Shown here: piece by piece, positions 1 to 64,000 of the stretch
How positions within the stretch are numbered: the stretch's first letter is position 1
Layout: the number at the start of each line of letters is the position of its first letter
NCBI GenBank assembly: GCA_010093995.1
Contig: ML992504.1
Coordinates: forward strand, 1,164,322-1,228,321
Direction of reading: 5' to 3'
DNA length: 64,000 bases
Source: Elsinoe ampelina
Lineage: Eukaryota
The notes under the pieces: model-generated
What the model saw: only the letters and a program-made list of their open reading frames with translations
What the model was told of the DNA's origin: nothing
Database searches by the model: none
Translations under genes and position numbers: made by a program

Positions 1-448
1 CCCTTATATACAATTATAACCTAATAGTAATTTATAGAAGATTAACCTAATTAACATTATCTATATAACCCCTACGAGCCTATTTTATATACTTAGCTAG
101 TAAGCTATATACTACCTAGAACTAATACCTTATTATCTTATTATCTACTTTATCCGGAGGATATTCTATCCTTAGTAAGTTTACCCTTATATAAATTATA
201 AATCTTAACTAGTAAACCGGAGTACTAAAGCTATTAGGCAGAGTCTAAGACTAGAATAATTAGTTCTAGGTAGTTTAGTCTTCCTACTAACTTATAGTAC
301 AGTTGCGGATTGCCTTAATACTATTAGATTACTAGTTAATAGTAAGTGTAAGGCCGTCTAGGGCCTTAATCTCTACCTAAAGGTTGTTAATAAATTTATA
401 GTAAGTGATATTAGCCTAATAAATAATAGAGAGGCGAGTAGTAGACAT
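1..448 (-). pseudogene. Possible RIP-destroyed ORF of unknown product, running off the window edge
   Basis: ATG at 448 (MSTTRLS...); in-frame stops are TAG/TAA, explainable as RIP of CAG/CAA/TGG; no recognisable motif. Confidence 0.25.
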
Positions 449-584
449 AGTAGTAGATTTGCTTAAATTCTAGCAACTATTAGTATAAGTTATACTATAG
501 CGATGTAAAGGCATACTAGATAGTTATTTAAATATTCCTAAGGAGAGAAAGAAGTAACTTAGCTAATAATCTACTTATATCTCT

Positions 585-684
585 TAGTATAACAATAGCT
601 ATTATTTAACAATAGCTATTGTTAGTATTGTCGTTTTTTTATAATAGACAATAGCTATTATCTATATTGTCGTTCTTATAATAG
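585..684. repeat. Left TIR plus subterminal palindromic repeats (AACAATAGCTATTGTT type)
   Basis: Perfect 18-bp palindrome TAACAATAGCTATTGTTA at 607-624, degenerate copies at 591 and 647, and a duplicated TATTGTCGTT...TTATAATAG block. Confidence 0.75.
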
Positions 685-714
685 GTAACGCTAGATATAT
701 ATACCTTTTAGTTA

Positions 715-1790
715 CTATTTCTTCTTCTTCCTCTTAAACCTCTCTTTCTCGTCGTTCGATACCTCCTTCTATAATGCCTCCTTCTTACGCTTAACTCTAC
801 CCCGACCTAGTAGATCTAATCCCCTTTTAGCCTTATAAGATAACTCCTAGTAACTACGCTAGGCCCTTATACCTACGTTAGTATAAAGCCTATATCCGCT
901 ATATAACTCTTATATATCTTAACTTTAATAACAACTACAAAATCTAAGCCGAATATATCTATAATAACTATAGAGGTTCGGTACTTCGCTATAAAGCCTA
1001 CCGCACTTACGATACCTCTTACAACTTTATAGGTGTTTCTAATCTAATCTTTCTCTATAATCTAACGAATATTAGTATAATATCTTATAGACTAATAACA
1101 TCTTTAACCTAATTAACACATAGCGCGCTATTAATTGTCTTATTCTCGACAGAAGAGCAAATCCACTCTTACTCTTTACTATATACTATAATATTAAATA
1201 TAAGTAGGAGAAGTTAGATTATATCGACGATAGTGACAATAGTGTTTCTTCCGACAACTAATCTAATTAAGGTAGTATAGTCGAAGCGTCGGCAGGCTAA
1301 TAGCTTTAGATAGTTGTTAATAATATAGACTTACACTTTATAAAGACTTAATTACGTTACCTCTTTCCGTAAGTAACTAAAATTAACTATAATAACGGCG
1401 TATATAAGCTCTTAAAGTAGGAGTGTTTATATTACCTCTAGCTACACTAGTAGTTATATTACTACTCTAGGTAGCACTATTAGTACTAGCGGTAGAAGTA
1501 CCTCCCTCGTTATTCTCTTTACTATCGGTGTTATTCTAGAAAGTAACTTAACTATTATCGGGCTTAAACCTAGTAAGAAAGTCGGGAGTATAATAAGGTA
1601 GATATTAGTAATAGTATAGAGAGTAGCGTTAGTAATAAGTTAGCTAAGGTTGTAGGTACTATAGCGGGGGTAGTTATCGAGGTCAATAATAAGAGAAGTA
1701 GCGTAGAGATTAGTTATAGCTTTAGCCTTTACATTATAGTCGATCTATATAATTTCCTTATTAACGTTTTTATAAGCGGATCTAGCATAA
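715..1790 (-). pseudogene. RIPed Cys-rich ORF with basic C-terminus (separate gene or 3' extension of the transposase)
   Basis: De-RIP reading gives ...SCKR(C)RKCGRL...FCSC...GRGRVKR.KEAL.KEVSNDEKERF.RKKKK then a stop at 715-717; exon structure uncertain. Confidence 0.35.
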
Positions 1791-1971
1791 CTAACGTAGA
1801 TACAAATATAGTTATATTAAAGATACTAGCGAGTAAGGGAACGAGCTTCCTTAGGGTAGCTAACAAAGGAAGACTATTAGCATTAGTAGGTAGAATTATA
1901 TATAGTAATAGGGAAGGTACGCGTAGAAGTGCTTTAGAGTAGATATTAGTATAGATACTATAAGAGCGTTA

Positions 1972-4604
1972 TTACTCGGAGGCTATTAACTAGATATGCT
2001 TAGAATACTAGCCTCTAACCTTAGTAACGTTATACGGTAGATCTTTGTCCTTATTATACCTTTCTTCCTTATTAACCTCTTTATTGCTTAAACTATAAGT
2101 AGTAATATCTCTAAAGTTGTCGCTTATACTATCTATCCCGCTATTAGTATTATTATTAGCAGTAGTAAAATTGTCCGTCTTAGCCGATTAAATGTTTTAA
2201 AGATTATTTTCTACTAGCTTAGAGACTATAATTTATCGAATTGTCTACGGAAGTAGTCTATACCTTCGATTGCTAATAATATTCTTTACTATATTAAAAA
2301 CACATTTAACACCTACGCTAGTAATTAGTATTATAAGAATATTACGAGTAATATAAGCTAGTTGTAGAAATAAGTACTTATTTTCTTTCTACTAAGAAAG
2401 AATATTAAATTCTAATATTTCTTATATAGGCGAAGTTCTAAGGTAATTCTCCCCTTCTATCCTTATTATATAGATATTACTCTACCCTTACGAAAGTGTA
2501 TTATCTTAGCTAGATACTAGAGATATAAAGCTACTTTCTATATTTAACAAGGAAGGCTTCTTAAACTAGTAAGTAATAGACGAGGCTAGTAGAGGAGGTA
2601 GGAGAGTAGTTTAAGGAGGATAGTTATTATTATAGTAATCGAGGTAGTCGAGGAACTATTTATAGTAAAGTAAGATAAAATATAGTTCCTACGAAGTATA
2701 CTTATATATACTAAGTTTCTAAGTTAGATCTAAGATTATGTTGTAATTAAATAGGAAACCTTAACCTTTACTTATTTGCTTATAATACTTAGAAAGCTTA
2801 GTGTAACTAGCTTTCGCTATATTTTATATAACTAATAGCTAGTCTAAGTTGTCATTCTCTTTCTAAGTAGACTCGACTATATTAAGAAAGTCGAAAAGAG
2901 TATTATATATAAGCTATATATATTATACTAATAGCGTGTAAGACTAACTTAGCTAGTTAGTTATATCCTTAAAATTCTCTAGTATTTGAATAATAATCTT
3001 TAGATATACCTATTTAGTATAGCTAAGGTAAAGGCGTTTTATGTCTACGTAATTAATAGATACTATATTTTAATTAGCTAGCGCTTTGTTAGTTTAGGGC
3101 TTATATGTAATTATAATCTCTATATTAAGCTATTTGTCGATAATTAGTTAAAGTTTAATAGCTCGCTTATATATATTATACGTCGAGTTCTAATAGGTAT
3201 AAATGTCCTAAACGACTAAGAGTCGTTTATAAGGAGGTAGATACGCTTAAAGGGATTTAAAGTGTTAGTAGCGTTAAGGGGATTAGTTAATTATAATATA
3301 AATCGTATAGAGCTTTAAAATTAGTTAAAAAACTATAAGAAAGAACTATAAGAAATATAACTTACTTTATAGAGGGAATTCGGAACTAATAGAGTTATTT
3401 AAATATTATAGAGATGCTACTTCTTAAGCTTATTAGCTTTCTTATCGTCCTCGGTAGTTTCTAGCTATAGGGCTTAAATAATATCTTATACGACAAGATT
3501 AATTACGTAGGCTAGATATAGAATTACATTCTCGATAGAGAACTAGTATATACTCTTCTTCTTAAGACCTTGTTATACTTTAGATCGTAGAGTATTATTG
3601 TTACTTATATTGTCCGCTATAATAGTAAGAAGATATATATTAATCTTTTTTTCATTTAGAACCCTTAGTAGTTCTATACTAAGCGCAACTCTAGTATGCC
3701 GTCTACTAATTAGTATAAAATCTAGTAGGCACTTACGTACTTACTAGTTGTTATTAATATAGTATACCTTTATAGCTATAAAACTTAGATAGTTATTCGT
3801 AGACTAGCTATCTAGCACAATTAAAACTTTCGTCTAACTACTAAGATTAGTAAGAAGATTAGACTAAATGTCCTTATAGTGCTCTTTTAATAGCCCTAAG
3901 GCCCGCGTTTAACCTAGAATATTAGTATATAGCTAGAGGAAATATATAAATTAGAGAAAGGAGAAATTATTAACTGTTTAGAATAACTAATTACAATTAA
4001 TAAGGACCTTAATAAGCTCTTTTTTAAATTGTTCTAGAGAGAATTACAGTATATAGAATATAGTACTAGTAGCGTTCACTTTTAATTACGTTAGAGCTAT
4101 CTAAGCTACTAATTATTTATAGCTAGAAGATTTTATATTCTAGTAGCTTTAGTGTCTAAGATGTTTTATTAGGTGTTTATTACTAATTAAGTTCGTTATT
4201 AGGTGTTATAAAGCTCTACTATAGTAGAGATAATACATAAGAGGTATTCTATTAGCGAGCTTAGTACCTTTATTAAAGTTGGCCTAAATAACTCTACGGC
4301 AGGTTATAGAATTCTAGTTTAGTAGGTTTCGTGTTCTACTAACCCTTAATTCGCTACCTATTAATGTTATAGGCTACTATGTTTTTTAGGCTTATATAGC
4401 TAGCTATTCTTCGAGTAGTATATCTAGTTAGTAGAGTAGATAGCTAACAATTTTAATAGTTTTATAGAATCGAGTAGAGGATAGATTATCCTAGCAATTA
4501 ATACGGAACTCTTTAAGCTCGTAGGAGAGAGGTAGTAGTAGCGCAACAACTTCTAAGAGTATCTATAGTTAAGGATTAACTAAGTCTTTATTAAACACTA
4601 ACAT
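1972..4604 (-). pseudogene. hAT transposase (RIP-inactivated)
   Basis: De-RIPed motifs in order: KV.I.LD.WST.NHLSF.AI (catalytic D, ~3810); I.ADN.SNN (second D, ~3610); IPCLAHVINLVVQ (CxxH, ~3510); DI.T.WNST (~3190); ILSWWKEN..LFPQLA.IARDIL.IPI.SVGVE.VF (dimerisation domain and catalytic E, ~2220-2420). GT-AG intron 3365-3313; ATG at 4604; 3' end approximate. Confidence 0.92.
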
Positions 4605-4778
4605 TTTAAGAGTAGAGATATAGAATATTACTAGCTATATAACAAGGAGTAGAAGACTATAAGAATGCTCTATAAGAATCTATTAGCTACTCTTAATTTA
4701 TAGATTAAAAAATTTTTAATAGTATAGAACTAGAAAGCTACTAAAACTATAGTCTAATTTTCCTAACTTAAGGTTAAT

Positions 4779-6050
4779 CTATTTATTCTTATCTATGTCG
4801 TTCTTACTCTTACTCTCCTTATTATTATTATTACTCTTATCTATTGCCTTATTATTATCTTTATCTTAATTCTCTTTATTAGAATTGTTAAAGTCTCTAG
4901 TAGTAACTATCTCGCGGTATATTTTAGCTACTTCCTTAGTCTTATACTTGTTAGGTTCCTTATTAAGGAGGTTCTTAATCTTAGAGTCGTTCTCGACTTC
5001 TTCTTTAACCTTATTATTACTATACTTAACGTAGTAATTGTTAGATTTAAGTAAAATATTATTATTCTTGTACTTAAATTCTAGTTTAGAGGTAGGTTTA
5101 CATTTACTTCGATAGATTAGTATATAACTATAAGAAACAACTATAAGAAATAATATATACCTAATTATCTACCTATACTACTTAGAGTTTAGTAGGTGTT
5201 ATATTCTTAATAAACTTCTTAAACTTAGCTTAGTTACTATTGTTATAGTTACTAGTATTATATAGTAAGTTAACGCTATTATAGTAGATCTTATAGGTCT
5301 ATTTCTTAAGAATTCCGCTAGTGCCGAGAAGATGTTTTACTTAGCAATTCAAGAATATATTTATCTCGTTATAAAGCGCCTTCTTTATATAATTAGCAAG
5401 GAGTTACTTATAGTAAAGAAGAGTATTAGCTTTATAGATACTACTTTATTTTTAGTAGATAGATATAAACTTATTCTCTAACTATTCCCCTATATAGAAT
5501 TAGTAGATATACTATAAGAATATACTATAAGAAATATACTACTCTACTAGGTATAATAGTAAGTCTCCGCTATCTTCTTATATACTATATTAAAGGTAGC
5601 TTCTTTCTCTTTATTAGATATTACTTAGAATTCCTTAGAGTTCTTAAGTTTTGCCTTAAGTATACGTTTTATAGAGTAATTAGTATTACTAGTAGTAGTA
5701 AGAGCTTTCTCCTCTATACTAGCTTATATAGCGTAATCTCTTTACTAAATAGCTCGCTAGGTATTACTAAGCTATGCTTTCTACTATAGAATTCTAAGGG
5801 GGCAGCTATAGCGAGGAGTTCTAGTATTCTAAGAGTAATTTTTAATCTAGTATTTAATCTTATCGGCCTCGGAATTAAAACTCTATAGTCTAGTTAGTAT
5901 TTAACTATAAGAAGCATCTATAAGAATTACTTCTATTATAGCAAGAATTGCTTTCTCTTTCTCAGTTATTTCTTTAGTCTTAATTACTAGAGCATCGGTT
6001 ATCTCTTTCTCTTTACTAAAGGTTTACTAATCTATAGAATTAGTAGACAT
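4779..6050 (-). pseudogene. RIPed multi-exon ORF of unknown function with a long Asp/Glu-rich C-terminal tail
   Basis: ATG at 6050 (MSTNS...KEKE); three GT..CTAA..AG introns (~5930-5883, ~5540-5490, ~5160-5108); de-RIPed tail EDDDEAMDESDDDDEESESENDMDENE then a stop at 4779-4781. Confidence 0.6.
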
Positions 6051-6207
6051 TATAGATCGAGAATTAGTAGTAATTTGTAAGAGAAGGTAGAATATTAAGT
6101 ATAATAGGGAGCGAGATATAAGATATAAGTTTTATAAGAAGAAGATAAAGAGAGAAGAATTTAGTATTTCTTATATATATAGTAAATAGAGTAGCTAGAA
6201 ATACAAG

Positions 6208-6239
6208 TAACAATAGGTATTAATCCTATTGTTATACTA
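6208..6239. repeat. Right TIR with internal inverted repeat
   Basis: TAACAATAGG-N7-CCTATTGTTA inverted repeat overlapping the TIR CTATTGTTATACTA. Confidence 0.75.
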
Positions 6240-6426
6240 ATATAAAGTTATTAATATTGTTAATATAAAGTTGTTATAGTAGAGAATAATAATACGAAAT
6301 TTACATTCTATATACTATTATAAATTCCTTAATAAGGCTTAATATCTCGCTCTTAGTATTTTCGCCTTACTCTTCTTTACCTTTATAAACAAATTTTAAT
6401 AATCAATTTAATAAATTTACGTAGCT

Positions 6427-7008
6427 ATAGCTCGTAAGAAGCAAGTAATACCTCTAAAAAGAGCAAAGCTAAGGAAGTAAGGCACTAAGAAAACTACTAC
6501 TAAAAAGCCTACTATAGGTAGTTACGTAACAAAATTTAGACTAGTATTAACTAGACAAATTCGCTAGGCGAAGAGCTATAGGTTTAAGCTAGGTAGTTAG
6601 TTTCTTATAGTAAATTCTTATAGTCTTATATCTAATATAGTATAGCTATTACTCTCCGAGAGATTCGTTACTACTAGAAGATAACTAAACTTCTTATATA
6701 TAAGCTTCTCTTCTTCTACGTTATTCGCGACATTATATAAAATGTTAAGTTAACGCTTATAAGTAGAGATTTACGCTTTACGCTAGATGCTATTAAGTAT
6801 CTCTAGGAAGCGAGTAAGGTAATACTAGTAGAATATTTCGAAGGTATATTAACTATGTATTTAGAATATATAATACCTTATACTAATAACTATAGTAGAC
6901 TATAATCTTAACGCTATCTATGCTAAGCGTTGTACTATTATATAGAAAGACTCTTAGCTTACTAGGAAATATTACAATAAGTACTACCTACTTACTTTCT
7001 CTAATTAG
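6427..7008 (+). pseudogene. Histone H3-like gene (H3L), RIP-inactivated, two introns
   Basis: De-RIPed: MARKKQ...KPRKQ...HRFKPG | TVALREIR.YQK.TELLI.KLPF..V.RDI...DLRFT.DAI..LQEASE..LVEYFE | D.NLNAIHAKRCTI.QKDSQLARK; introns 6596-6645 and 6844-6898; start codon reads ATA (ATG after RIP). Confidence 0.93.
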
Positions 7009-7119
7009 TAAGACCTCTCCTCTATAATACTATAAGAATAGACTATAAGAAATAAGTAGGTGTATTTTTATATAGACTAGACTATTAAATTTCCTTTCTA
7101 TAGACTTATTATAATACTA

Positions 7120-7385
7120 AAGTATAGTATAGTAACTGTAGTCGCCTTAAAGCCTAACTAAGGCGTAGTACTATAACGTAGTATAATACTAGGATTTAAC
7201 TCTAGTGCTAATTTGGTATAGTGCTATTATAGTATAGTATAGCGCTATTATAGTACAGTGCTATTCTTGCTTAACTACGGTGTAGTGCTAGTGCTAGTAT
7301 AGCTTAGCGCAGTACTAGTACTAGTACTAATATAGTAGAGTACAGAGCTAGTACTATTTAGTTTAGCACTAGGTGCCAACCTACT
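7120..7385. repeat. Array of degenerate palindromic octamers (YAGYRCTR), ending in a possible TIR GTGCCAACCTA
   Basis: About a dozen TAGTGCTA/TAGTACTA/TAGCGCTA/CAGTGCTA/TAGCACTA units; copia coding sequence begins right after. No partner TIR found in the window. Confidence 0.55.
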
Positions 7386-9718
7386 AAGAACAGCTCTATA
7401 CTAGTACTAGAGTCGGCCTTTAGCCGCCCTAACTCCGCCCTAACGGTTATACTACTCTATTATACTAGATTAGTTACTACCTCTATTAGACTAATTAGAT
7501 AAGGCTATTCTAGATCTAAACCCGGCTTAGATCTAGGAATCTTTACTAAATAAATAGTTCTTTAATACTCTAGCCTTACTACTATCTATAGTAGTATAGC
7601 TATCTCCTCTACTAATAGGAGGAGATAAAGCTAAAGGAGATAAGATAGAAGTTTAGACTAAAGGGGTAGTTAAAGCTTAGCCTAAGTAACCCCCTTAAAG
7701 AATTACTATAAGGTTAGCTAACCTTCTTCCTAAGTATATTCTTACTATAAGAAGAATAAGAAAGCTAAGAAGATAAGTATATATTACTACTCTTATATAG
7801 CCTAATAAAGTACCTAGATATTATTAAGCTTTTAATACTTATCTATTAATGTAGCTAACTTAGTATAAGCTAGAATTAAGAGACAATCTCTCTCTACTAC
7901 TAGCTAATATTAAAGAGCTTAAGGCTTATTCTTATAAGAAGTAATTTTAAGAAGCTATAAAGGCTAAATTGCTTACTTTATACTCTAAACATATATAGAC
8001 TATTATACTAGCTACTTAAGCAAGTAGTAAGCCTATTCCTTTAATATAGGTATTTACCTATAAGGTTAATAATAAAGGAGAAGTTATAAAGTATAAAGTA
8101 AAGGTTTATATAAGAGGTAATCTATAATTAATAGAGTTAGAGACTTATATAGTAACTCTAGTAGCTAAGATCTTTAGAATGCTTATAGCTCTACTTACTT
8201 ATAAAGATATAAAGGCTATCTAGATAGATGTTATTAATGCCTATATTAATAGCTCTATTAATAAGATTATCTACTATACTATTCCTTCTAGATTTAAGTT
8301 AGTTATAGAGGAGCTTATAAAGGACTACTCTAGTATTACTCTATTAGATGTAATTCTGTTACTTAATAAGGCACTATATAGCCTAAAGTAAGTCCTAGCT
8401 CTCTAGTATACTAAATTTACTACTACTCTAAAGAGTATTAGATTTACTTAAGCCCCTAAGGCTCTATACCTCTAGATAATACTTAAAGTAATAATCTTCT
8501 TCTTTATAGATAACATTACTATTATATATCTTAAGAAGCATAAGGAGAAAGCTAATACTATTATTATAGCTCTCTATACTAAATATAAGATAAAGGTACT
8601 TAGAGATCTAAGCTAGTTTCTAGCTATCTAAGTTATAAGAGATAGACTAATAAAGAGACTCTAGCTTAGTTAAGCCTAATATATATAATAGATATATAGC
8701 AAGTTTATTATAGAGCTAACAAGGCTAGTATTAATACTACTACTAATAGAGATACTCTAGCCTTATAAGAGCTAAGTATTACTATAAGAGATCTACCTAT
8801 ATTAGTAGAAGGTTAAATCTATTAACTTTGTAGTAGTTATTACTAGGCCTAATATTACCTTTGCTACTTCTAGATTATTAAAGCATTTAACAAATCCATT
8901 ACTAACTTACTAGAGGCTAGTAAATAAAGTAATTTAGTATCTCTATAAAACTAGAGATATAGCTCTTACCTTTAATAGCTTAATACTACCTCTAATCTTC
9001 TAAGCCTTATTAGATACTAGCTTTAGTAGTTACTCTTTAAGGAAGAGCCTTTAAGGCTATCTATTTAAGATGTTCTAAGGCTTAATTAACTAGAAGGCTA
9101 CTAAGTAGCTAATAGTTATAACCTTAAGTATAGAAGCAAAATTACTTACTCTTATAGAAACTACTAAGTAAGCTATATAGTAGAGGAGGCTAATAGCCTC
9201 TATCTATCCCCTTAAGCATATTAGTATTTAGTATAACAATTAGTAAACAATTAGCCTTATTACTACTCTAATTAAGAAGCTTAATATATATCTTTATTAT
9301 ATTAATATCTATTATTACTAGCTAAGACAAGAGATTAATCTAGCTAGAGATCTATCTAGCTCTATCTTAGTAATATAGACACTATTAGTAGACACCTTAG
9401 CTAATAGATTAACTAAGTTATTACTACCTAGAAGATATAAGGCCTTCATATAATAGCTATCCCTCAAGTTAGTAGTCTACTAACTAGCTATAATAGCCTT
9501 ACAGCTATTTAGTAAAGAGGTATATTAACCAAGATATAAGCTAGAGCACTAAGAAGGACCCTAATTTAGTTTATCCCCTAGTAGAACTAAACACTTATCT
9601 ACTACTCTACTAATTTATAATTAAATTAGATAGTTATTATCTTAATCTGTTACTATTAAGGAGTTCTTTTGATTTAGCTATCTTTTAGTATACTAGGTTA
9701 AGTATTTATGTAGTTACA
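7386..9718 (+). mobile_element. Ty1/copia LTR retrotransposon, 5'-truncated and RIPed (linker + RT + RNase H + 3' LTR)
   Basis: De-RIPed: WVFTYK....GEVIKYK.KV..RG.L (~8050); Q.DVINAYINS (~8220); NKALY.LKQ.PALWY (~8365); FFF.DDI (~8500); DASF...LFKMF.G.IDWKATKQ..V.T.STEAELL (~9010-9150); HIDI..HWLRQE; ADGLTK (~9400). No gag/protease/integrase. Confidence 0.92.
9523..9718 (+). repeat. Putative 3' LTR of the copia element
   Basis: Follows a purine tract AGTAAAGAGG (PPT-like, 9511-9520); begins TATTAAC (TGTTAAC before RIP) and ends GTTACA at the AT/GC boundary. Confidence 0.55.
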
Positions 9719-9973
9719 ATCTACCTCATTTTGGTGGTTTAGGCAGTAATCAATCCTTTTTCCTCCCCCACACAAGTCAACACGAACGCGCAGTCACGTG
9801 TATGCTTCACTGTAATTCTTGGCTTCGCTCCCCATCGACCTCCACCTGCCTCGCAACACGGTCCTCATGGAGCCAAGTAGATCTACGGCAATGCCATTAC
9901 AACATCGCCAATAACTCGAAGCGAGTCTCCATCCTCGCTGCAGCGCATCGTGTACGACCAAGAAGCAGCAGCA

Positions 9974-11284
9974 ATGCCTCCGCGAAAGCGCCGGACTGCG
10001 GCCACGACTTCTTCACCACCTCCTTCACACCCTTCAACAGCTCCTTCACCTGATCCTTCCAACTCAAACCCAGCAGATGCTCTTTCCACTACCTCGGGGG
10101 ATCCAGCAGTGGATCTTCTTTCCGATCCATGGACCGACGCCGAGGAGACAGCTCTATATCGAGCATTGATCAGACACAAGCCAACAGGGTTGCACAAGCA
10201 CTTTCGTATGCTGGACATCTACCTTGGACTGCTCAGCCAAGGATATGTACGCGAGAATCCTGCAGGCTTGGGTTTAGGTCTTGAAGAGAAGGGGAGGGGC
10301 AAAGGAACCAAGGTGCTGCTTGAGACCAAGGATGGAGAGGGGGACATTGCCATGGCCGATGCGGGAGCCGGAGATGGCAATGGCGATACACAGGAGGGTA
10401 TAGAAGCCAGGGAAAGCGATGACGGCCGACACACCTCCATTCGCGGGATATGGCGCAAGCTCCACTCACTGTACGACCTCGAAGCGCTGGATGAACGAGA
10501 ACTAGAGGGCGACTACGAACGAGCCTTTGGCACCACTTCCTCAGCCGCCTCATCCTCATCTGAAGACGAGACCACCACAAATCGCCGCGCCAAAAGATCC
10601 CGTAAAGCCTCCTCGCCCTCCAACTCCCCCGCCCCAATCGGGAGAGAATTCCACCTCCCCACCTCCCCCTCTCCCTCTCACGACAGCCCCTCCTTCACCC
10701 ACCTCATCTGGGCGAAACGCTTCCCCTCCCCATCCCCCTCCCTGCCCGGCTCAGGCCCACCCAGCCCCTCCACCACCAACCCCAAACGCTCCAGCACCGC
10801 CCGCCCCAAACTCGAACGCCGAGACAGCAGCCCTGCGCAAATGCCCGAACTTCTCCCCAGCCGACACGAACCCCCAATCAAGTTCCAGCCGAGCTTCACC
10901 ATCCCGTCCGACGGCGAGGGCGACGAAGGCGGGACACCAGTGCGCACGACGGAGAAAGAGAAGACGACGAAACGAGGCAGGGGCCGGCCGAGTAAGTCCT
11001 CTTTACCCGCGGCGGTTGCGCAGGGGAAGGGGAGGGAGAGTAATATCACGCGAAGGAGTAGTCGGGTGGCGACGAATACGAACGAGAGCGAAGAGGAGGA
11101 GGAAGGGGAGGAAGAAGGGAGCGGTGAGGAGGAGGGAGGGGAGGATGAGGATGAGGAAGAGGAGAGTAGTAGTGAGGAGGAGGAGGAGGAGCAGGATAGT
11201 CCGCAGAAAAAGACGAGGGGAGGAGGAAGGGGGCGAGGGCGGGGAAGAGGTGGTGGAAGGAGAGGAGGCAGGGGGAAGAAGTGA
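9974..11284 (+). CDS. EAF7: NuA4/TINTIN subunit Eaf7 (CT20 family)
   Basis: WTDAEETALYRALIRHKPTGLHKHFRMLDI and IWRKLHSLYDLEALDERE motifs; acidic/RGG tail. Confidence 0.85.
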   Translation: MPPRKRRTAATTSSPPPSHPSTAPSPDPSNSNPADALSTTSGDPAVDLLSDPWTDAEETALYRALIRHKPTGLHKHFRMLDIYLGLLSQGYVRENPAGLGLGLEEKGRGKGTKVLLETKDGEGDIAMADAGAGDGNGDTQEGIEARESDDGRHTSIRGIWRKLHSLYDLEALDERELEGDYERAFGTTSSAASSSSEDETTTNRRAKRSRKASSPSNSPAPIGREFHLPTSPSPSHDSPSFTHLIWAKRFPSPSPSLPGSGPPSPSTTNPKRSSTARPKLERRDSSPAQMPELLPSRHEPPIKFQPSFTIPSDGEGDEGGTPVRTTEKEKTTKRGRGRPSKSSLPAAVAQGKGRESNITRRSSRVATNTNESEEEEEGEEEGSGEEEGGEDEDEEEESSSEEEEEEQDSPQKKTRGGGRGRGRGRGGGRRGGRGKK

Positions 11285-11523
11285 TGGACTGACGAGGGTG
11301 GGGAGGCGAGGATGAGGCTGGAGTAGAAATGATACCCCTTGCGAGCGACAGCGCAGCGCAGATGAACAGTGTTGAAGGTCATGATATACATTCCCCCGCT
11401 ACCGTTAGTGATCGTGAAAACTTTTCTCCCTGCAGTGGTAGTGGTACAGATACACCCCCCCCTCCCTTCCAAAACCCTATGCAACGCGAGGCTGACCTGT
11501 CCTTGAACCAATACTCTCCACCT

Positions 11524-14500
11524 CTACCGCCCAGACCTCCTCGCCACGAAATAAACAATCAGATTCCTCATGCCCTCCTCCACGCCCCTTGCCTTCCCCT
11601 CCCCCTCCCCCTCCAAAGCAGCCCAAAACCCCTCCTTCTCCCTCACAGCCTTGCTCACGATCCCCATCCCCCCACCCCCAATCGTCCCCCCCTCCATCTC
11701 CCCATCGACACCCTCCGCGTGCCCATTCACCCCCTCACCCCCCTTCGCAGGCCAAGCAACATACAGCTCCGTCGCCAACTCGACCGCCACCTTGCGCACC
11801 TCCGCGTCCACCGACCTCAACAACCTAGCCACCAACCCCGCAATCTCCCCTCGTTGAGACGCAGTGATACCCATCTCATCACCACCCCCCGAAGCAGACC
11901 GCGAAAGCGCACCCGTCACGCACCTCACCCCCAGCGCCGTCGCGAGCGGCACGGCCTTGGCCCCTGCTCTCTCCTCCCCGTTCACGTCCGGGTAAGCAAA
12001 CGCCCCCGCCCCCTCCCCGTCACGGATCTGCTCCTCCAGGAACATACCCGCGACGTCCACCGTGCCCTTCCCGCCCAGGACGGCCGACACGTCGGCGCAC
12101 AGCGCCTCAATGTCCTTGACGACCATGGAGTGGGGCTCGATCCACTTGCGCCCTCTCAGGGTGGAGGCGAGGGATCGGGAGTAGAAATCCCCCGCCGTAT
12201 TCCAGGAAGAGAACGTCTCGGCCTTGAGCAGCCCGCGCAGGACGGTGAAGGCTTGGCGCTTGATTTCGCTCGTCATGCGGCCGGGCCGGAGGTCGAGGGC
12301 GGGCGTGCTGCCTGGTGCTGCGGAGATGAAGTCGCAGAGGGCGAGGAGGAGGTCGGTGTATAACCTCGGGACACCATCGTCGGTGTCGGCGTGGCCAAAG
12401 AGGTCGTGGGCGTCGTTGGACCGCGTGAGTTCGAGGACTTTGCGGAAGCCGTGTGTGTCGAGCGTGCGAGCGCGGATGCGGCTGATGCCGCTTTGGAGGA
12501 GCTTGCGGGAGCGGAGGCGCTCGGATTTGCTTTGGGGGGACTGCGGTGGGGAGATGGGTGGTTCGGGGATGGCGGCTGCGAGGGAGGGATCTGCGGTAGT
12601 GGGAGGGGAGGTCTCGTTGACAGCGAGCTCAGTGAGAATTTGTGGATCAGGTTCCGGTTGTGATGAGGAGACCGTGGATGTGAATGGATCTTCCCAGATC
12701 TTGACGGGTGGCTCCTCCGGCGCCGAGGCTTGCTTGAGTGGGCTGCCCTGCCGTGAAGGTGGTTTTGTCTCTGTAAGAGGTGTATCCCGACGTGGAGATT
12801 GATCAAGTGGTGATCTAGAACGTTGCGAAGATGGTGATGCCCGAGCTTGTGGTGAAGGGATATGAAGTGAGGAGCGAGACCCAGGTCGGCCTGGCAGCCC
12901 CGCAGGATTGTCAGATAAGGCTCGTATAGGTCCTTTGTGTGACGAGTTTGGACGCTCTCCGAGGCCATGTACCGTACTCGACGATTGTGTCGAAGGCATG
13001 ACGAGTGTAAAGTTGTCTTCGATCCCAAGTCCTTGCACTGCGGTATCGTAAGACTGTGCTGTCTCCAAAGCTGGTCGCTTTTTAGCTGCCGAGGAAGCAG
13101 TCTCGCGTGAGATGGCACTTGGCAGCACCATAGTCAAATCAGCAGCCTGGAGGTGACCCGAGTCCTCAGAGATGTCCAACGCGTCTCGCGTACTCGGCCT
13201 TGGACCTGTTGTTGGTCGTGCATTGTTACTGCGTAGAGGACTTGCCGCAGGACTTCCCATTCGACCGACTCGATTCCTAGCGATGGTCGATTGTGTGTTG
13301 GCGGGCTTTGTGGTTGTACTTTGACGGGGACTCCGATTGGGACTCTTATTAGAAGGCGTCTCGGGTCTGAGCATCCGCCGCGAAGCATATGGATCTGCTG
13401 TAGCGGGTCGCGCAATCTCAGGACGCTTCACGGGTCTCCGAGCGGCGCCTGACATTAATGAATTTGGTCGCGTGGTCGCGGTTGACGATGCCGAAGACAC
13501 AGAATCTACAGTCGCTGTAGATGCTACTGAAGCGTTCGATACGACTCGAGAAGATGGAGGGCCCATGGCTTTTGCTCGAGCAGAGAGATTCGCCATCGAC
13601 TTTGATTTGGCTGGTGACATTGATGCCATGGCAGTGTTTGGTCTGCTAGGTTGAGCCTTTTCTCGTTTGGCTGCCGCGATCTTGTCTCGTAGAGCTGACC
13701 GTGCTCCGCTGGCTCGACTACTGGTTGATGCCGAAAAACTTGACTGCATACTCGAGGCATTGGGATTGTGCGGATCTCGTTGAAGTGCAGTCCTGACTTT
13801 ATCGTCCAGTGCGTTGATCATCCTGGTCAAGTCAGTTTCATTTACCTTGAGCTCAAACATTGTACTCACGTCTCCGCCTTCTCGGGCCACAGCTTTGCAT
13901 ATGTCCAGTAGGTAGCCCGCATGCTCTCTTTCACCTTGGGATCAGCGTCGGTGAGACACTTCTGGATTGTCTTTTCTGCAAGGTCAAGACCGCCAACATG
14001 CTCGAAATGTGTCCTCGACCCGGCTTGGCGATTCAGAAGAGTCCGCAACCAGCCTGCCGCGCACACACGTGGCTGCTTGTTCTTGTCTTGCGCGGCAAAC
14101 CAGATATGTTGTGACAATTTGATGTTGTAAGACACGTATTGGAAGATGGTGTCAACAGTCTGGTTGCCACTTTGCGTGGCTATGGCCTTTGTCGCCGCAC
14201 ACATCTTCACGAAGCTCTGTAAGAAGAGCTCTACCATTGAGTCCATGGCAGGTCCGAGATTCCGTGCAAGTTCTTGAACCAGCTGGCAAGCGTTGGTCAT
14301 CATTGTCGTCCTCAGTGAGTTTGCAGCTTTAAGGATGCCTTCCTGCAATTGCTTCATACCAGTCATGTACACAGCGTAGTATTCGCTGGGACCATTCCCC
14401 TTGAGAAGCTTGCGAAGTTTGGTAACATCCTTGTCTCGTAGTGACCAATTCTCTTCCGACTCGCGTCCCTCAAAGTGTGGCATCATGTCTCGGAACATGT

Positions 14501-15353
14501 CTTCAAGCTCTTGCTTCGAATTGACGAAGATTGGATCCATGGGGATCTCGTCTGGAGGTGGTGGCTTCGCTTCTTCGCTGTGAATGCTTTGCGCGAAATG
14601 CGAAACGTGATCAAAAGCCGGGAGTGATCTTGTCGAGGCCCCAAGATCGACCTCTAAAGCTGGTCGGTCGGAAAGACCAAGTTGGGCCAGAATCTGTGAG
14701 GCAATAGACTGTCGCACAGCGTGCACCTTGAGCTGCTTCTTAAGATCATTCTTCGCAGGCGTCGAGGCTCCTCTGAAAAGATCTACCAGCGCAGCCTTTG
14801 CCGCGTCTCTCACTTGTCCATCTGCATCTTCAAGACACGTGACTATTGACGGAACAAAGCTCTTGAACGGTAGCGCGTGCTCGTCATGCATTTGTACCAC
14901 CCATTGCATGCCCATCTCCTTTGCGCGTCCATTGGGGCCCCCTATAGCCTCGTCGCGAATGATGTGCTCGACGTCTGTTGCGCAAAACGGGTGGAGGTCG
15001 ATAAAGGCTTGCAATGCGCCTACACGGTGGCTATCACGAGGATCGGCGAAGCGCTCTTGTAGTGCCGGCCAGAGTCGAGGCGCAAGTGATGTGATGGCTC
15101 GTCCTTCAGGATCTTGAATCTTCAGCCGCTTGATGAGATGTCCGAGGGTGGACAGGGCTGCAGTAACAACATTGATACTGGTCTGGCTCGCGATTGCAAG
15201 CTTGAGACACTCGAAGATAGTCGCCTGTGCGTTTTCCGGCACGCGATAGTGCTTGATATCCGACTTTAGGTTGCTGAGGAGTGTCAGCTTCTGCTCGGGG
15301 GGAGCAGAAGTGCGCCGCAGTGTCGCCAGTAGATTTGCCGCTTGTACGTCCAT
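11524..15353 (-). CDS. STU1: CLASP-family microtubule regulator Stu1
   Basis: N-terminal TOG/HEAT and CLASP_N motifs (FEGRESEENW, SLRTTMMTNACQLV, DADPKVKESMRATYW); short intron ~13869-13823 joins the two ORFs. Confidence 0.92.
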
Positions 15354-15921
15354 TGCGACTATGGCGAGTGTGATGTTGGTCAGCTAGAGGTCATCTGGGT
15401 TAGTTGGCCGATTGCAAATTATGAGAGCGTTGAGGTGGGGGACGAGGGAGCTCTGGGCAATATTATCTGTAATGGACCAGAGACGGATTCGCGGATCCAA
15501 ATCCAATGTTGTCTCCCAAACACGCTGCGGGTCCTCCCGTCTTTAGCCAGGGCTGCCAGACGATTGGGCCCGATTAGTTGAAAAAGAGCCCCCGCAGAGA
15601 CCGTTGTCAAGGCAAACACATGCAAGAAATGGCGCTCCGTCTTGCCGGTTTAAACTACAGTAACTTGATGTCTCTTGACCGAGTCTCGACGTCGCGGAGC
15701 ACGTGATCCTCAGCTATCTATTTCGATACTATCTCCAAGATTCGTCCTGCATTTTACATAAAGTAGCCCCTGTTCCGTTTCCTAGTCTCGTCGTGTCTGG
15801 CGTATATTTTACCCTCTTCGATTCCTCTGATCACGCTTCCGAACAACGGTGCTGCAAGGGCTGCCCTGCGCCGCAGCTAGCAATTCGTTTCTATCTCTTT
15901 CATCATCATCTTCATCTCAGC

Positions 15922-16998
15922 ATGACCATGACAAAACCCGGAACATCGTCAAATATCCCGCAGTACTTCCAGACCATGTCACTTGCTCATTCACAACCCA
16001 CGCCATCAAAGGCGCCCGAGCCAGAACGAGAGCCAGAGGTGGCAACAGACGAGACACCATCGGACTCATCCCACAAAGACCATCCTCGACTTCCAACACC
16101 TACTCTACGTGTCGAACTTCGTGATATCCGTCATGAAGCGACAAAAGTCTTCCTCGACCACGTCAATGCCGCCACCGACATTGCCAACATGGTTGACACC
16201 GTGAACGAGATCCTCTACTACCCACCGAAGACCGCCACACCTACAACCTCCAACTCATCAGCATCCACTGATGACCAGAAATCTCTCCGTCCCCGTCCAT
16301 TCCACCCTCACATCCCTCCAACCCGCTCCGTCACCTTCGTCCTCCGCGACATGGACGGCGTCGCCTACACCACCGGCCTCGAGCTCGACGACGACCACAA
16401 GGAAATCCACTTCTCCCTCTCCTACATCGCCATCGTAGCCAAACGCTTCACGCCCCGCTCCCAACGATCCTCCACGATCGCCTCATCCTCTTCTTCCTCC
16501 TCCTCCTCCTCCACCACCTCCTCAACCCAATCCACCACCTCCTCCCCTTCCCTCCCCTCCTCCTCCCCCATCCCCTCTGCCCCTCCCTCCCTCCCACCTT
16601 CCTCCCCCTCCCCCTCCCTCCCCCTCTCCACCACCTCCCCCTCCATCCGCGCCGAACTCCTCGGCGTCATCTGCCACGAGCTAGTCCACTGCTACCAATG
16701 GAACGCCCTGGGCAGCGCTCCCGGCGGTCTCATCGAAGGCATCGCTGACTTTGTGCGTCTGCGCGCCGGGTTCGTCCCGCCGCACTGGAGGCGCGAGGGC
16801 GGCGAGAAATGGGATGCTGGGTACCAGACTACGGGGTATTTCCTGGATTGGCTCGAGGGGAGGTGTGGGGAGGGGGCGGTGAGGCGGTTGAATGAGGCGA
16901 TGCGGGGGAGGAGGTATGAGAAGGGGGTGTGGAGGGAGTTATTTGGTGAGGAGGTGGGGACGTTGTGGGAGGAGTATTGTGCGACTTTGAAGGAGTGA
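15922..16998 (+). CDS. BSP (basic secretory protein)-family zinc peptidase-like protein
   Basis: DMDGVAYT, GVICHELVHCYQW (HExxH), PGGLIEGIADFVRL, WDAGYQTTGYFLDWLE; Ser/Pro insert within the domain. Confidence 0.88.
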   Translation: MTMTKPGTSSNIPQYFQTMSLAHSQPTPSKAPEPEREPEVATDETPSDSSHKDHPRLPTPTLRVELRDIRHEATKVFLDHVNAATDIANMVDTVNEILYYPPKTATPTTSNSSASTDDQKSLRPRPFHPHIPPTRSVTFVLRDMDGVAYTTGLELDDDHKEIHFSLSYIAIVAKRFTPRSQRSSTIASSSSSSSSSSTTSSTQSTTSSPSLPSSSPIPSAPPSLPPSSPSPSLPLSTTSPSIRAELLGVICHELVHCYQWNALGSAPGGLIEGIADFVRLRAGFVPPHWRREGGEKWDAGYQTTGYFLDWLEGRCGEGAVRRLNEAMRGRRYEKGVWRELFGEEVGTLWEEYCATLKE

Positions 16999-17634
16999 TG
17001 AGGAGGGGGAGGTGGGTTATGGTGTTTGGTTTCTGGGTTCGTGGTTAGGACGGGAAGTTGGCGTATTGGCTTGGGGTTTCTGTTCTTGGGGCACAGCAGG
17101 GTAGGGTGGCATGTGGAGGCAAAAAATTATAGAGCGAAAAATGATAATGGGCTTAGGTTATCATGAATAGCAATGAGATGCATTTTATGTGCAGCATATC
17201 TATCTTGGCATCTACCTCAGATCTACCGCTCTACATTCGTGCTTCGTAATTTTATGCAATGCATACAAGTCTATGTCTACTACTTCGAATCCATGTGCAT
17301 TTGCGTTTGCAAAGCCTCGATTCTAGAGCTGCTGAACCAGTGCTTACATAATACCAGTCATACGTCCAAGCTGTTCTGACAGGTTGCCGAGTCTGCCATA
17401 TTGACTTCAAGGGCGCTTGATCCATCTCGAAGACATGGGTTGAAGCTACCTTCATGCTGCTCATGTGCAGTCGTAATATGTTGAATTTCATACCCAGATG
17501 TGATTGTTCAGTTTCTGTCGCTCAAAGATATCCCGTTCATATGCATCCCTAGTGGCCATGAGATGTTTGCGGCAAGTGACTCCTCTCGATCCGACTCCAA
17601 CCGCGGCGTTTGCAAAGATGGTAGCCGCGTCATA

Positions 17635-18472
17635 CTATGAGCTCTTGAATAGCTGTGGAAAGATTGATCGTAGTTCCTCGAGTTCTCGGATCTGGTAATG
17701 TCCTGTTGGCTGAGGAGGAGGATCCGCGTCATGCTCAACCAGATGGACAGCAGTCCAGCCGAATGCTTTACCGCCTTTTACGTTCAGACCGGAGTCATCT
17801 GTTATTGATGATCAGCGTCTCTCTTAGCCCATTGATGTTCACCAGCACGTACCGACAAAATAGCAGCGTGAAACATCCTCGGCCCCAGCCTCTTTCATGG
17901 CTTTCTTGAACATGTCCTCGGCCGGCTTGCATAGTAACGGTTGCGCGGCATAGTCACAGTATGTGATGCCCTCGAATAAATCGTCAATGCCGAGTAGACG
18001 TACCACCCGTTTACCGTGGTTGACATAGGCGTTCGTGAAGAGCCAAAGCTTGACCTTGGAAGTATCCATGTCTTCTATAAGTTTTCGGAGTTGAGGATTG
18101 GGCTGTAAGATATCCTCGAGAGGCAATGCATCGTCCACTTGTGCGTTGTATTCCAATGGATCGACTTTGTGGTGGCGAACAAGACCTTCGATAGCCAGTC
18201 CATAGTCTTTGTAATATCGCATGTGCAGTTCGTTGGCATCGTCTCGAGAGAGCGACAGGTGTGTCTCGAAGTACTTGTCGATCAATCTGGTCAGGTCAGA
18301 AGAGGCCTGTGCTATGGAGCATGAGATTACTCACTCAGACATGATGTTGTGAACTCTTTTGCTTTTTGGATAGAGCTGGTCCCATCAGTATGAACGCGTG
18401 ACAACGAGGAGAGGTAATAGATACGCAGTTATCGATGTCGAAGAAGAAGACGGCTCTACCATCGGTCGCCAT
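17635..18472 (-). CDS. SDT1: Pyrimidine 5'-nucleotidase, HAD family (Sdt1-like)
   Basis: VFFFDIDNC, YYKDYGLAIEGLV, LWLFTNAY, CKP, CYFV|DDS; several short introns. Confidence 0.88.
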
Positions 18473-19242
18473 GGTTTTGGTGTGATGGAATGCTAAGGCG
18501 GGCCGAGGGGAATGACTTGAAAGACGCGCTCGAGGAGCTGTCGACTGCGGGAGGGTATGCTGTGCTGAAAGGAAAGATGACCGCCTCGGGAATATAGAAA
18601 GAAGAGATCGTGGAAAAGAGTGACTGCCCACCAGATTGTTGATGCTGGAAGGACGGGAGAAGCACTTGATGGTCGTGATGCCATGACTGCCGCTTTCAGG
18701 GTCGTGACCCGCCAAGTGCTGCTGCTCCAAGCGCCTCCCGTCGCCCACACAAAGCTTTCAAGCTTTCTGCTGCTTCTTCAACTCCACCAGCGCAACATCC
18801 ATCTCAAGCTTTTCAAAAGACGTCGGATCGAGCTTCAGCAATCGCGGTCAAGTCAAGTCAAACGTCTTTATCGCGTTAACATCCTCGGTTTTCGTCCTGA
18901 GAGGTCTGAAGGTAGCTTCGTGAGCGCTGGCGACACCAACCAAACTCGACCATCACGCGAAGTGAAGAGCTCTACCGGCCATAGAAGCAGTGACGACACC
19001 ACAACAGATCCTCAACTAGTCATCAGAGAGAGTCAATTGACCACCAATTTCCGCGACACAAATCATAGGTAACTTTCCTGGAACCCCCCCACCTTCTCCA
19101 AGGTGGTGTATTTGTACGATATTGGACAACTGGAAGATTACTCTCTCTCATGAACGACAAGATCTCTCCCTAGAGCCTCTGTGAAAAAAAGAAACGTCTT
19201 CTCGCGATCTGTGTTTCTGGCTTTTCCAGGCCATCATTCAAC

Positions 19243-20118
19243 ATGGAGGCCTACCGTATTAACACGAGCCATGCAGACCCTTCCGAGCAAGACCTCAAAG
19301 GTCTATCTCCTGTTTCCTTTGTACAAGACGAAATTATACCCTACTTCTTGACCGCCATTTCATACCTCAAAGACTGCATCCTTGAAGATAGCGGCTCCGA
19401 CCCCTCACCCAGCGAAGCATTCCGAGAAGAACTGCAGTATCTATCCACGTCCGCTCTCGCCCTTGAAGGATCAATCGACGAAGAAGCCTTTGCATTTCTC
19501 CAGAAGTTTACCGATCTCGCCATCAGTATGCCTGAGGTCTGGCTAAGTAAGAATGCCAACCGCGACAGAGTTCTTGGACGTCGTCAGTCCAACTGGCAGA
19601 CCTTCGATGCCCGAAAAACAGCACGAAAGGCAGCAAGGATGACCAGCAAAAGCACAGCGCCACCCCAGATCGTCAGGAGAGAGACTGTGGCCGTCAAGGA
19701 ACCTGTAGCGCCACAGGCACTCCCAGCAGACAGAGAGCCACTCGTCATACGTATGGTTTCAACCAACGAGCGCGCGCCGGTCCTTCCCGATACCACAGCA
19801 CAGTCGGCAAGCAGTGAGACCGACTACTACTCGAGCGTGACGGGCAAGTTCACCACCACAGGTGAAGAGGACATTGAGATGGGAGAGGCTGAGCAGGAGG
19901 TATCAAGCGACTACGAGCCAGATGTGGTCGTCCCGATTGCTCCAGTATGCTTCTATTGCCCTCATTCGTGCTCAACACTGACCAAATGCGCAGCAGGCGG
20001 ACCGCACTTATTTCCGCGAGGGGGCGCCGCCCGGTGCGCCGCCCGGTGCGCCGCGCAGGCTGGGGCGCTGGGAGAGTGCCATTGTGTTCGACCAGTATGG
20101 CAACAAGTACTTGGCTAG
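19243..20118 (+). CDS. Orphan hypothetical protein (possibly decayed)
   Basis: 291-aa ATG ORF with protein-like composition and a Cys/His cluster near the C-terminus; no family recognised. Confidence 0.4.
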   Translation: MEAYRINTSHADPSEQDLKGLSPVSFVQDEIIPYFLTAISYLKDCILEDSGSDPSPSEAFREELQYLSTSALALEGSIDEEAFAFLQKFTDLAISMPEVWLSKNANRDRVLGRRQSNWQTFDARKTARKAARMTSKSTAPPQIVRRETVAVKEPVAPQALPADREPLVIRMVSTNERAPVLPDTTAQSASSETDYYSSVTGKFTTTGEEDIEMGEAEQEVSSDYEPDVVVPIAPVCFYCPHSCSTLTKCAAGGPHLFPRGGAARCAARCAAQAGALGECHCVRPVWQQVLG

Positions 20119-20323
20119 ACCACTCCCCTAGCGCTCCAGCCTAGGGCCCGCAACCAGCGACAGCGTTGGGGTCATAGCCCTGCACCAGGAAGAGGCCAGC
20201 GGTCAGGATAAGACCTTGCTTTGTTTTTTGTACGACTAGATACCCCATAAGTATGCAAGGCGTCCGTCCGAGATCAACCCTTCCAACTTGTCTGTGTCAT
20301 TGTCAAGCCTCTAGGCATCCTTC

Positions 20324-20537
20324 TTGGTTGGCGTGTCGCCGCTGACTCTGTCATGGAATCAAGCTTACAACAAATATAGCTACAAGCTATGCGACTTGGT
20401 CGGTATGTCGCCACTGACTCTGTTATGGAGTGAAGCCTGCAACAAACACAGCCACAAGCCATGCGATTTGGTTGGCATGTCGCCACTGACTCTGTCATAG
20501 AATCAAGCCTGCAACAGACACAGCCATGAGCCATGCA
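20324..20537. repeat. About 3 x 72-bp tandem repeat with RIP-type divergence
   Basis: TGTCGCC..TGACTCTGT at 20334, 20406 and 20478. Confidence 0.9.
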
Positions 20538-21151
20538 AGGAGTTTGTGGGTGTGTTAGAATACCTGCACCGCTAAATGTCCAGCTGACACATGATGTGCC
20601 CACAAAGTATGCAAGAACATGTGCAGGACGCCGATGTTTCCACCAACAGATACGGATCTTTGGTCAATTACAAAGCAGGCAGGATCGCTGCTTCAAACGC
20701 CCAATCGGCGCCTTCTACAAAGATATGTCACAATGTGAGCATCGCTGTTTGGAGGAGCAATTACTGATGACTGTGCAGAGCTTTTTCGTGAGTGCCATGT
20801 CGTCCCAGAGCATCGTTGATGACTCCACGACTTGCGTCTGGCACAAGTGTACCTCGACAGAATGGCAACGCGAATGGCTGCCAGCGACCACATTGCCAGG
20901 CACAAGTATGTCGATAGATGAGTAGTGAGTCTCCAGTACAGCCTCGTCAACCATTTTCGTCCACACAGAACATGGCAATCCGATGATCGCCGTGCTGGAA
21001 GCGCCGCTGGACAATCTAGCAAGCACATGGCCCCCCAAATGTCATCCAAGGACAGAGGCTCCACCAATCAAGCCTTGTTGTGCAAGCTCATTGTACGTGA
21101 TGGTATAAGGGAGCGAGTCCGTGGTCATTAAGCTGCTGGCACTTCTTCATA

Positions 21152-21310
21152 GCCCAGGCACTTTCGATGTCTTTCCCAGTCACGTAGGCTATTGATGAGC
21201 CCAGTACTAGGCGGCAAGTCAAGCTGATGGCACTATGCTTGGCCCAGGCAATTTCCACGTCTTTCCCAAGCACATGAGCTATTGAGGAGCCCAGGGCTAG
21301 GCGGAAAGTC
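21152..21310. repeat. 2 x 90-bp-period degenerate direct repeat
   Basis: GCCCAGGCA...GTCTTTCCCA...GCTATTGA.GAGCCCAG..CTAGGCGG.AAGTC at 21152 and 21242. Confidence 0.8.
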
Positions 21311-22160
21311 GTGCCCGTCTTCGAGTTAGGAATCCAATCCTATGGCTCGCAGTCGTTGCCACTCATCCGCATCCTCGGGCAAGATTTAATGTCCTTAATC
21401 GACCCAGCACTGGCTTAAGCGCCAGCATGATGTTACTTCTTTCGCCGAGCTGCGTGTCTACTAGTGGAAGTCCAGACATTGTATCCGAAATTTTCAAAGT
21501 TGATTTGAGGATTGGTCTGCTCGATCATAGCCAGCAGAGCCAGAGTATGATCCAGAGGGTTTCGCAAGTTGTTGAAGGCATATCCTTAGCCTTAGGAAAG
21601 ATGATGACGGGATGCTGACAGAGAGCAGAACAACGGCACTGAGTGAGACATGCTCGTTGTGAAGCATGGGCTGGGAAAAGCTGACAATTCGAGCGCAAGA
21701 TTGACCATCACATACGCTGATGCATCGGTCGTCATTAGTTTCTTTCATTTGCCATTTCTGCCATCCTGGCTGCAGCAAATACTTTCAATCTTCCTCATCT
21801 TGTCTGTAAATAATGGTTCTGTTGAAAATCGATGTGGGATTAAAGTTTCCCGGCAATCGAGTGGCCCAACCCGATTGTGGAGCATCACGTGACCTTCTTT
21901 GAACGTTTCGTGCCGATGCTGAGCAGCGCACTGAATCGTCACAATCAACCACTTCCTACCCCCCAGGTTATGCAACCTTACACATTCTTGTTTGTCCGTC
22001 TCGTTTGAGGACAGACTTGCATTCGATCTACTGCAGCTCTGCCGAAACACGCTTTCGGCAACACGGCTGCTGGATCAGTCAATCTGTCTCCTCAACTCCG
22101 CCCTGACCTCTCTTACCCTCGACGCGGCGTCAGAGGGGAGAGAGTCCATTCATCCTGACC

Positions 22161-25100
22161 ATGCATAAGATAGGTCAGATCACTGGTCAAGCCAGACATG
22201 GTTGGGACGCTATGAGGCCCTCCATGGGCTTCAGCCGACCTCATCAACACGACTTGTCGGGTCCCCCGCCAGGGAAGCGAAACCACGGAGCAGTAAACGC
22301 TCTACCACCAAACCCGGCCATGCCTGGTCATCTGATCAACTTATCCTTCAACGTACCATTTGCCTCGAATCTTGCTGGTCTCGAACCCGAAGAAGTCATC
22401 TATGCCAGTCCTGGAGCCTTCAACCGCTGGACGCATCCTCAGGGAACCCCGGAAGGCACTCCGATTCACGAGCTACCAGTGCACAGAAGAGATGTTGAAA
22501 ACTTGAGAACACTATGCAAGACCATGAGTGAAGGCAGTGGAGGTGCAGTACAAGCGACAGTCACATCTTCAAAGCCAAAGCCAGTCCCTGGCATGCAGAG
22601 AGGGCCACTCACAGCTCTCGTGACCAACGTCTGCATCTCTGGTGACGCTGAGATAGTGCACAAGATGAGATCCAAGATACTCAACGACACACCCATCACT
22701 CTTGTACGATATGTCGAAGCCTGTTGATGGTCGTATGCTGACAAAATTGCTAGCGCTCCAGCAGTGTCGAAGTGTCTCCGAGTCTCCTCATGAATCCCGA
22801 CCAGACAGAATGTAGGGCTGATGTCTTGAAACACATGGACGAAATAGCAGACAAGACAAAAGCCGATATTTTCCTGTTACACCCCAAGCAAACGGATGAG
22901 TCCGCGAGCATCCACGGAAACCTCGAGCTCAGCACAGAGGGCAAGCTTCGAGTCGTCATCTACGGGGACATGGAATGCTGCGATCACGCGAAGACCAGAC
23001 TTCTCATCATGATTGATCAGATTGTGGGTAGCCAAATTAGCCAGGCGTTGAGTGACACAATACTAACATACAACAGCTCGGCCGTGTCGTTGATACCATC
23101 AAACTCGAACTGACTCTGCACAACCTCATCTGCGGACGCCATCGACGCAACATCAAGCTGATCGAGTCTGCTACTAACACTGCCATCTACTTTCCTCCGC
23201 TGTTCCCGACAGTCTTTGGCTATTCACCTGCGGGAGCATTCCCACGTTCAAGAGACGAGATCATCATCACTGGCGATAATCAGGATAACATTCTGCAAGC
23301 CAAGAAGCGACTGTACGACCTTGTTCAGGCAACCAAGACTTTCGTCAAGGACGTCGCAATCACCACAAGCAAAGTCGACTACATCCTGCTTGAGCGTCTG
23401 GAGAAGATCAAGAAGATCATCGAGCAGAATGGTTCTTACGTCCTTCTCCCTCCTCTTGGCAACCATAGCGGTGTTCTTCGTGTCCAGGCCACCGACATCC
23501 TCAACGTTGAGCGCACTGTTCGCGAGATCATGTCACTGGTATGGTCTAACTCTCGTTTATCCTACGTGTACTGACATTCTTCAAGGCTGGTCAATTCTAC
23601 AGTGCTTCATGGTGGTTAACAGGCCTAGAAGCATCTCAACGCCAACCCACTCCCGCCGATATCCGCGCCATGCTTCCTGATATCTGCATCAACTCTGGTG
23701 CCGAGATCACGTTCGAAAAGCTCAACTTCCACATCAATGGTAGTGATGACGCCGTCAAGGCTGCCATGACCATCATCAACTCGCTGCCATTCGTCAAGAA
23801 GGCATCTTCCACCCTTCGCGTCAAGGTCGAACTAGCCAACGAACACAAGGAATTCGTTAGCGGCAAGAAGAACGGCAAGATCAACAAGATTATGAGTCAG
23901 AGTAATGTTCAGATCGTCTTCGATGGCTTCAACGAGTACAACTTTTACATAGACGTCAGAGGATCGTCCTACGAAGCCACGAAGAATGGACTGGATCTCG
24001 TCGAGCTCGAGATGCCTGCTTCCATCTCCTTTCACGTTCCGGATCAGTATCATAAGCGTATCATTGGCATAGGTGGTCAACACATCCAGCGTATCATGAA
24101 AAAGTACTCTGTCTTTGTCAAGTTCAGCAACGCCATGGACAGAGGTGTTCATGGAAAGGACGAGGATGATGTCAAGATCGACAACGTGATCTGCCGCACA
24201 CCAGCCAGGAACGCTGACAATCTGGAACTCGTCAAGAATGAGATCATGGAAATGGTCGAAAAGGTTGATGCAGAGTTTGTCTCCGAGAACGTCCCCGTCG
24301 ACCGCCTCTATCACCGCGAGCTCATTGCGCGCATGGGTGAAATTGAAGAGCTCGAGAAGAAGTGGAATTGTAAGATTACATTCCCTGGCACCGAGCAGGC
24401 GAGCGACATCATTGTGGTGTCTGGGCCTGAGTACCAGGTTCCACAGGCTGTTGACGAGTTTTTGGTAAGCATAGATCTCCCACGGTTGCTGATGCGGTTT
24501 ACTAATAAGATCACAGGGCATGGTACCAGAGAGCCACGACATTGCTTTCCCAAGCTCGCCCGAACTTCGCGAATATCTGACGTCGAATGATTTCCGCACC
24601 GACACTCTGCAGAAGCTACGCGAGCAGTATGTGGTTGAAGTTCTTGTCCGCCAGCCAAAGGCAGAGCCTATCGAAGGGCAGCCCTCCCAGACCAGAGTCG
24701 TTGAGAATCTGCTCTTGACGTACACTCGCAACAACGCCGGGGGTCTCAAGGATGCTATCGACTTTCTGATCATCAAGCTGGTCGGTCATGGACTGGATTC
24801 CAGCACTCTTCGCGGTGCCATCCCAAGGCCAAAGTCCGATTCTTTCGAGGACTCTATGCCGTACTTTGACTCCAAACTGCTCCAACGTGCCGAGCCACCT
24901 CTCTCAACCGAGTCTCCAACTCGTGCACAGTTCGAAGACACTGAGCACCGCTCCATCTTCGACAAGCTGCGTAAGCCTGGCAGCATCTCCTCTTTTTCAT
25001 CTTTCCTTGACCGGCGTAAGAACGGTGGTACTAGCACTCCTGGTTCTTTGTTCAAGCATGCATCTAGCAATGCATCCAAGGCATCTCTGGTCAGCATGGA

Positions 25101-25500
25101 GTCTCGCGAGTCAGGGTATAGAAATCCTTGGAACGACTCCGGTATCGACCTCGAACACGATCAACTTCATCCCCATAACAGCTGGGGATCTTTCACTGCA
25201 GCTGGAAGTAGACCAGCCACTTCTTCAGCATCTCTCACGACATATGAAAGTAAATTTCCTTTCGGCGCAGGCAATGCATCCAGCACTTCCCTCAACACAC
25301 CTATCATCCCTGGTCTAGGTGGCGATGTGACGCCCAAATACGACGCAGCAGCTGATGGACACCCGAAATCAGCCACTCCTCATGCGTCTGCCACCAGTCT
25401 GACCAGCTTGAAGGACACCCCCCGCCCGACTTCCAGTTCCACCACCACCACCGCACCTGCTGACTCTGGATACCCGGCCCCCATCGGGCCCCCGCGATGA
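22161..25500 (+). CDS. Multi-KH-domain RNA-binding protein (Mug60/YLL032C-like)
   Basis: KH GxxG loops: EHKEFVSGKKNGKINKIM, YHKRIIGIGGQHIQRIMKKY; multiple GT-AG introns. Confidence 0.85.
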
Positions 25501-26242
25501 TACCAATATACCCCAACCAAAATCTGCTTTTACTGCTCGATACCACAAGACTCTCATGTACTTTTTTTTCTCACTGCTACGGTACGGAACTATCATGACG
25601 GCCAACACGCTCCTTTATGTTCGTTTCGATTGCGACGATTTCAAAGACACTCCTTTTGCACGATACCACCGTTGCTTTTGACTTTTTCGTTGTCTCTGCG
25701 ATTCAGTTCTCAATACACGGGGCGTACGGGGCCATCACGGCCTTTCAGTCTTTCATGCCTCTTGCCGTCAAAGGGGCTCACATTGGTCCATTGCCAGGCA
25801 ACCCGCGCTTGGTGCCTCAATTCCTGGCTCAAGCGGACGATTTGTAACAAGCTGAGATTGGCAGAGCACTTGGAACGCAGATGTGACCTTGACGAGGCAA
25901 GCGGCACGGTGTAGCATCTACGATCGATACCCCTGGTGCGCTCCGCTACAGCTGGCAATTCAAGGACACATGGAGACATAGCCCGTAGTCGAGACAGATG
26001 AATGCAGCCGATGACTTTGAACTCAGACTAAGCCTGCTCTATCGTGGCAAGAGATATTGTACACTGCCTCCTGCCTCTCCCTCTTCCTCCCACTGAAACC
26101 ATGCCGCTAAAACGCATCACACAATCCCCACTAGCACCCACCTCTCCCTCTGCCCTTCACCATCCCTCTCCCAGCTGCCTCGCCTCGCCCTGCCCTCCCC
26201 CTTCGCCCTCCCCCTCTTCCTCCCCCCGCCGCATCTCACCTC

Positions 26243-28842
26243 CTAAGCCCCCCCCTCCCCCACCTCCACATCCCCCCTCCCCCCGACCAACCCGCCCACG
26301 GTCCCCACCGGGCCCCTCTCCCTCTCCACCAACTCCAACGCCTCGGTCACACTTCCCACAAACTTACCCTCGCCACCCACCAACTCCACGATCCCACTCA
26401 CCTCCATGAGGCGCCAAACCTCGCTCCTCTTCCCCATGACCCTGCAGAAGTAAATCCGCACGCCCCTATCCGCGTACCCCTCGACAATCTCCAGCAAGAC
26501 CTGCGCGGCGGCGGGGTCCATGCCCGTCACGCCATGGCAATCCAGTATCAACGTCTTGTCCTTGTCCTTGTCGGTGTTGCGGACGCGGGGGAGGGCGGGG
26601 TGCGCGAGGGAGGTCCCGTGCGCCTCGATGCGGCGAAGGCGGTCTTTCAGGGAGCCCGTGTTGGCGAACGTGAGGGGTTCCGGGATCTTGATGATGAGCG
26701 TGTTTTCCATGTATTCCAGCTCCGGGCCGTGGGTGCGCGAGGCGTGGGACTCTGCGTTTTCAAAGGTTTTGGAGCCAGGGACGCGGCCGAGGATCTGGAT
26801 GCGGGGACGGGTCGAGTGCCGGAGGAGGCGGAGCAGGGAGAGGGCGATGCCGGCGAAGATGCCGATGCGGAGGTTCCAGAGGAAGGTGGTGAGGAAGATG
26901 AGGAGCATGAGGAGGAGTTCGGAGTAGCCTGAGATGCGCCAGAAGAAGGAGATGTCGTGCGGGGCTTCTTCGATGAGGGAGTAGGCTACTACGGAGATCA
27001 TGGCGGAGAGGACGCCTTTCTGGGGAGAGATTAGGGGTTTGGTGGAGGGGGTGGGGGAAGGGAGGGGGAACGTACCGGGATGTAGTAGAAGTAGGGGAGG
27101 AGGAAGAGGATGCAGATTACGGTGATGAGGGAGAGGAAGATGCTGGACATGGGGGTTTTACCGCCGGTGGACGCGTTGACTTTGCTGCGTCCGTAGCCGC
27201 CAAAGGCTGGGAGAGCCATGAATAGGCCGCCGATGATGTTGGCGACGCCAAGGGCGACGAGTTCCCTGTTAGGGCTGACGACCATGCCTTCGATGCCGTC
27301 AGGCTGTTCATCTTCGTCGTCGGACTTCTTCTGCTGCTTCTTTCGTTTGGGGGCTGCGCCGAGACTCTTTGCTGCTACGCTGGACTCGAAGAAGCCGAGC
27401 AGGGCGATAAGGATACCGGTACTGAAAGCGTCTGTGGCGTGTTCGAGCATGCTTGGTTCGAATGGGAAATGTGCTTTGAACGGTCGGCCTTCTGCTTCGA
27501 TGTTGCCCAGGATATCCAGACCTTTGCTGTGCCAATCGAATCGCCAGGCAAACACTGCGGACAAGACCACGACGAGGAACCGGTCAGGTATGTAAGCCAC
27601 CCATTCCATCCTTGGCTGAAGCTGCTTCTTGACCTCTCTGCAGACCATAACGATCGCAAACGCACCAAAGCTGACTGCACACGTCAAGCCGTGAGCATAC
27701 TCGTAATTGTTGAACAGGAACATGATCTTGTCCAAGCTGGATCCATGTACCGCCCCATGCGCGGCCTTGTCCAATCCCATTTCCGGGATCAGCTGGTCCA
27801 CGAAGATGACAATACCGATGGCTGATATGAAGCCACGCAAGAAGGGCCGCGAAAGGACACTATCGAGAAATCCGAGGCGACAAAGTCCAGCAACCAAGAT
27901 GACGGCACCGGATATGCCAGTGATCATGCCCGCGATCTGTGTGCTCTTTGTAAAGTCGTCATCTCTGTGCTTACCATTAGATATATTTTCGCGGACGACT
28001 TGGCCAGTCAGGAGGGAGCCAGCAGCTTCGGGGCCCACGACCATCTGTGGGCAAGTACCGAGCATGGCGTATATGAAAGGGTTGAAAGCGAAAGAGTACA
28101 GTCCATTGATAGGTGGCAAGTGTCCAAGATTAGAGGCGTAAGATAGTGACATTGGTAGGTAGAAAGAGGCCATGGTAAAAGCAGATATCAGGTCGCCCCG
28201 TACATAGGTCCAACGGTACTGTCGTATCCAGTTTAGGAAGGGGAAATAGTAGAGGATGTACATCTTCCGCCGATCGGTGATACCGTGCCTTTGCGCCAAC
28301 ATCTTTGTCATATCCATCTCTTGCTGGGTGAGAGGGTCATCTATGGTCTCTCGTCGGAGTAAGGACTCGGGGAGAAAGCGACTGGCAAAGCCAAAGGTGA
28401 TGGAATCGATGGAGCTGACGGTCCGCTGGGTTTGTGGTCGGGGAGAGTATGCGCCATTCGCACGACTAGTCGAGCCGTATGACTGTCCATTGTACTGTGC
28501 ATCCAAGAGGCTGGTTCTTACGTCTGCTCGGTTTCGAGAGTCCCCAGATCCGCCAACTCTTGTCTCCTCATCGTCAGAGTATGGTGAATTGAAGTCTGCA
28601 CTTGTCGATCTAGGACTGTCCTCGTTGTCATCTTGTCGGCCTGGACTGCTGTCCATGCGCTCAGGAGAAGTAGACAGTGCGCCGAGGTTGTCGCTACTGT
28701 TGGAGACTACTCTCGAATTCCGTAGTCCTGACGGATTGGAGGGGATATGTTGTGACCATGCCGGAGTCGTGGACGAGCTTCGTGAATGTCCCGGCGATCC
28801 ACTTCGTCCAGGATCAGGGGGATTGGAGCCTGGTTGAGCCAT
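26243..28842 (-). CDS. SulP/SLC26 sulfate/anion transporter with STAS domain (YPR003C-like)
   Basis: GDLISAFTMASFYLPMSLSYA, PQMVVGPEA, NRELVALGVAN, GGYGRSKVN; STAS domain (PLTFAN, LILDCHGVTGMD); intron ~27075-27020. Confidence 0.92.
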
Positions 28843-29256
28843 CTTCTATACAGCCCGCCAATCGACGCTGGACATGTTCTGCCAGTCGGCTTCTTTTACA
28901 AATAACCTTCAGCAGACTCTCGAGTCCGCTCTGACGTCAATGGCGGCGGTCGTGCTGGCAATGGAAAAGTAGGTCGCAACTGTAGGGGCCACACAAGATA
29001 AGGACCGTGGAGAAGCAATCTCAAATTGCTAAATCATGGGGAAATTATGAAATAGGAGTATGTCGGCACATCGATATCGGATAGGAGCAAGGTCATTCGG
29101 CGACAGTCACAATCCGCGCGGTCAAGTCCGGTCGATCCTTTTGATGATGATGCAGGAAGAAGCTTGTTTCCCCGCAGTCTACACCGAACAAATCATCTCG
29201 CCAATAACAGGTCAGGAACAAGTGGCTTTGATTACTATGCGAAGAGATTACACTAT

Positions 29257-30617
29257 CTACACATTTTGCTCGTTGACGAAAAGGCCAGCCATACCCTGAC
29301 CAGTACCAATGCACATGGTTGTCAACAGAATCTTCTTCTTCGTCCTCCTGCACTCGGACAGACCTGTGACGACTTGCCGAGCACCAGTGGCACCGAGAGG
29401 GTGGCCAAGAGCAATGGCACCACCACGTGGATTCATCTTCTCCCATGGGATGTTGAGCTTGTCCTTGCAGTAGACTGCCATTGAAGCGAAAGCCTCGTTG
29501 AGCTCGAAAATATCAATGTCATCAACGGTGAGACCGTACTTGCCGAGAAGCTTGGGCACGGCGATTGAAGGACCAATACCCATGATTCTTGGGGCGAGAC
29601 CAGCGACGGTGGCGCCGACAAACTTGGCCATGATCGGTTGGCCAAGCTCAATGGCCTTGCTGCGCTTCATGAGAAGGACAGCAGCGGCGCCATCCGTGAC
29701 TTGCGATGAGTTACCAGCGTGGCTGCGGTCACCGTGTGGCAAGAAAGCAGGCTTGATCTTCGCGAGCGACTCGTAGGTGGTGCCGTACCGTGGACCCTCA
29801 TCCTTGGTGAGTGTGATCTCCTTCTCCTCGCCAGTCTTGGGGTCCTTGACCTTGACCTTGATGGGGACAATTTCGTCGTCAAAGTAGCCAGCCTTTTGTG
29901 CGACCTCTGCCCTGCGGTATGACTCTGCGGCGTATCTGTCTTGTGTCTCTCTTGAGATGTTGAAGTCCTTGCCTACATTCTCTGATGTCTGGCCCATGGG
30001 CTGCATGCAGTCGGCCGAGTCTTGGTTGGCGTTGAGGATTTCGTCCACGAACGGGCGCTCGAGACGGTCACCGCCCTGGGTCATTGACTCGACTCCCATG
30101 GCCACACCGATGTCGATTGAGCCAGCAATGATTTGGTTGGAAATGTCTTGGATGGCCTTCAAGCCGGAGGAGCAGAAACGGTTGACTGAGGAAGCGGCGG
30201 TGGTGGTAGGGAAGCCAGCAGCGAGGACTGCAGCGCGGGAGTAGTATGCGGCCTTTGCGTCGGACACCTGTGCATGTCAGTCTAATATTACGCATGCGGA
30301 CACCAGCACACTCACGTTGCCGACACAGACATCCTCGACCAATTGCGGGTCAAGGTTGGCCTTGCGCACGACCTGCTCCAACATCTTGAGCATCAAACCA
30401 TCAAGGAGAGTGTCCTTGAAGCCACCCTTCTTGCCCTTGGCAAGTGGAGTGCGGATGGCAAGAGTCACGACAATATCGTCGGGGTGCTTCTCCTGGCTGC
30501 GCCGGGTCAGCAAGCTGCCGGATGAAGCTCGTGAGGGGGAATGGGAGCTTACATGACATCGATGGGCCGCTTGGTGCCAGTGAGCTGGCGGACAACGGAT
30601 TGAAGGCGTTCGGCCAT
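29257..30617 (-). CDS. POT1: Peroxisomal 3-ketoacyl-CoA thiolase
   Basis: NRFCSSG, NEAFA, GHPLGATG, MCIGTGQG; PTS2 RLQSVVRQL at the N-terminus; two introns. Confidence 0.92.
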
Positions 30618-30976
30618 GTTTGCGGTAATGTTGGGTGGAAAGGTATACTAGGGTAGAATGGAGGGAGTGTCGTCAGAGGTAATGAGGAATGAAAAAGGGC
30701 AGAGTCTGATGTCTTTGTAGATGAATAAACGCCGCCGTCGGCACATGCTCCCAAGACCTCGGGGACGCTTCAAGTTCACCCACCAAATCTGCTTGGGCCG
30801 AGGTCTCGCACGTTTGGCGCTTCTGGCCCATTTTCTCTCCGCAAAACACGAGCCCCGCCAAGGGCTCTGCCCCGGATTTCAATGGGCCGAGGGTATTCAC
30901 TTTTTGTATTGGTATCCGCTACATATTAATGTCATGGGACTGCTTGACCTTAGTAGTGATCCCGATAGTACATTTG

Positions 30977-32350
30977 TCAGCCTTTCTCTGACTTGACCTC
31001 GACGTCAGTCGGTGGTGTCTCCTCCTTCTTGACCTCACTGTCCGATACAGAACTAATACTGAGGTTGCTGGACCTTTTGGACACGGTTCGTGCTGGTGCT
31101 GCCAGCTCTGATCCTCGTGCGCCATCAGGGGTCGAAGGCCTCGAAGAATCACTAGGTATCCGCGGCGAAGGACGTCCGTCTACACCTGAAAGTGCACCAG
31201 GAGCCTTCTTCCGCCTAGCCGTACTTTGACTGCTCGTCCGACGAGTGACCTCAGATCCCCTGCGATTTCGTCCTTCTGGTTCGGGAGTAGGCGTCGAACT
31301 ACGAGAGCTCGATCGAGAGTTACCGTCTGATAGAAGACCATCCTTGCGCTTCTCCCTTCTGATCTGAGTGCTACTCGGCTTTTCGCGGACGACCTTGGCT
31401 TTTTGATCTTGGACGACTCGCGATTTTCCAACTAGATTCTGCCAGCCCCTCCAGCCTGTCCACCAGAGTAGGCCTCCCTCCTTCTTGGCAATCTCCCTGT
31501 CTCTGATCTTGATCATCTTCCTTAAGCCTGACCTTCGCTCGTTCTCCTTCTCCCAGTACGAAGTCCTGTACGTGTCCCACTCTTCGCGGAAGTCCGGGCT
31601 GAAAGGCTTGGGCAGCAATAGCAGTTTGATCGTGTCTCCCCCTGATGCAACGTCTTCTTCGATCCAGAGGTCGTTTTTGAGTCCTTCCAGCCGTTGAAGC
31701 TTCTGCTTGTCCCCTGGCGTACGCTCAATGTCGCGCGGCAGATACTCATACCGCATACCTTTCGTCCCTGCCCAGTACCCGAAAGGTCCCAGTAGGCCAA
31801 GATATCCGACTACCTCTTTCCACCATGATCCTCGTATTACCACAACTTTTAGATTGAATCCTCGAAGGCCCCTATTGGTGATACCAACCCAGCGCCTTGG
31901 CCATCTCACACCTCGATCCCAAAGTCCTGTTCCCCATACTAGCCCCCAAGTGACCATACCTCCGACAAAGCCCATCTTTTCCATGACATCCACCACCCAG
32001 TAGACACTTCCGCCAGTCCCTTGGCCATCTTCGCGGGGTCGTAGAAAGAGCAAATACGTAAAGGTCAAGGTCCAGACTAGTAGAGCCCCCAGCAAGAGAA
32101 TGTGCAGTCGCAAGCGAGCGCGTAGGGAGAGGTACTGGGCGCGCAATGATGACTCAAGGATTAGAAGGTTGAGGTATATTTGAGGAGGTGATGACGGAAG
32201 GTGCGACACTGGATCAAGGGGAGGAGGCTGGGGAGCTGTCACTGATGTTTGAGAGGTCGATGACTTTCGCGCAGCTGTCGCAACTTGTTCGGGAGATACA
32301 TTTGGTGGAGGAGCCCCTTTGACGATGCGGTCGAGAGTGTTGGACGACAT
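30977..32350 (-). CDS. SPO7: Nem1-Spo7 phosphatase regulatory subunit
   Basis: SSPPQIYLNLLILESSLRAQY, two TM segments, NRGLRGFN, FREEWDTYRTSYWEKENERR. Confidence 0.9.
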   Translation of the reverse strand: MSSNTLDRIVKGAPPPNVSPEQVATAARKSSTSQTSVTAPQPPPLDPVSHLPSSPPQIYLNLLILESSLRAQYLSLRARLRLHILLLGALLVWTLTFTYLLFLRPREDGQGTGGSVYWVVDVMEKMGFVGGMVTWGLVWGTGLWDRGVRWPRRWVGITNRGLRGFNLKVVVIRGSWWKEVVGYLGLLGPFGYWAGTKGMRYEYLPRDIERTPGDKQKLQRLEGLKNDLWIEEDVASGGDTIKLLLLPKPFSPDFREEWDTYRTSYWEKENERRSGLRKMIKIRDREIAKKEGGLLWWTGWRGWQNLVGKSRVVQDQKAKVVREKPSSTQIRREKRKDGLLSDGNSRSSSRSSTPTPEPEGRNRRGSEVTRRTSSQSTARRKKAPGALSGVDGRPSPRIPSDSSRPSTPDGARGSELAAPARTVSKRSSNLSISSVSDSEVKKEETPPTDVEVKSEKG

Positions 32351-32986
32351 GTGACGCCAAAAGTCAGCTTCGAAAGAAGCTGTTGCTGCTGAGGCTTTTT
32401 TTGGCGATGAAGCTGGGCCGACTATGCGGCCAAAGAGTGTTTCAATTGATCAGACCATGTTGTTTGTGGACGTGACCAGCTTTCAGATAGTGGTGGAAGT
32501 AAAGGTCTGCCTACCCAAAGTAATTTCAGGCGAGGCGCAATGTGGCTGGCCGTTGATGATGGTGAGTGATGATTGAACGAGCAAAGTAATGAGCAGATCC
32601 GGAGATCAGCATCGGGCAAGCACTCCACTTGCAGAGCCTCACTCATTTCGTCGACATCGCAGCAAAAGCCCGGCGCCGTCATCAATCAACCCGCCGCCGG
32701 ACTTTGCGGCCTCATCATCTCCCCTCGCTCCGGACCTAACCGAATTTCATCACCATTTATTGTGGTGCCTGAGACCTAAATATTTCTCCAATGTTTATGC
32801 TTCGCCAGCATAAAGACCATCTCAGTTTCATCTCTTGTCGCCACCATTCCCTCCTTCGCACTGCGCTCTCGTAGCGCTGCCCTCCTGCGCTTGCGAGCTC
32901 TCTCCTCAACACATTCTACCAGATTACCTCACAAGCTCTCGATTCCGCCAACGCCACTTTACCCGGTCTTCATACGATATAACACG

Positions 32987-34567
32987 ATGTCGGCAACAGA
33001 GACCGACCATAATGCACAAGAACGCACACAACAACCTATGCTAGCTCGCCACCGCGCAAAAGAAGAAGGAAGCCAGCCTCCTACCGCACCGAATGGAGGT
33101 AATACAGCTGCGTTCCCTTTGTCCTACAAGGAAGGGTGGTCGCAATGGTGGGCCGGTCTGTCGCCAGCTGTGACAGAGCACAAAGTCTTGTCCTTCATTC
33201 CGTATCTGCAGGGACCACCTACGCACACTCAGACCGGCACACAAACTCCAGCATCAGGCAAGGCTTCATCTGATGTAGACCGCTCTCCGGAACGAAAAGC
33301 TGCGCCAGTAACGACCTCTTCCGCCTCAGATCCATACGGCCCGCGACGATGGCAGTCCAATCTAGTCCAACTTGCAGGAAAGAATCGCTTCCTCAACGAG
33401 TTCTCGGTGGAACGTGTAGGCGAGCAGACAGACAACAACCTTGTCATGCTTCATGGATACGGTGCAGGTCTCGGGTTTTTCTATCGCAACTTTGAGCCTC
33501 TGTCGCGCCTCACCGGATGGAAGTTGTATGCACTAGACCTCCTCGGTATGGGCCGCTCGTCTCGTCCACCCTTCCGCATCGCAGCCAAGGACCATCAGGG
33601 CAAGATCTCAGAAGCAGAGTCGTGGTTCGTAGACTCATTAGAAGAGTGGCGGATCAAGAAGGGAATCGATCGCTTCACACTCCTGGGGCACAGCTTAGGA
33701 GGATACATGGCAGTTGCGTATGCTCTCAAGTATCCGGGTCATCTGAACAAGCTCATTTTGGCCTCGCCTGTTGGCATACCCGAGGATCCTTATGCCGTAC
33801 AAGCAGATATGCCAGAGCCTGGCGAGTCCACCCTGCAGAACGAGTTTACACAATCTGCAAATGAGTCTGCCGCACCATCGGCCGCATCAAACACAAGCGC
33901 GAACAAGCCGCCTCCACGAAAACCGCTGCCGAAGTGGCTCACCACACTCTGGGATGCGAATATCTCTCCCTTCTCATTTGTCCGCCTCTCAGGTCCGCTA
34001 GGTCCGCGATTAGTATCTGGGTGGACTAGCCGTCGATTCAGCCATCTAGATGGTGAACAGTCACAGGCGCTTCACGACTACAGCTACAGCTTGTTCCGAC
34101 AACGTGGTAGCGGAGAGTACGCGCTTGCCTACATTCTTGCCCCTGGAGCTTTCGCACGATCACCATTGATTCGCCGCATTCAAGGCGTCGGTCGACAATA
34201 CATTGGAGAGCACAAGTCACCGATTCCAGACGGCGCTACTTCTGAGCCCAACGGTAATGTCAACACACAACTCAACAAAGTCCGTGAGACTGGCGTACCC
34301 GTCGTGCTCCTCTACGGCGAGAATGACTGGATGGACGTCAAGGGCGGCTACGCTGCGGCAGAGAAGATCAAAGCAGAGAAGGAGAAAGCTCTGGCCAACG
34401 CTTCAAAGGAGGAGAGAGAAAGGGAGAATGGAGATGCCAAGGTCATTGTCATTCGGAAAGCAGGTCACCATGTCTACCTCGACTCTGCCGACCATTTCAA
34501 TGAGGTAGTCGGAGACGAGATGAAGGATGTCCAAGTCAGGGAAAAGAGGCTGGGATTCCAGAAGTAG
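32987..34567 (+). CDS. Alpha/beta hydrolase, Cld1/Ict1/ABHD4-5 family lipid deacylase/acyltransferase
   Basis: MLHGYGAG, GHSLGG nucleophile, LLYGENDWMD, AGHHVYLD (HX4D). Confidence 0.9.
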   Translation: MSATETDHNAQERTQQPMLARHRAKEEGSQPPTAPNGGNTAAFPLSYKEGWSQWWAGLSPAVTEHKVLSFIPYLQGPPTHTQTGTQTPASGKASSDVDRSPERKAAPVTTSSASDPYGPRRWQSNLVQLAGKNRFLNEFSVERVGEQTDNNLVMLHGYGAGLGFFYRNFEPLSRLTGWKLYALDLLGMGRSSRPPFRIAAKDHQGKISEAESWFVDSLEEWRIKKGIDRFTLLGHSLGGYMAVAYALKYPGHLNKLILASPVGIPEDPYAVQADMPEPGESTLQNEFTQSANESAAPSAASNTSANKPPPRKPLPKWLTTLWDANISPFSFVRLSGPLGPRLVSGWTSRRFSHLDGEQSQALHDYSYSLFRQRGSGEYALAYILAPGAFARSPLIRRIQGVGRQYIGEHKSPIPDGATSEPNGNVNTQLNKVRETGVPVVLLYGENDWMDVKGGYAAAEKIKAEKEKALANASKEERERENGDAKVIVIRKAGHHVYLDSADHFNEVVGDEMKDVQVREKRLGFQK

Positions 34568-34702
34568 AGGATAGATTGAGGATAGAAGTTACGATAGATG
34601 AGTGATATGAACATAGCGCGGCGTTGGGATGTAGACTCGATATTGACAACAGAGATCAGACTCTTCTACTGTACTTTTGTTCTCCCTTCCAGCTTCTACA
34701 CT

Positions 34703-35264
34703 CTAGATATTCTCCAGATTCATCCTCTCGCCGACATCAACGTCCGCCACGGGTGTCTCGTGACCAGCCTTCTTCGAGTTGCCGAGAACCGGTCCAGTAA
34801 TGCCATGCTCAGCCTTCCACTCGTTGATCACTCTCTCCGTAACCTTGAAGCCTTCAACACCAGCCGGCATACCACCTGCGACGGTCAGCAACCTCCATGT
34901 CATCAGTGACAAGCAACGTACAGTAGCATGCAGCCTGCAGGATGGTCTCTCTAATCTCCACCTCGCTCGCTCCATTACTCAATGCTCCCCTCGTGTGCAC
35001 TCCCAACTCAGTGCTTCTGTTCAGGGCGCAGAGCATGGCGAGGTTCAACAGACTTCTTGTCTTGAGCTCCAGCCCAGGTCGTCCCCAAATACTACCCCAG
35101 CACGCTTCCGTCACATACTCCTGCATGGGTCTGGCATAGTCGCTCGAGCCTGCGGCTAATGCTTTGTCCACGTAGGCTTTTCCCACTACTTTATTTCTCA
35201 TCTCTAGGCCCTTGGAGAACAATGTTTGATGCGCCGAAGCGAGGGCGTCAGCTTGTTGAGACAT
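34703..35264 (-). CDS. Carboxymuconolactone decarboxylase (CMD)-family protein
   Basis: GLEMRNKVVGKAYVD, WGSIWGRPGLELKTRSLLNLAML, ELGVHTRGALSNG, QAACY|.GMPAG; one intron. Confidence 0.9.
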
Positions 35265-35772
35265 GGTGGTGGTGGTAGTTGCTGTATAAGAATGTATGGA
35301 TGAGTCTTTTGCTTGGGTGATTGGTGTATAGGAAAGAGAGAATAATGCAGGAACAATATTTACCAAGATATCATCTCATCTCCAAAGCTTGATCCACCCA
35401 CATCATGACTATTTTGCCGTGCCATCATCCTGCATTTGCTTCCCTTCCAGACGCGGGGTCAAATGCGGCTCTGGATCATGTCGGGTGAGGGGAACAAGTG
35501 GGGAAAAGCGAAACCCCTGGTGGGTCCCGCCCAAAATCAGCGACCTCGGCCCCCAAAAAAGGCCAATCGTCTTGGGGTAAAAGGTCTCTGCTTCTCCAAT
35601 TCGCGTCCTTTCGTCGGCATCTGATCAGCTCCAAATGTGTTTCTATGCAATGCAGGTCGTGACTTGCACTCTTGCAACTGTTGACAGTAAGTGCTCGCGC
35701 TCTCATATCTCGTTCGTGACGTCTGTCCACCGCCTGCACATCGACATCAAGGTCATCGCCACCATCACCAAC

Positions 35773-36787
35773 ATGTCACCCCTCCTCCCTCCTCCTCGAG
35801 AGAACCAGACCTATGTATCCGTCTCCGCTCTCATCGGCGGTCACATCACCCTAGCAGACCACTTCTTCGTCTACCCATCCGAGCCAGGCGCCTCCCGCAC
35901 CGTGCCTTCACTCGTCTTCCTCGTCACTCATCCAAACCCGCCAGAGAATGGCGTCTTTGGCAAAAAGAGCAAGCCATACCGTCTCCTCTTCGACCTGGGC
36001 CTGCGCAAAGCCGCAGAACGATACAAGCCCGTGATGCAACAACACCTCCAGAACCGACGACCCTACAAGCTCGGCCCCGGCATCCGCGAGCAGCTAGAAG
36101 AGCACAACCTGCCCGCCGACTCGATAGACGCCGTCATGCTCAGCCACGTGAGTGCCCCCCCTCCCACCCCTCTCTTCCACCCACCACCTAACCCTCTTCC
36201 AGGTCCACTACGACCACCACGGCGACCCCTGTGACTTCCCCACCTCCACCTTCATCATAGGCCACGGCGCCATGTCCGTGCTAAAAGACGGTCTCTCCGG
36301 CGCCGCCTCGCACCAACACTTCGAATCCGACCTCCTGGACGCACACAAGGTCATCGAACTCCCCTCCCCATCCACCTCCCCCGCCACCCCGCAATGGGCC
36401 CCCCTCGGCCCCTTCCCCTCGGCCCTCGACCTCTTCTCCGACTCCAGCGTCTACATCCTCGACGTCCCCGGCCACTTGCCAGGCCACCTGAACCTCCTCT
36501 GCCGCATCTCGCCCACCAAATGGCTTTGCCTCTGCGGCGACGCGTTCCACGACCCGCGCTTGCTGACCGGCGAAAAGGGCATCGGGACGTGGGAGGACGG
36601 CGGCGTGGTGCATTGTATCCACGTGGATAAGGCGACGGCCGAGGAGAGTATTGGACGGCTGAGGGAGTTGCGGAGGGCGGGAGGGGAGGGGGTCGAGGTG
36701 GAGCTTGTGGCGGCGCATGATGAGGTTTGGACGGCTGGGAAGGAGCGCGGGAGTGGAGGGGGGTTGTGGCCTGGGGTTTTGGAGTAG
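35773..36787 (+). CDS. Metallo-beta-lactamase-fold hydrolase (AHL-lactonase/AttM-like)
   Basis: LLFDLG, SH|VHYDHHGD (HxHxDH split by intron 36148-36202), PGHLPGH, GDAFH, AAHD. Confidence 0.9.
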
Positions 36788-37377
36788 GGGGGGAGGGGGG
36801 GGAAGAGAGGGCAAGGACGGAAGGCGGGGGGGAGAAAGGAGGGGGATAGGGAGAGGGGGCAGGGAGATGGACGGTCAGGAGTGGGATACGCAGGTTGGTC
36901 CATGGGAGAATGCGAATGAGAGTGTGTTCTGTGCAAATAGTGCTGGTAGTTTGTCCATGACTTGGAAATTGGTGGACGCGTCCAAGTGAATGCAAGGAGA
37001 TTGTTGTACAGCCTTTGCTCTGTCGACTATTATGTGCCATGCTGTGTCTTATAGCCAACAATCGTGGCGTCGTTGACCTCGAGAGGACATTCGGCAGCAC
37101 CTGCCTGCCATATGCTGCTTCCGCCATGTCAGTGTAGGGCTCACGCAGATAATAGTCTCACGACACAGTCTTCGATCGCCTGAAAACAATCATGCGTCAC
37201 AGACTGCGATTCCTGCTTACATGACAGGTGAATTGATGCCGGAAGTGCATGGGATAATCCATGCTCCAGATGCATTGCCAGAAAGTGCTCCCTACCTGTC
37301 AATGCGCATAGCGCAGACACGCCTAGCTGCCGTCTATTTGGTTTCCAAAACTCACCTTGCCCTTCCACGAAGATGCA

Positions 37378-39782
37378 TCATGATTTTACCTCCGTCTTGT
37401 CCTCAACTACCGTCCCCTTCTCTACCTCGACGGCCTTTGCCAGCTCACCCCCACCCACCTCTGCCTTGTCTTCAACCTCCATCCCCTCCGCCTTCCCTGC
37501 CACCCCTGCCACCCCTGCCACCCCTGTCTCCTCCATCCCTTCCACCTTCTCTCCCTCCTTTCCCTGCCCCTGCTCCACCTCCGTCGCCGGCTTCACCCCC
37601 GCACCCGTCCCCGCGAACAAGGGTCTCAACCCCGTCGACGCCCTTTGCCCCATCGCCGCCCTCGCCCCCGCCACAGCAGCCGCATCATCCCTCGTCACCA
37701 TCACCGGCTTCTCAGCCGCCGCCCGCCCCAACTCACTCGTGACCGGCGTCTTCGCTTCCTGACCACCCTGCGCCCCCTTCCCTCCCCAACCCGCCTTTCG
37801 CTTCTCCGCGGCCCAACTTCCCCAGCTAGACAGGTACGCCCCGGCTCTCGCGCCGGCGGCTTGGACCTGCGCTTGTGCGCCCGTCAGATCTGGTTTCTGA
37901 AACGCATACCCCTTTTGCGCTTGCGTCTGACCTTGACTTTGCGCGGTCGCGGCAGGAGCAGGTGGGTTTGCAGCGCGTTGCTCCTCGGCTTTCTTCCGCT
38001 GGGCTTCACGCATGGCTTCCACGTCGGCCCAGACGCCACCTATGAAGCCACCTATACGTTTCTGGCCTTCTGCGAAGTTCTTGGCTAGTGCTTCCTTGCC
38101 GCCGCGCCAGCGCTCGTCGAGGTGGAGTTCTGCTACTTGAGCGGTGAGGCGGCGCTGGACGTCTTCGATCGTGAGGCCGCCGGCGCAGGGGTGGCGGGGC
38201 TCGATGACGTCGAAGAGGTGCGAGTCTGTGATGCGGTTGAAGAGGGTGTAGTTCTCTGTCGCGGTCCAGGCGGTGATGAAGTCTGCGGAGAATTCGAGGG
38301 CTGGGTCGCCTTCGACGTCGGTGAGGAGGGCTTTGGTATCGTAACTGTGGGTGAAGGCATAGTCGTGGTATTTGATGCTGGAGAGGAGAGCGAGGAGATA
38401 TTCCTCGAATTGCAGGCGGAGGAATTCTTCGCTGCCGGCGTAGCCCATTGTGCTTGGGCGTGAGGGATTTTCAGGGTCCCATGTGTCGTTTACTGATTGT
38501 GTGAGAAAGTCCATCCACCGGCGATCAGCGACGGATAGGGTCAGTGCAGATTTGAGAGTAGTGGAATAGATGGATGTGGTTTGATCATCGAGGTTGACGA
38601 GAACATCTGCATACCGATCTCTCTGTTGCAGTAAGAGGGAGTTGGTACTACCAACCACGTATGACTTTGTGTTTGCATCCGCCAGTGTGTCAAGCTGTTG
38701 TAGAGGAGTGTATGGTCCGAAGAGTGATCCTTTGCCAAAGATCTGTAGTGGTAGACCCATATAGGATAGGAGAGACTGGCGATCAGAAGTCTTGAGCGAA
38801 GATGCTCTTTGCAGATTCGCCCCGTACGTATCCATGCCAGGATCTGCACAGTCCTTCAGAGCTCTCATGAGACCAGGTATGAGCGAAAGTAGTGAGAATT
38901 GAATCATACAAACATCCTCGCAGTGGGTGCCAAAGAACAGCATCTGTGACAGTCAATTGAGCGTCTGTAATCCTCAAGATGTGCATCCTACCTTTGGTTG
39001 TAACAGTAAGCACTTGAACAGTACCAGCGTCTGCCATTTATACGTGTGGACAATCTCTCGCAAGGAGAAGCCCAGAAGATTATCCGACTCTTCGCTGTGA
39101 TCCTCAATACCAGCCGCCAGACTCTGCTGAAACCCCTATAACATATCAGCTTACCCTCATCGCTCTCCTGACCATGGCACTGACCCACCTGTAGAATCTC
39201 GCAGTCCGTAAAATCCCTGTATCGCTATCAGACACCGTGCTCCTCGAGAATATCCTGTCTTGCTCACTTTTGTGCGAACCATGCTCTTGTGACCATGCTC
39301 AACTTCTCCCGTATAGCACTCAGACTCTGCGGACTGTCTGTGATCACCACGACGGCCTTTTGGACCGCGCTCCTCGTAACTTCGGGGGACTTGTTCAGCA
39401 GTTCTGAGGCATCGATCTGTCGTGTACAGCTGATACCGAATAGGGACGTGGGAGGCGTCGACTTCCGAATGAGCGTGAAGTAGGAAAAGTCCTCGGCGGA
39501 CCTGTCGCTGCATGTCAGATGAAGTAGGGCGAAGCAGCAGGGGGGGGGTCGGTGATCGCGTACAAATGAGCTCCATCGGAGAGGGCGAGGAAGGGGAGCA
39601 GACCCCAATCATTCTCTTCTGCAGGATCGGTGCCTTCTGCTACTCCGTACCATTTCTCGACTTCTGGTCCCCTGAAAGCGTGTCAATTGGATCCGTCGCA
39701 TAGCAGAGTCGCGGGGACCGTACCGTGCGTGGTGGAAGTCGACCACGCTCACAATGGGCGTAAAGGAAGAGGGGGCGGTCAT
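37378..39782 (-). CDS. AVL9: Late secretory pathway protein Avl9 (DENN-like)
   Basis: VVDFHHARG, SLFGISCTRQI, RSAVQKAVVV, FGPYTPLQQ, GSEEFLRLQFEEYL; multiple introns. Confidence 0.9.
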
Positions 39783-40383
39783 GTCTGAGCAATCGTGAAC
39801 TACATGTGTGGTAGCTGTAGTGTTTCCTCGATTCCCCCCAGCTCTGCTATAATTGTCCCAAGAACTGGTGACGTGGTGTCACATGCAAGGTCAGACGGCA
39901 GAGGTGGGAGTTGGTCAAAAGTTACAGGGTCGGTTGTTGGGCGCTTCAGGGTCAACTCCCGCCAAACAACATCCATATGCAGTGGACAAGTAGATCATTT
40001 CTCTTCGGGGACACTCTTGTGTTGCTTCGGGTCCCTACCATCTATTCAAGCATCTCATTCGCAGGCTATTTGAAGCAAAGTGTGCAGCAGTAGCTCAGCC
40101 AGTATTGGTGAAATCACCACTTTGTGCCACATTCACACCCCTCCTCTGTCACCTCCGCTCAATTCCCTCAAAAGCTCATGTATGTATCGTGAATCCCCTG
40201 CAAAAAGAGAAGCCTGCTGGGCTCGTGGTGTTGGCGACACAGCGCACGATGGCATATCTTCTGTGGCCGCGGCCAAATTTCGTGAAAAAAGAGAACCCCT
40301 TGTCTTTGACGTTACTTGCGCCATATCGCTCCATAGGACTATATGACCCCAGAATGCAATCGTCTGTCTGTCCAATCTTGCGC

Positions 40384-41803
<1,420 letters not shown>

Positions 41804-43390
41804 TTTGATGTGTGTTGATCAAAAACAAGTTTGTGTTGTCTGTAGATGCTGTAGAGATGTCTGGAAGACTGTGTATCGGAGTGCGCGACAACTGGTGGTC
41901 GGGATGAGGTGGTCCGTGATGATTTGCGGTTATGCGGTTACACTGGGGATGCAGAAACGTCGGTCGCCGCGCGGAGCTTCTAGAGCGCCTAGCAAGTGAT
42001 TGATTGCGAAGGTAGGAATTGGTGTTGTGAGAAGCCTGGATTGGCGGGGAAGACCTGAGACCGGAGTGATGTCTGAGGACAAAGCCTGGGTTTTGCTGGG
42101 TCGTCCTTTTCCTGTCCGTCACAGTGGAGTCGCCGTGTACTAAGCTATCGTCTCGTTTCCAATGGGCGAATGTGGCGGGCGCTGCAGATCGCTGAGGCTT
42201 GTCGGCGGAGGCGGCTCAAACTCCCCTGCTTGGTGCTTTTGGGATATGCAAGGATCAAGTCCGAATAACTTCCGTGGTCGTTGCGCTGGCAAGGATTGTA
42301 TCGCACAAGTGTTGGCTCGAGGAGAAAGGAAGAGAAGAAGAGCTTTGGAGACTTATTGGGAGACGAGACAAGCCCTCGGTCGTCACGTTCAGGTTGGTCG
42401 GGTCTTCGTCCACGATTCCACGCTTTTCACGCATCGATCTCGATCTCGTCCAGCACGCACAAGCCACAACTGCCAATCACAGTAAGGTCCTTTTTCGAAA
42501 ATCAAGACACGAGCTCAAACACGGCAAATAAAAGAACAACAAATCTCTGTCCACCGCCTAGATGGCATTCCCGTGATCTACCCACGAGCTACCCTTGTAC
42601 CGCGGGTCAGAAGAGGCGGTGGGATGAATGATGTTCAGGCACATGTCACTTCACCCAACCCCTCCATACATGAAGACAATAATGTCCTTGCTGTTCTCAA
42701 CCTTGCGACAGACTATATATGATCCTGGCATAGATCCTAGATCTCTCTGGGCCTTCTGTACCCACACGTTTGCTAGGAATACCTCACTTGTTCATCACCC
42801 CAAGCAGTTGTCGAGTTGGGTAAGCTGGAGTTACATTTGGCCTGAAAACATGATGACGTATAATCGATATTAACGGACAAACGCCGACCGACAAAACTCT
42901 GACGTGCCATGCGACGGGTCAACGCCCAAACGCATCTGGCAATCGCAGCACAACTTGGAAGCGATATCGCTTTGCTGGTCGGACAGATGGTTTCGCAAGG
43001 ACATGCAAAGCATATGTCGAGCGCTGGTGTCGTCGATGCAAGAACCCGGAGATCTGGTTTGCACCGCCGCATGTGCCTGTCAGGCGGTCCACTCGTTTCC
43101 GAATACGGTCGGTTAGATGCGAAATGATCATTATTGCTTAGCCTCATGTTATGGCCGTGCATCTGGGTTGTTTACATGATTACATCTTGTTTCACGTGCT
43201 TGTATACCTCTAGAAGGACTGGTACTTGATCAGGCAGCCTCCTCCTTGATTCTCATCTTGTTTGTCCTCTCGATCGAGGTTTTAGGTGCAATGGCTCATC
43301 CTCCATGCGTCCCGTACCGTTGGCAACTTAAATCAAATCGCTCGGGCAATTCTCTTCCTCGGATCAATCGCCAAAACCTTCTCTGCCGGA

Positions 43391-44465
43391 TCATGTCATG
43401 ATAATGCCGCCATCTGTAGCAAAAGTTAGTGTTTGCTCACAAACTTCCGCTCGATCATGACGCTACTCACCGACAACGAGAGTTTGTCCAGTGATAAAGT
43501 CACTGTCTCTGCTCGCCATGAAGCTGATGAGCTTGGATACGTCTTCTGGCACGCTGACTCTTCCGAGTGCTGTAAGCTCTTCGGTATACTTTTTGATCAT
43601 GTCACCCTTCTTAGCACCTTTCTTCTTGGCCAATTCGGAGTCAATCAACTCCCACATCGCCGTTCCGACGATCCCCGGAGCGTAAGCATTGACGGTGATG
43701 TTGTGTTCGCTCATTTCCATAGCATAGGCTTGAGTCAGCCCTCGGACGGCCCATTTCGAGGCCGAGTAGTGGGAGAGCAAAGCAAATGGCTTGAATGCGA
43801 CAATCGATGCAGCTCCCATGATCTTCGCAGGATTATCCTTCTTCGCAGTGCCTTGAGAGATGATCTGCTTTGCTGCGGCAGAATAGCAATTCTGGACACC
43901 AAAGACCTGCCAGAGAGTTAGTAAAACCACTTCAACTCCTGAGGTTTAGATCCCGGTACATTGACCCGGAACATCCTCTCAAAGTCTTCGGTAGTCAAGT
44001 CGAGGAGCGCCTTGACTTGTGCAATTCCAGCGTTTGCTACCCTACTCACGGTCAGCTCTGAAGGCGACATCTACTTGTGGACGAACATGGTATCGAGTGG
44101 ACCAAGCTCCTTCACGCTTGTCTGTATCATGTCTTGGACCTGGGACAGATCCGATACATCGGCAATGGCTGTACAAGACTTTCGTCCGATCGACTTGACT
44201 TCCTTTGCTACTTCACTGGCGCCAGTCTCGTTTGCAGGGATGTCGTTGATGCAGACGTCGTACCCATCCTGAGCCAGACGGATGGCGATGGATTTGCCAC
44301 TAGCAGCTATCAGTGATTGCACATGCTTGACAGCTCGTGCTCTACTGACATGCCTCGAGCTGATCCAGTGACTATGGCAGTCTTTCGTATCACAACACTA
44401 GCCGAAAACGCGCGAGATCCGGCTACCACAGCCTTAGGAGAGCGTGTCCGGACTAAGAACGACAT
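43391..44465 (-). CDS. Short-chain dehydrogenase/reductase (acetoin/diacetyl reductase-like)
   Basis: TGSARG.GK, NAGIAQV, YSASKWAVRG, NAYAPGIVGT, TGQTLVVDGG; basic/hydroxylated N-terminal extension. Confidence 0.9.
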
Positions 44466-44873
44466 AGTGAAACAGATACGCTTGATTGATATAATTGAGC
44501 AGAATTGACAGTCGTACTTACACCACGAAGAATCGCACACGGGTCTACATGACAGAGGCAGTGAAAGGCCCGCGCTACCAACCCTGTTCTTTGCCAGTGA
44601 TCCCCGGCCTCACGGAAACAAGCCGTCAAGACATGCAACAAACTCCATTGATGCACGAAAGTGAGGGGTTGCGGAGCAGTGAATGCTTCGAAGCTCTCCA
44701 TGATGCGGGGAAGCAACCACCGATCGAGGAAGGTTCGCCGGTATTTGCCCCGAAGCAGAAATAGTGCCGAGCTAATTGGCTGCAGCTCCGGAGACGCGTC
44801 CGACCGCGTTACTTTGCGATTTATTCCCGACTGCACACACTGACGAGTCGTCCTGGAAAGGTGTATCGCGAAC

Positions 44874-46212
44874 ATGTCTAGGCTCAGTGTAGCACCCAAG
44901 CGAGGACCGAGCCTCGTGGAAGAGCTCGAGCAGCTGGAGCAGAGTATCACACTGACGCTACAAGGTCAGACCAGAGTTGTACCAATCCATACACAAACTG
45001 ACAATGCACAGAGATTGACCACAACTTTAGCAAAGCACATCGCATAGTCACATCAAGCATCATCCCGATTGTCGAGTCCTATGCCCAACACTCGCAGAAT
45101 GTCTGGGAAGGCTCAAAAGTACCTCACTACTCACGAGACACGCTTGAAGCGAGCGCTGATGCTTTCAGTTCTGGAAACAATTCTTCGAGGCCTCGGCCAA
45201 TGTATCGTTGTCAGGATATGAAGAGCCTGCAGCGGATGAGGAGACAACTTATGCTTCCGAGAGCATCCAAGACTCCTCCTTGCAGACTCCACCGACTCGG
45301 ACTTTCAATGACGAGGATGAGGAGGTGACACCTGGCCAAGGGGATATCACGGATGAGCAGGAATCGTCTCTCTTGAGCTCGCCATCGAATACCACTGGAG
45401 TCATGAGCACTCCAAAGATTGCCAGTTCTGCAAGCAGGTCGAGAAAGACGCCACCGGCTTCTAGATCCCGCGCTACAAGACTTCCGACTCGCTCTCGACA
45501 GCCGTCAGAAGAGCCTAGCACACCTCGGCCACAGACATACAGCGATCAGATTCCTTCTTCTTCCCCATTCGCGCCACCTTCTGCACTGCAGCCCTCTACT
45601 GCGCAAAGGCAGAATCACGATCCTCTTCTTCACCGCGTGCTGGACAAGACATATCGCATTCAAGCCACACCTCACGGTACAGCCCGTAAGGTTAGAACGA
45701 AGCCTCCCCCAAAACCTGAAACACCATTGACCGCGACCCGTTCGATGGCGTTTGACTCCTCACCAGCCTCATCCCCTGCCATGCCAGCCCCTCAGCTTCG
45801 CTCAGAGCTATTCTCCCCCGCACCTCCTTCTACAAAGAAGTACCCAAGGCTGCCTCGCACCCCCGGCGTTCCTATCGCCTCGCCAGAGCCTCGCCTGACA
45901 AGCACCGGTCGGCCTGTCTCCCGGCAGCCCGCTAATCCTCAAGACATCACCCAACGCACTCCAGCCCTGTGGGACAGCGACGATGAAGACGATACGGGCG
46001 CATTCGACATGAGCCCGCCCAAGACCATGCAATTCGTCGTTCCAACAAGTCGACTGATGCAGACGCCTGCACGAGAAGCGAGCCGAAGGATTGTAGCCGA
46101 TCTCCTCTCTGAAGCCGGGGCACAGGACACGGACGAAATTGAATTCGACGATGATGTGGAGCCACCCAGCCCTACGGTTGTGAGGGCTTTGGACGATGAT
46201 AGCACGTTTTAA
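44874..46212 (+). CDS. ASK1: DASH/Dam1 complex subunit Ask1
   Basis: EELEQLEQSITLTLQ|EIDHNFSKAHRIVTSSIIP, FWKQFFEASANVSLSGYE, MSPPKTMQF. Confidence 0.92.
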
Positions 46213-46531
46213 ATAGAGAATATATTGTACAGAATTGTATCTAGACTATCATCGTCTCTCCCCCCTTGAATTTGTCGGACGCGCATTCATCCTTGCAACC
46301 TGCTAATATGCTAATGTGAAAGACGCACAACCCGCTATGCAGAATCCAAACTTCGGAAAAGGGCATCCATGTCCCATGACGCCTTTGCTATAAGTGTAAT
46401 CCTTGAATCCTCGCCATGACGCCCTTCCATGCCTCCTCGCCTACCCCCTGCCCGTTGCCGTTCTTCTCTTCCGTGACCACTGCTGGAACATCTCTGGTCA
46501 CGGAACAATCTCCCCTGCCATCCCTGCTTGA

Positions 46532-47682
46532 TCAAGTGTAGTAAAGCACACAAGGCGCACAGGTCAACCAAGGATTAGGGAAGATCTCGATCTGGCGTCT
46601 CTCGGGGGACGCCGCTGCTGGGTAAGGTGGGAGCTCGAAGAGAGGAGGAGCGGAGGTGGCGCGCTGAGGGGTTGGTACGGCGGTGGAGAAGGAGGGGAGG
46701 GTGGTGAGGTCGATGGAGGAGGGGGTGGCGGGTTCGGTGGAGGGGAGGGCTGTGAGGCTGGTGATGGGGTCGAGGGAGGTCGCTGGGGAGGGGGCGGTGG
46801 AGGGGTTGGTGGATGCGTTGGTGGAGGGGCCGGTGGTGGTCATGGAGGAGGCGGTGGCGCTACTGGTGTGCTGGGGGGAGGTCTCAGGGCTGGCGGTGGA
46901 GAAGGGGTCGAGAGCTGTGCTTGCTTGGGCGCTGTCGAGCATGCCGGAGTGGTTGGGGCTCTCGCTGTTGGCGATGCTGCTGGCTTCTGCCTTGTCGTTC
47001 GCCATGGGCTTGACACTGTCCTTGCTGATGTGCTTGGTTGTTTCATCCCCGCCATGTTGAGTGTTGGCTGCTTCTTCGACTCCACTGTTGCTGTTGACGT
47101 TGTGCTCGTCGGCGAACGCTGCTGGGTGCTTGTCATCGTGCATTGATTCAGCCTGCTTCTCTGCTCCAGCGCTGCTGTTCTCGTCGACTTCATGCTCGGA
47201 CGAGCCACCATGCTGATCGTCATCAGAGTCTTCGAACCTCAAGAAGTCCGCATTGTTGTCCCATGGACTCGCACCTCCCCTCGTATCCAACGCCTCACCA
47301 CCACATAGCTCTGCGCGTCCATCTCTCACCATCCCGAGCAGACTCTGTGCCCCAGCGGACGCGTGATTCGCCGCCCTGCCTCCCCTCAAGCGATCACGGT
47401 GGAAGTTGATCGTGATCCTACCATCTCTGACCCATCTACCGCGAAGGCTCTGCACGGCGCGTGCGGCTTCCTGAGGGGAGTCAAGGGTCACAAAGACATA
47501 CTTCGAATCACTCTGAGGATACCGAAGCTTATGCTGAGAGATATCTCTACTAAGACAGTGTCAGTAACCCCGATCCTGATAGCTTCTTTGGGGAGGTTTA
47601 CACCTCTGAAGAGGTCGACGACGTCGCGGTTGTCAGCCTCGAGGACAAGACCTCCAACGAACACGACGGGGCTGAGATGCAT
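46532..47682 (-). CDS. RRM-domain protein with low-complexity tail (tandem family, copy 1)
   Basis: RNP2 VFVGGL, RNP1 KYVFVTL...AARAVQSLRG..VRDGRITINF; joining needs an intron around 47600-47535 (boundaries uncertain). Confidence 0.6.
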
Positions 47683-48821
47683 CCTGACGTTGTCGCAAAA
47701 ATGATGCGCGAGTGGCGAATAGTGCTGGTACGCTTGCGCAACTCGCACGTTGATGCTACCAGACGTTTGACGTGGTGATGTGTTTTGTGAGTGTGTATGA
47801 AGATTCTGCAAGGTGACATGATCGGTCTCGATGATAATTTGATGTGGCTGGTCAAAAATTTCTACTGTGCATCGAAGCTGACATGTGACAGTGACCCCGA
47901 AGTGACGCCAATATGGACAAAAAGTGCAAAAATTCTCAGTAGGTGCTTCTCTGCTGAGAATCGAACTCATCTGCATTGCCGGAGGAGCAAGGCTCCGATG
48001 CTGCGACAATTTACGATTGGTTCATTGGGGGTGGTAGTCATTATCGTAGTCTCTAGAGGTCGCAACATGACGCTTTCGCGACATTTGCGGCTTGAGGGGC
48101 ACGCTACATAGGGTCTACCACCTGAGCTAACCTGTCAGTCGCCTAAGAATTTCATATGCTTCTGGATATTATATAGTCACCTTTCATTTTGTTGTACTTG
48201 TCCCCACTGCCAATTTCCACATGCCACCTCTTCCCAAAGCATTCCATCACATGCTATCGATCACATCTTTACTTGCAAACATCTGTGTGTTCAATCACAC
48301 TTCATCTTGAGAAGCCGAAGAGAGGATACTTTACTTCTTTGTCGTAGAACATCACTTTCACATTCACTTTGACCTGTTCGAATGAAGGTTTATCACGGTC
48401 GCTCGTGGGCCGGGTGTTTCACATATTCTTCAATCACACACTTTCGACCACACCGGATTCCGGCTCGTGAACATATTTGCGTGGAGTTCACACCGATTGT
48501 CAAGGTTGTGATGTCGACAAAGGATAGACCAAGATGAAGTTTGCAAGGCGTGAGGTTGGCCCAAGGGCCCCACCCTTGGCGGTGCAGGGGTCAACCTCAA
48601 CTTCAGTCGGCAGACGTCGACTTCTCTTCCAACAACATGACATCAAATATTCCCGCCTAATCAAGCAGGGATCACTAATGCTTCGTGTACATTGTGTTTG
48701 TGGTTTGTGTCGTTTTGGATAAAGGACAAGTGCATTTCATTTTTATGTGAAGGGTATCTTTCCCGCTCCCGAAGCCGCGCATTTGTCCTCTCTCCCAAAG
48801 CAGCTGGAGCCTCTCCACTGA

Positions 48822-49889
48822 TCATACAAGGTTAGCTTTCCTCTCCATTCTTCTCCTGCAAGCTTGTGCTGTCCTCTGCTGCTCCGAAGCAAGGTTGAAC
48901 CTGTCCGCGATCGTCTCCCATGCACCACCTCTATCGAGTGTATCAACGACACAGCGAAGCAGCATCTCGTCATCCGCTGCTGTCCAATCGTACGGCTCTG
49001 TCGATGCTGGCCACCAAGCAGGTGTTAACGTCGGATCCTCCGCTCCTGCCATGTCCACTGATATGTCGAAGGGCACATGATGCGCCTGCTGCTGACTTGC
49101 TGATGCCGAAGGAGCCTGTACGGTGGCGGTGGAGAGGCCGGCGTTGGTGGCGTCGTCGGCAGCGTGGTCGGATGGAGCATCGACTGGCGAGGTGACCTGG
49201 TCACTTGGCTGGTAGGACGCTGGGTAGGACGCTGGTCGTGGAGTGGGGCTGTCCGCGACCGAGGCTTGTGCGTCGGCGTGGATCTTGGTGCCAGCCACTG
49301 CGCTATTTTTGACGCTGCCCTCATCGCGATCGTCGGTCCTGGTAGTATTTGAGGAAGCTGTCTCAGTCTCTGCACCCGGCTTCGTGTTATGCTCGTTGGT
49401 AGTCTGGTGTCCGACCCGTTCGTTGTCCGACTGCTCAACCATTGGTGCACCCAAGGTGTCGGCAGCTGCGTGTTGAGCTGGCGTGGTTGCCAGAGTGATA
49501 GTACCAGAAGTCTCGACAGCAGACGATTGAGCCGCTCCAGTAGGGCGTATAGTGGCCTCGCTGGCTGGTGTAGTAGGTATTGCGACAGGAGTGTGAGGTG
49601 CCTGGATCGCTGGTCGTGCATCTCGAGGTGGCTGGTCGCGAGGTGAAGTCGAGATTTTCACTCGGATGCGCTGTTTGAAGAATTCTTTGTTATTCAAAGA
49701 ACGTACCGCTCGACTTGCGTGTGCATGGCTCGCCAATTGGACAAATGCGTACTTGCTTCTCTTGCCATGAGAAAGTCCAGGTGTAAAGACCTTCTTGACC
49801 AGGTGCTTCTCAAAGAAGATCTCCAAATCTCTGGCGGTTGCGTTCAAAGGGAGGTTGCTGACCCAAACAACATCGGTCAAAGGCTTCAT
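48822..49889 (-). CDS. RRM + C-terminal Myb/SANT-like protein (tandem family, copy 2)
   Basis: VWVSNLP...KYAFVQL...ASRAVRSLNNKEFFKQRIRVKI; C-terminal WTAADDEMLL...WETIADRF.....RTAQACRRR. Confidence 0.75.
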   Translation of the reverse strand: MKPLTDVVWVSNLPLNATARDLEIFFEKHLVKKVFTPGLSHGKRSKYAFVQLASHAHASRAVRSLNNKEFFKQRIRVKISTSPRDQPPRDARPAIQAPHTPVAIPTTPASEATIRPTGAAQSSAVETSGTITLATTPAQHAAADTLGAPMVEQSDNERVGHQTTNEHNTKPGAETETASSNTTRTDDRDEGSVKNSAVAGTKIHADAQASVADSPTPRPASYPASYQPSDQVTSPVDAPSDHAADDATNAGLSTATVQAPSASASQQQAHHVPFDISVDMAGAEDPTLTPAWWPASTEPYDWTAADDEMLLRCVVDTLDRGGAWETIADRFNLASEQQRTAQACRRRMERKANLV

Positions 49890-51174
49890 GGTGTGAGTTC
49901 TGTCAAGAATGTGCTGGATGATGTGTTGTCCTCGTGCTGGACTGTGGAAACAAAATGAGGGTGGTCGTCGAACAAAAAGTGCAAAAAGATATTGAGCATT
50001 GTGAATGTCACATGTCAGGTCGTGTGCAGAAGGTGGATGCAAGTGTTTCATCGAGCCTGACTTGATGTGGTGGAAAATTACAGAGGCTGCTTGAGATATG
50101 GTGAAACGAACATGTGACGGTCAGGTCGAACAAAGTGCAAAAAGTTCAGACACAGGTGCTCTCTGTGCTTATGAAACTCGGCCGGGACGCGAGGACTTTG
50201 GTTCGAATTGAACCGTGGTCTTTGCAATGAGGTTGGCTTGGTTTCGAGGAGGTGTAACGCCATACAAGCAGAGGTCACGTCTTTGCACCGGACTTGTTTA
50301 GCACTGCTAGCGAGACCACCCGACCAGACGCCCGGAGGCGACTGATGACAATCGGTCCCACCGACAATTAATATATACCTTGCACCTTTTGGTTCCACTC
50401 CCACATGGAAAATTCCACCTTGCCGTCGCCTCCATCTCTGCTATAACATCACTTTCACGCAACAGACCAAGTAACGGGAGTATAGAGGGAGCGAGCTCCA
50501 ATGCTGCGACAACTGAGCTTCTAGATATCATATAGCCACCTCTATGTTGATTATCCTTGCACACGTTGTCGGCTTTGACGCGGCGTGTCTATGATTTTTC
50601 ATATGTCGCTCCACGTACCATGTCTATGTCCGTGAATCTGTCCTCCAATATTGATTAGATGAGGTACTGAAATGATACTTTCCCTTCATGTGTCATTTGT
50701 CACATCCAGTGTCACAATCAAACAAGGCAAGCACTGGCCGACCTTCAAGGCACCAGATTTCGTGCGACATAGCCAGACACATCACGGGCTTCGGCGCTTC
50801 CATCTCGTGAAACCAGCAAGATCTTGCTGCATATAGGTGGACTGATGCTGACAGGGTGCGAGGCTTGAAGGAGAGATACAGACGGGATTCAAGTTTTCGT
50901 GAAATGAGGTCGGCACGGTCGGCCAGAGCCTCTTGGCATGCAGGGTCAGGGGTCCACTCTGTACTTCAGCCTATGCTGTATCTTGAGGTCTTGCAGTCTT
51001 TGCATACGCGATTCGCAAAACGACATATGGGATTGTTCATGGCTCACACGCAAATTTGCTCCCCTAGTCCGCGAGACTACATGGCCTGGTCTCAACCATG
51101 TGTCTGCCCGTCATTGTCCAACTATGACTCCTTACTGACCAAGTCACACTCCAAGGTACGGACACTCCATTCTG

Positions 51175-51883
51175 TCATACAAGATTCGCCTCATAGGCCA
51201 TTCTCCTTTTGCATTCATCTGCGCTTTTAATCCTCCCCGATGCTGCTGTCACCTTTTCCGCCACATTCCGCCAGCTGCTCCTCTCTGTGAACAGCAGAAA
51301 GACTGCACGCATCAGGATCTCGTCGTCTCTTTCGGTCCAATCGTCTGAGCCTCGATATGGTGGCCAATTGAATTGATCTGCTGGATTAGAGACTCCAGTC
51401 ATCATCACTGATCTGTCGGAAGGCACATGATGAGCCTGCTGCTGACTTGACGGTGCTGACGGAGCTGGTAGGGTGGCTGTAAAGGAAGAGGTGTCGGTGT
51501 GCTCGGTGGCAGCGGAAGAGGATGCGGCGATGGATGCGACGGGAGTGGAGCAAGAGGCAGCGGAGTGGGTGTACCAAGCACTTGCGTCATGGTGGACGTC
51601 TGGGCTGAAGACAGGTTTGTCGTCATGTCCGGCCAGACGTCCAGAGTATGCATCAGCCTGGTACTCTACTCCACCGGCGTCTTCTCTGGATGTGGAAATG
51701 GAGAAGTGAAGAGAAAGATGAGAAGACGAATATCGCCAGTGTGCGAAAGAGACCTTCCGAAGTGGCACGAGTACGTGAGGGGGCGTAAGTGAAGTTGGCA
51801 TGTGATAGACCCAGTCGGGCCAAGGTGGTCGAAGTCCAAAAAATTCCACCATCTTGATAAAATTTACCTTGTGCATAACTCAT
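51175..51883 (-). CDS. Myb/SANT-like paralogue with degenerate N-terminus (tandem family, copy 3; possibly pseudogene)
   Basis: Shares SQQQAHHVP, WT..DDE.L.R, W..VA, C.RRM and terminal ANLV with copy 2. Confidence 0.55.
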
Positions 51884-52565
51884 ACCAGCCAGTGCAGCAC
51901 CTGTACTTCGAAAGCGCCTCTTGATACGCTAAACATTGGCGTCCCTGGCATGCTGGTTCACAAAAAGACCGGCCACCATAAGCCGCGCGGGCGGACAAAA
52001 AGTTCAGACATGGGCGTTCTTCCATGTCTTATGAAACTTGACCGGGGGCGAGCGACTTGGTCGAGAGTCGAACCGGAGTCGTCGTCGTAGTGTTTGGGGG
52101 AGGGGAAAGTGGAATTGGTCTGTTTCGGGGGATACGACCGCATACGCTCAGAGGACGGAATGTTTCGTCCGCGTGAGGAACACTGCTACCGCCGCACCGT
52201 ACCAAACACCCGAAGGTGCTGGCTTGGGGTGTCACTCGACACGAAATAATATATACCCTAACTATATTAGCGAATAGTCCACACTCTTACCTGATGCTTT
52301 CAAAACATCTGCATGCCATCCATATGTCACGCTCACAACATTTTGTCACAATTCGTGTATCCCTTTTTCGTCTTTCATGAATGCATTTCAAAGTTGTGTA
52401 TGGAAAACGCGATAGGAATTCCAAGACAAAGCTTGACGATGAAATAGAAAAGCGTTCATCCTTTGTTCTGTTGAACCCCCCCAAGCGCCTTGCCCGTACG
52501 GCAAACAAAATCAATCTATCATTTCACTTGACATGACCCAGATGGGTGACATCGTTGTACCAAAA

Positions 52566-52994
52566 TCACCGCATCGCTGAAGACGTTGCCCAGTAATCCC
52601 TCTTAGCAGCCATGGTGTCCAATAAACTCGACTTCCACTTCTTTGTCGTCGATGATGAATTCTTTGTTTGTGAAGGGCTGGCAGCTTGCGATGCCGCGGC
52701 CCAATTGCGTTGGGCAGCCATCTTGTCTAACATGGTCGAAGACTTGGTTGAGGAGCTTGTGGATGACGACGCGATGGAAGCAGGTCTGGTGGAGGCATTG
52801 TCGGGCTTCTGAGCCATGGGAGCGGTAGAGTAGTCGCGCTTGGATGCTGCTTTGTCCATTGAGAAGATAGATCGGATCTTGTTTAGGTTGTTCTTGGTTG
52901 ATGAGGAGGAGGAGGATTGCTTTGGGGCTTGAGGAATTGGTTGAAGTAGGATGTTTCGAGGAAGCACTGTGTTGATGATGTGAGGCGTTGACAT
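52566..52994 (-). CDS. Small Ser/Thr-rich hypothetical protein with three short repeats
   Basis: ATG ORF with a TATA-like element ~120 nt upstream; MDKAASKRDY / LDKMAAQRNW / LDTMAAKRDYW. Confidence 0.55.
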   Translation of the reverse strand: MSTPHIINTVLPRNILLQPIPQAPKQSSSSSSTKNNLNKIRSIFSMDKAASKRDYSTAPMAQKPDNASTRPASIASSSTSSSTKSSTMLDKMAAQRNWAAASQAASPSQTKNSSSTTKKWKSSLLDTMAAKRDYWATSSAMR

Positions 52995-53896
52995 GGACCT
53001 TGCTGGTGCAAAGCAGTTACGATTGGTTGACGAGGAGGTGTTGTAGATTGTTTGTTCTGAATGGTATTGATGGAAGGAAAAGACTGAGGCATTCAGGCAA
53101 TCAAGGGCATACTTATAGCCTTGCCATCACAAGAACAGGGCGTGACTCTACAATGGAAACACGGTGACTCAACAATGGCGATATAGTAAGCCCAGTGGAG
53201 CACATAGCCGCAACACGATCAATGATGGAGGGTGGAGGCCAAGGCAGCGGTCACAAGGACCAATGAGACGCGACAAACAAGATCCATGTCGTGGTAGCTT
53301 ATGCAAGTACGGAGTTCGGACGGGATGGATTGAGAAGCAAGCCATGTTTGTAGCAACACCGCCAGGCAGCTGCGCCCTGAGGACGGCAGGAAATGTCAAG
53401 TGAGAGGTGAGGGAGAAGGAGTTTACCGCATGAACGGTGTTAAGCTTTGTCATCGACAAACCGAGTCACCGCAACTCTTGGCCAATCAGAAGAGCAATTT
53501 CCAGGAGCCGAGGATTCCCTTCACCCTTTCAGACGCCTTGGACCCACCCGGATGGACATGCCGATGCAATACTGGCTTGTCTGTGGTGGCAGAGCACTCG
53601 ACACCGCACACGCATGGGCTGTGGGATGGTGGTTTTTGATATCAATTGGTTGAGCTACGGAGATGGTTGAACCCGAGATACTCGACCTGATGTGCAGCGC
53701 AGAGAGCACGAATGAAGAAACCGGCACGATGAGCAACTTTGCTTTGCGATTGCGGCTCCGACAGTCACGCCAGAAAGACGCTCTCGACAAGCACATTGGT
53801 ATGTTCTTCAAACACAGTATCGAATTCGAAAACGCTGCATTAAATCATAACCGCCCCTTCCCTCCGCCTGGTATCATCCCACTCCCCCTCCCAGTC

Positions 53897-54475
53897 CTAC
53901 AAACACCCCCAAATATGCTCCACATAAAAACCCCTCCCCACCCCATCACCCACATCCACAATCCTCACATCCCCCCTCGCCCTATTCCTCACCACCGCCC
54001 TCCCTCCCCCTTCCTCATCCCTCTCCACATCCACCCCCAGCCCCCTATAAACCCTCAACCTCAACACCGCCTCATCCTCCTCACCCTCATCCCCCCTCTT
54101 GCCCTCCGCATCTAACCCCTCCACCACCCTCCTCAACCCCCTCACCTCCCCTTCCCGCCTCTCACACTCCCCTCGAATCTCACTCACGCCCTTTGCGACG
54201 CGAAACTTCTCCGTGTCCAGCCGTAACACCTCCTGCGCGTGCCCTGACGCATCATGGTTCTCTAGCGCGTCCTGGTGGGTCTGTTCCGCCGAGCGTAGTT
54301 GGCGGGATAGGCTGGCGAGTTTTGACCTCTGGGTGTCGAGGCGGAGGGAGCGGGCGGAACGCAGGGTGGAGAGGGAGGTGCTGATGCGGGAGAGGGAGGA
54401 GAGGTCCGAGTGCGTGTGGAAATTGAGCGTGGTTTGGCGGATTAGGGTGACTGGGTCTTCGTCGAAGAGGACCAT
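53897..54475 (-). CDS. SPC24: Ndc80 complex kinetochore subunit Spc24
   Basis: MVLFDEDPVTLIRQTTLNF, LRLDTEKFRVAK, VLRLRVYRGLGVDVE. Confidence 0.88.
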   Translation of the reverse strand: MVLFDEDPVTLIRQTTLNFHTHSDLSSLSRISTSLSTLRSARSLRLDTQRSKLASLSRQLRSAEQTHQDALENHDASGHAQEVLRLDTEKFRVAKGVSEIRGECERREGEVRGLRRVVEGLDAEGKRGDEGEEDEAVLRLRVYRGLGVDVERDEEGGGRAVVRNRARGDVRIVDVGDGVGRGFYVEHIWGCL

Positions 54476-54799
54476 TGTTGGTGTGTTCTATTGGAGCTGA
54501 TATGGTTGTGAGGGGTCTGTTTTGCTTGAAATTCGAGATGTTTTCGAGGATTTCTGAGACGATTTCGCGAGATGAAATTGTTGATGTCGTCGTCGCTGTC
54601 GCTTCTCGTGAGAATTCGAAATGTGTTTGCACGAAGTGTTGGCGGGGCAACGACGGCTTTCTGAAAGTTGAGCATCGAACACCAGACCCTGATGACGTTG
54701 CGAACAGAGGCGCATGTGAGCTTCTGTGCACGTGGGGAAAGTTGCGATAGAGGTTCAAGATAATTTCTTGATCCGACTTGTCATTGCGATCCTGTCAAA

Positions 54800-55436
54800 A
54801 TGGGTGATCATCTACCATGTAAGCCTCCGCGCTACAGGTCCTGTGCTGTCGAATACTGACCATCAACAACAGATGCCGCAGACGCGGAAAGGTGAGCTCT
54901 GCTGCCTACGGATGGCGACGACAGTTGTGAAGAAGCGCAACTGACTGTTGGACTAGCCCTCTAAAGCCGGCCGAGCTACAAGTCCTGCGATCACAGTACG
55001 AGAAAGAGGGAGAATATGTCTCGTTGCAGACAAAGTTCAACTTTGCATGGGTCAGTCGGAAACACTTGGACGAAGAGAGAGAGGTGGGCTGATTAGATGG
55101 CAGGGTCTGATCAAGTCAAACAATCGTGGAGAGCAACAAGAAGGTGTGCGATTACTATCAGAGATCTTCCGCACGTCGCCGGACCGGAGACGAGAGTGCC
55201 TTTATTATCTGGCCTTGGGAAACTACAAGCTGGGCAATTACGCGGAAGCACGACGGTATAATGATCTGCTGCTGGATCTTGAAAGAGGGAATCTGCAGGC
55301 ACAGAGCTTGAGGAATCTGATTGATGACAAGGTGGCAAAGGAGGGCTTGCTGGGAGTGGCTATCGTCGGCGGTCTAGCAGTAGCGGCTGGTGTGGTTGGG
55401 AGCATGCTTTTCAAGGGGGCGCAAAGGCAAAGATGA
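54800..55436 (+). CDS. FIS1: Mitochondrial fission protein Fis1
   Basis: [59 protein letters not shown]-terminal TM segment; 3 introns. Confidence 0.95.
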
Positions 55437-55616
55437 TGATTCGGTAGACGTACACTGGCAGCGATAAAGGCGTTGAAACTGTACATGATCTTCCGGGCAG
55501 CTATGGCTGTCTGCTACGGATCATTGAATCCTCTTCTCCTGCGTTTTCATGTCCGCTTGCTCAGGTGACCCACAACGCCGCGCTATGATAACATAACCAA
55601 TACCAAGCCGTCCTCG

Positions 55617-56469
55617 CTATCGCAGATATTTGAGTACCAGATATATGAATACCACAAAGATGACCACCCCAGTCCAGAAGATCCATTTGTCCTGCTTCGC
55701 CCGCCGCTCAACCATCCTGATTGTGTCTCCGCTGATGCCTAATGTGTTTGCGACGCTGTACAGCTTTCTTTGTGTTCCCTTTAGCATTTCTCTTTGATCT
55801 CCCAAATCTCCCAGAACTGCTCTGCCTCGCTCGATGTACTCATCCAACGTCGCGTTCGTGTTGCTGAAGAAGCTCTGTTCCCGATATGCATGCTGCTCTC
55901 TGGCGTCTCCACCCTCCCCAGCATTGAGTGCATACGGACTCGAATAGCTGCTGTAGGGGTTCGCCTCGCTATGCTGGAAGTTCGGATTGTTCACCCTGAA
56001 CAGCTTATTCCCATCGCCTGCACTTCGCGCTGTGCTTGCGACGTTTGCGTCACTGTAAGGATTCTCCGGCGTGTGGTTCGCGGCATGTGGTCGCCGACCT
56101 AGTAATTCTGATCGTGCTGTGGCAGCTTTGGCTTCTTCGGCTTCATGCTTGAGTGTTGCGAACCGCGACTTGTAATCGAGAAGTTCCGTACGGTAGTTTG
56201 CTAGACGTTCCTCATCCCGAGTCTTCTTTTCCGGAACTAGTTCGTTCGTGATCTGCTTTGCATATGTGTCGAGTGTCCGAGAGAAGGAGGTCAGAGATGT
56301 GGTGATTTGGCCTTGTAGTGCCGGTGAGGGGGTCCCTGTTGTGACCGCAGACTGAAAGGCATCAAGGTCATTGCGGAGGGCCGTGGATTGGCGGAGAGCC
56401 TGATTGAAGATGGCACTCTGGAATAGATCAGAAAGATCGCGGATATAGACCACTCATATCACTCACCAT
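55617..56469 (-). CDS. BOS1: ER-Golgi Qb-SNARE Bos1
   Basis: LDEYIERGRAVLGDLGDQREMLKGTQRKLYSVANTLGISGDTIRMVERRAKQDKWIFW + TM; first coding exon is the ATG only. Confidence 0.93.
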
Positions 56470-57308
56470 ACTGCCCTGTCCAGCAACACGTCAGAGCCGT
56501 CGGATGCTGTTGACATTGGCTGCCGAGGATCGATGCCTCAACCTTCCAAGTCCGAAGTTCTGACGACAGGTGGCACCGAGCTCCACGCTTGGCGTCCACC
56601 AGGTCTCTGGTAGTTTCTCACCCTATTCATCTCCACTTATACATATTCAATAGTGATATACATACTCCCAAGTACCGTAATGGCATCTCAGCCGCATCTA
56701 CTTTCTCTAGGCATGACACAACATACTTTTGGCTGCCACGCGACATCGGCATTCAGATCTGGGTTGCATACTGAGTGTTCCGTACCAAGCTTACGGTATC
56801 AGACCCTTTCAACTTCCTTTCATTGATCTGCCTATCTTGGTCTCTTATCAAAACTCTACAATATATTACAGGGTCACCAAGTTAATTCGTCCCCGCCTCA
56901 ACACGTCGAAAGATTCAACTTTACTGTGGAATCCGTGCCGAAAGTCCCCTTTGTCAATTCAATGATCCAAGTGATGTGCAGGCTTGGAACCCATCACCTT
57001 CCACAATCGGCCAAGCTACCGTCCTCGGCTCTTGGACAACCATGCACGCAATTCCTGAATCGACCCAGATTCTGTCATAACCATGTGCGCCCCTCACGAA
57101 GATCTCCAGATCTCACCCTTCGACCACGGTCTCGCCAAGTGGGAACTTGCACTCTTCTGGCAGGTAAAGCTATTCATTTTGCTGTGTAGTTCATGACGTT
57201 CGTTGAGATACGAGGGGAGGTGTAGGTAAGTAGTTCTTGGTAGATCATTAAAACGACGAGTCTTTCACGTCTGATTATCGTCCTGTTCCATTTGCCAATC
57301 TCGCAAAC

Positions 57309-58812
57309 ATGAAGTCCTTCTCGTTGTTGACAGCCGCTGCCGCCATCACCACTGCGGTGGCTCAGGTCTCACTACCTGGGCCTGGTCCAGATACTTTCCC
57401 TGGGTTCGCGACCAACGACAGCTCGATTACCTCATGCGACTCGGCAGCATGGCCCGATGCTCCTGCTGGTGACATACTGGTTCCGCAGGCGCCGGACGAG
57501 GAGCTGCAGGAGATGCTGTCAGAGATCGACCCTGATAGAATCGAGGCTATCATCAGGAAGCTGGCATCGTTCGGCACCCGTCACACACTGTCTCAGCAAA
57601 ACAGCACAACCAGAGGTATCGGTGCCTCTCGCGACTGGCTACTCCGGGAGTTCCAGAAGCTCGCTGAGCCCTCGAATGGCCGCATGACTGTCGAGCTGCA
57701 GTCTTACATCCAGAACACTCAGCCTCCACGTATCCTCTTCCCCGTCAACATCTCCAACATTGTTGCTACCATGCGTGGTTCCGAGGCGCCAAGCCGATTC
57801 TACGTTGTGTCAGGTCACTACGACTCCCGCAACACCGACCCCAACGACTACATCGGGGACGCTCCTGGTGCCGATGATGATGCTTCCGGTGTTGCTGTCG
57901 CCATGGAGCTCGCCCGCATTGTCGCAAAACGTGACCCGAAAGCGACCATGGTCTTCACCGCTGTGGCTGGCGAGGAGCAGTCACTTTTCGGCTCCGGTTT
58001 CCAGGCCCAGACTTACCGTAACGCCTCTGTGGATGTCCAGGGTATGTACACGAACGATATCATCGGCGCCTCGAAGGGTGATCGTGGCCAATCGGACAAA
58101 TTCACCATCCGACTTTTTGCCCAAGGTCCACCCACCACGGAGACAACAGCAGTCCGGAACCAACGTCTGACGATTGGAGGAGAGAATGACTCCCCTGCTC
58201 GTGAGCTAGGCCGTTTCATTGCCGAGGTTGGGGCGAATGAGTACACAGAAATGAACGTTGGCGTCATATACCGCCTGGATCGATACCTCAGGGGTGGCGA
58301 CCACCGCTCCTATCTTGAAGCAGGTTATCCAGCTGTTAGATTCACGGAGCCTAACGAGGACTACAATCACCAACATCTTGCGTCTGACCCTGTCGTTGTT
58401 ATCAGATCATAGCTAATGCCTCACAGAAGATGTTAGGGTCGAAAATGGCGTCCAAATCGGAGATTTGCCCGAGTTCTGCGATTTTGAGTACATTGCACGC
58501 GTCGGCAAGGTCAACCTCGCAGCCATGTGGTCCCAGGCCAATGCCCCAGGTACCCCCACCGGCGTCGCTGTCAACGCCACCGCCCTTAGCAACGATAGTA
58601 TTTTGAAATGGAACCCAAGCAATGAGACAAGCTTGGCCAGCTACGAGGTCGTCTGGAGACCTACAAACAACCCGTTCTGGACCAACTCGGTTGACGTTGG
58701 CCGGGTTAGCGGTGTCACGCTGCCAATCAGCAAGGATAACACCATCTTCGGTGTTAGAGCTGTGGGAACCAACGGGTATAAGAGTCCTGCCAGCTTCCCG
58801 TTCCCAGGTTGA
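57309..58812 (+). CDS. Secreted M28 zinc metallopeptidase with C-terminal Fn3-like domain
   Basis: Signal peptide; SGHYDS, PGADDDASG, AGEEQ, NDIIG, GGDH, HQH; intron 58378-58426 with an atypical donor. Confidence 0.88.
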
Positions 58813-59885
58813 GAAATGGTTGTCGGTGAACAGAGAGCAGTTGAAGAACAGTCGAGATTAGCGAGGAGTTGAGGTGATGTTGTTGTAGTGATGTGATACT
58901 ACCCCTGACAGAAAAGGGGGCGAATGAGATGTATAAAAAGTACAAACACCATGATGTTACACAACCGGTCAAGAACATCCAACACAGAAGATGCATATGA
59001 TATAATCCACAGATGTCCGCTTCACAGTCGTATTCAGGAAATCAATGGTACACGGACAGTGCTGTAATCTGACCTGGGAGGCAATGTGCTTACATAAGCT
59101 TTCGGGCTCAGCACATTCTGGAAGTGCTTCTTCACGTTCTCATTGTCAAACATCCGCCATCCATTTCCAGACGTTGCTGATCCATATCAAGATAGATGTT
59201 GACTGCTTGATGAGGAAGTCCTTGTTATGAGAGACTTGTGTCGTTGAATTGTCCTGTCCATTCGCCACCTGACTCGGTGCGTGTTTAGCAGAACTGTCGA
59301 CCACGTCCGATCATTCGCCACAGGCGCAATGATATCGCATCAGCTTTTCTTCGGTAGTATCAGGACAATCTCATTAACATACTCATGGCTCCTAGGGGCG
59401 ACGCGAGTACTACTAAGGCCGTAATCATACGTGCAAGCACGACCCATGCACTATCAGGAGTGACACCAACACCGCCAATGACAGAATTGAAACTGGCAGA
59501 GCCAACGATTCTGGCAAATACTTGGATTTGACACGTTCCCTGGTAGTACCTGTGTTCGCGCTACATTGTGTTAAGTGGTCCAGGTTTCCTTGCCTTCTGC
59601 CTCAAGTTATAATGCCACTCACATCCGAGAGTATAGTGGAACATGCATTCACTGAGATCTGTCGTTCTCAGCGCCGCCGTGTGACCAGGTGGGGCGTCCC
59701 GACATTCACACCTCTTATGACATGTGAAACCAGGGCATCTATCCGATCAAACTCACACCCCAGCCACAATACCTGCACCGCCCCACGTAGTTGACTACAG
59801 GTGAAGCTTCAATTCCTCTTGTGAATTCCACAAAGTTCCTCTGACATTTTCACTTCACCTCCCAAACTTTACTATACCATCCAAC

Positions 59886-60660
59886 ATGGCCCCCAAAAGC
59901 CGTAGTCAGGTCTATCTGGACCTCTACAACCAAGCCGAAGACCTTCTTGAGTCTGACGGTGCGCGTTCCATGGAGTTGGCCAAAATGCTAATTGACAACT
60001 ATTCTTTGCCCCCGACCATCAAAATGCTCACACAGATCTTGATCGCATATGCCTCTGAGGATTGGGATGAGGGAGAGGTAAGTTGTCATCTCTTAGCCTT
60101 GGTTTGGACCAGTCATGGTTATACTAACTCCTTGCAGCACTACCGTCAGGAGGCAGAGGCGACCTTCCGCATGACCCGCAGCCTCTGGCCCGAAGGTGCG
60201 AAAGCCACGAGTGAGGTCACGGAACAGAACCTCAAGGTTGCACGATTCAGACTTGATCACCTCAGCAAGTGCCAGGCGGAGGACAGCGCTGCGTGGGCGA
60301 ACATGGATGAGGATGATGAGGCCGAGTACGAGCAGGGAGCCGCGATTGAAGAAGGCAGAGGTAAAGCTGCTGAGGACGAACAGAAGGTCAAGTCGAAGTG
60401 GTGGCCGAGGAGAAGAAGGCAAGGCTGATGCTGCTGTGGACGACGATGAGGCGAAGATCGAAGCAGCGACGGAGGAGGAAGAAGCTAAGCATGAGGAGGA
60501 GGCCGAGCGTGCACGCGCTTATGAGGAAGGCAGGCAGGAGTACCTTGCTGAGCTGGCGGAGGACGCTATGGACGAAGATCTACCAGACGATTTGGACCCC
60601 ACGACACCTTTCACCGCCCTCTCTCTCAGGCAGAAGGATAAGCAGAAGGATACCGACTAA
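59886..60660 (+). CDS. Acidic orphan hypothetical protein
   Basis: ATG, clear intron ~60078-60138; 3' part needs a second intron or a frameshift near 60360-60470. Confidence 0.5.
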
Positions 60661-60883
60661 GAGCCTGGTAGTAATACCTCACTCCATCCTACCAACAGCA
60701 CACCTTCTTATCGACCAGGACTATTCCATTCACAATTTTCTCGCCATGAAAATACTATAGACCCCTTGCGATAGCGAAATCTCATTGGAGAACAGCTTCA
60801 TACATTTCACCATTCTACTTCATGCTTGCCGTTCCTGATCATAATCTCATTATGTCCCGTGATACCATATCCATCCCCCTATT

Positions 60884-63645
60884 CTAGAAGAACAACAAAT
60901 CCTCATCCCTCCACCCCATAGCCAACAACTCCTTATGCGCCGCCTTCTCCATCTCCTCCGGCCCACAAATCAACACCATCGCCTCCCCCTCCCCAACCCC
61001 ATCGCTAAACACCTCCTCCCTCCCCGCATACTTCCCAAGCAACTCCCTCCCAATCCTCCCCCTCAACCCCTTCCACCCCTCCCCTCCCTTCGTAAGCGTA
61101 TGCACAACCTCCACCCTCCCCTCCCTCACAAACCCGTCCAACTCCTCCTTACACAAAACATCCTCCTCCAACCTATTCCCATCCAACACCGTAATCCCGG
61201 GCCCCTCCTCCTCCCTCGCCACCGCCCTCACGACCTGGAATATCGGCGTGACACCACTCCCCCCACACACGCCGATGAACTTCTTCACCGTCTTCTCCTT
61301 CCCATTGACACTCACCCGCCCGGAACCCAAGTACTCGAATTTCCCAATCGGGCCTTTGACTTCGATGAAGTGGCCCACGGGCAAACCCTCGAGAGCCATA
61401 CTCATCTTGCCCCCCTTGCGCCCCTGGCCGTCGAGGTAGACTTTGATCAAAATGTCGACTTTGCCCTTGTCGTCTTGCTCGCTGATCGGCGTGTACGAGC
61501 GGATGATGGTTTCGCGGGTCACGGGGTCGCGCAGGCGGAGCATGAGGTGTTGCCCCGTGGGCAGGCCGAGGTGTTGGTCCGGGCTGGACAGGGTGAGGGT
61601 GAAGATGCGCGTGTCCCAGCTCACGGTGCGTTTGGCGGAGAGGATGGCGCGTTTCCAGGTTTTGGGGGCGAGGAAGGTCGGGGAGGAGTCCGGGGCGTCT
61701 GGGGCCACGGTGTCGCCTTTGAGGGAGGCGAGGCCTTCGGCGGTGAGGGAGCCGATGTGGTAGGTTGGCATCATGGCTTTGGCGGTTTCGGAGTCTGGGA
61801 TGAGGGGTTAGTGGGGGAGGGAGAATGGGGAAGGGGGGGCGGGTACGGATGGCCATGAATTCGTCGGTCGAGTCGATGCCGGCGGAGGAGATGATGCTTT
61901 GGGCGCCGCCTGGGTGGCCTTCGAGGAAGGCGGTGCCGTCGTAGACTTCGCCGTTGAGGACGAACCAAGGGCTGGTGTCGGTGTCGTGTTTGCGGAGTTC
62001 GTCGATGGTGATGGTGTTGGAGATGGAGTCGGACGTCATTTTGACTTCTTTGGCGACCTCTTGGACAGGGGGTGGAGCATCGGACCCGCTGAGGGTTTCG
62101 CCCCAGTAGCCGTTGGTGAGGTCGCCGCCGGATTTCTTGACTCGTTCCATCCAACCGCCAGGCATGAGGGCGGGTTGTGTGGGGTGTTCGAAGCGAAGAT
62201 AATCGTTTTCGTGGCTGATCGTTACTCGGTACCAGGGGTTGTTCATCATTCCCAGGACGGACCAGTACCTGGACGTCATTAGCTTTTGTATCATTAGGCA
62301 GTAGGTGAACTGACATGTCTCGAGGTTGGACGTTCATCGCTTCGTCCATGCATCGAATGAAAATGTCCTTTGCCTCCTTCAACTCGGCCACCGGAATATC
62401 AATCTCCCAGAAGCACCAGCAGAAGCAACTTTCCCGCCATTCCATGTCCAATTTACCATCGAAAAGCATTCTGTCACCTGCTTCCCGATACCGGTCCTCG
62501 GCATAATCAATGTTGGCTAATCGCCATGTCTTCCCTTGATCGAGTGTTACCTCGCATCTTGTGATTCTTCTGCCGCCACCACCATATGCATAACCCCGCA
62601 CCTTGTAATTATCTTGCGCCCCTACCAAACACAGCTGTTCCTCGTGTGCTGGAAAGGCCGTTGCACTGTTTGGTCCAAGGTCGTAAATGGCATATCGTTC
62701 ATCCGTCCACCATTTCACATTGTTCGCCGACTCCTCAGGACTGACCATTGTTGGCAGCACCCTGTTATCGTAGATGTGATACCAGTTATCGCTTGGCTCT
62801 TTCGTCACGATGAGTCTCGTCAGCCACTTTACACTCCTGCCTCCGATCTGTCCCGGGATCACAGCCCGGAGAGGCTTTCCGTGATCTGGGGTGAGCATCT
62901 CTCCATTCATCTTGTAAGCCAGCATCATGCCTCGGTTCGGGTCCATGACCCAGTTCAGCTTGACTGAGGTGCCATAGTACCCATTCGGCAACTTGTCGGC
63001 ACCCTCCATGCAGACGTAGCGAGCACCACGTAGAGGCTTACACCGCTTGAGAACGTCGAGCATTTGCACACCAGTCCAGAGGGCGGTGGAGACGCCAGAC
63101 GGTCCCCACGAGAAACCTTTCGTCTTCCTTACCACGTTTTGCTCCTTTCGCCGGTTGCCAGCGCAGACCAATGTGATGGGGTAGGTCACTTGAGGATAGT
63201 CCTTGACCAGATCTTTGAATTTGATGGTAATGGGATTCTCGACCATGCCCTCTACCGTGAATGACCAGTCTGGGATCTCGTCGTCTCGGACCTGCGGAAC
63301 GTGGCCGTGATTCCGGACATAGAAAAGCTCGGGGGAAGTGAGGAAGCCCTCATTGAAGAGTTCTGTAAGTGGTGCTTCGACATTGAAAGGATGTACACCA
63401 GTCAGACGAATTAAGCGGGGATCTCTTGGTAGCCAGCCATCTGGGGTCTTTTTATCGATATCTATAACTTCTGTTGGTGGTTTCCGGGGTGCGGGCATGG
63501 GAAAATTTGAGGGTGAAGGCTTCTCGCCATCGCTGTGAATTGATTCTGGTGGTGTTGGAGGGAGGTCGGCTGAATTCCTTCGCAATTGCTGGGACTCTTC
63601 CCTCGTCATTTGTTGTGTATTGGTGGCTGTCGTTGTTGAAGCCAT
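60884..63645 (-). CDS. niaD: Assimilatory NAD(P)H nitrate reductase
   Basis: Moco domain (FYVRNHG, TLVCAGNRRKE, IPGQIGGRSVKWL), cytochrome b5 (FLEGHPGG), FAD/NAD reductase (RSYTP, GGKMS, GGSGVTP, ICGP); two introns. Confidence 0.97.
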
Positions 63646-63914
63646 TGCTGTTGTTTTGTGAATCGGCCGTGTAGAGTCACTTCACATTCGCCCTCCAGCA
63701 TGCACGACAGTTCAAAAGGCCTAGGAAAGAAAGTCGTAACACACTAAGAATAGGTATGCAATGCGAAGGACAGTACGAAATGAAGTCAGAACCTACACCA
63801 CCCCACAGTCAAGGGTATCGTAAAGTCAGCCAAGGTTCGTCATGGTCGACACGATCAACCAATGGGTCAAATCCAGATTGTGAAGAAAAGCATTTCCGCG
63901 CACGTCACAGGAAA

Positions 63915-63922
63915 CCGCGGAG
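63915..63922 (-). promoter_or_regulatory. NirA/NIT4-type binding site upstream of nitrate reductase
   Basis: CTCCGCGG on the minus strand matches the Aspergillus NirA consensus CTCCGHGG, 270 bp upstream of the niaD ATG. Confidence 0.55.
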
Positions 63923-64000
63923 GTGCCAGGGACGATGCACATGGGTGTGGGGTCAGATTGAGGCTACATGCTCGAGATCCAGCCAGGGCCAAGGAGGGAC

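Follow-up and report, generated by a model that had tools for sequence, protein, structure and literature searches.

A RIP-destroyed locus in an Elsinoe-like fungus carries the three genes of a hAT transposon family with a histone H3-like gene

The window, by which we mean the whole 64-kb stretch of DNA that was analysed, contains three degraded genes in an AT-rich block. All three are homologous to, and ordered as in, intact relatives: on the minus strand a central ORF is followed by a hAT transposase gene, and a histone H3-like gene (H3L) is divergent from the central ORF. The region from ~1.5 to 7.5 kb is very probably a single RIP-inactivated copy of an autonomous hAT DNA transposon, estimated at ~6 kb, of the three-gene family of Pyrenophora tritici-repentis (Ptr). 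Its identity and anatomy as a three-gene hAT/H3L copy are what we hold with the highest confidence. This copy has been destroyed by RIP. In 8 of 8 segments of the AT block the RIP indices were high for TpA/ApT (1.36-2.64) and low for (CpA+TpG)/(ApC+GpT) (0.18-0.31), compared with 0.56 and 1.27, respectively, in the GC-rich part, and they were alike across the transposase, the central ORF and H3L, in keeping with an earlier proposal that RIP had struck these genes to a similar degree. The locus alone is ordinary, being a dead transposon in an AT-rich block and of a type already published, RIP-killed copies included. Its mode of movement was presumably ordinary hAT cut-and-paste. The Elsinoe-like host (Dothideomycete, Myriangiales) belongs to an order with no earlier report of a hAT/H3L element in the literature searched. 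The host was placed by a gene in the flank that is 89% identical to Elsinoe fawcettii.

H3L (6427-7008, plus strand, 158 codons) consists of three exons (6427-6595, 6646-6843 and 6899-7008) separated by two introns, both GT..AG (6596-6645 and 6844-6898). Its start codon now reads ATA, and seven in-frame stops interrupt 156 codons. Exon 2 matched the Pfam Histone family PF00125 (E = 5e-4, 20.8 bits, below the Pfam cut-off of 26.4 bits) and solved H3 chains (E = 4e-7), with its three stops aligned to Q of H3. Further support came from tblastx, which matched 6648-6999 to the H3L of three relatives (loci L001, L004 and L005), and from the C-terminal signature of the intact H3L family, which is present here. 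The preliminary description had placed a RIP-destroyed H3 histone-fold gene at this position, head-to-head with a hAT unit; the gene stands, and it is head-to-head with its minus-strand neighbour, the central ORF. Relative to H3, the tail of the window H3L is longer, a loop carries an insertion, and the C-terminus is that of the family. The intact H3L of locus L009 aligns to H3.3/H3.6 (E = 7e-51) but differs from them by an insertion of 5 residues in the tail and by its C-terminus. Tails vary greatly among lineages. The two intron positions are common to the window and its intact relatives; intron 1 is present in L004, L005, L006 and the window and absent in L001. The window element has one H3L copy. 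Between H3L and the central ORF lies an intergenic region (6051-6426) that, from its position, may hold divergent promoters for both genes. The equivalent stretch in relatives contains 5'UTR introns and overlapping divergent transcripts, and the introns of the relatives are genuine.

The hAT superfamily is marked by a C-terminal dimerisation domain, short TIRs, an 8-bp target-site duplication, an RNase-H-like core and a BED-type zinc finger. The window transposase gene (1990-4604, minus strand, bounds approximate) has its ATG at 4604-4602 and a likely stop at 1992-1990, set by comparison with the termini of relatives, with an internal intron at ~3365-3316 and a probable second at ~2700-2641. 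The dimerisation domain (PF05699) was detected at ~2221-2457 on the minus strand, above its cut-off (E = 1e-7, 32.1 bits versus 21.4), and the same region matched L001, L004 and L005 by tblastx with 60.6-63.8 bits. Across the gene, tblastx matches to these three relatives were colinear from 4043 to 2218, the best HSP reaching 157 bits, and both lines of evidence confirm the hAT transposase proposed earlier and place it on the minus strand. It is now interrupted by 68 stops in 834 codons, read in three pieces. The intact relative L004 gave a PF05699 match of E = 5.8e-19. The region of the RNase-H-like core shows homology to the relatives (157 bits). Pfam searches of the transposase, including an intact copy, reported no RNase-H-like core or BED-type zinc finger domain; a C..C..H..H pattern was seen by eye in the L004 transposase, and the matching window positions read Y.

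The central ORF (4779-6050, minus strand) is a single gene with four exons (6050-5931, 5882-5540, 5489-5161 and ~5106-4779), with 25 stops in 371 codons. A profile of the Pleosporales family matched the window in three colinear blocks (5882-5538, 5487-5173 and 5096-4884), with E-values of 2e-11, 3.6e-5 and 5e-5 for a search space of six sequences, and tblastn matches were colinear as well. What had been described as a Cys-rich ORF and a separate acidic ORF are thus exons of a single gene, the acidic part being its C-terminal tail, which RIP has left K/N-rich in the window; the supposed four-gene organisation reduces to three. A HMMER search of 1.84 billion representatives returned two matches, the better being a Pyrenophora seminiperda protein (E = 5.6e-6). 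The family is multi-copy in Ptr, with one sequence on 43 contigs and one 90% cluster of 29 members that includes PTRG_04982, PTRG_03509, PTRG_11534 and PTRG_08246 (isolate Pt-1C-BFP). A 586-residue Ptr chimera of the same family, P0135, joins the central-ORF N-terminus to the transposase C-terminus with its hAT dimerisation domain, and Manning 2013 (PMC3538342) describes the short form as such a fusion. Sequence comparison shows the window gene to be a homologue of what that paper calls the 'central ORF of unknown function'. The link to the Ptr element, already drawn in the preliminary description from H3L and the transposase, therefore holds and is stronger than was appreciated, because the companion ORF is homologous too. 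Searches recognised no known family or fold for the central-ORF protein, so any role assigned to it is a guess.

Nine loci fetched from metagenomes encode the central ORF. In 5 of the 9 it is followed, in the same orientation, by the transposase. Seven were scanned for a histone fold, and 5 of these have one upstream of the central ORF in the opposite orientation, so that the association of H3L with this hAT family, which the preliminary description drew from one locus, recurs elsewhere. All three genes were seen together in three long loci, and in three intact loci the three genes align colinearly with the window (summed E-values of 1e-61, 1e-76 and 5e-57). Wherever a locus was long enough to reveal gene order, the order was identical.

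A pair of 9-mers, TTCTTATAG-N4-TTCTTATAG, occurs in gene sense in nearly all introns and in antisense close to both element ends, and within the 64-kb window it is confined to the element. On the minus strand, pairs were found in the transposase intron (3333-3354; the equivalent L001 intron has one at 4402-4421), upstream of the transposase ATG in what is probably a 5'UTR intron (4657-4678; in relatives a pair immediately precedes the transposase start, at 3098 in L004 and 3106 in L001) and in central-ORF introns 3 (5160-5107; pair at 5128-5149), 2 (5539-5490; 5512-5533) and 1 (5930-5883; 5905-5926). H3L intron 1 has a pair on the plus strand (6602-6623), as does the same intron position in L004 and L005. 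An end-proximal pair (7030-7051, minus strand) lies just 3' of the H3L stop and is antisense to H3L. It is found in the same place and orientation in L001 (479-545), L004 (277), L005 (262) and L007 (308), and homology to the element therefore extends past H3L. The look-alike introns are 43-64 nt long. Introner-like elements, reportedly a subject of work by van der Burgt and colleagues in 2012, invite comparison. As described for Dothideomycetes in the relevant parts of Collemare et al. 2015 (PMC4457414), they too are near-identical introns whose presence varies among relatives, but they have multiplied into unrelated host genes, whereas the look-alikes here all sit inside one transposon and share a 9-mer pair that is also found outside genes, at the element ends. 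The pair is a second concrete puzzle posed by this element, and one without explanation.

Purifying selection acts on each of the three genes between diverged intact lineages. In 21 of 21 pairwise gene comparisons pN was below pS, an estimate that uses tblastx HSPs, which favours conserved stretches, and in which synonymous sites are saturated; the 10 comparisons with unsaturated dS gave dN/dS of 0.11-0.33. H3L in intact copies is not neutral, with pN (0.24-0.34) well below pS (0.63-0.82) in all five comparisons, as expected from the earlier suggestion that it is more than passive cargo. The transposase pN (0.28-0.31) was about equal to that of H3L. When the same bases were read out of frame, pN/pS rose from 0.33-0.56 to 0.94-1.49. 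This loss of signal makes the deficit of pN evidence against passive cargo.

The alternative that survives best is that H3L, perhaps together with the central ORF, is nonetheless passive cargo, a host H3 captured once by transduplication and without a role in the element. In both papers on the system, where they deal with the gene, the H3 copy figures as captured cargo (PMC3538342, PMC6710886): Manning 2013 frames its origin as transduplication and allows that the H3L genes 'may have undergone drift' (PMC3538342), and Dhillon 2019 regards the capture in Ptr as recent and independent (PMC6710886). The great divergence of the tails between lineages also speaks for this alternative. Against this, H3L is still open in L001/L009, L004 and L005 despite saturated synonymous sites, it evolves at about the amino-acid rate of the transposase with a signal that vanishes out of frame, the C-terminus particular to the family and two intron positions have been conserved, in the window copy too, and its place in the gene order is constant. 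Passive cargo is thus a minority reading, if one to be taken seriously, and the evidence favours an H3L kept for a function. We lean slightly towards H3L and the central ORF both having a function in the element. Both genes would then be retained as serving the element itself; as a best guess, the acidic, helical central-ORF protein would handle the H3 variant, and the variant would alter the element's own chromatin or its silencing. The chromatin-modifying system suggested in the preliminary description goes further than these results.

The closest published counterpart is the Ptr hAT/H3L element, which is ~5.6 kb long with the transposase, central ORF and H3L all between its TIRs, and whose H3L is distinct from canonical H3 and CenH3 and bears N-terminal tail insertions (Manning 2013, PMC3538342). 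The window element has the same three genes, a central ORF homologous by sequence and a similar size; for the rest of the Ptr element the comparison is with its published description. The H3L of the window and of L009 resembles that of Ptr in departing from canonical H3 and in its altered N-terminal tail. The Ptr copies, as described there, are nearly identical and expressed in a host of the Pleosporales, whereas the window copy is RIP-destroyed in a host of the Myriangiales. A second counterpart, which the preliminary description had missed, is the set of RIP-destroyed hAT/H3-like copies reported by the hundreds in Mycosphaerellaceae (Dhillon 2019, PMC6710886). Like the window copy, these lie in AT-rich blocks only and have all been killed by CpA-to-TpA RIP. 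In the sections of that paper that describe them, they are ~9.5 kb long with one or two intronless, retrocopy-like H3 genes, the dimerisation domain went undetected and no other feature is reported; the window element, in contrast, is an estimated ~6 kb, with a single H3L that has two introns, a dimerisation domain and a conserved companion gene. The two are set apart here by that published description, not by sequence, and they may be distantly related.

The same paper infers separate capture events in Pleosporales and Mycosphaerellaceae (PMC6710886), and by extension the Elsinoe-like lineage could have captured an H3 independently, its likeness to the Ptr element being convergent, but we consider this very improbable, because convergence would not yield so many shared features: the central ORF, gene order and orientation, both H3L intron positions, the C-terminal signature and the intron motif. 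New here are the synteny across loci, the excess of pS over pN in every comparison and the conserved intron and end motif pair. More tentatively, and rather doubtfully as a whole, these could be the marks of an old three-gene lineage spread across Dothideomycete orders, as opposed to a recent chance capture, in which the H3 variant and its acidic partner form a needed chromatin module and the 9-mer pairs act as a shared control element. If so, the module might package or mark element DNA or blunt host silencing, and the 9-mer pairs would couple the element ends to splicing or to the fate of transcripts. To our knowledge, transposon-encoded histones are very rare. Members of this family combine a transposase with an H3 variant and a partner protein that matches no known family, and conservation of all three persists between copies with saturated synonymous sites. 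Should the element need its H3 variant, it would offer a tractable case of a mobile element with its own chromatin protein, and the intact relatives are a source of testable constructs.

The preliminary description had confined the hAT unit to 585-6239 (5.65 kb), bounded by TIRs, holding the transposase and two extra ORFs, with H3L outside. The exact 14-nt inverted match between 585-598 (plus strand) and 6226-6239 does exist, and AACAATAG-type palindromes lie near both 14-mers, but it is best read as a chance match and not as the element end. As many as 207 inverted pairs of at least 13 nt occur within 10 kb; in a transition-tolerant search this pair scored no higher than shuffles; and, as a rough estimate, an exact 14-mer is expected ~0.3-1.5 times among the 1e7-5e7 position pairs of the AT-rich block. 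The 8 bases flanking each 14-mer do not match as a target-site duplication would. Between 585 and 1990, comparison with relatives gave only low-complexity matches and a faint one at 1938-1991 (E = 0.23), corresponding to the region just beyond the L004 transposase stop. With its two extra ORFs a single gene and H3L enclosed by the ends of relatives, that anatomy is most unlikely to be correct.

TIR searches for the window copy gave chance-level results and no recognisable terminus, and its ends were therefore approached through the relatives. L001 and L002 share 99.9% identity over 5,992 nt, and the two sequences part directly past an inverted terminus; L005 has the same inverted sequence at its start and end. 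The inverted ends, of TAGGCTGGTAAATGGGTT type, are placed by two insertions whose sequences part at exactly these points. In L001, the 8 bases read on either side of the ends do not match. H3L is enclosed by the element ends in L001, L004 and L005. Because these ends enclose H3L, and the end-proximal motif pair lies beyond it in the window, the window H3L probably belongs within the element. In relatives the end falls ~220-460 nt beyond that pair, and in the window the H3L-side end is probably to be expected at ~7.3-7.55 kb. The probable sub-terminal region on this side (7100-7521) has what look like RIPed array remnants, with CCCTAA units at 7427 and 7438 and CCC runs at 7427, 7438 and 7521, their polarity as in relatives. 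On the transposase side, the probable sub-terminal region (1560-1911) accounts for 6 of the AT block's 15 plus-strand GGG runs, and the end is probably at ~1.45-1.6 kb. The intact loci measure 5.9-6.3 kb. Their short inverted termini begin with TAG, and their sub-terminal repeat clusters are in inverted orientation with telomere-like, G-rich units. In having short inverted termini and sub-terminal repeat clusters the relatives resemble hAT elements in general (Ac, hobo, Tam3), as does the window copy in its C-terminal dimerisation domain; the two conserved accessory genes, the telomere-like arrays and the intron motif pairs set the hAT/H3L family apart.

The element near the start of the window belongs, as a dead copy, to an already published kind of hAT transposon, here in a new host order, and its novelty as a locus is modest. 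Passages of Manning 2013 (PMC3538342) describe the Pyrenophora tritici-repentis (Ptr) element as ~5.6 kb long, with a transposase, a central ORF and an H3-like histone gene (H3L) between TIRs, in 10 long and 16 short copies and with ESTs for H3L; they also report attempts at heterologous expression that had so far failed. As outlined in parts of Dhillon 2019 (PMC6710886), six Mycosphaerellaceae carry ~9.5-kb hAT elements with intronless H3 copies, which multiplied into the hundreds and were without exception inactivated by RIP; the Ptr case is there called recent and independent. Judged against the published description of the latter, the window element is of the Ptr type and not of the Mycosphaerellaceae type. 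Our literature search found no paper tying Elsinoe to an hAT/H3L-type element and no later work on Ptr H3L. The present comparison adds three points that we did not find in the publications examined: a three-gene unit common to deeply diverged lineages, purifying selection on all three genes, and a conserved motif pair common to introns and element ends.

The preliminary description had proposed a TIR-bounded hAT unit with a transposase and two extra ORFs, an H3L gene lying outside it, and a chromatin-modifying role for the whole. The observation was partly confirmed and the interpretation partly supported. H3L reads from the sequence as three plus-strand exons (6427-6595, 6646-6843 and 6899-7008) with two GT..AG introns (50 and 55 nt) between them; its start codon is now ATA, with 7 in-frame stops in 156 codons. 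Exon 2 matched solved H3 chains (E 4e-7) and the Pfam Histone model (E 5e-4, under the curated cut-off), and its three stops align to glutamines of H3, as expected from CAA/CAG-to-TAA/TAG RIP. The three-exon reading, these histone-fold matches and the placement of the stops establish the H3-like gene as real. A word-indexed protein search with the RIPed H3L gave 26 candidates, none of which scored, because RIP destroys shared words. The hAT transposase is likewise real and on the minus strand, its dimerisation domain (~2221-2457) passing the Pfam cut-off (E 1e-7); comparison with intact relatives puts the gene's start at the ATG at 4604 and its end at a stop codon close to 1990, with 68 stops among the 834 codons read.

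The two extra ORFs proved to be exons of a single gene, the minus-strand central ORF. A search of 1.84 billion representative proteins with the read-through of 6050-4782, its stops written as X, yielded two relatives, the better being a 356-residue hypothetical protein of Pyrenophora seminiperda (E 5.6e-6) with a strongly acidic tail. Its family has 14 members at E <= 0.001 among 4,692 candidates, including several Ptr proteins and proteins of P. teres, Bipolaris sorokiniana, Alternaria panax and Stemphylium. One Ptr cluster contains 29 sequences, of which several come from separate loci in isolate Pt-1C-BFP; one sequence occurs on 43 contigs. In a 586-residue Ptr member, the N-terminal part of the central ORF is fused to a PF05699-bearing transposase C-terminus. 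This fusion corresponds to the short 2.3-kb hAT/H3L form that a passage of Manning 2013 (PMC3538342) presents as a chimera of a central ORF without a known function and the transposase, and thereby identifies the P. seminiperda-type family with the central ORF of that account. Three blocks of the family profile are colinear on the window's minus strand (profile 38-151 at 5882-5538, 152-256 at 5487-5173 in another frame, and 265-335 at 5096-4884); because the breaks fall at short introns, the central ORF is a four-exon gene. The part previously singled out as acidic is its tail, where RIP changed D/E codons to N/K. Several Ptr entries of the family (P0139, P0140, P0143 and P0150) are named "DNA-pol-phi domain containing protein" in databases; none of the family members scanned had a Pfam match to DNA-pol-phi, and the name probably reflects the acidic tail.

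To find relatives, we scanned metagenome contigs with the central-ORF family alignment, which yielded nine loci (L001-L009) of 1.2-6.5 kb and 37-49% GC. In L001, L002, L004, L005 and L007 the central ORF has the transposase downstream on its own strand, and the other four contigs are too short. A Pfam histone fold (E 7e-30 to 7e-11) is present upstream on the opposite strand in 5 of 7 scanned loci (L001, L004, L005, L006 and L009); in L008 the contig stops within the fold, and the upstream sequence of L007 amounts to just 606 nt. H3L therefore accompanies this hAT family beyond the present locus. When L001, L004 and L005 were compared with the window in translation, 19, 24 and 16 HSPs resulted (summed E 1e-61, 1e-76 and 5e-57, respectively), the main chains being colinear from H3L (window 6648-6999) across the central ORF (4932-5771) to the transposase (4043-2218). 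L006 (GC 37%) and L008 (GC 49%) share the H3L/central-ORF arrangement of the other loci, and both show H3L stop codons at positions that read Q elsewhere; they probably represent copies hit by RIP in a further genome.

All three genes have evolved under constraint. Nei-Gojobori counts on in-frame tblastx HSPs among L001, L004, L005, L006 and L007 gave pN below pS in 21 of 21 gene comparisons, with pN of 0.24-0.34 under pS of 0.63-0.82 for H3L, 0.35-0.45 under 0.68-0.79 for the central ORF and 0.28-0.31 under 0.68-0.79 for the transposase. As a control, the same bases of nine gene pairs read 1 or 2 positions out of frame gave pN/pS of 0.94-1.49, compared with 0.33-0.56 in frame. dS was saturated in 11 comparisons and dN/dS was 0.11-0.33 in the remaining 10, ratios that saturation makes rough and that come from HSPs, which favour conserved stretches, in metagenome loci with unnamed hosts. 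Even so, H3L is roughly as constrained as the transposase, and its intact copies are not evolving neutrally. The gene is open in L001/L009, L004 and L005, with RIP-type stops in L006. That it has stayed open and constrained over such divergence argues against a passenger without a role, which should have decayed.

Nor is the window's H3L a fresh capture of the host gene. Residues 1-135 of the intact L009 H3L align with H3.3/H3.6 (E 7e-51), and the sequence contexts of K4, K9/K14 and K27 are kept, with a 5-residue insertion past the K27 region and a different C-terminal end. The family C-terminus, N[ILM]NAI..TI.KD..L..YY.K[YF], is also found in the window's RIPed copy. The second CDS intron has a position common to the window and L001, and the first is common to the window (6596-6645), L004 (~717-764), L005 (~720-770) and L006/L008 and absent from L001, which suggests intron gain or loss inside the transposon. 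The common C-terminus and intron positions place the window gene in an element-borne H3L lineage.

The relatives also bear on where the element ends. In L001, L002 and L004 the inverted termini are of the TAGGCTGGTAAATGGGTT type, and next to them on the inner side come arrays of G-rich units (15-43 units in the outermost 400 nt, one strand at one end and the other strand at the other, with hardly any elsewhere), and L005 has an identical inverted sequence at both its start and end. L001 and L002 share 99.9% identity across 5,992 nt but are unrelated directly past the terminus, so they represent two insertions that fix the element end there. The sub-terminal arrays of the intact elements consist of inverted, telomere-like units GGGTTA, GGGTTG and GGGGTA (L001 100-384 and 6087-6351; L004 1-270 and 5990-6095; L005 1-190 and 5740-5902). 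H3L, the central ORF and the transposase all lie inside these ends, and by analogy H3L would belong inside the window copy as well, not outside the hAT unit as first described.

The 14-nt TIR earlier taken to bound the unit (585-598 / 6226-6239) is an exact inverted match, yet it is one of 207 inverted pairs of at least 13 nt in the same 10 kb and has no flanking duplication. A TIR at 585 would also enclose 1.4 kb (585-1990) without counterpart in the relatives: this segment gave only low-complexity matches to their 3' parts, a faint match at 1938-1991 (E 0.23) and no Pfam match. Palindromic clusters of AACAATAG / CTATTGTT surround both arms, at 585-700 and 6205-6245, the left cluster falling outside the element as delimited here. 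In the window, a transition-tolerant matrix found no inverted repeats above shuffles, a RIP-tolerant search for the relatives' terminus gave matches at chance frequency, and a purine/pyrimidine alignment for long inverted repeats was too permissive. A motif pair beyond H3L (7030-7051) has the place and orientation seen in the relatives; CCC runs at 7427-7521, including two CCCTAA units (7427 and 7438), occupy the expected H3L-side array; and 6 of the 15 GGG runs in the surrounding AT-rich block fall at 1560-1911 on the plus strand, with the relatives' polarity. From these features we infer, by analogy, that the window copy may end near 1.5 and 7.5 kb.

This conserved motif consists of two 9-mers spaced at a 13-nt period and is present in nearly all introns of the element. 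The 9-mer reads TTATCACAG where the relatives are intact and TTCTTATAG in the RIPed window; the window form corresponds to the CpA-to-TpA RIP product of TTCTCACAG, one base away. The CTATAAGAA-N4-CTATAAGAA pair occurs seven times in the window (3333-3354, 4657-4678, 5128-5149, 5512-5533, 5905-5926, 6602-6623 and 7030-7051), always with a 4-nt spacer, compared with none in 100 shuffles of the 64 kb; a transition-tolerant pattern found no further copies in the window. Six of the seven pairs lie in intron-like units in gene sense, right after the 5' splice site and ahead of an ACTAAC/ACTAAT branch site and AG. Of these units, three are introns of the central ORF and one of the transposase, another is H3L intron 1, and the sixth is probably a 5'UTR intron. 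The remaining pair is antisense, shortly past the H3L stop. Intact relatives carry 8-14 TTATCACAG-N4-TTATCACAG pairs per locus, and the 7-nt core recurs 20-23 times in each locus, compared with about once in shuffles. Every long locus also has an extra-genic pair or cluster ~220-460 nt in from each end, oriented antisense to the gene that faces outward. Candidate explanations are transposase-binding sites, RNA pairing of the 3' antisense copies with the intron copies, and an introner-like origin. A reading as GATA sites was discarded, as the window version has no GATA.

Splicing of these introns is visible in L009, which is 99.7-100% identical to L001 and lacks seven short segments of it. Six of the seven start with GT and end with AG on their own gene's strand, and a 77-nt segment does not, indicating that introns are spliced in a living relative and that H3L and the central ORF are transcribed there. 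L009 resembles an assembled transcript that has lost introns from H3L on the minus strand as well as from the central ORF on the plus strand, which implies that the two divergent transcripts overlap at their 5' ends. A 60-nt missing segment removes in-frame coding sequence, and the loss of coding in the 77- and 60-nt segments could reflect alternative splicing or a variant copy.

The AlphaFold model of the central-ORF protein is all-helical (mean pLDDT 69); its core is confidently modelled over residues 77-185, and the acidic tail is disordered. Pfam matches were few, scattered and all below threshold, Foldseek against PDB found nothing (best E 3.9), a wide structural search (VIA-align) returned only generic coiled coils (best Z 6.2), and a protein-atlas hit scoring 0.76 had TM < 0.3 and added nothing. 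A TASOR-Periphilin chain among these coiled coils was not credited, and a likeness of one conserved stretch to histone H4, seen by eye, was not upheld by any search. The idea that the protein might handle the H3 variant draws only on its acidic tail, its fixed place beside H3L and their joint conservation.

The element sits in an AT-rich block spanning window bases 1 to ~9700 (GC 22-35%; adjoining DNA ~54%). Across all block segments, TpA/ApT is 1.36-2.64, compared with 0.56 in the GC-rich part, and (CpA+TpG)/(ApC+GpT) is 0.18-0.31, compared with 1.27. The RIP dinucleotide signature is therefore present in every segment, in agreement with the similar degree of RIP noted earlier. At 7451-9700, a translation by eye resembles a strongly RIPed copia-type reverse transcriptase, and this stretch has no Pfam match at E up to 1. 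In the flank, a Spo7-like gene (30977-32350) has 89% identity to Elsinoe fawcettii, 86% to Sphaceloma murrayae and 84% to Elsinoe australis, pointing to an Elsinoe-like Dothideomycete host of the order Myriangiales. The first intact gene beside the block (9974-11284) encodes an Eaf7 domain protein (Pfam E 2e-17), a chromatin-modification-related NuA4 subunit, and its position next to the element-bearing block is probably a coincidence.

Follow-up and report, generated by a model that had tools for sequence, protein, structure and literature searches.

Subterminal repeats are the usual transposase-binding sites of hAT elements, as illustrated by maize Ac, in which AAACGG is the subterminal transposase-binding repeat. 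A fungal transposon of more complex make-up, combining a hAT transposase, a central open reading frame (ORF) and a histone H3-like gene (H3L), was described in Pyrenophora tritici-repentis as a ‘transduplicating’ transposon (Manning et al. 2013, PMC3538342) and is treated again in PMC6710886, the supplement of which contains a consensus of the element. In the available text of both papers (PMC3538342, PMC6710886), the authors describe neither internal repeats nor structural features of this element. A short repeated word has been studied in a plant transposon, Arabidopsis VANDAL21, in which the 9-base VANC21 motif is found in introns, intergenic DNA and terminal non-coding DNA, where it forms tandem arrays of one orientation that change in step with the protein (Hosaka et al. 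2017, PMC5735166, in its available part). Here, we analysed a 64,000-nt stretch of Elsinoe ampelina DNA (the window) that holds a copy of the fungal element, and we describe a pair of 9-nt words, separated by four variable bases, in its introns and at its gene borders. From sequence comparison we take this pair to be a functional signal that acts in cis within a transposon already known, conserved but so far undescribed. The transposon itself is published and the word pair is a new feature of it: the main text of PMC6710886 does not use ‘motif’ at all, that of PMC3538342 uses it in other senses only, and neither mentions the word. We favour, with a probability of about 0.4, a reading of the dimers as putative docking sites, to be bound by a protein of the element itself and, in the simplest case, by its BED-finger transposase.

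A degraded copy of the hAT–H3L element

The region from about 2000 to 7452 is a RIP-degraded copy of the P. tritici-repentis transposon (Table 1). Six-frame reading and Pfam searches, with homology of the central ORF judged by eye, yielded the gene order transposase, central ORF and H3L; as in P. tritici-repentis, the first two lie on the − strand and H3L on the + strand, and introns interrupt the genes at the same positions, for example after ..VPNSL[R/Y]K and after ..KxG of H3L. The original prediction had placed H3L in one unit with the transposase; H3L, the acidic ORF and the transposase do form one unit, an arrangement already on record for P. tritici-repentis (PMC3538342, in its available part).

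The copy is dead. Transposase exon 1 contains 35 stops, and the RIP indices are 1.84 and 0.22. Read with X at stops, the translation nevertheless matches the hAT dimerisation domain, and a phmmer search with exon 1 treated in the same way (413 amino acids) retrieved 516 proteins at E ≤ 1e-3, the best at 6.7e-42 and 35% identity; among the matches checked, P0017 carries PF05699 and P0054 carries zf-BED. Because RIP turned the Cys positions of the N-terminal BED-like finger into Tyr, this finger can be deduced for the window copy from alignment only; its Cys/His columns align in the closer transposase relatives. The Asn/Lys-rich tail of the central (‘acidic’) ORF is likewise a RIP product, of an Asp/Glu tail, and the ORF gave a single weak Pfam match, to DUF7891 (E 0.011, below cut-off). 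H3L exon 2 matches PF00125 (E 1.1e-6, 29.3 bits, cut-off 26.4).

We infer the right boundary at 7452 solely from a loose end at 7453, where another, more abundant repeat starts, and the repeated word just inside it (7424–7444) is probably a subterminal repeat. A repeat search, RIP-collapsed k-mers and a degenerate search with the P. tritici-repentis terminus returned no convincing terminal inverted repeats, and neither a target-site duplication nor the left end was found. The distance from the likely transposase stop (about 2008) to 7452 is roughly 5.4 kb, compared with the roughly 5.6 kb described for the element, and repeat depth runs left to at least 1825.

Table 1 Features of the element copy in window coordinates; strands of dimers are those of the TTCTTATAG reading
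Feature	Position	Strand	Details
Intron-like 44-nt unit, one degenerate word	1932..1975	−	GTAATA..CTCTTATAG..ACTAAT..AAAG; just beyond likely transposase stop
RIP-inactivated hAT transposase gene	2008..4604	−	ATG 4604–4602, one intron 3313–3365, likely stop near 2010–2008
hAT C-terminal dimerisation domain	~2221..2457	−	PF05699, E 9.5e-8, 32.2 bits, cut-off 21.4
Word dimer, sense TTCTTATAG-TTCT-TTCTTATAG	3333..3354	−	transposase intron 3313–3365, 11 nt past 5′ splice-site G
Candidate 56-nt leader intron holding the 4657 dimer	4635–4690	−	GTAGCT..TATATAG; without clear branch point
Word dimer	4657..4678	−	52 nt 5′ of transposase ATG, ~100 nt 3′ of central-ORF stop
Central (‘acidic’) ORF, three introns	4779..6050	−	by eye homologous to P. 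tritici-repentis central ORF
Word dimer	5128..5149	−	central-ORF intron 3, 5107–5160, GTATAT..ACTAAT..AAG
Word dimer	5512..5533	−	central-ORF intron 2, 5490–5539, GTATAT..ACTAAT..TATAG
Word dimer	5905..5926	−	central-ORF intron 1, 5883–5930, GTAA+word..TACTAAC..TATAG; 48 nt, frame kept
Histone H3-like gene (H3L)	6427..7008	+	start ATA (RIPed ATG); introns 6596–6645, 6844–6895
Word dimer	6602..6623	+	H3L intron 1, 6596–6645, GTTAGT+word..CTAAT..TATAG
Word dimer	7030..7051	−	22 nt past H3L stop, antisense to H3L; no GT just upstream on − strand
CCGCCCTAAC(T) ×2, different word	7424..7444	+	near right end

A word pair in introns and at gene borders

The exact pair CTATAAGAA-N4-CTATAAGAA occurs seven times in the window, compared with 0.00 expected from 100 whole-window shuffles, and all seven copies stand where the original prediction had placed them. 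Six read in this form on the + strand (3333, 4657, 5128, 5512, 5905 and 7030) and one on the − strand (6602). Fourteen of the 15 single words in the window (0.61 expected) belong to dimers, the remaining one being at 7745, and tolerating up to three mismatches gained a single further weak site, at 7932. Simulation of the AT-rich block (1–9700) gave 1.13 single words with a Markov model of order 1 and 2.1 with order 3, and no dimer in 300 runs each; CTATAAGAA is the sole 9-mer of this block to repeat with a 13-bp period. The spacer differs in all seven dimers, and the conserved block in fact extends to 10 nt, TTCTTATAGT. Single words with one mismatch are common in the AT block.

Intron limits were assigned from reading-frame logic and splice signals. 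As predicted, five dimers are intronic and in the sense orientation: they sit in introns of 48–54 nt, between the 5′ splice site and the branch point, with a constant architecture of 5′ splice site, 4–11 nt, dimer, 6–7 nt and ACTAAY. Central-ORF intron 3 shows a phase mismatch, which fits a 2-nt loss in a dead copy. A dimer is thereby present in five of the six introns recognised, H3L intron 2 (6844–6895) being the one without. The 6602 dimer is inverted relative to the other six; orientation therefore follows the gene. About two to three of the seven dimers lie outside clear introns, including those at 4657 and 7030, which lie, in line with the original prediction, 52 nt from the ATG of the transposase and 22 nt from the stop of H3L, and one of the seven is antisense to its nearest gene. 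Neighbouring dimers are 384–1324 nt apart, through the interior of the element. The unit at 1932..1975 is a possible eighth, decayed site.

Conservation in intact relatives

The un-RIPed consensus of the P. tritici-repentis element contains, by eye, 12 TTATCACAG-N4-TTATCACAG dimers (exact 9-mer counts, 5 + 6), and every one of the seven window sites has a positional counterpart among them with the same 9+4 geometry (by eye). Spacers and intron flanks have diverged beyond recognition at these shared sites while the word and its N4 spacing are kept, which argues for selection rather than inheritance alone. Five of the 12 are without exact counterpart in the window. By eye, all seven intronic dimers of P. 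tritici-repentis are in sense, five of the 12 lie outside clear introns, and two are antisense to the nearest gene, each about 270 nt from one end and inverted relative to the other. As in the window, H3L intron 2 has no dimer.

The two elements also differ in the word itself: position 3 is C in all 14 window units and A in all 24 P. tritici-repentis units. Because the intact relative reads TTATCACAG at all seven matching places, the pre-RIP word of the window was probably TTCTCACAG. One of the pre-RIP forms guessed beforehand, CTGTGAGAA, is the form implied by this relative, whose word in the same notation is CTGTGATAA. The dimer is element-specific and under constraint, and the conditions named beforehand as refuting it do not apply: intact copies retain both word and spacing, and neither the window's host DNA, with no exact word in 54 kb of GC-normal sequence, nor the adjoining RIPed repeat contains a dimer.

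More distant hAT elements carry the word as well. Peptides that arise by reading through an intron, an approach that detects sense copies only, spell the dimer in 9 of 150 intact hAT relatives (11 matches, all 11 in sense, compared with 0.1 expected). P0003, for example, has 16 extra residues from in-frame intron read-through, and P0054, 23% identical to the window transposase, combines three dimers with a Pfam-significant BED finger (E 3.4e-6). A nearly identical word thus accompanies transposases 23–35% identical to that of the window, and the peptides give TTATCRCA as its most conserved letters. Since these relatives, known by their transposase only, have the word, its reader, if element-encoded, would more likely be the transposase than H3L or the acidic ORF.

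A second hAT–H3L family, from Mycosphaerellaceae, has nucleotide sequences described as not similar to the P. tritici-repentis element (PMC6710886, in its available part). Its consensus sequences (Dhillon et al. 2019, PMC6710886 supplement) show, by eye, 2 to about 14 tandem units that repeat every 12–13 bp in the stretch separating the 5′ splice site from the branch point; these arrays lie in introns of the element genes, including H3L at the same codon, and also after an H3L copy and near the ends (by eye). Their word, TAGCCGGCA with transition variants, is quite different from that of the window, with a palindromic GC core and a variable number of units (counts of 13–26 per 8-mer).

Candidate functions of the dimer

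In our preferred reading, a sequence-specific protein encoded by the element would bind the dimers as DNA, the simplest candidate being the transposase through its N-terminal BED-type zinc finger. Two copies of the word, exactly 13 bp apart, stand in almost all short introns of the element's genes, as well as in 5′ leaders and directly beyond stops; the sites would be retained solely where 22 fixed bases do no harm to coding regions. Bound there, a single factor would link all transcription units of the element. The binding may serve autoregulation or activation of its own genes, protection from silencing, or, as an internal enhancer, the assembly of the transposition complex. That position 3 has changed in every unit together suggests a reader evolving along with the element, and RNA from the antisense dimers would hold a different sequence. 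Several observations fit docking sites less well. A DNA site requires neither that the intronic word always be in sense (5/5 in the window and, by eye, 7/7 in P. tritici-repentis) nor a fixed place directly after the 5′ splice site, 6–7 nt before the branch point. The word, rich in pyrimidines and with CAG or TAG at its end, resembles a splice acceptor; its near-constancy across transposases 23–35% identical fits a conserved host factor and a conserved transposase domain equally well; and the subterminal repeats have other words, CCGCCCTAAC in the window and the GGGTTGGG type in P. tritici-repentis.

This strict orientation and fixed place by the 5′ splice site keep the splicing-control option of the original prediction fully alive, and we consider it possible, if doubtful, that the word pair works in pre-mRNA as an intronic splicing signal, in the segment from the 5′ splice site to the branch point. 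Such a signal might recruit a splicing factor, as an upstream pyrimidine tract or a pseudo-acceptor, or it might be one of regulated retention, in the manner of P-element intron 3; the very short introns of the transposon could then be spliced, or held back, whatever the host. The sense orientation in every intron of both elements, its flip with H3L, the constant layout and the presence of a dimer in five of six window introns all agree with such a signal. So does the resemblance of the word to a pyrimidine tract plus YAG, such tracts reportedly (Kupfer and colleagues are said to have noted this in 2004) often lying upstream of the branch point in fungal introns, and a splicing factor conserved among hosts could explain why distant elements keep the word. 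However, copies occur beyond clear introns (4657, 7030 and five in P. tritici-repentis), and some are antisense, a form that would escape a reader of RNA. An EST legend in PMC3538342 gives H3L intron 2 as spliced in P. tritici-repentis, although this intron has no dimer. The strict 9+4+9 geometry, with CACAG as its most conserved part, is more than a pyrimidine tract needs, and a host factor that stays unchanged does not easily account for position 3 having changed in each of the 14 units. The Mycosphaerellaceae arrays, in which a palindromic, GC-rich word is repeated up to about 14 times at the same intron position (by eye), are unlike a splicing signal, and no host intron in the 54 kb of the window has the word.

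It is quite unlikely that the introns of the element descend from one mobile or gene-converted, introner-like intron, the word being inherited without a function of its own. Introner-like elements, reportedly described by van der Burgt in 2012, are families of look-alike spliceosomal introns known from the same fungal class, the Dothideomycetes (PMC4457414, in its available part). The dimer introns are indeed alike in layout and length (48–54 nt), and one of two P. fijiensis H3L copies has, and the other has not, an array-bearing intron at the same codon (by eye), which could mean intron gain. Yet the word also occurs outside introns, and introner-like elements occupy many unrelated host genes and reportedly fold stably (PMC4457414), whereas the window introns are confined to the transposon and have the word alone in common. 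Near-identical introns in host genes were looked for in the window, a small sample of 54 kb, and no exact word was found there; stable RNA structure was also not seen, folding of the five dimer introns giving z of −0.12, 0.16, 0.46, 0.39 and 1.85 for RIPed sequence with limits 2–11 nt off.

Slightly less probable still are host transcription-factor sites, in which case the dimers would serve as compact promoter or enhancer modules recruiting a GATA regulator of the host. The reverse complement of the word in relatives contains TGATAA, a GATA-factor core, CTGTGATAA of P. tritici-repentis and of the peptide-implied relatives contains the GATA-factor consensus HGATAR, and several dimers lie 8–52 nt 5′ of start codons. 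Against this, the word deduced for the window lineage has lost the GATA core, all 14 units reading CTGTGAGAA, orientation tracks transcription as enhancer sites need not, and the most conserved letters by peptides are TTATCRCA, not GATA alone. Finally, chance, or RIP collapsing different sequences to one AT-rich string, is negligible: RIP removes variation (CA, TG and TA all become TA), helping the 14 units to be identical, and the AT block is rich in one-mismatch single words, but 600 composition-matched simulations and 100 shuffles produced no dimer, the un-RIPed relative has the same dimers and intact proteins encode them.

Comparison with other systems

As in hAT subterminal repeats, a short word recurs many times inside a hAT element, and in P. 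tritici-repentis the two dimers nearest the ends are subterminal and inverted (by eye). Unlike such repeats, most dimers are interior, one per intron, and follow the genes in orientation. We rejected the dimers as clustered, end-inverted subterminal repeats, six of the seven being at least 800 nt from the inferred right end and the word at 7424–7444 being different.

The window word resembles the VANC21 motif in being 9 bases long, enriched in non-coding DNA of one transposon family, arranged in same-orientation tandem and altered in concert from one related element to another (PMC5735166). VANDAL21, however, is a Mutator-like plant transposon and the window element a fungal hAT; binding and loss of methylation are demonstrated for VANC21, whereas binding to the window dimers is predicted; and the array here is a strict dimer beside the 5′ splice site (PMC5735166, in its available part). 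A larger scenario, which we regard as improbable, is that a clade of fungal hAT elements marks nearly all introns, leaders and gene ends of its own with a word pair of fixed geometry, read by the BED-finger transposase or the acidic protein, a private address code that, in members with H3L, would act with the captured H3 variant and a chaperone-like acidic protein to give silencing-resistant chromatin, an independent fungal counterpart of VANC.

Implications

The word pair is conserved at shared sites amid diverging sequence, recurs in almost all introns of three genes unrelated to one another and changes in concert between lineages, and a second hAT–H3L family has another, unrelated word in an equivalent arrangement. 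Together, these observations provide a concrete and testable way to ask how a DNA transposon with several genes coordinates or protects them. P. tritici-repentis has live, un-RIPed copies, which makes binding and splicing tests straightforward. Because gene callers read through in-frame dimer introns, as in P0003, the dimer is also a useful flag for mis-annotated hAT genes. Should the transposase be the reader, the element would be a fungal example of self-regulation driven by a transposase, with the sites concealed in introns; should the word act at the RNA level, it would rank among the few defined intronic splicing elements of filamentous fungi.

Seven fixed-spacing dimers in the window

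The window contains seven exact dimers of the form CTATAAGAA-N4-CTATAAGAA, compared with 0.00 expected by chance in shuffles of the whole window, bearing out at exact coordinates the seven fixed-spacing dimers of the original prediction. The 9-mer CTATAAGAA itself is present in 15 copies against 0.61 expected, with 14 of the 15 sitting in dimers; allowing three mismatches yielded one extra, weak site. Because the composition of the region is unusual, the AT-rich block (window 1 to about 9700) was also given a control of its own: over 300 runs at each order, Markov simulations gave 1.13 (order-1) and 2.1 (order-3) monomers and zero dimers. No other 9-mer was found to be repeated with a 13-bp period in the AT block, and the normal-GC DNA of the window (54 kb) contains zero exact copies of the word. 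Alignment of the seven sites revealed that their common part is the word only, in fact the 10-mer TTCTTATAGT; the 4-nt spacers and the flanks all differ. Two words stand alone, a TTATAAGAA at 2333–2341 within the coding part of the hAT domain and an exact CTATAAGAA at 7745–7753 in the adjoining repeat. Both are probably chance occurrences, because the AT block has many single units with one mismatch (27 of 33 such matches in all).

Genes of the element and placement of the dimers

Gene models were derived from frame logic and splice signals, the frames being translated with X for stop codons. Exon 1 of the transposase comprises 413 codons, 35 of them stops, and the transposase intron shifts the frame as required. 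An exhaustive protein search with this exon returned 516 proteins at E ≤ 1e-3 (best match 6.7e-42, 35% identity); a word-indexed search of proteins of 227–723 aa returned none at E ≤ 1e-3. Pfam was mostly blank on the RIPed frames apart from the hAT dimerisation and Histone domains, with a DUF7891 match below the cut-off. The tail of the central ORF is Asn/Lys-rich, the expected RIP product of an Asp/Glu tail. Its third intron does not restore the frame, and 2 nt seem to have been lost at the exon end relative to the intact relative described below.

Features of the element and its dimers in the window. All dimers are exact CTATAAGAA-N4-CTATAAGAA, and their strand is the one on which they read so.
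Feature	Window position	Strand	Remarks
Transposase	ATG 4604, likely stop near 2008	-	one intron, 53 nt, 3313–3365
hAT dimerisation domain	~2221–2457	-	PF05699, E 9.5e-8, above cut-off
Central ORF	6050 to 4779	-	three introns: 48, 50, 54 nt
H3L gene	6427–7008	+	introns 6596–6645 and 6844–6895
Histone fold, H3L exon 2		+	PF00125, E 1.1e-6, above cut-off
Dimer	3333	+	transposase intron
Dimer	4657	+	52 nt upstream of transposase ATG, sense; candidate 56-nt leader intron
Dimer	5128	+	central-ORF intron
Dimer	5512	+	central-ORF intron
Dimer	5905	+	central-ORF intron
Dimer	6602	-	H3L intron 1
Dimer	7030	+	22 nt beyond H3L stop, antisense to H3L
Intron-like unit, 44 nt	1932–1975		single degenerate word unit

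Five of the seven dimers are intronic and lie on the sense strand, as had been claimed for all intronic copies (five of five). They begin 4–11 nt past the G of the 5′ splice site and stop 6–7 nt ahead of a branch point reading ACTAAC or ACTAAT. The one gene on the plus strand, H3L, also has the only inverted dimer; orientation therefore tracks the gene, not the element. The candidate leader intron lacks a clear branch point, and H3L intron 2 contains no dimer. RNA folding of the dimer introns, at coordinates 2–11 nt off the final intron limits, revealed nothing unusual (z −0.12 to +1.85).

Setting of the element

The AT block is RIP-mutated (GC 0.289, TpA/ApT 1.84, (CpA+TpG)/(ApC+GpT) 0.22), in comparison with 0.538, 0.56 and 1.27, respectively, for the remainder of the window. 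The edge at about 9700 between the RIPed block (GC 0.29) and gene-rich DNA (GC 0.54) is sharp, and an open reading frame begins at most about 250 nt from it. The element family is high-copy, matching 3009 and 2172 public contigs in two runs of one sample, possibly the one from which the window itself comes. Differences between contigs within the family are almost exclusively transitions, and none of the 40 variant places listed touches a dimer, which is uninformative on conservation of the word between copies.

A second, far commoner repeat starts at 7453 (window 7453–7900). Summed contig depth there rises from about 7,000 to 20,000–53,000, with loose ends at 7453, which is probably the border of another transposon, with the hAT copy nested in or beside it. 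From about 7800 to 9500 (+), the RIPed translation resembles by eye a fragment of a copia-type reverse transcriptase (for example, ..FFFIDNITIIY..); Pfam at E ≤ 1 over this stretch gave no match to back the resemblance. Direct repeats CCCTTATATA[C/A]AATTATAA are present at 1–30 and 183–210 and tandem units of ACAATAGCTATT type at 590–680, and region 1–1900 has no Pfam match. A search of the window for the element's terminal inverted repeats found none, nor were its ends located there.

An un-RIPed relative and the probable pre-RIP word

Manning et al. 2013 described a hAT element of roughly 5.6 kb in Pyrenophora tritici-repentis (PMC3538342), and Dhillon et al. 2019 reported on six Mycosphaerellaceae in which a hAT-H3L family has been amplified and RIPed (PMC6710886). 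The proposal that H3L and the transposase form one unit is therefore right, yet already published (PMC3538342). The word goes unmentioned in the article texts of both papers, and in that of PMC3538342 'motif' is used twice, both times about other things. Among the literature matches listed for the word strings there were only primers and miRNA sites, all of them unrelated, and none of those listed was a paper on an intron motif in these hAT/H3L elements. We found no published description of the dimer, the transposon itself being already published.

We compared DNA across species by eye, against the element consensus sequences that accompany PMC6710886 as supplementary file 2. In gene order and intron positions, the un-RIPed P. 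tritici-repentis consensus matches the window element by eye, and it contains 12 dimers of TTATCACAG-N4-TTATCACAG. Exact computed counts of TTATCACAG, 5 on one strand and 6 on the other, agree with this by-eye list. By the same comparison, all seven window sites have a positional counterpart, namely in the transposase intron after ..VPNSL[R/Y]K, the three central-ORF introns, H3L intron 1, the leader (central-ORF stop to transposase ATG) and an antisense dimer past the H3L stop. Because RIP gives TTATTATAG from TTATCACAG and the window word reads TTCTTATAG, the pre-RIP word of the window copy was most likely TTCTCACAG, the reverse complement of the first guess in the original prediction, which the intact relative thus supports. 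Position 3 of the word is C in all 14 window units, as opposed to A in all 24 P. tritici-repentis units; outside the word, spacers and remaining intron sequence alike are unrelated in the two elements. Word and spacing, kept amid unrelated surroundings, are therefore under selection, and the word has changed in concert.

Relative to the nearest gene, ten of the 12 P. tritici-repentis dimers are sense. The remaining two, antisense, are the outermost and lie inverted to each other, each about 270 nt from its end of the element (all by eye). The subterminal repeats of that element use another word, of GGGTTGGG type, and their probable window counterpart is CCGCCCTAAC, found twice at 7424–7444. 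In P. tritici-repentis, a deletion derivative of 2.3 kb is described as arising by recombination at 'gactat' in the transposase and central ORF (PMC3538342). A central-ORF intron with a dimer has GACTAT(AG) at its 3′ end, both at window 5883–5890 and, by eye, in P. tritici-repentis. Because of this identity, look-alike introns may have mediated the in-frame fusion of the derivative.

Parallels in related families

The Mycosphaerellaceae hAT-H3L consensus sequences have, by eye, the same layout as the window element but an unrelated word, TAGCCGGCA, with transition variants TAGTCGGCA and TAGCTAGC. The 8-mers occur 13–26 times each in the 45-kb consensus set, counts that miss copies across line breaks. 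Their arrays consist of 2 to about 14 units at a 12–13-bp period (by eye). They occupy introns, that of H3L at the same codon among them, in the stretch from the 5′ splice site to the branch point; further arrays lie past one H3L copy and near the ends (by eye). Derivation of the window word from this word by transitions is impossible in any register, as judged by eye. The H3L copies are described in PMC6710886 as intronless, a captured retrocopy. In P. fijiensis (Pfi_cons), the second H3L copy has by eye an intron with about seven units of TAGCCGGYAGCG, and the first is intronless at that same codon.

Gene callers often read through the short dimer introns. The 13-nt period puts the two units in successive frames, so that three peptide patterns are expected (LSQ.FIT, FIT..YH and YH..LSQ), which gave 11 matches in 9 proteins among 150 hAT transposase relatives (43,652 residues), compared with 0.1 in residue-shuffled controls. 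The exon end VPNSL[RK]K is kept in seven close relatives (VLNSLCK in P0004), each running past it; in six (P0001, P0002, P0003, P0048, P0053 and P0136, not P0004) a pattern follows 3–4 residues later. P0054 has just 23% identity to the window transposase; its peptide patterns give three dimers, one of them at the shared exon end, and Pfam detects a significant BED zinc finger in it (E 3.4e-6). The Cys/His columns of this finger align in closer relatives and read Tyr in the window, the RIP product of Cys. The patterns are strongly consistent with the dimer being characteristic of a broader clade of fungal hAT elements and not of the H3L carriers alone; given the degeneracy of back-translation, this support amounts to consistency, short of sequence proof. 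In P0003, residues 402–417 correspond to a 48-nt dimer intron retained in frame (16 extra residues, VFIFITHSYHKLTHLQ), and P0054 likewise keeps a dimer intron in frame at about residues 200–217. Gene models in this clade may commonly be misannotated through such in-frame read-through.

A metagenome scan for the dimer returned at least 115 loci (107 with one, 5 with two and 3 with three). These were rejected as relatives of the element: none is homologous, the blastn matches spanning at most 82 nt centred on the dimer word, and they are unrelated chance matches.

Discussion

The dimer is a real, conserved feature of a known transposon. Any account of it has to explain the strict 9+4+9 geometry, the occurrence in almost all transcribed but non-coding segments of three unrelated genes, the conservation amid divergence with a concerted change of word, the orientation that tracks transcription, and the few copies outside introns, part of them antisense. 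Our leading reading, to which we assign a probability of roughly 0.4, is that the dimers are putative docking sites, read as DNA, for an element-encoded sequence-specific protein. The simplest candidate would be the BED-finger transposase, because it is the sole gene known to be common to all word-bearing relatives. Among worked-out systems, the nearest analogue is the VANC21 motif of Arabidopsis VANDAL21, as described in PMC5735166. In the original prediction such sites could direct H3L deposition or anti-silencing, a speculative role.

The main rival, a splicing element acting at the RNA level, is possible, if somewhat doubtful: the sense-strand rule of the intronic dimers and their fixed place next to the 5′ splice site speak for it, but antisense and non-intronic copies exist, H3L intron 2 is spliced though dimer-free, and the sister family in Mycosphaerellaceae has GC-rich arrays. 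It is quite unlikely that the dimers are a functionless relic of intron spread, or that they are borrowed host GATA-factor sites. Chance, set beside the shuffles and simulations, is extremely improbable.

The dimers may function through a DNA reading, as docking sites, or through an RNA reading, as a splicing element; because live copies exist, both readings are directly testable.

Follow-up and report, generated by a model that had tools for sequence, protein, structure and literature searches.

A RIP-inactivated histone H3-like gene in a high-copy repeat of Elsinoe ampelina, near hAT transposase remains, and the divergence of its N-terminal tail

The window analysed here, a 64,000-nucleotide stretch of Elsinoe ampelina DNA, begins with an AT-rich block in which positions 6427-7008 of the plus strand hold a three-exon histone H3-like (H3L) gene interrupted by seven in-frame TAA or TAG stops. 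Its coding sequence of 474 nt (158 codons) contains 83 TpA, 7 CpA and 5 TpG dinucleotides, and the copy is a dead gene, inactivated by RIP. The gene model was built from reading frames, splice signals and the fit to relatives, and its parts are given here with the features that surround them.

1..9750 (right border approximate), no strand: AT-rich, RIP-mutated repeat block, recognised by GC content and RIP indices
2221..2457, minus strand: C-terminal dimerisation domain of a hAT transposase, RIP-mutated (PF05699, E 2.2e-8 and 3.8e-8)
3332..7753, no strand: cluster of the 10-mer ACTATAAGAA, 13 exact copies, mostly in pairs 13 bp apart (families D1, I7)
3600..3914 (approximate), minus strand: probable catalytic core of the same hAT transposase, D-x-x-S-T...A-D-N-x-S-N-N recognised by eye
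6427..6595, plus strand: H3L exon 1, ATA start and 56-residue tail, ending in phase 1 (translation, frame test, codon sets)
6596..6645, plus strand: H3L intron 1, 50 nt, GTTAGT...TATAG, deduced from the frame shift between the exons, splice sites predicted
6646..6843, plus strand: H3L exon 2, alpha-N to alpha-2 of the histone fold (Pfam PF00125, E 2e-9)
6844..6898, plus strand: H3L intron 2, 55 nt, GTATAT...AGTAG, splice sites predicted
6899..7008, plus strand: H3L exon 3, alpha-3 and C-terminal extension (PF00125, E 0.024), stop TAG at 7006-7008, then TAA
8023..8709, plus strand: Copia-type reverse transcriptase, RIP-mutated, flanking the hAT/H3L region (RVT_2, E 1.5e-17)

Translation of positions 6427-6594 with TAA and TAG read as Q gives IARKKQVIPLKRAKLRKQGTKKTTTKKPTIGSYVTKFRLVLTRQIRQAKSYRFKLG, and thereby reproduces the tail string that an earlier note on this DNA had reported for exon 1. 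In the frame used, the 55 codons are interrupted twice, by the TAA at 6478 and by the TAG at 6565, as against nine and eight stops in the other two forward frames, and the ATA start codon is a RIP-type change from ATG. The coordinate at which that note had ended the tail, 6595, coincides with the predicted exon end, where a codon is divided into A and CT by intron 1, as can be read directly in the DNA. An additional small intron within exon 1 was considered and rejected, as its 37 nt would be too short and the frame would break. In exon 2, loop L1 is five residues longer than in canonical H3 (65 query residues align to 60 in the library search), and removal of intron 2 as modelled yields F-E-D-(C/Y)-N-L-N-A-I, equal in length to the corresponding stretch of the relatives introduced below, two of which, P0173 and P0174, also share the C-terminal extension K-D-S-x-L-x-R-K-Y-Y... 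of exon 3. The histone fold and H3-type helices are present according to the Pfam matches of exons 2 and 3, and the H3 identity of the gene is, on these matches, beyond chance. Prior to RIP, the gene would have had the same three exons and encoded a protein of about 158 residues with an H3-type fold close to that of canonical H3, a loop L1 with five additional residues, an aromatic C-terminal extension, and a tail about 12 residues above normal length. As a separate observation, three H3-family predictions from metagenomes (P0037, P0045 and P0059) read through short introns after K-P-G and after F-x-E-G; because these are the window's two intron places, the intron sites seem to be common to fungal H3-family genes.

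The composition of the surrounding block is unlike that of the remaining window. GC content is 0.27-0.33 over positions 1-9000 and 0.53 at 9801-9900, and about 0.5-0.6 in the rest of the window; the TpA/ApT ratio is 1.69-2.28 over 1-9000 as against 0.56 over 20001-60000, and the (CpA+TpG)/(ApC+GpT) ratio is 0.19-0.25 as against 1.28 in that same gene-rich part. The high first index and the low second one mean that the block at 1-9000 is heavily RIP-mutated, and together with the Pfam histone matches they bear out the earlier claim of an H3-like gene within a RIP-mutated repeat. Between 9700 and 11300, GC content jumps from 0.22-0.43 to 0.53-0.60 within about 200 bases, and the switch is followed by a GC-rich open reading frame (9974-11284) with imperfect CAGCCCCTCCTTCACC-like repeats. 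Farther to the right lie a Spo7-like open reading frame on the minus strand (30977-32350; 451 of 457 residues identical to Elsinoe batatas KAG8627306.1) and, also in the gene-rich part, CLASP, sulfate permease, Avl9 and molybdopterin oxidoreductase (Oxidored_molyb and Mo-co_dimer) genes.

The hAT remains lie about 4 kb from H3L, on the opposite strand. When shorter pieces of the hAT region were searched, Pfam recognised the dimerisation domain alone; the catalytic core at 3600..3914 is a probable assignment made from its motifs, no Pfam model reaching threshold there, and stop density per frame gave no outline of a transposase or of a central open reading frame. A search for terminal inverted repeats with target-site duplications, by local alignment and a transition-tolerant scan, returned only 10 weak candidates, at chance level in RIP-mutated DNA. 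Positions 1-9900 yielded a single histone match. The 13 exact ACTATAAGAA copies compare with 0.07 expected and are confined to the listed interval; two inverted copies sit within H3L intron 1 (6602 and 6615, minus strand) and one pair just past the H3L stop (7029 and 7042), and such copies could be candidate transposase-binding or intron-linked repeats. Around the Copia-type reverse transcriptase, neither an integrase nor a gag domain was recognised on either side. The RVT_2 match itself was missed in one translation of 3300 residues and detected in a piece of 700 residues, and since long read-through translations can mask weak domains, other domains within 1-9750 may be hidden.

The repeat nature of the H3L stretch was evaluated in two DNA sequencing runs from one sample, in which 0.47 and 0.44 of the sampled words of the stretch were present. 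In these runs, 304 and 399 short contig pieces, which are not a copy number, matched 1001 bases at a likeness of at least 80%, and were distributed over the likeness classes of at least 99%, 95-99%, 90-95% and below 90% as 74, 111, 101 and 18 in the first run and 128, 124, 131 and 16 in the second. Nearly all variable places are transitions (23 of 25 and 21 of 22), in contigs that drop rare variants. The stretch is a multi-copy, high-copy repeat. At a share of at least 5%, exon 1 varies at a single place (6462) and without effect on the protein, so that the tail is, at the depth reached, the same in all copies sampled. Among the pieces with at least 80% likeness, none was compatible with a gene free of mutations, although such a copy would probably score below that cut-off. 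Two further runs, presumed to be of RNA, gave no piece on the stretch, a result with no bearing on expression. These data also bear on whether H3L is the decayed remnant of a host H3 variant that has nothing to do with the hAT relic beside it, as might be suspected because no element ends were found and because of the distance and opposite orientation of the transposase. We consider this very improbable, as the H3L stretch itself occurs in hundreds of diverged pieces and as the same pair of genes is described, in the passages available of the Pyrenophora report, as one element (PMC3538342).

Relatives of the gene were not easily found. Word-index searches with exon 1 and with exon 2, which covered longer proteins only, gave no match, because RIP has left too few exact words. 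An exhaustive library search with exon 2 retrieved 1077 proteins at E <=0.001 (150 listed), mostly canonical or fused H3; the 58 of 157 proteins without the canonical loop motif included P0117 of Pyrenochaeta, a partial histone fold which has unusual residues in common with the window. A profile of P0117 and window exons 2 and 3 then found 241 proteins at E <=0.001 among 250 candidates, in a search that covered lengths of 19-151 residues; the published H3L of Pyrenophora tritici-repentis was not among the matches listed, and 14 of the 120 listed were taken further, including these three:

P0171: partial H3-like protein of Pyrenochaeta, profile search
P0173: "Histone H3" of Pyrenophora teres f. 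teres, 149 aa, profile search
P0174: H3-like protein, 143 aa, profile search

The metagenome proteins P0045, P0037 and P0059 were rejected as relatives, being CenH3-like or other variants with unrelated tails. A metagenome scan based on the H3L alignment gave 585 candidate stretches, of which 565 encoded a relative; none of the 80 loci kept had an H3L motif, and all 80 are of the canonical type, 62-66% identical. An AlphaFold model of P0174 from a four-row alignment (mean pLDDT 52.1, pTM 0.26) was too poor to use. P0117 and P0173 both read A-I-Y-A-K-R at the conserved H3 His, as does the window (TAT); given that CAT to TAT is a RIP-type change, the gene models behind these two proteins may come from lightly RIP-mutated copies.

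A maximum-likelihood tree of 27 rows (5 H3L, 10 H3 and 12 CenH3; P0040 and P0242 were dropped because their fold start was not found by pattern) places the window, P0117, P0171, P0173 and P0174 on one side of a branch with a support of 100/99. In this tree, H3L thus belongs to a distinct clade with three Pleosporales proteins and P0174, apart from canonical H3 and CenH3, with a window branch that is very long (1.96) and odd in composition. Residues that RIP cannot create are common to the window and its four relatives, namely the F of R-F-K-x-G, the Y two places before E-D, the motifs E-D-C-N-(L/I)-N-A-I and K-D-S, and the start of the extension, (K/R)-(R/K)-Y-Y; in the last three, the residues concerned are the N of N-L-N-A-I, the S, and the Y-Y after L-x-R-K. 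At the 51 fold columns invariant in H3L, the window is RIP-compatible in 45, and in one more when the first codon of exon 2 is corrected. Because fold similarity, when RIP is taken into account, is about equal for canonical fungal H3 (69/89) and for H3L members (67/90 and 69/93), the assignment to H3L rests on these shared derived residues and on the tree. All members also differ from canonical H3 at a place in alpha-2 and at C110, which is N here; we take these places to be involved in chaperone specification and in the H3-H3' interface, respectively. Descent from the histone of the centromere could in principle explain the long, divergent tail and the longer L1, which fungal CenH3 rows also have with five additional residues, and the best non-stringent RIP-aware match of the tail was indeed a CenH3 (P0048, score 30 versus 28 for canonical H3). 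However, the 12 CenH3 rows are separated from the H3L clade by the branch mentioned above, the window has R-F and not R-W, with a TTT codon that RIP cannot derive from TGG, and the 60 best matches of P0174 among solved structures all bear the name H3. A CenH3 origin is rejected on the basis of the tree, and we give it next to no credence.

To analyse the tail, C>T and G>A changes were reversed in each codon and all amino acids that could result were listed, once for the favoured TpA context and once for any context. Residue 9, numbered without the Met, is CTA (6454-6456), which can be reversed only to L or P, so the earlier claim that RIP could not have derived it from a Lys codon is correct. 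K-S-(H)-R is preceded by GCG (6568-6570), for which only Ala is possible, and the CCT codon after the K27-like Lys can only have encoded Pro. With neither set of contexts could A-R-K-S be recovered from any four consecutive tail codons. The window tail therefore lacks the hallmark of canonical H3, which is A-R-K-S at K9 and K27 together with K36, and where it departs from canonical H3 at the K9, S28 and K36 places, it did so before RIP: because codon reversal can restore neither A-R-K-S nor K36, their absence, as the earlier note had described it, is real and older than RIP. If less favoured RIP contexts are allowed, A-R-K-P could have been the origin of codons 25-28 (within TTTKKP), and A-R-K-(T/A) that of codons 20-23. 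The same note held that the K4 context is kept, which is true of K4 itself, found in ARKKQ; T3, however, is replaced by Lys, and the context is for this reason not intact either. The tail is a low-complexity stretch rich in Lys, Arg, Thr and Ala, and MAFFT could not place exon 1 in the alignments; RIP-aware alignments of the tail to canonical H3, to P0174 and to P0173 gave three different registers, so that reading K9 as Leu, and likewise the K27 match, depends on the register chosen. P-L-K of the window may correspond to P-R-K of P0174.

Two complete tails (P0174 and P0173) and one partial tail of the relatives were compared with that of the window, with P0123 as the canonical reference. The tail of P0174 keeps K4, R8-K9 (PRKT), K14, K18 and A-R-K27 (AARKAP), has T for S10 and lacks S28. 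That of P0173, MARIRPPKLVTGGKGPAKNLAAKANRKPATKSARKTLPKVPSKRYKFKAG, carries R in place of K4 and L in place of K9, keeps K14, K18, K23 and N-R-K27, and contains SARKT further on. Counting back from the Gly that precedes the fold, the K36 place is occupied by A in the window, by S and R in P0173 and P0174, respectively, and by K in the two partial proteins P0171 and P0117; K37 is kept in all five members. Exact ARKS, S10 and S28 were found in no H3L member examined. The lysines of H3L tails are very unevenly retained, with K27, which carries a repressive mark, kept in both complete tails.

H3K9me3 with HP1, and H3K27me3, silence fungal repeats, and the earlier note had proposed on this ground that H3L could be an "unsilenceable" histone that, with K4 kept and the contexts of K9, K27 and K36 gone, would bear neither H3K9me3 nor H3K27me3 and would shield the transposon from heterochromatin. 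The irrecoverable ARKS and the Ala at K36 in the window tail agree with such a role, as do the absence of exact ARKS and of S10 and S28 from the relatives and the A, S or R that takes the K36 place in three of five members. The comparison among homologues that the note had suggested, by scoring K4, K9, K27 and K36, did return no exact ARKS; it also showed, however, that P0174 retains K4, K9 and K27, and that P0173, in which K4 is lost, retains K27 and has the SARKT just mentioned. For the refutation that the note had put forward, retention of ARKS motifs by intact homologues, the result is mixed. ARKT-type motifs can be methylated. Furthermore, RIP has destroyed the window copy, the remaining pieces do not differ from it in their tail codons, and a histone made in trans would have no known way to load on its own element alone. 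Lys-to-Met histone changes block methyltransferases in trans, and a Leu after Pro at position 9 is unlike that type. An oncohistone-like block of methyltransferases was likewise considered and set aside, the context around the substituted residue being lost when the sequence is read directly. We regard the unsilenceable histone as distinctly unlikely, and the comparison of the tails, which differ strongly among relatives, does not support it: because there is no common pattern of lysine loss, and because K27 is kept in both complete tails, the tail does not appear to be a shared anti-silencing design.

P0174 and P0173 are identical at 22 of 44 positions in the tail and at 66 of 95 in the fold and C-terminus, a difference that points to fast or relaxed evolution of the tail. 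With moderate confidence, we lean towards the explanation that the locus holds a RIP-killed H3L gene of a high-copy repeat, near hAT remains, and that ARKS and K36 were lost because the tail evolves fast and under little constraint. When intact, the H3L protein would have formed a pair with H4 and been built into nucleosomes as a variant H3, and its tail would have evolved under weak constraint in a transposon-linked lineage without being shaped to evade H3K9 or H3K27 methylation. As the introns are present, unlike in the Pseudocercospora copies, the gene would have been captured as genomic DNA.

Against this explanation, the fold and the C-terminal extension are conserved from Elsinoe to the Pleosporales, which argues, as far as these sequences can tell, that H3L was kept by selection, and the changes in the tail could even be part of a selected H3L function. 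It is possible, if rather unlikely in our opinion, that selection has acted on H3L as a transposon gene, for a benefit that comes from the fold, the longer L1 or the C-terminal extension and not from the loss of tail lysines, with the tail free to vary; it might act through unstable or distinct nucleosomes, through another chaperone, or by aiding excision or integration. The fold and the unusual extension that the window shares with the Pleosporales proteins would be expected in that case, as would the residues at the chaperone place and the H3-H3' interface, non-canonical in all members; H3L ESTs are also reported for Pyrenophora tritici-repentis in the available passages of PMC3538342. Horizontal transfer, or independent capture of a similar host variant, could however yield the same shared features. 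A bolder view, to which we attach little probability, combines selection with counter-defence: H3L would be an old, selected hAT cargo common to Pleosporales and Myriangiales; its fold and extension would be conserved, its tail would shed the contexts of K9, S10, S28 and K36, and its expression from many copies would dilute or block heterochromatin marks over element-rich DNA, and perhaps also block the heterochromatin-dependent branch of RIP. The only comparison made, that of the tails, lends no support to a counter-defence reading. Our preferred explanation remains that of a weakly constrained tail.

Transposons seldom carry histone genes, and the question of what such genes do has been open since 2013. 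As it stands, the locus adds one dead copy to a kind that is already known, since transposon-borne H3L has been published for Pyrenophora, Parastagonospora and Mycosphaerellaceae. The host lineage appears to be new, which adds a further order of Dothideomycetes to the range of H3L, and so does the evidence, derived from sequence comparison, for one H3L lineage across two orders. Such a single lineage, with its conserved fold and shared C-terminal extension, suggests that the cargo was either kept over a long time or spread horizontally, and not that it was captured by accident on separate occasions. Our analysis also provides a first residue-by-residue view of H3L tails. If an intact H3L entered chromatin and altered H3K9 or H3K27 methylation, it would represent a new kind of transposon counter-defence. 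A literature search on Elsinoe, hAT, histone H3 and RIP found no report, and one on functional studies of hAT-borne H3L found none; a 2025 preprint on hAT elements of Pyrenophora tritici-repentis does not mention histones.

The closest known system is that of Pyrenophora tritici-repentis. Manning et al. 2013 (PMC3538342), in the passages at hand, described a 5.6-kb element with H3L, a hAT transposase and a central open reading frame, present in 26 near-identical copies, supported by ESTs and interpreted as a hAT transduplicating element; H3L was found to be neither H3 nor CenH3 and to have insertions in its tail, and drift was suggested by the authors. The word "lysine" does not occur in the main text of that article. 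The two systems are alike in having an H3-like gene and a hAT transposase within about 5-6 kb, in many copies, with a product that has insertions in its tail and is neither H3 nor CenH3, and P0173, from the sister species P. teres, falls in the clade of the window. They differ in that all the evidence in the window comes from RIP-killed copies and in that Elsinoe belongs to Myriangiales and Pyrenophora to Pleosporales, the likeness being drawn from the published description.

Dhillon et al. 2019 (PMC6710886) reported 9.5-kb hAT elements with H3-like sequences in Pseudocercospora fijiensis and five other Mycosphaerellaceae. From the lack of introns in these sequences, the authors concluded that a transcript had been captured; neither "tail" nor "lysine" is used in their text. 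Like H3L in the window, these sequences occur in hundreds of copies in AT-rich blocks, are all RIP-inactivated and are linked to hAT. Unlike them, which are intron-less, mostly cut to the third exon, and present once or twice per element, the window copy has two introns, is of full length, and provides the single histone match found at 1-9900. The repeat R25 of Parastagonospora nodorum, whose deRIP consensus matches a Pyrenophora "histone H3" according to the passages available of Hane and Oliver 2010 (PMC3017866), is likewise a RIP-degraded H3-like repeat; it differs in that the likeness is a weak BLAST match only (E 2e-4), those passages giving neither a gene model nor an analysis of the tail. 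Compared finally with canonical fungal H3, the window gene has the same alpha-N helix and A-K-R-x-T-I motif and the 69 RIP-compatible fold positions out of 89 noted above, and differs in a tail that is 12 residues longer and without ARKS, S10, S28 and K36, in an L1 that is five residues longer, and in the addition of a C-terminal extension.
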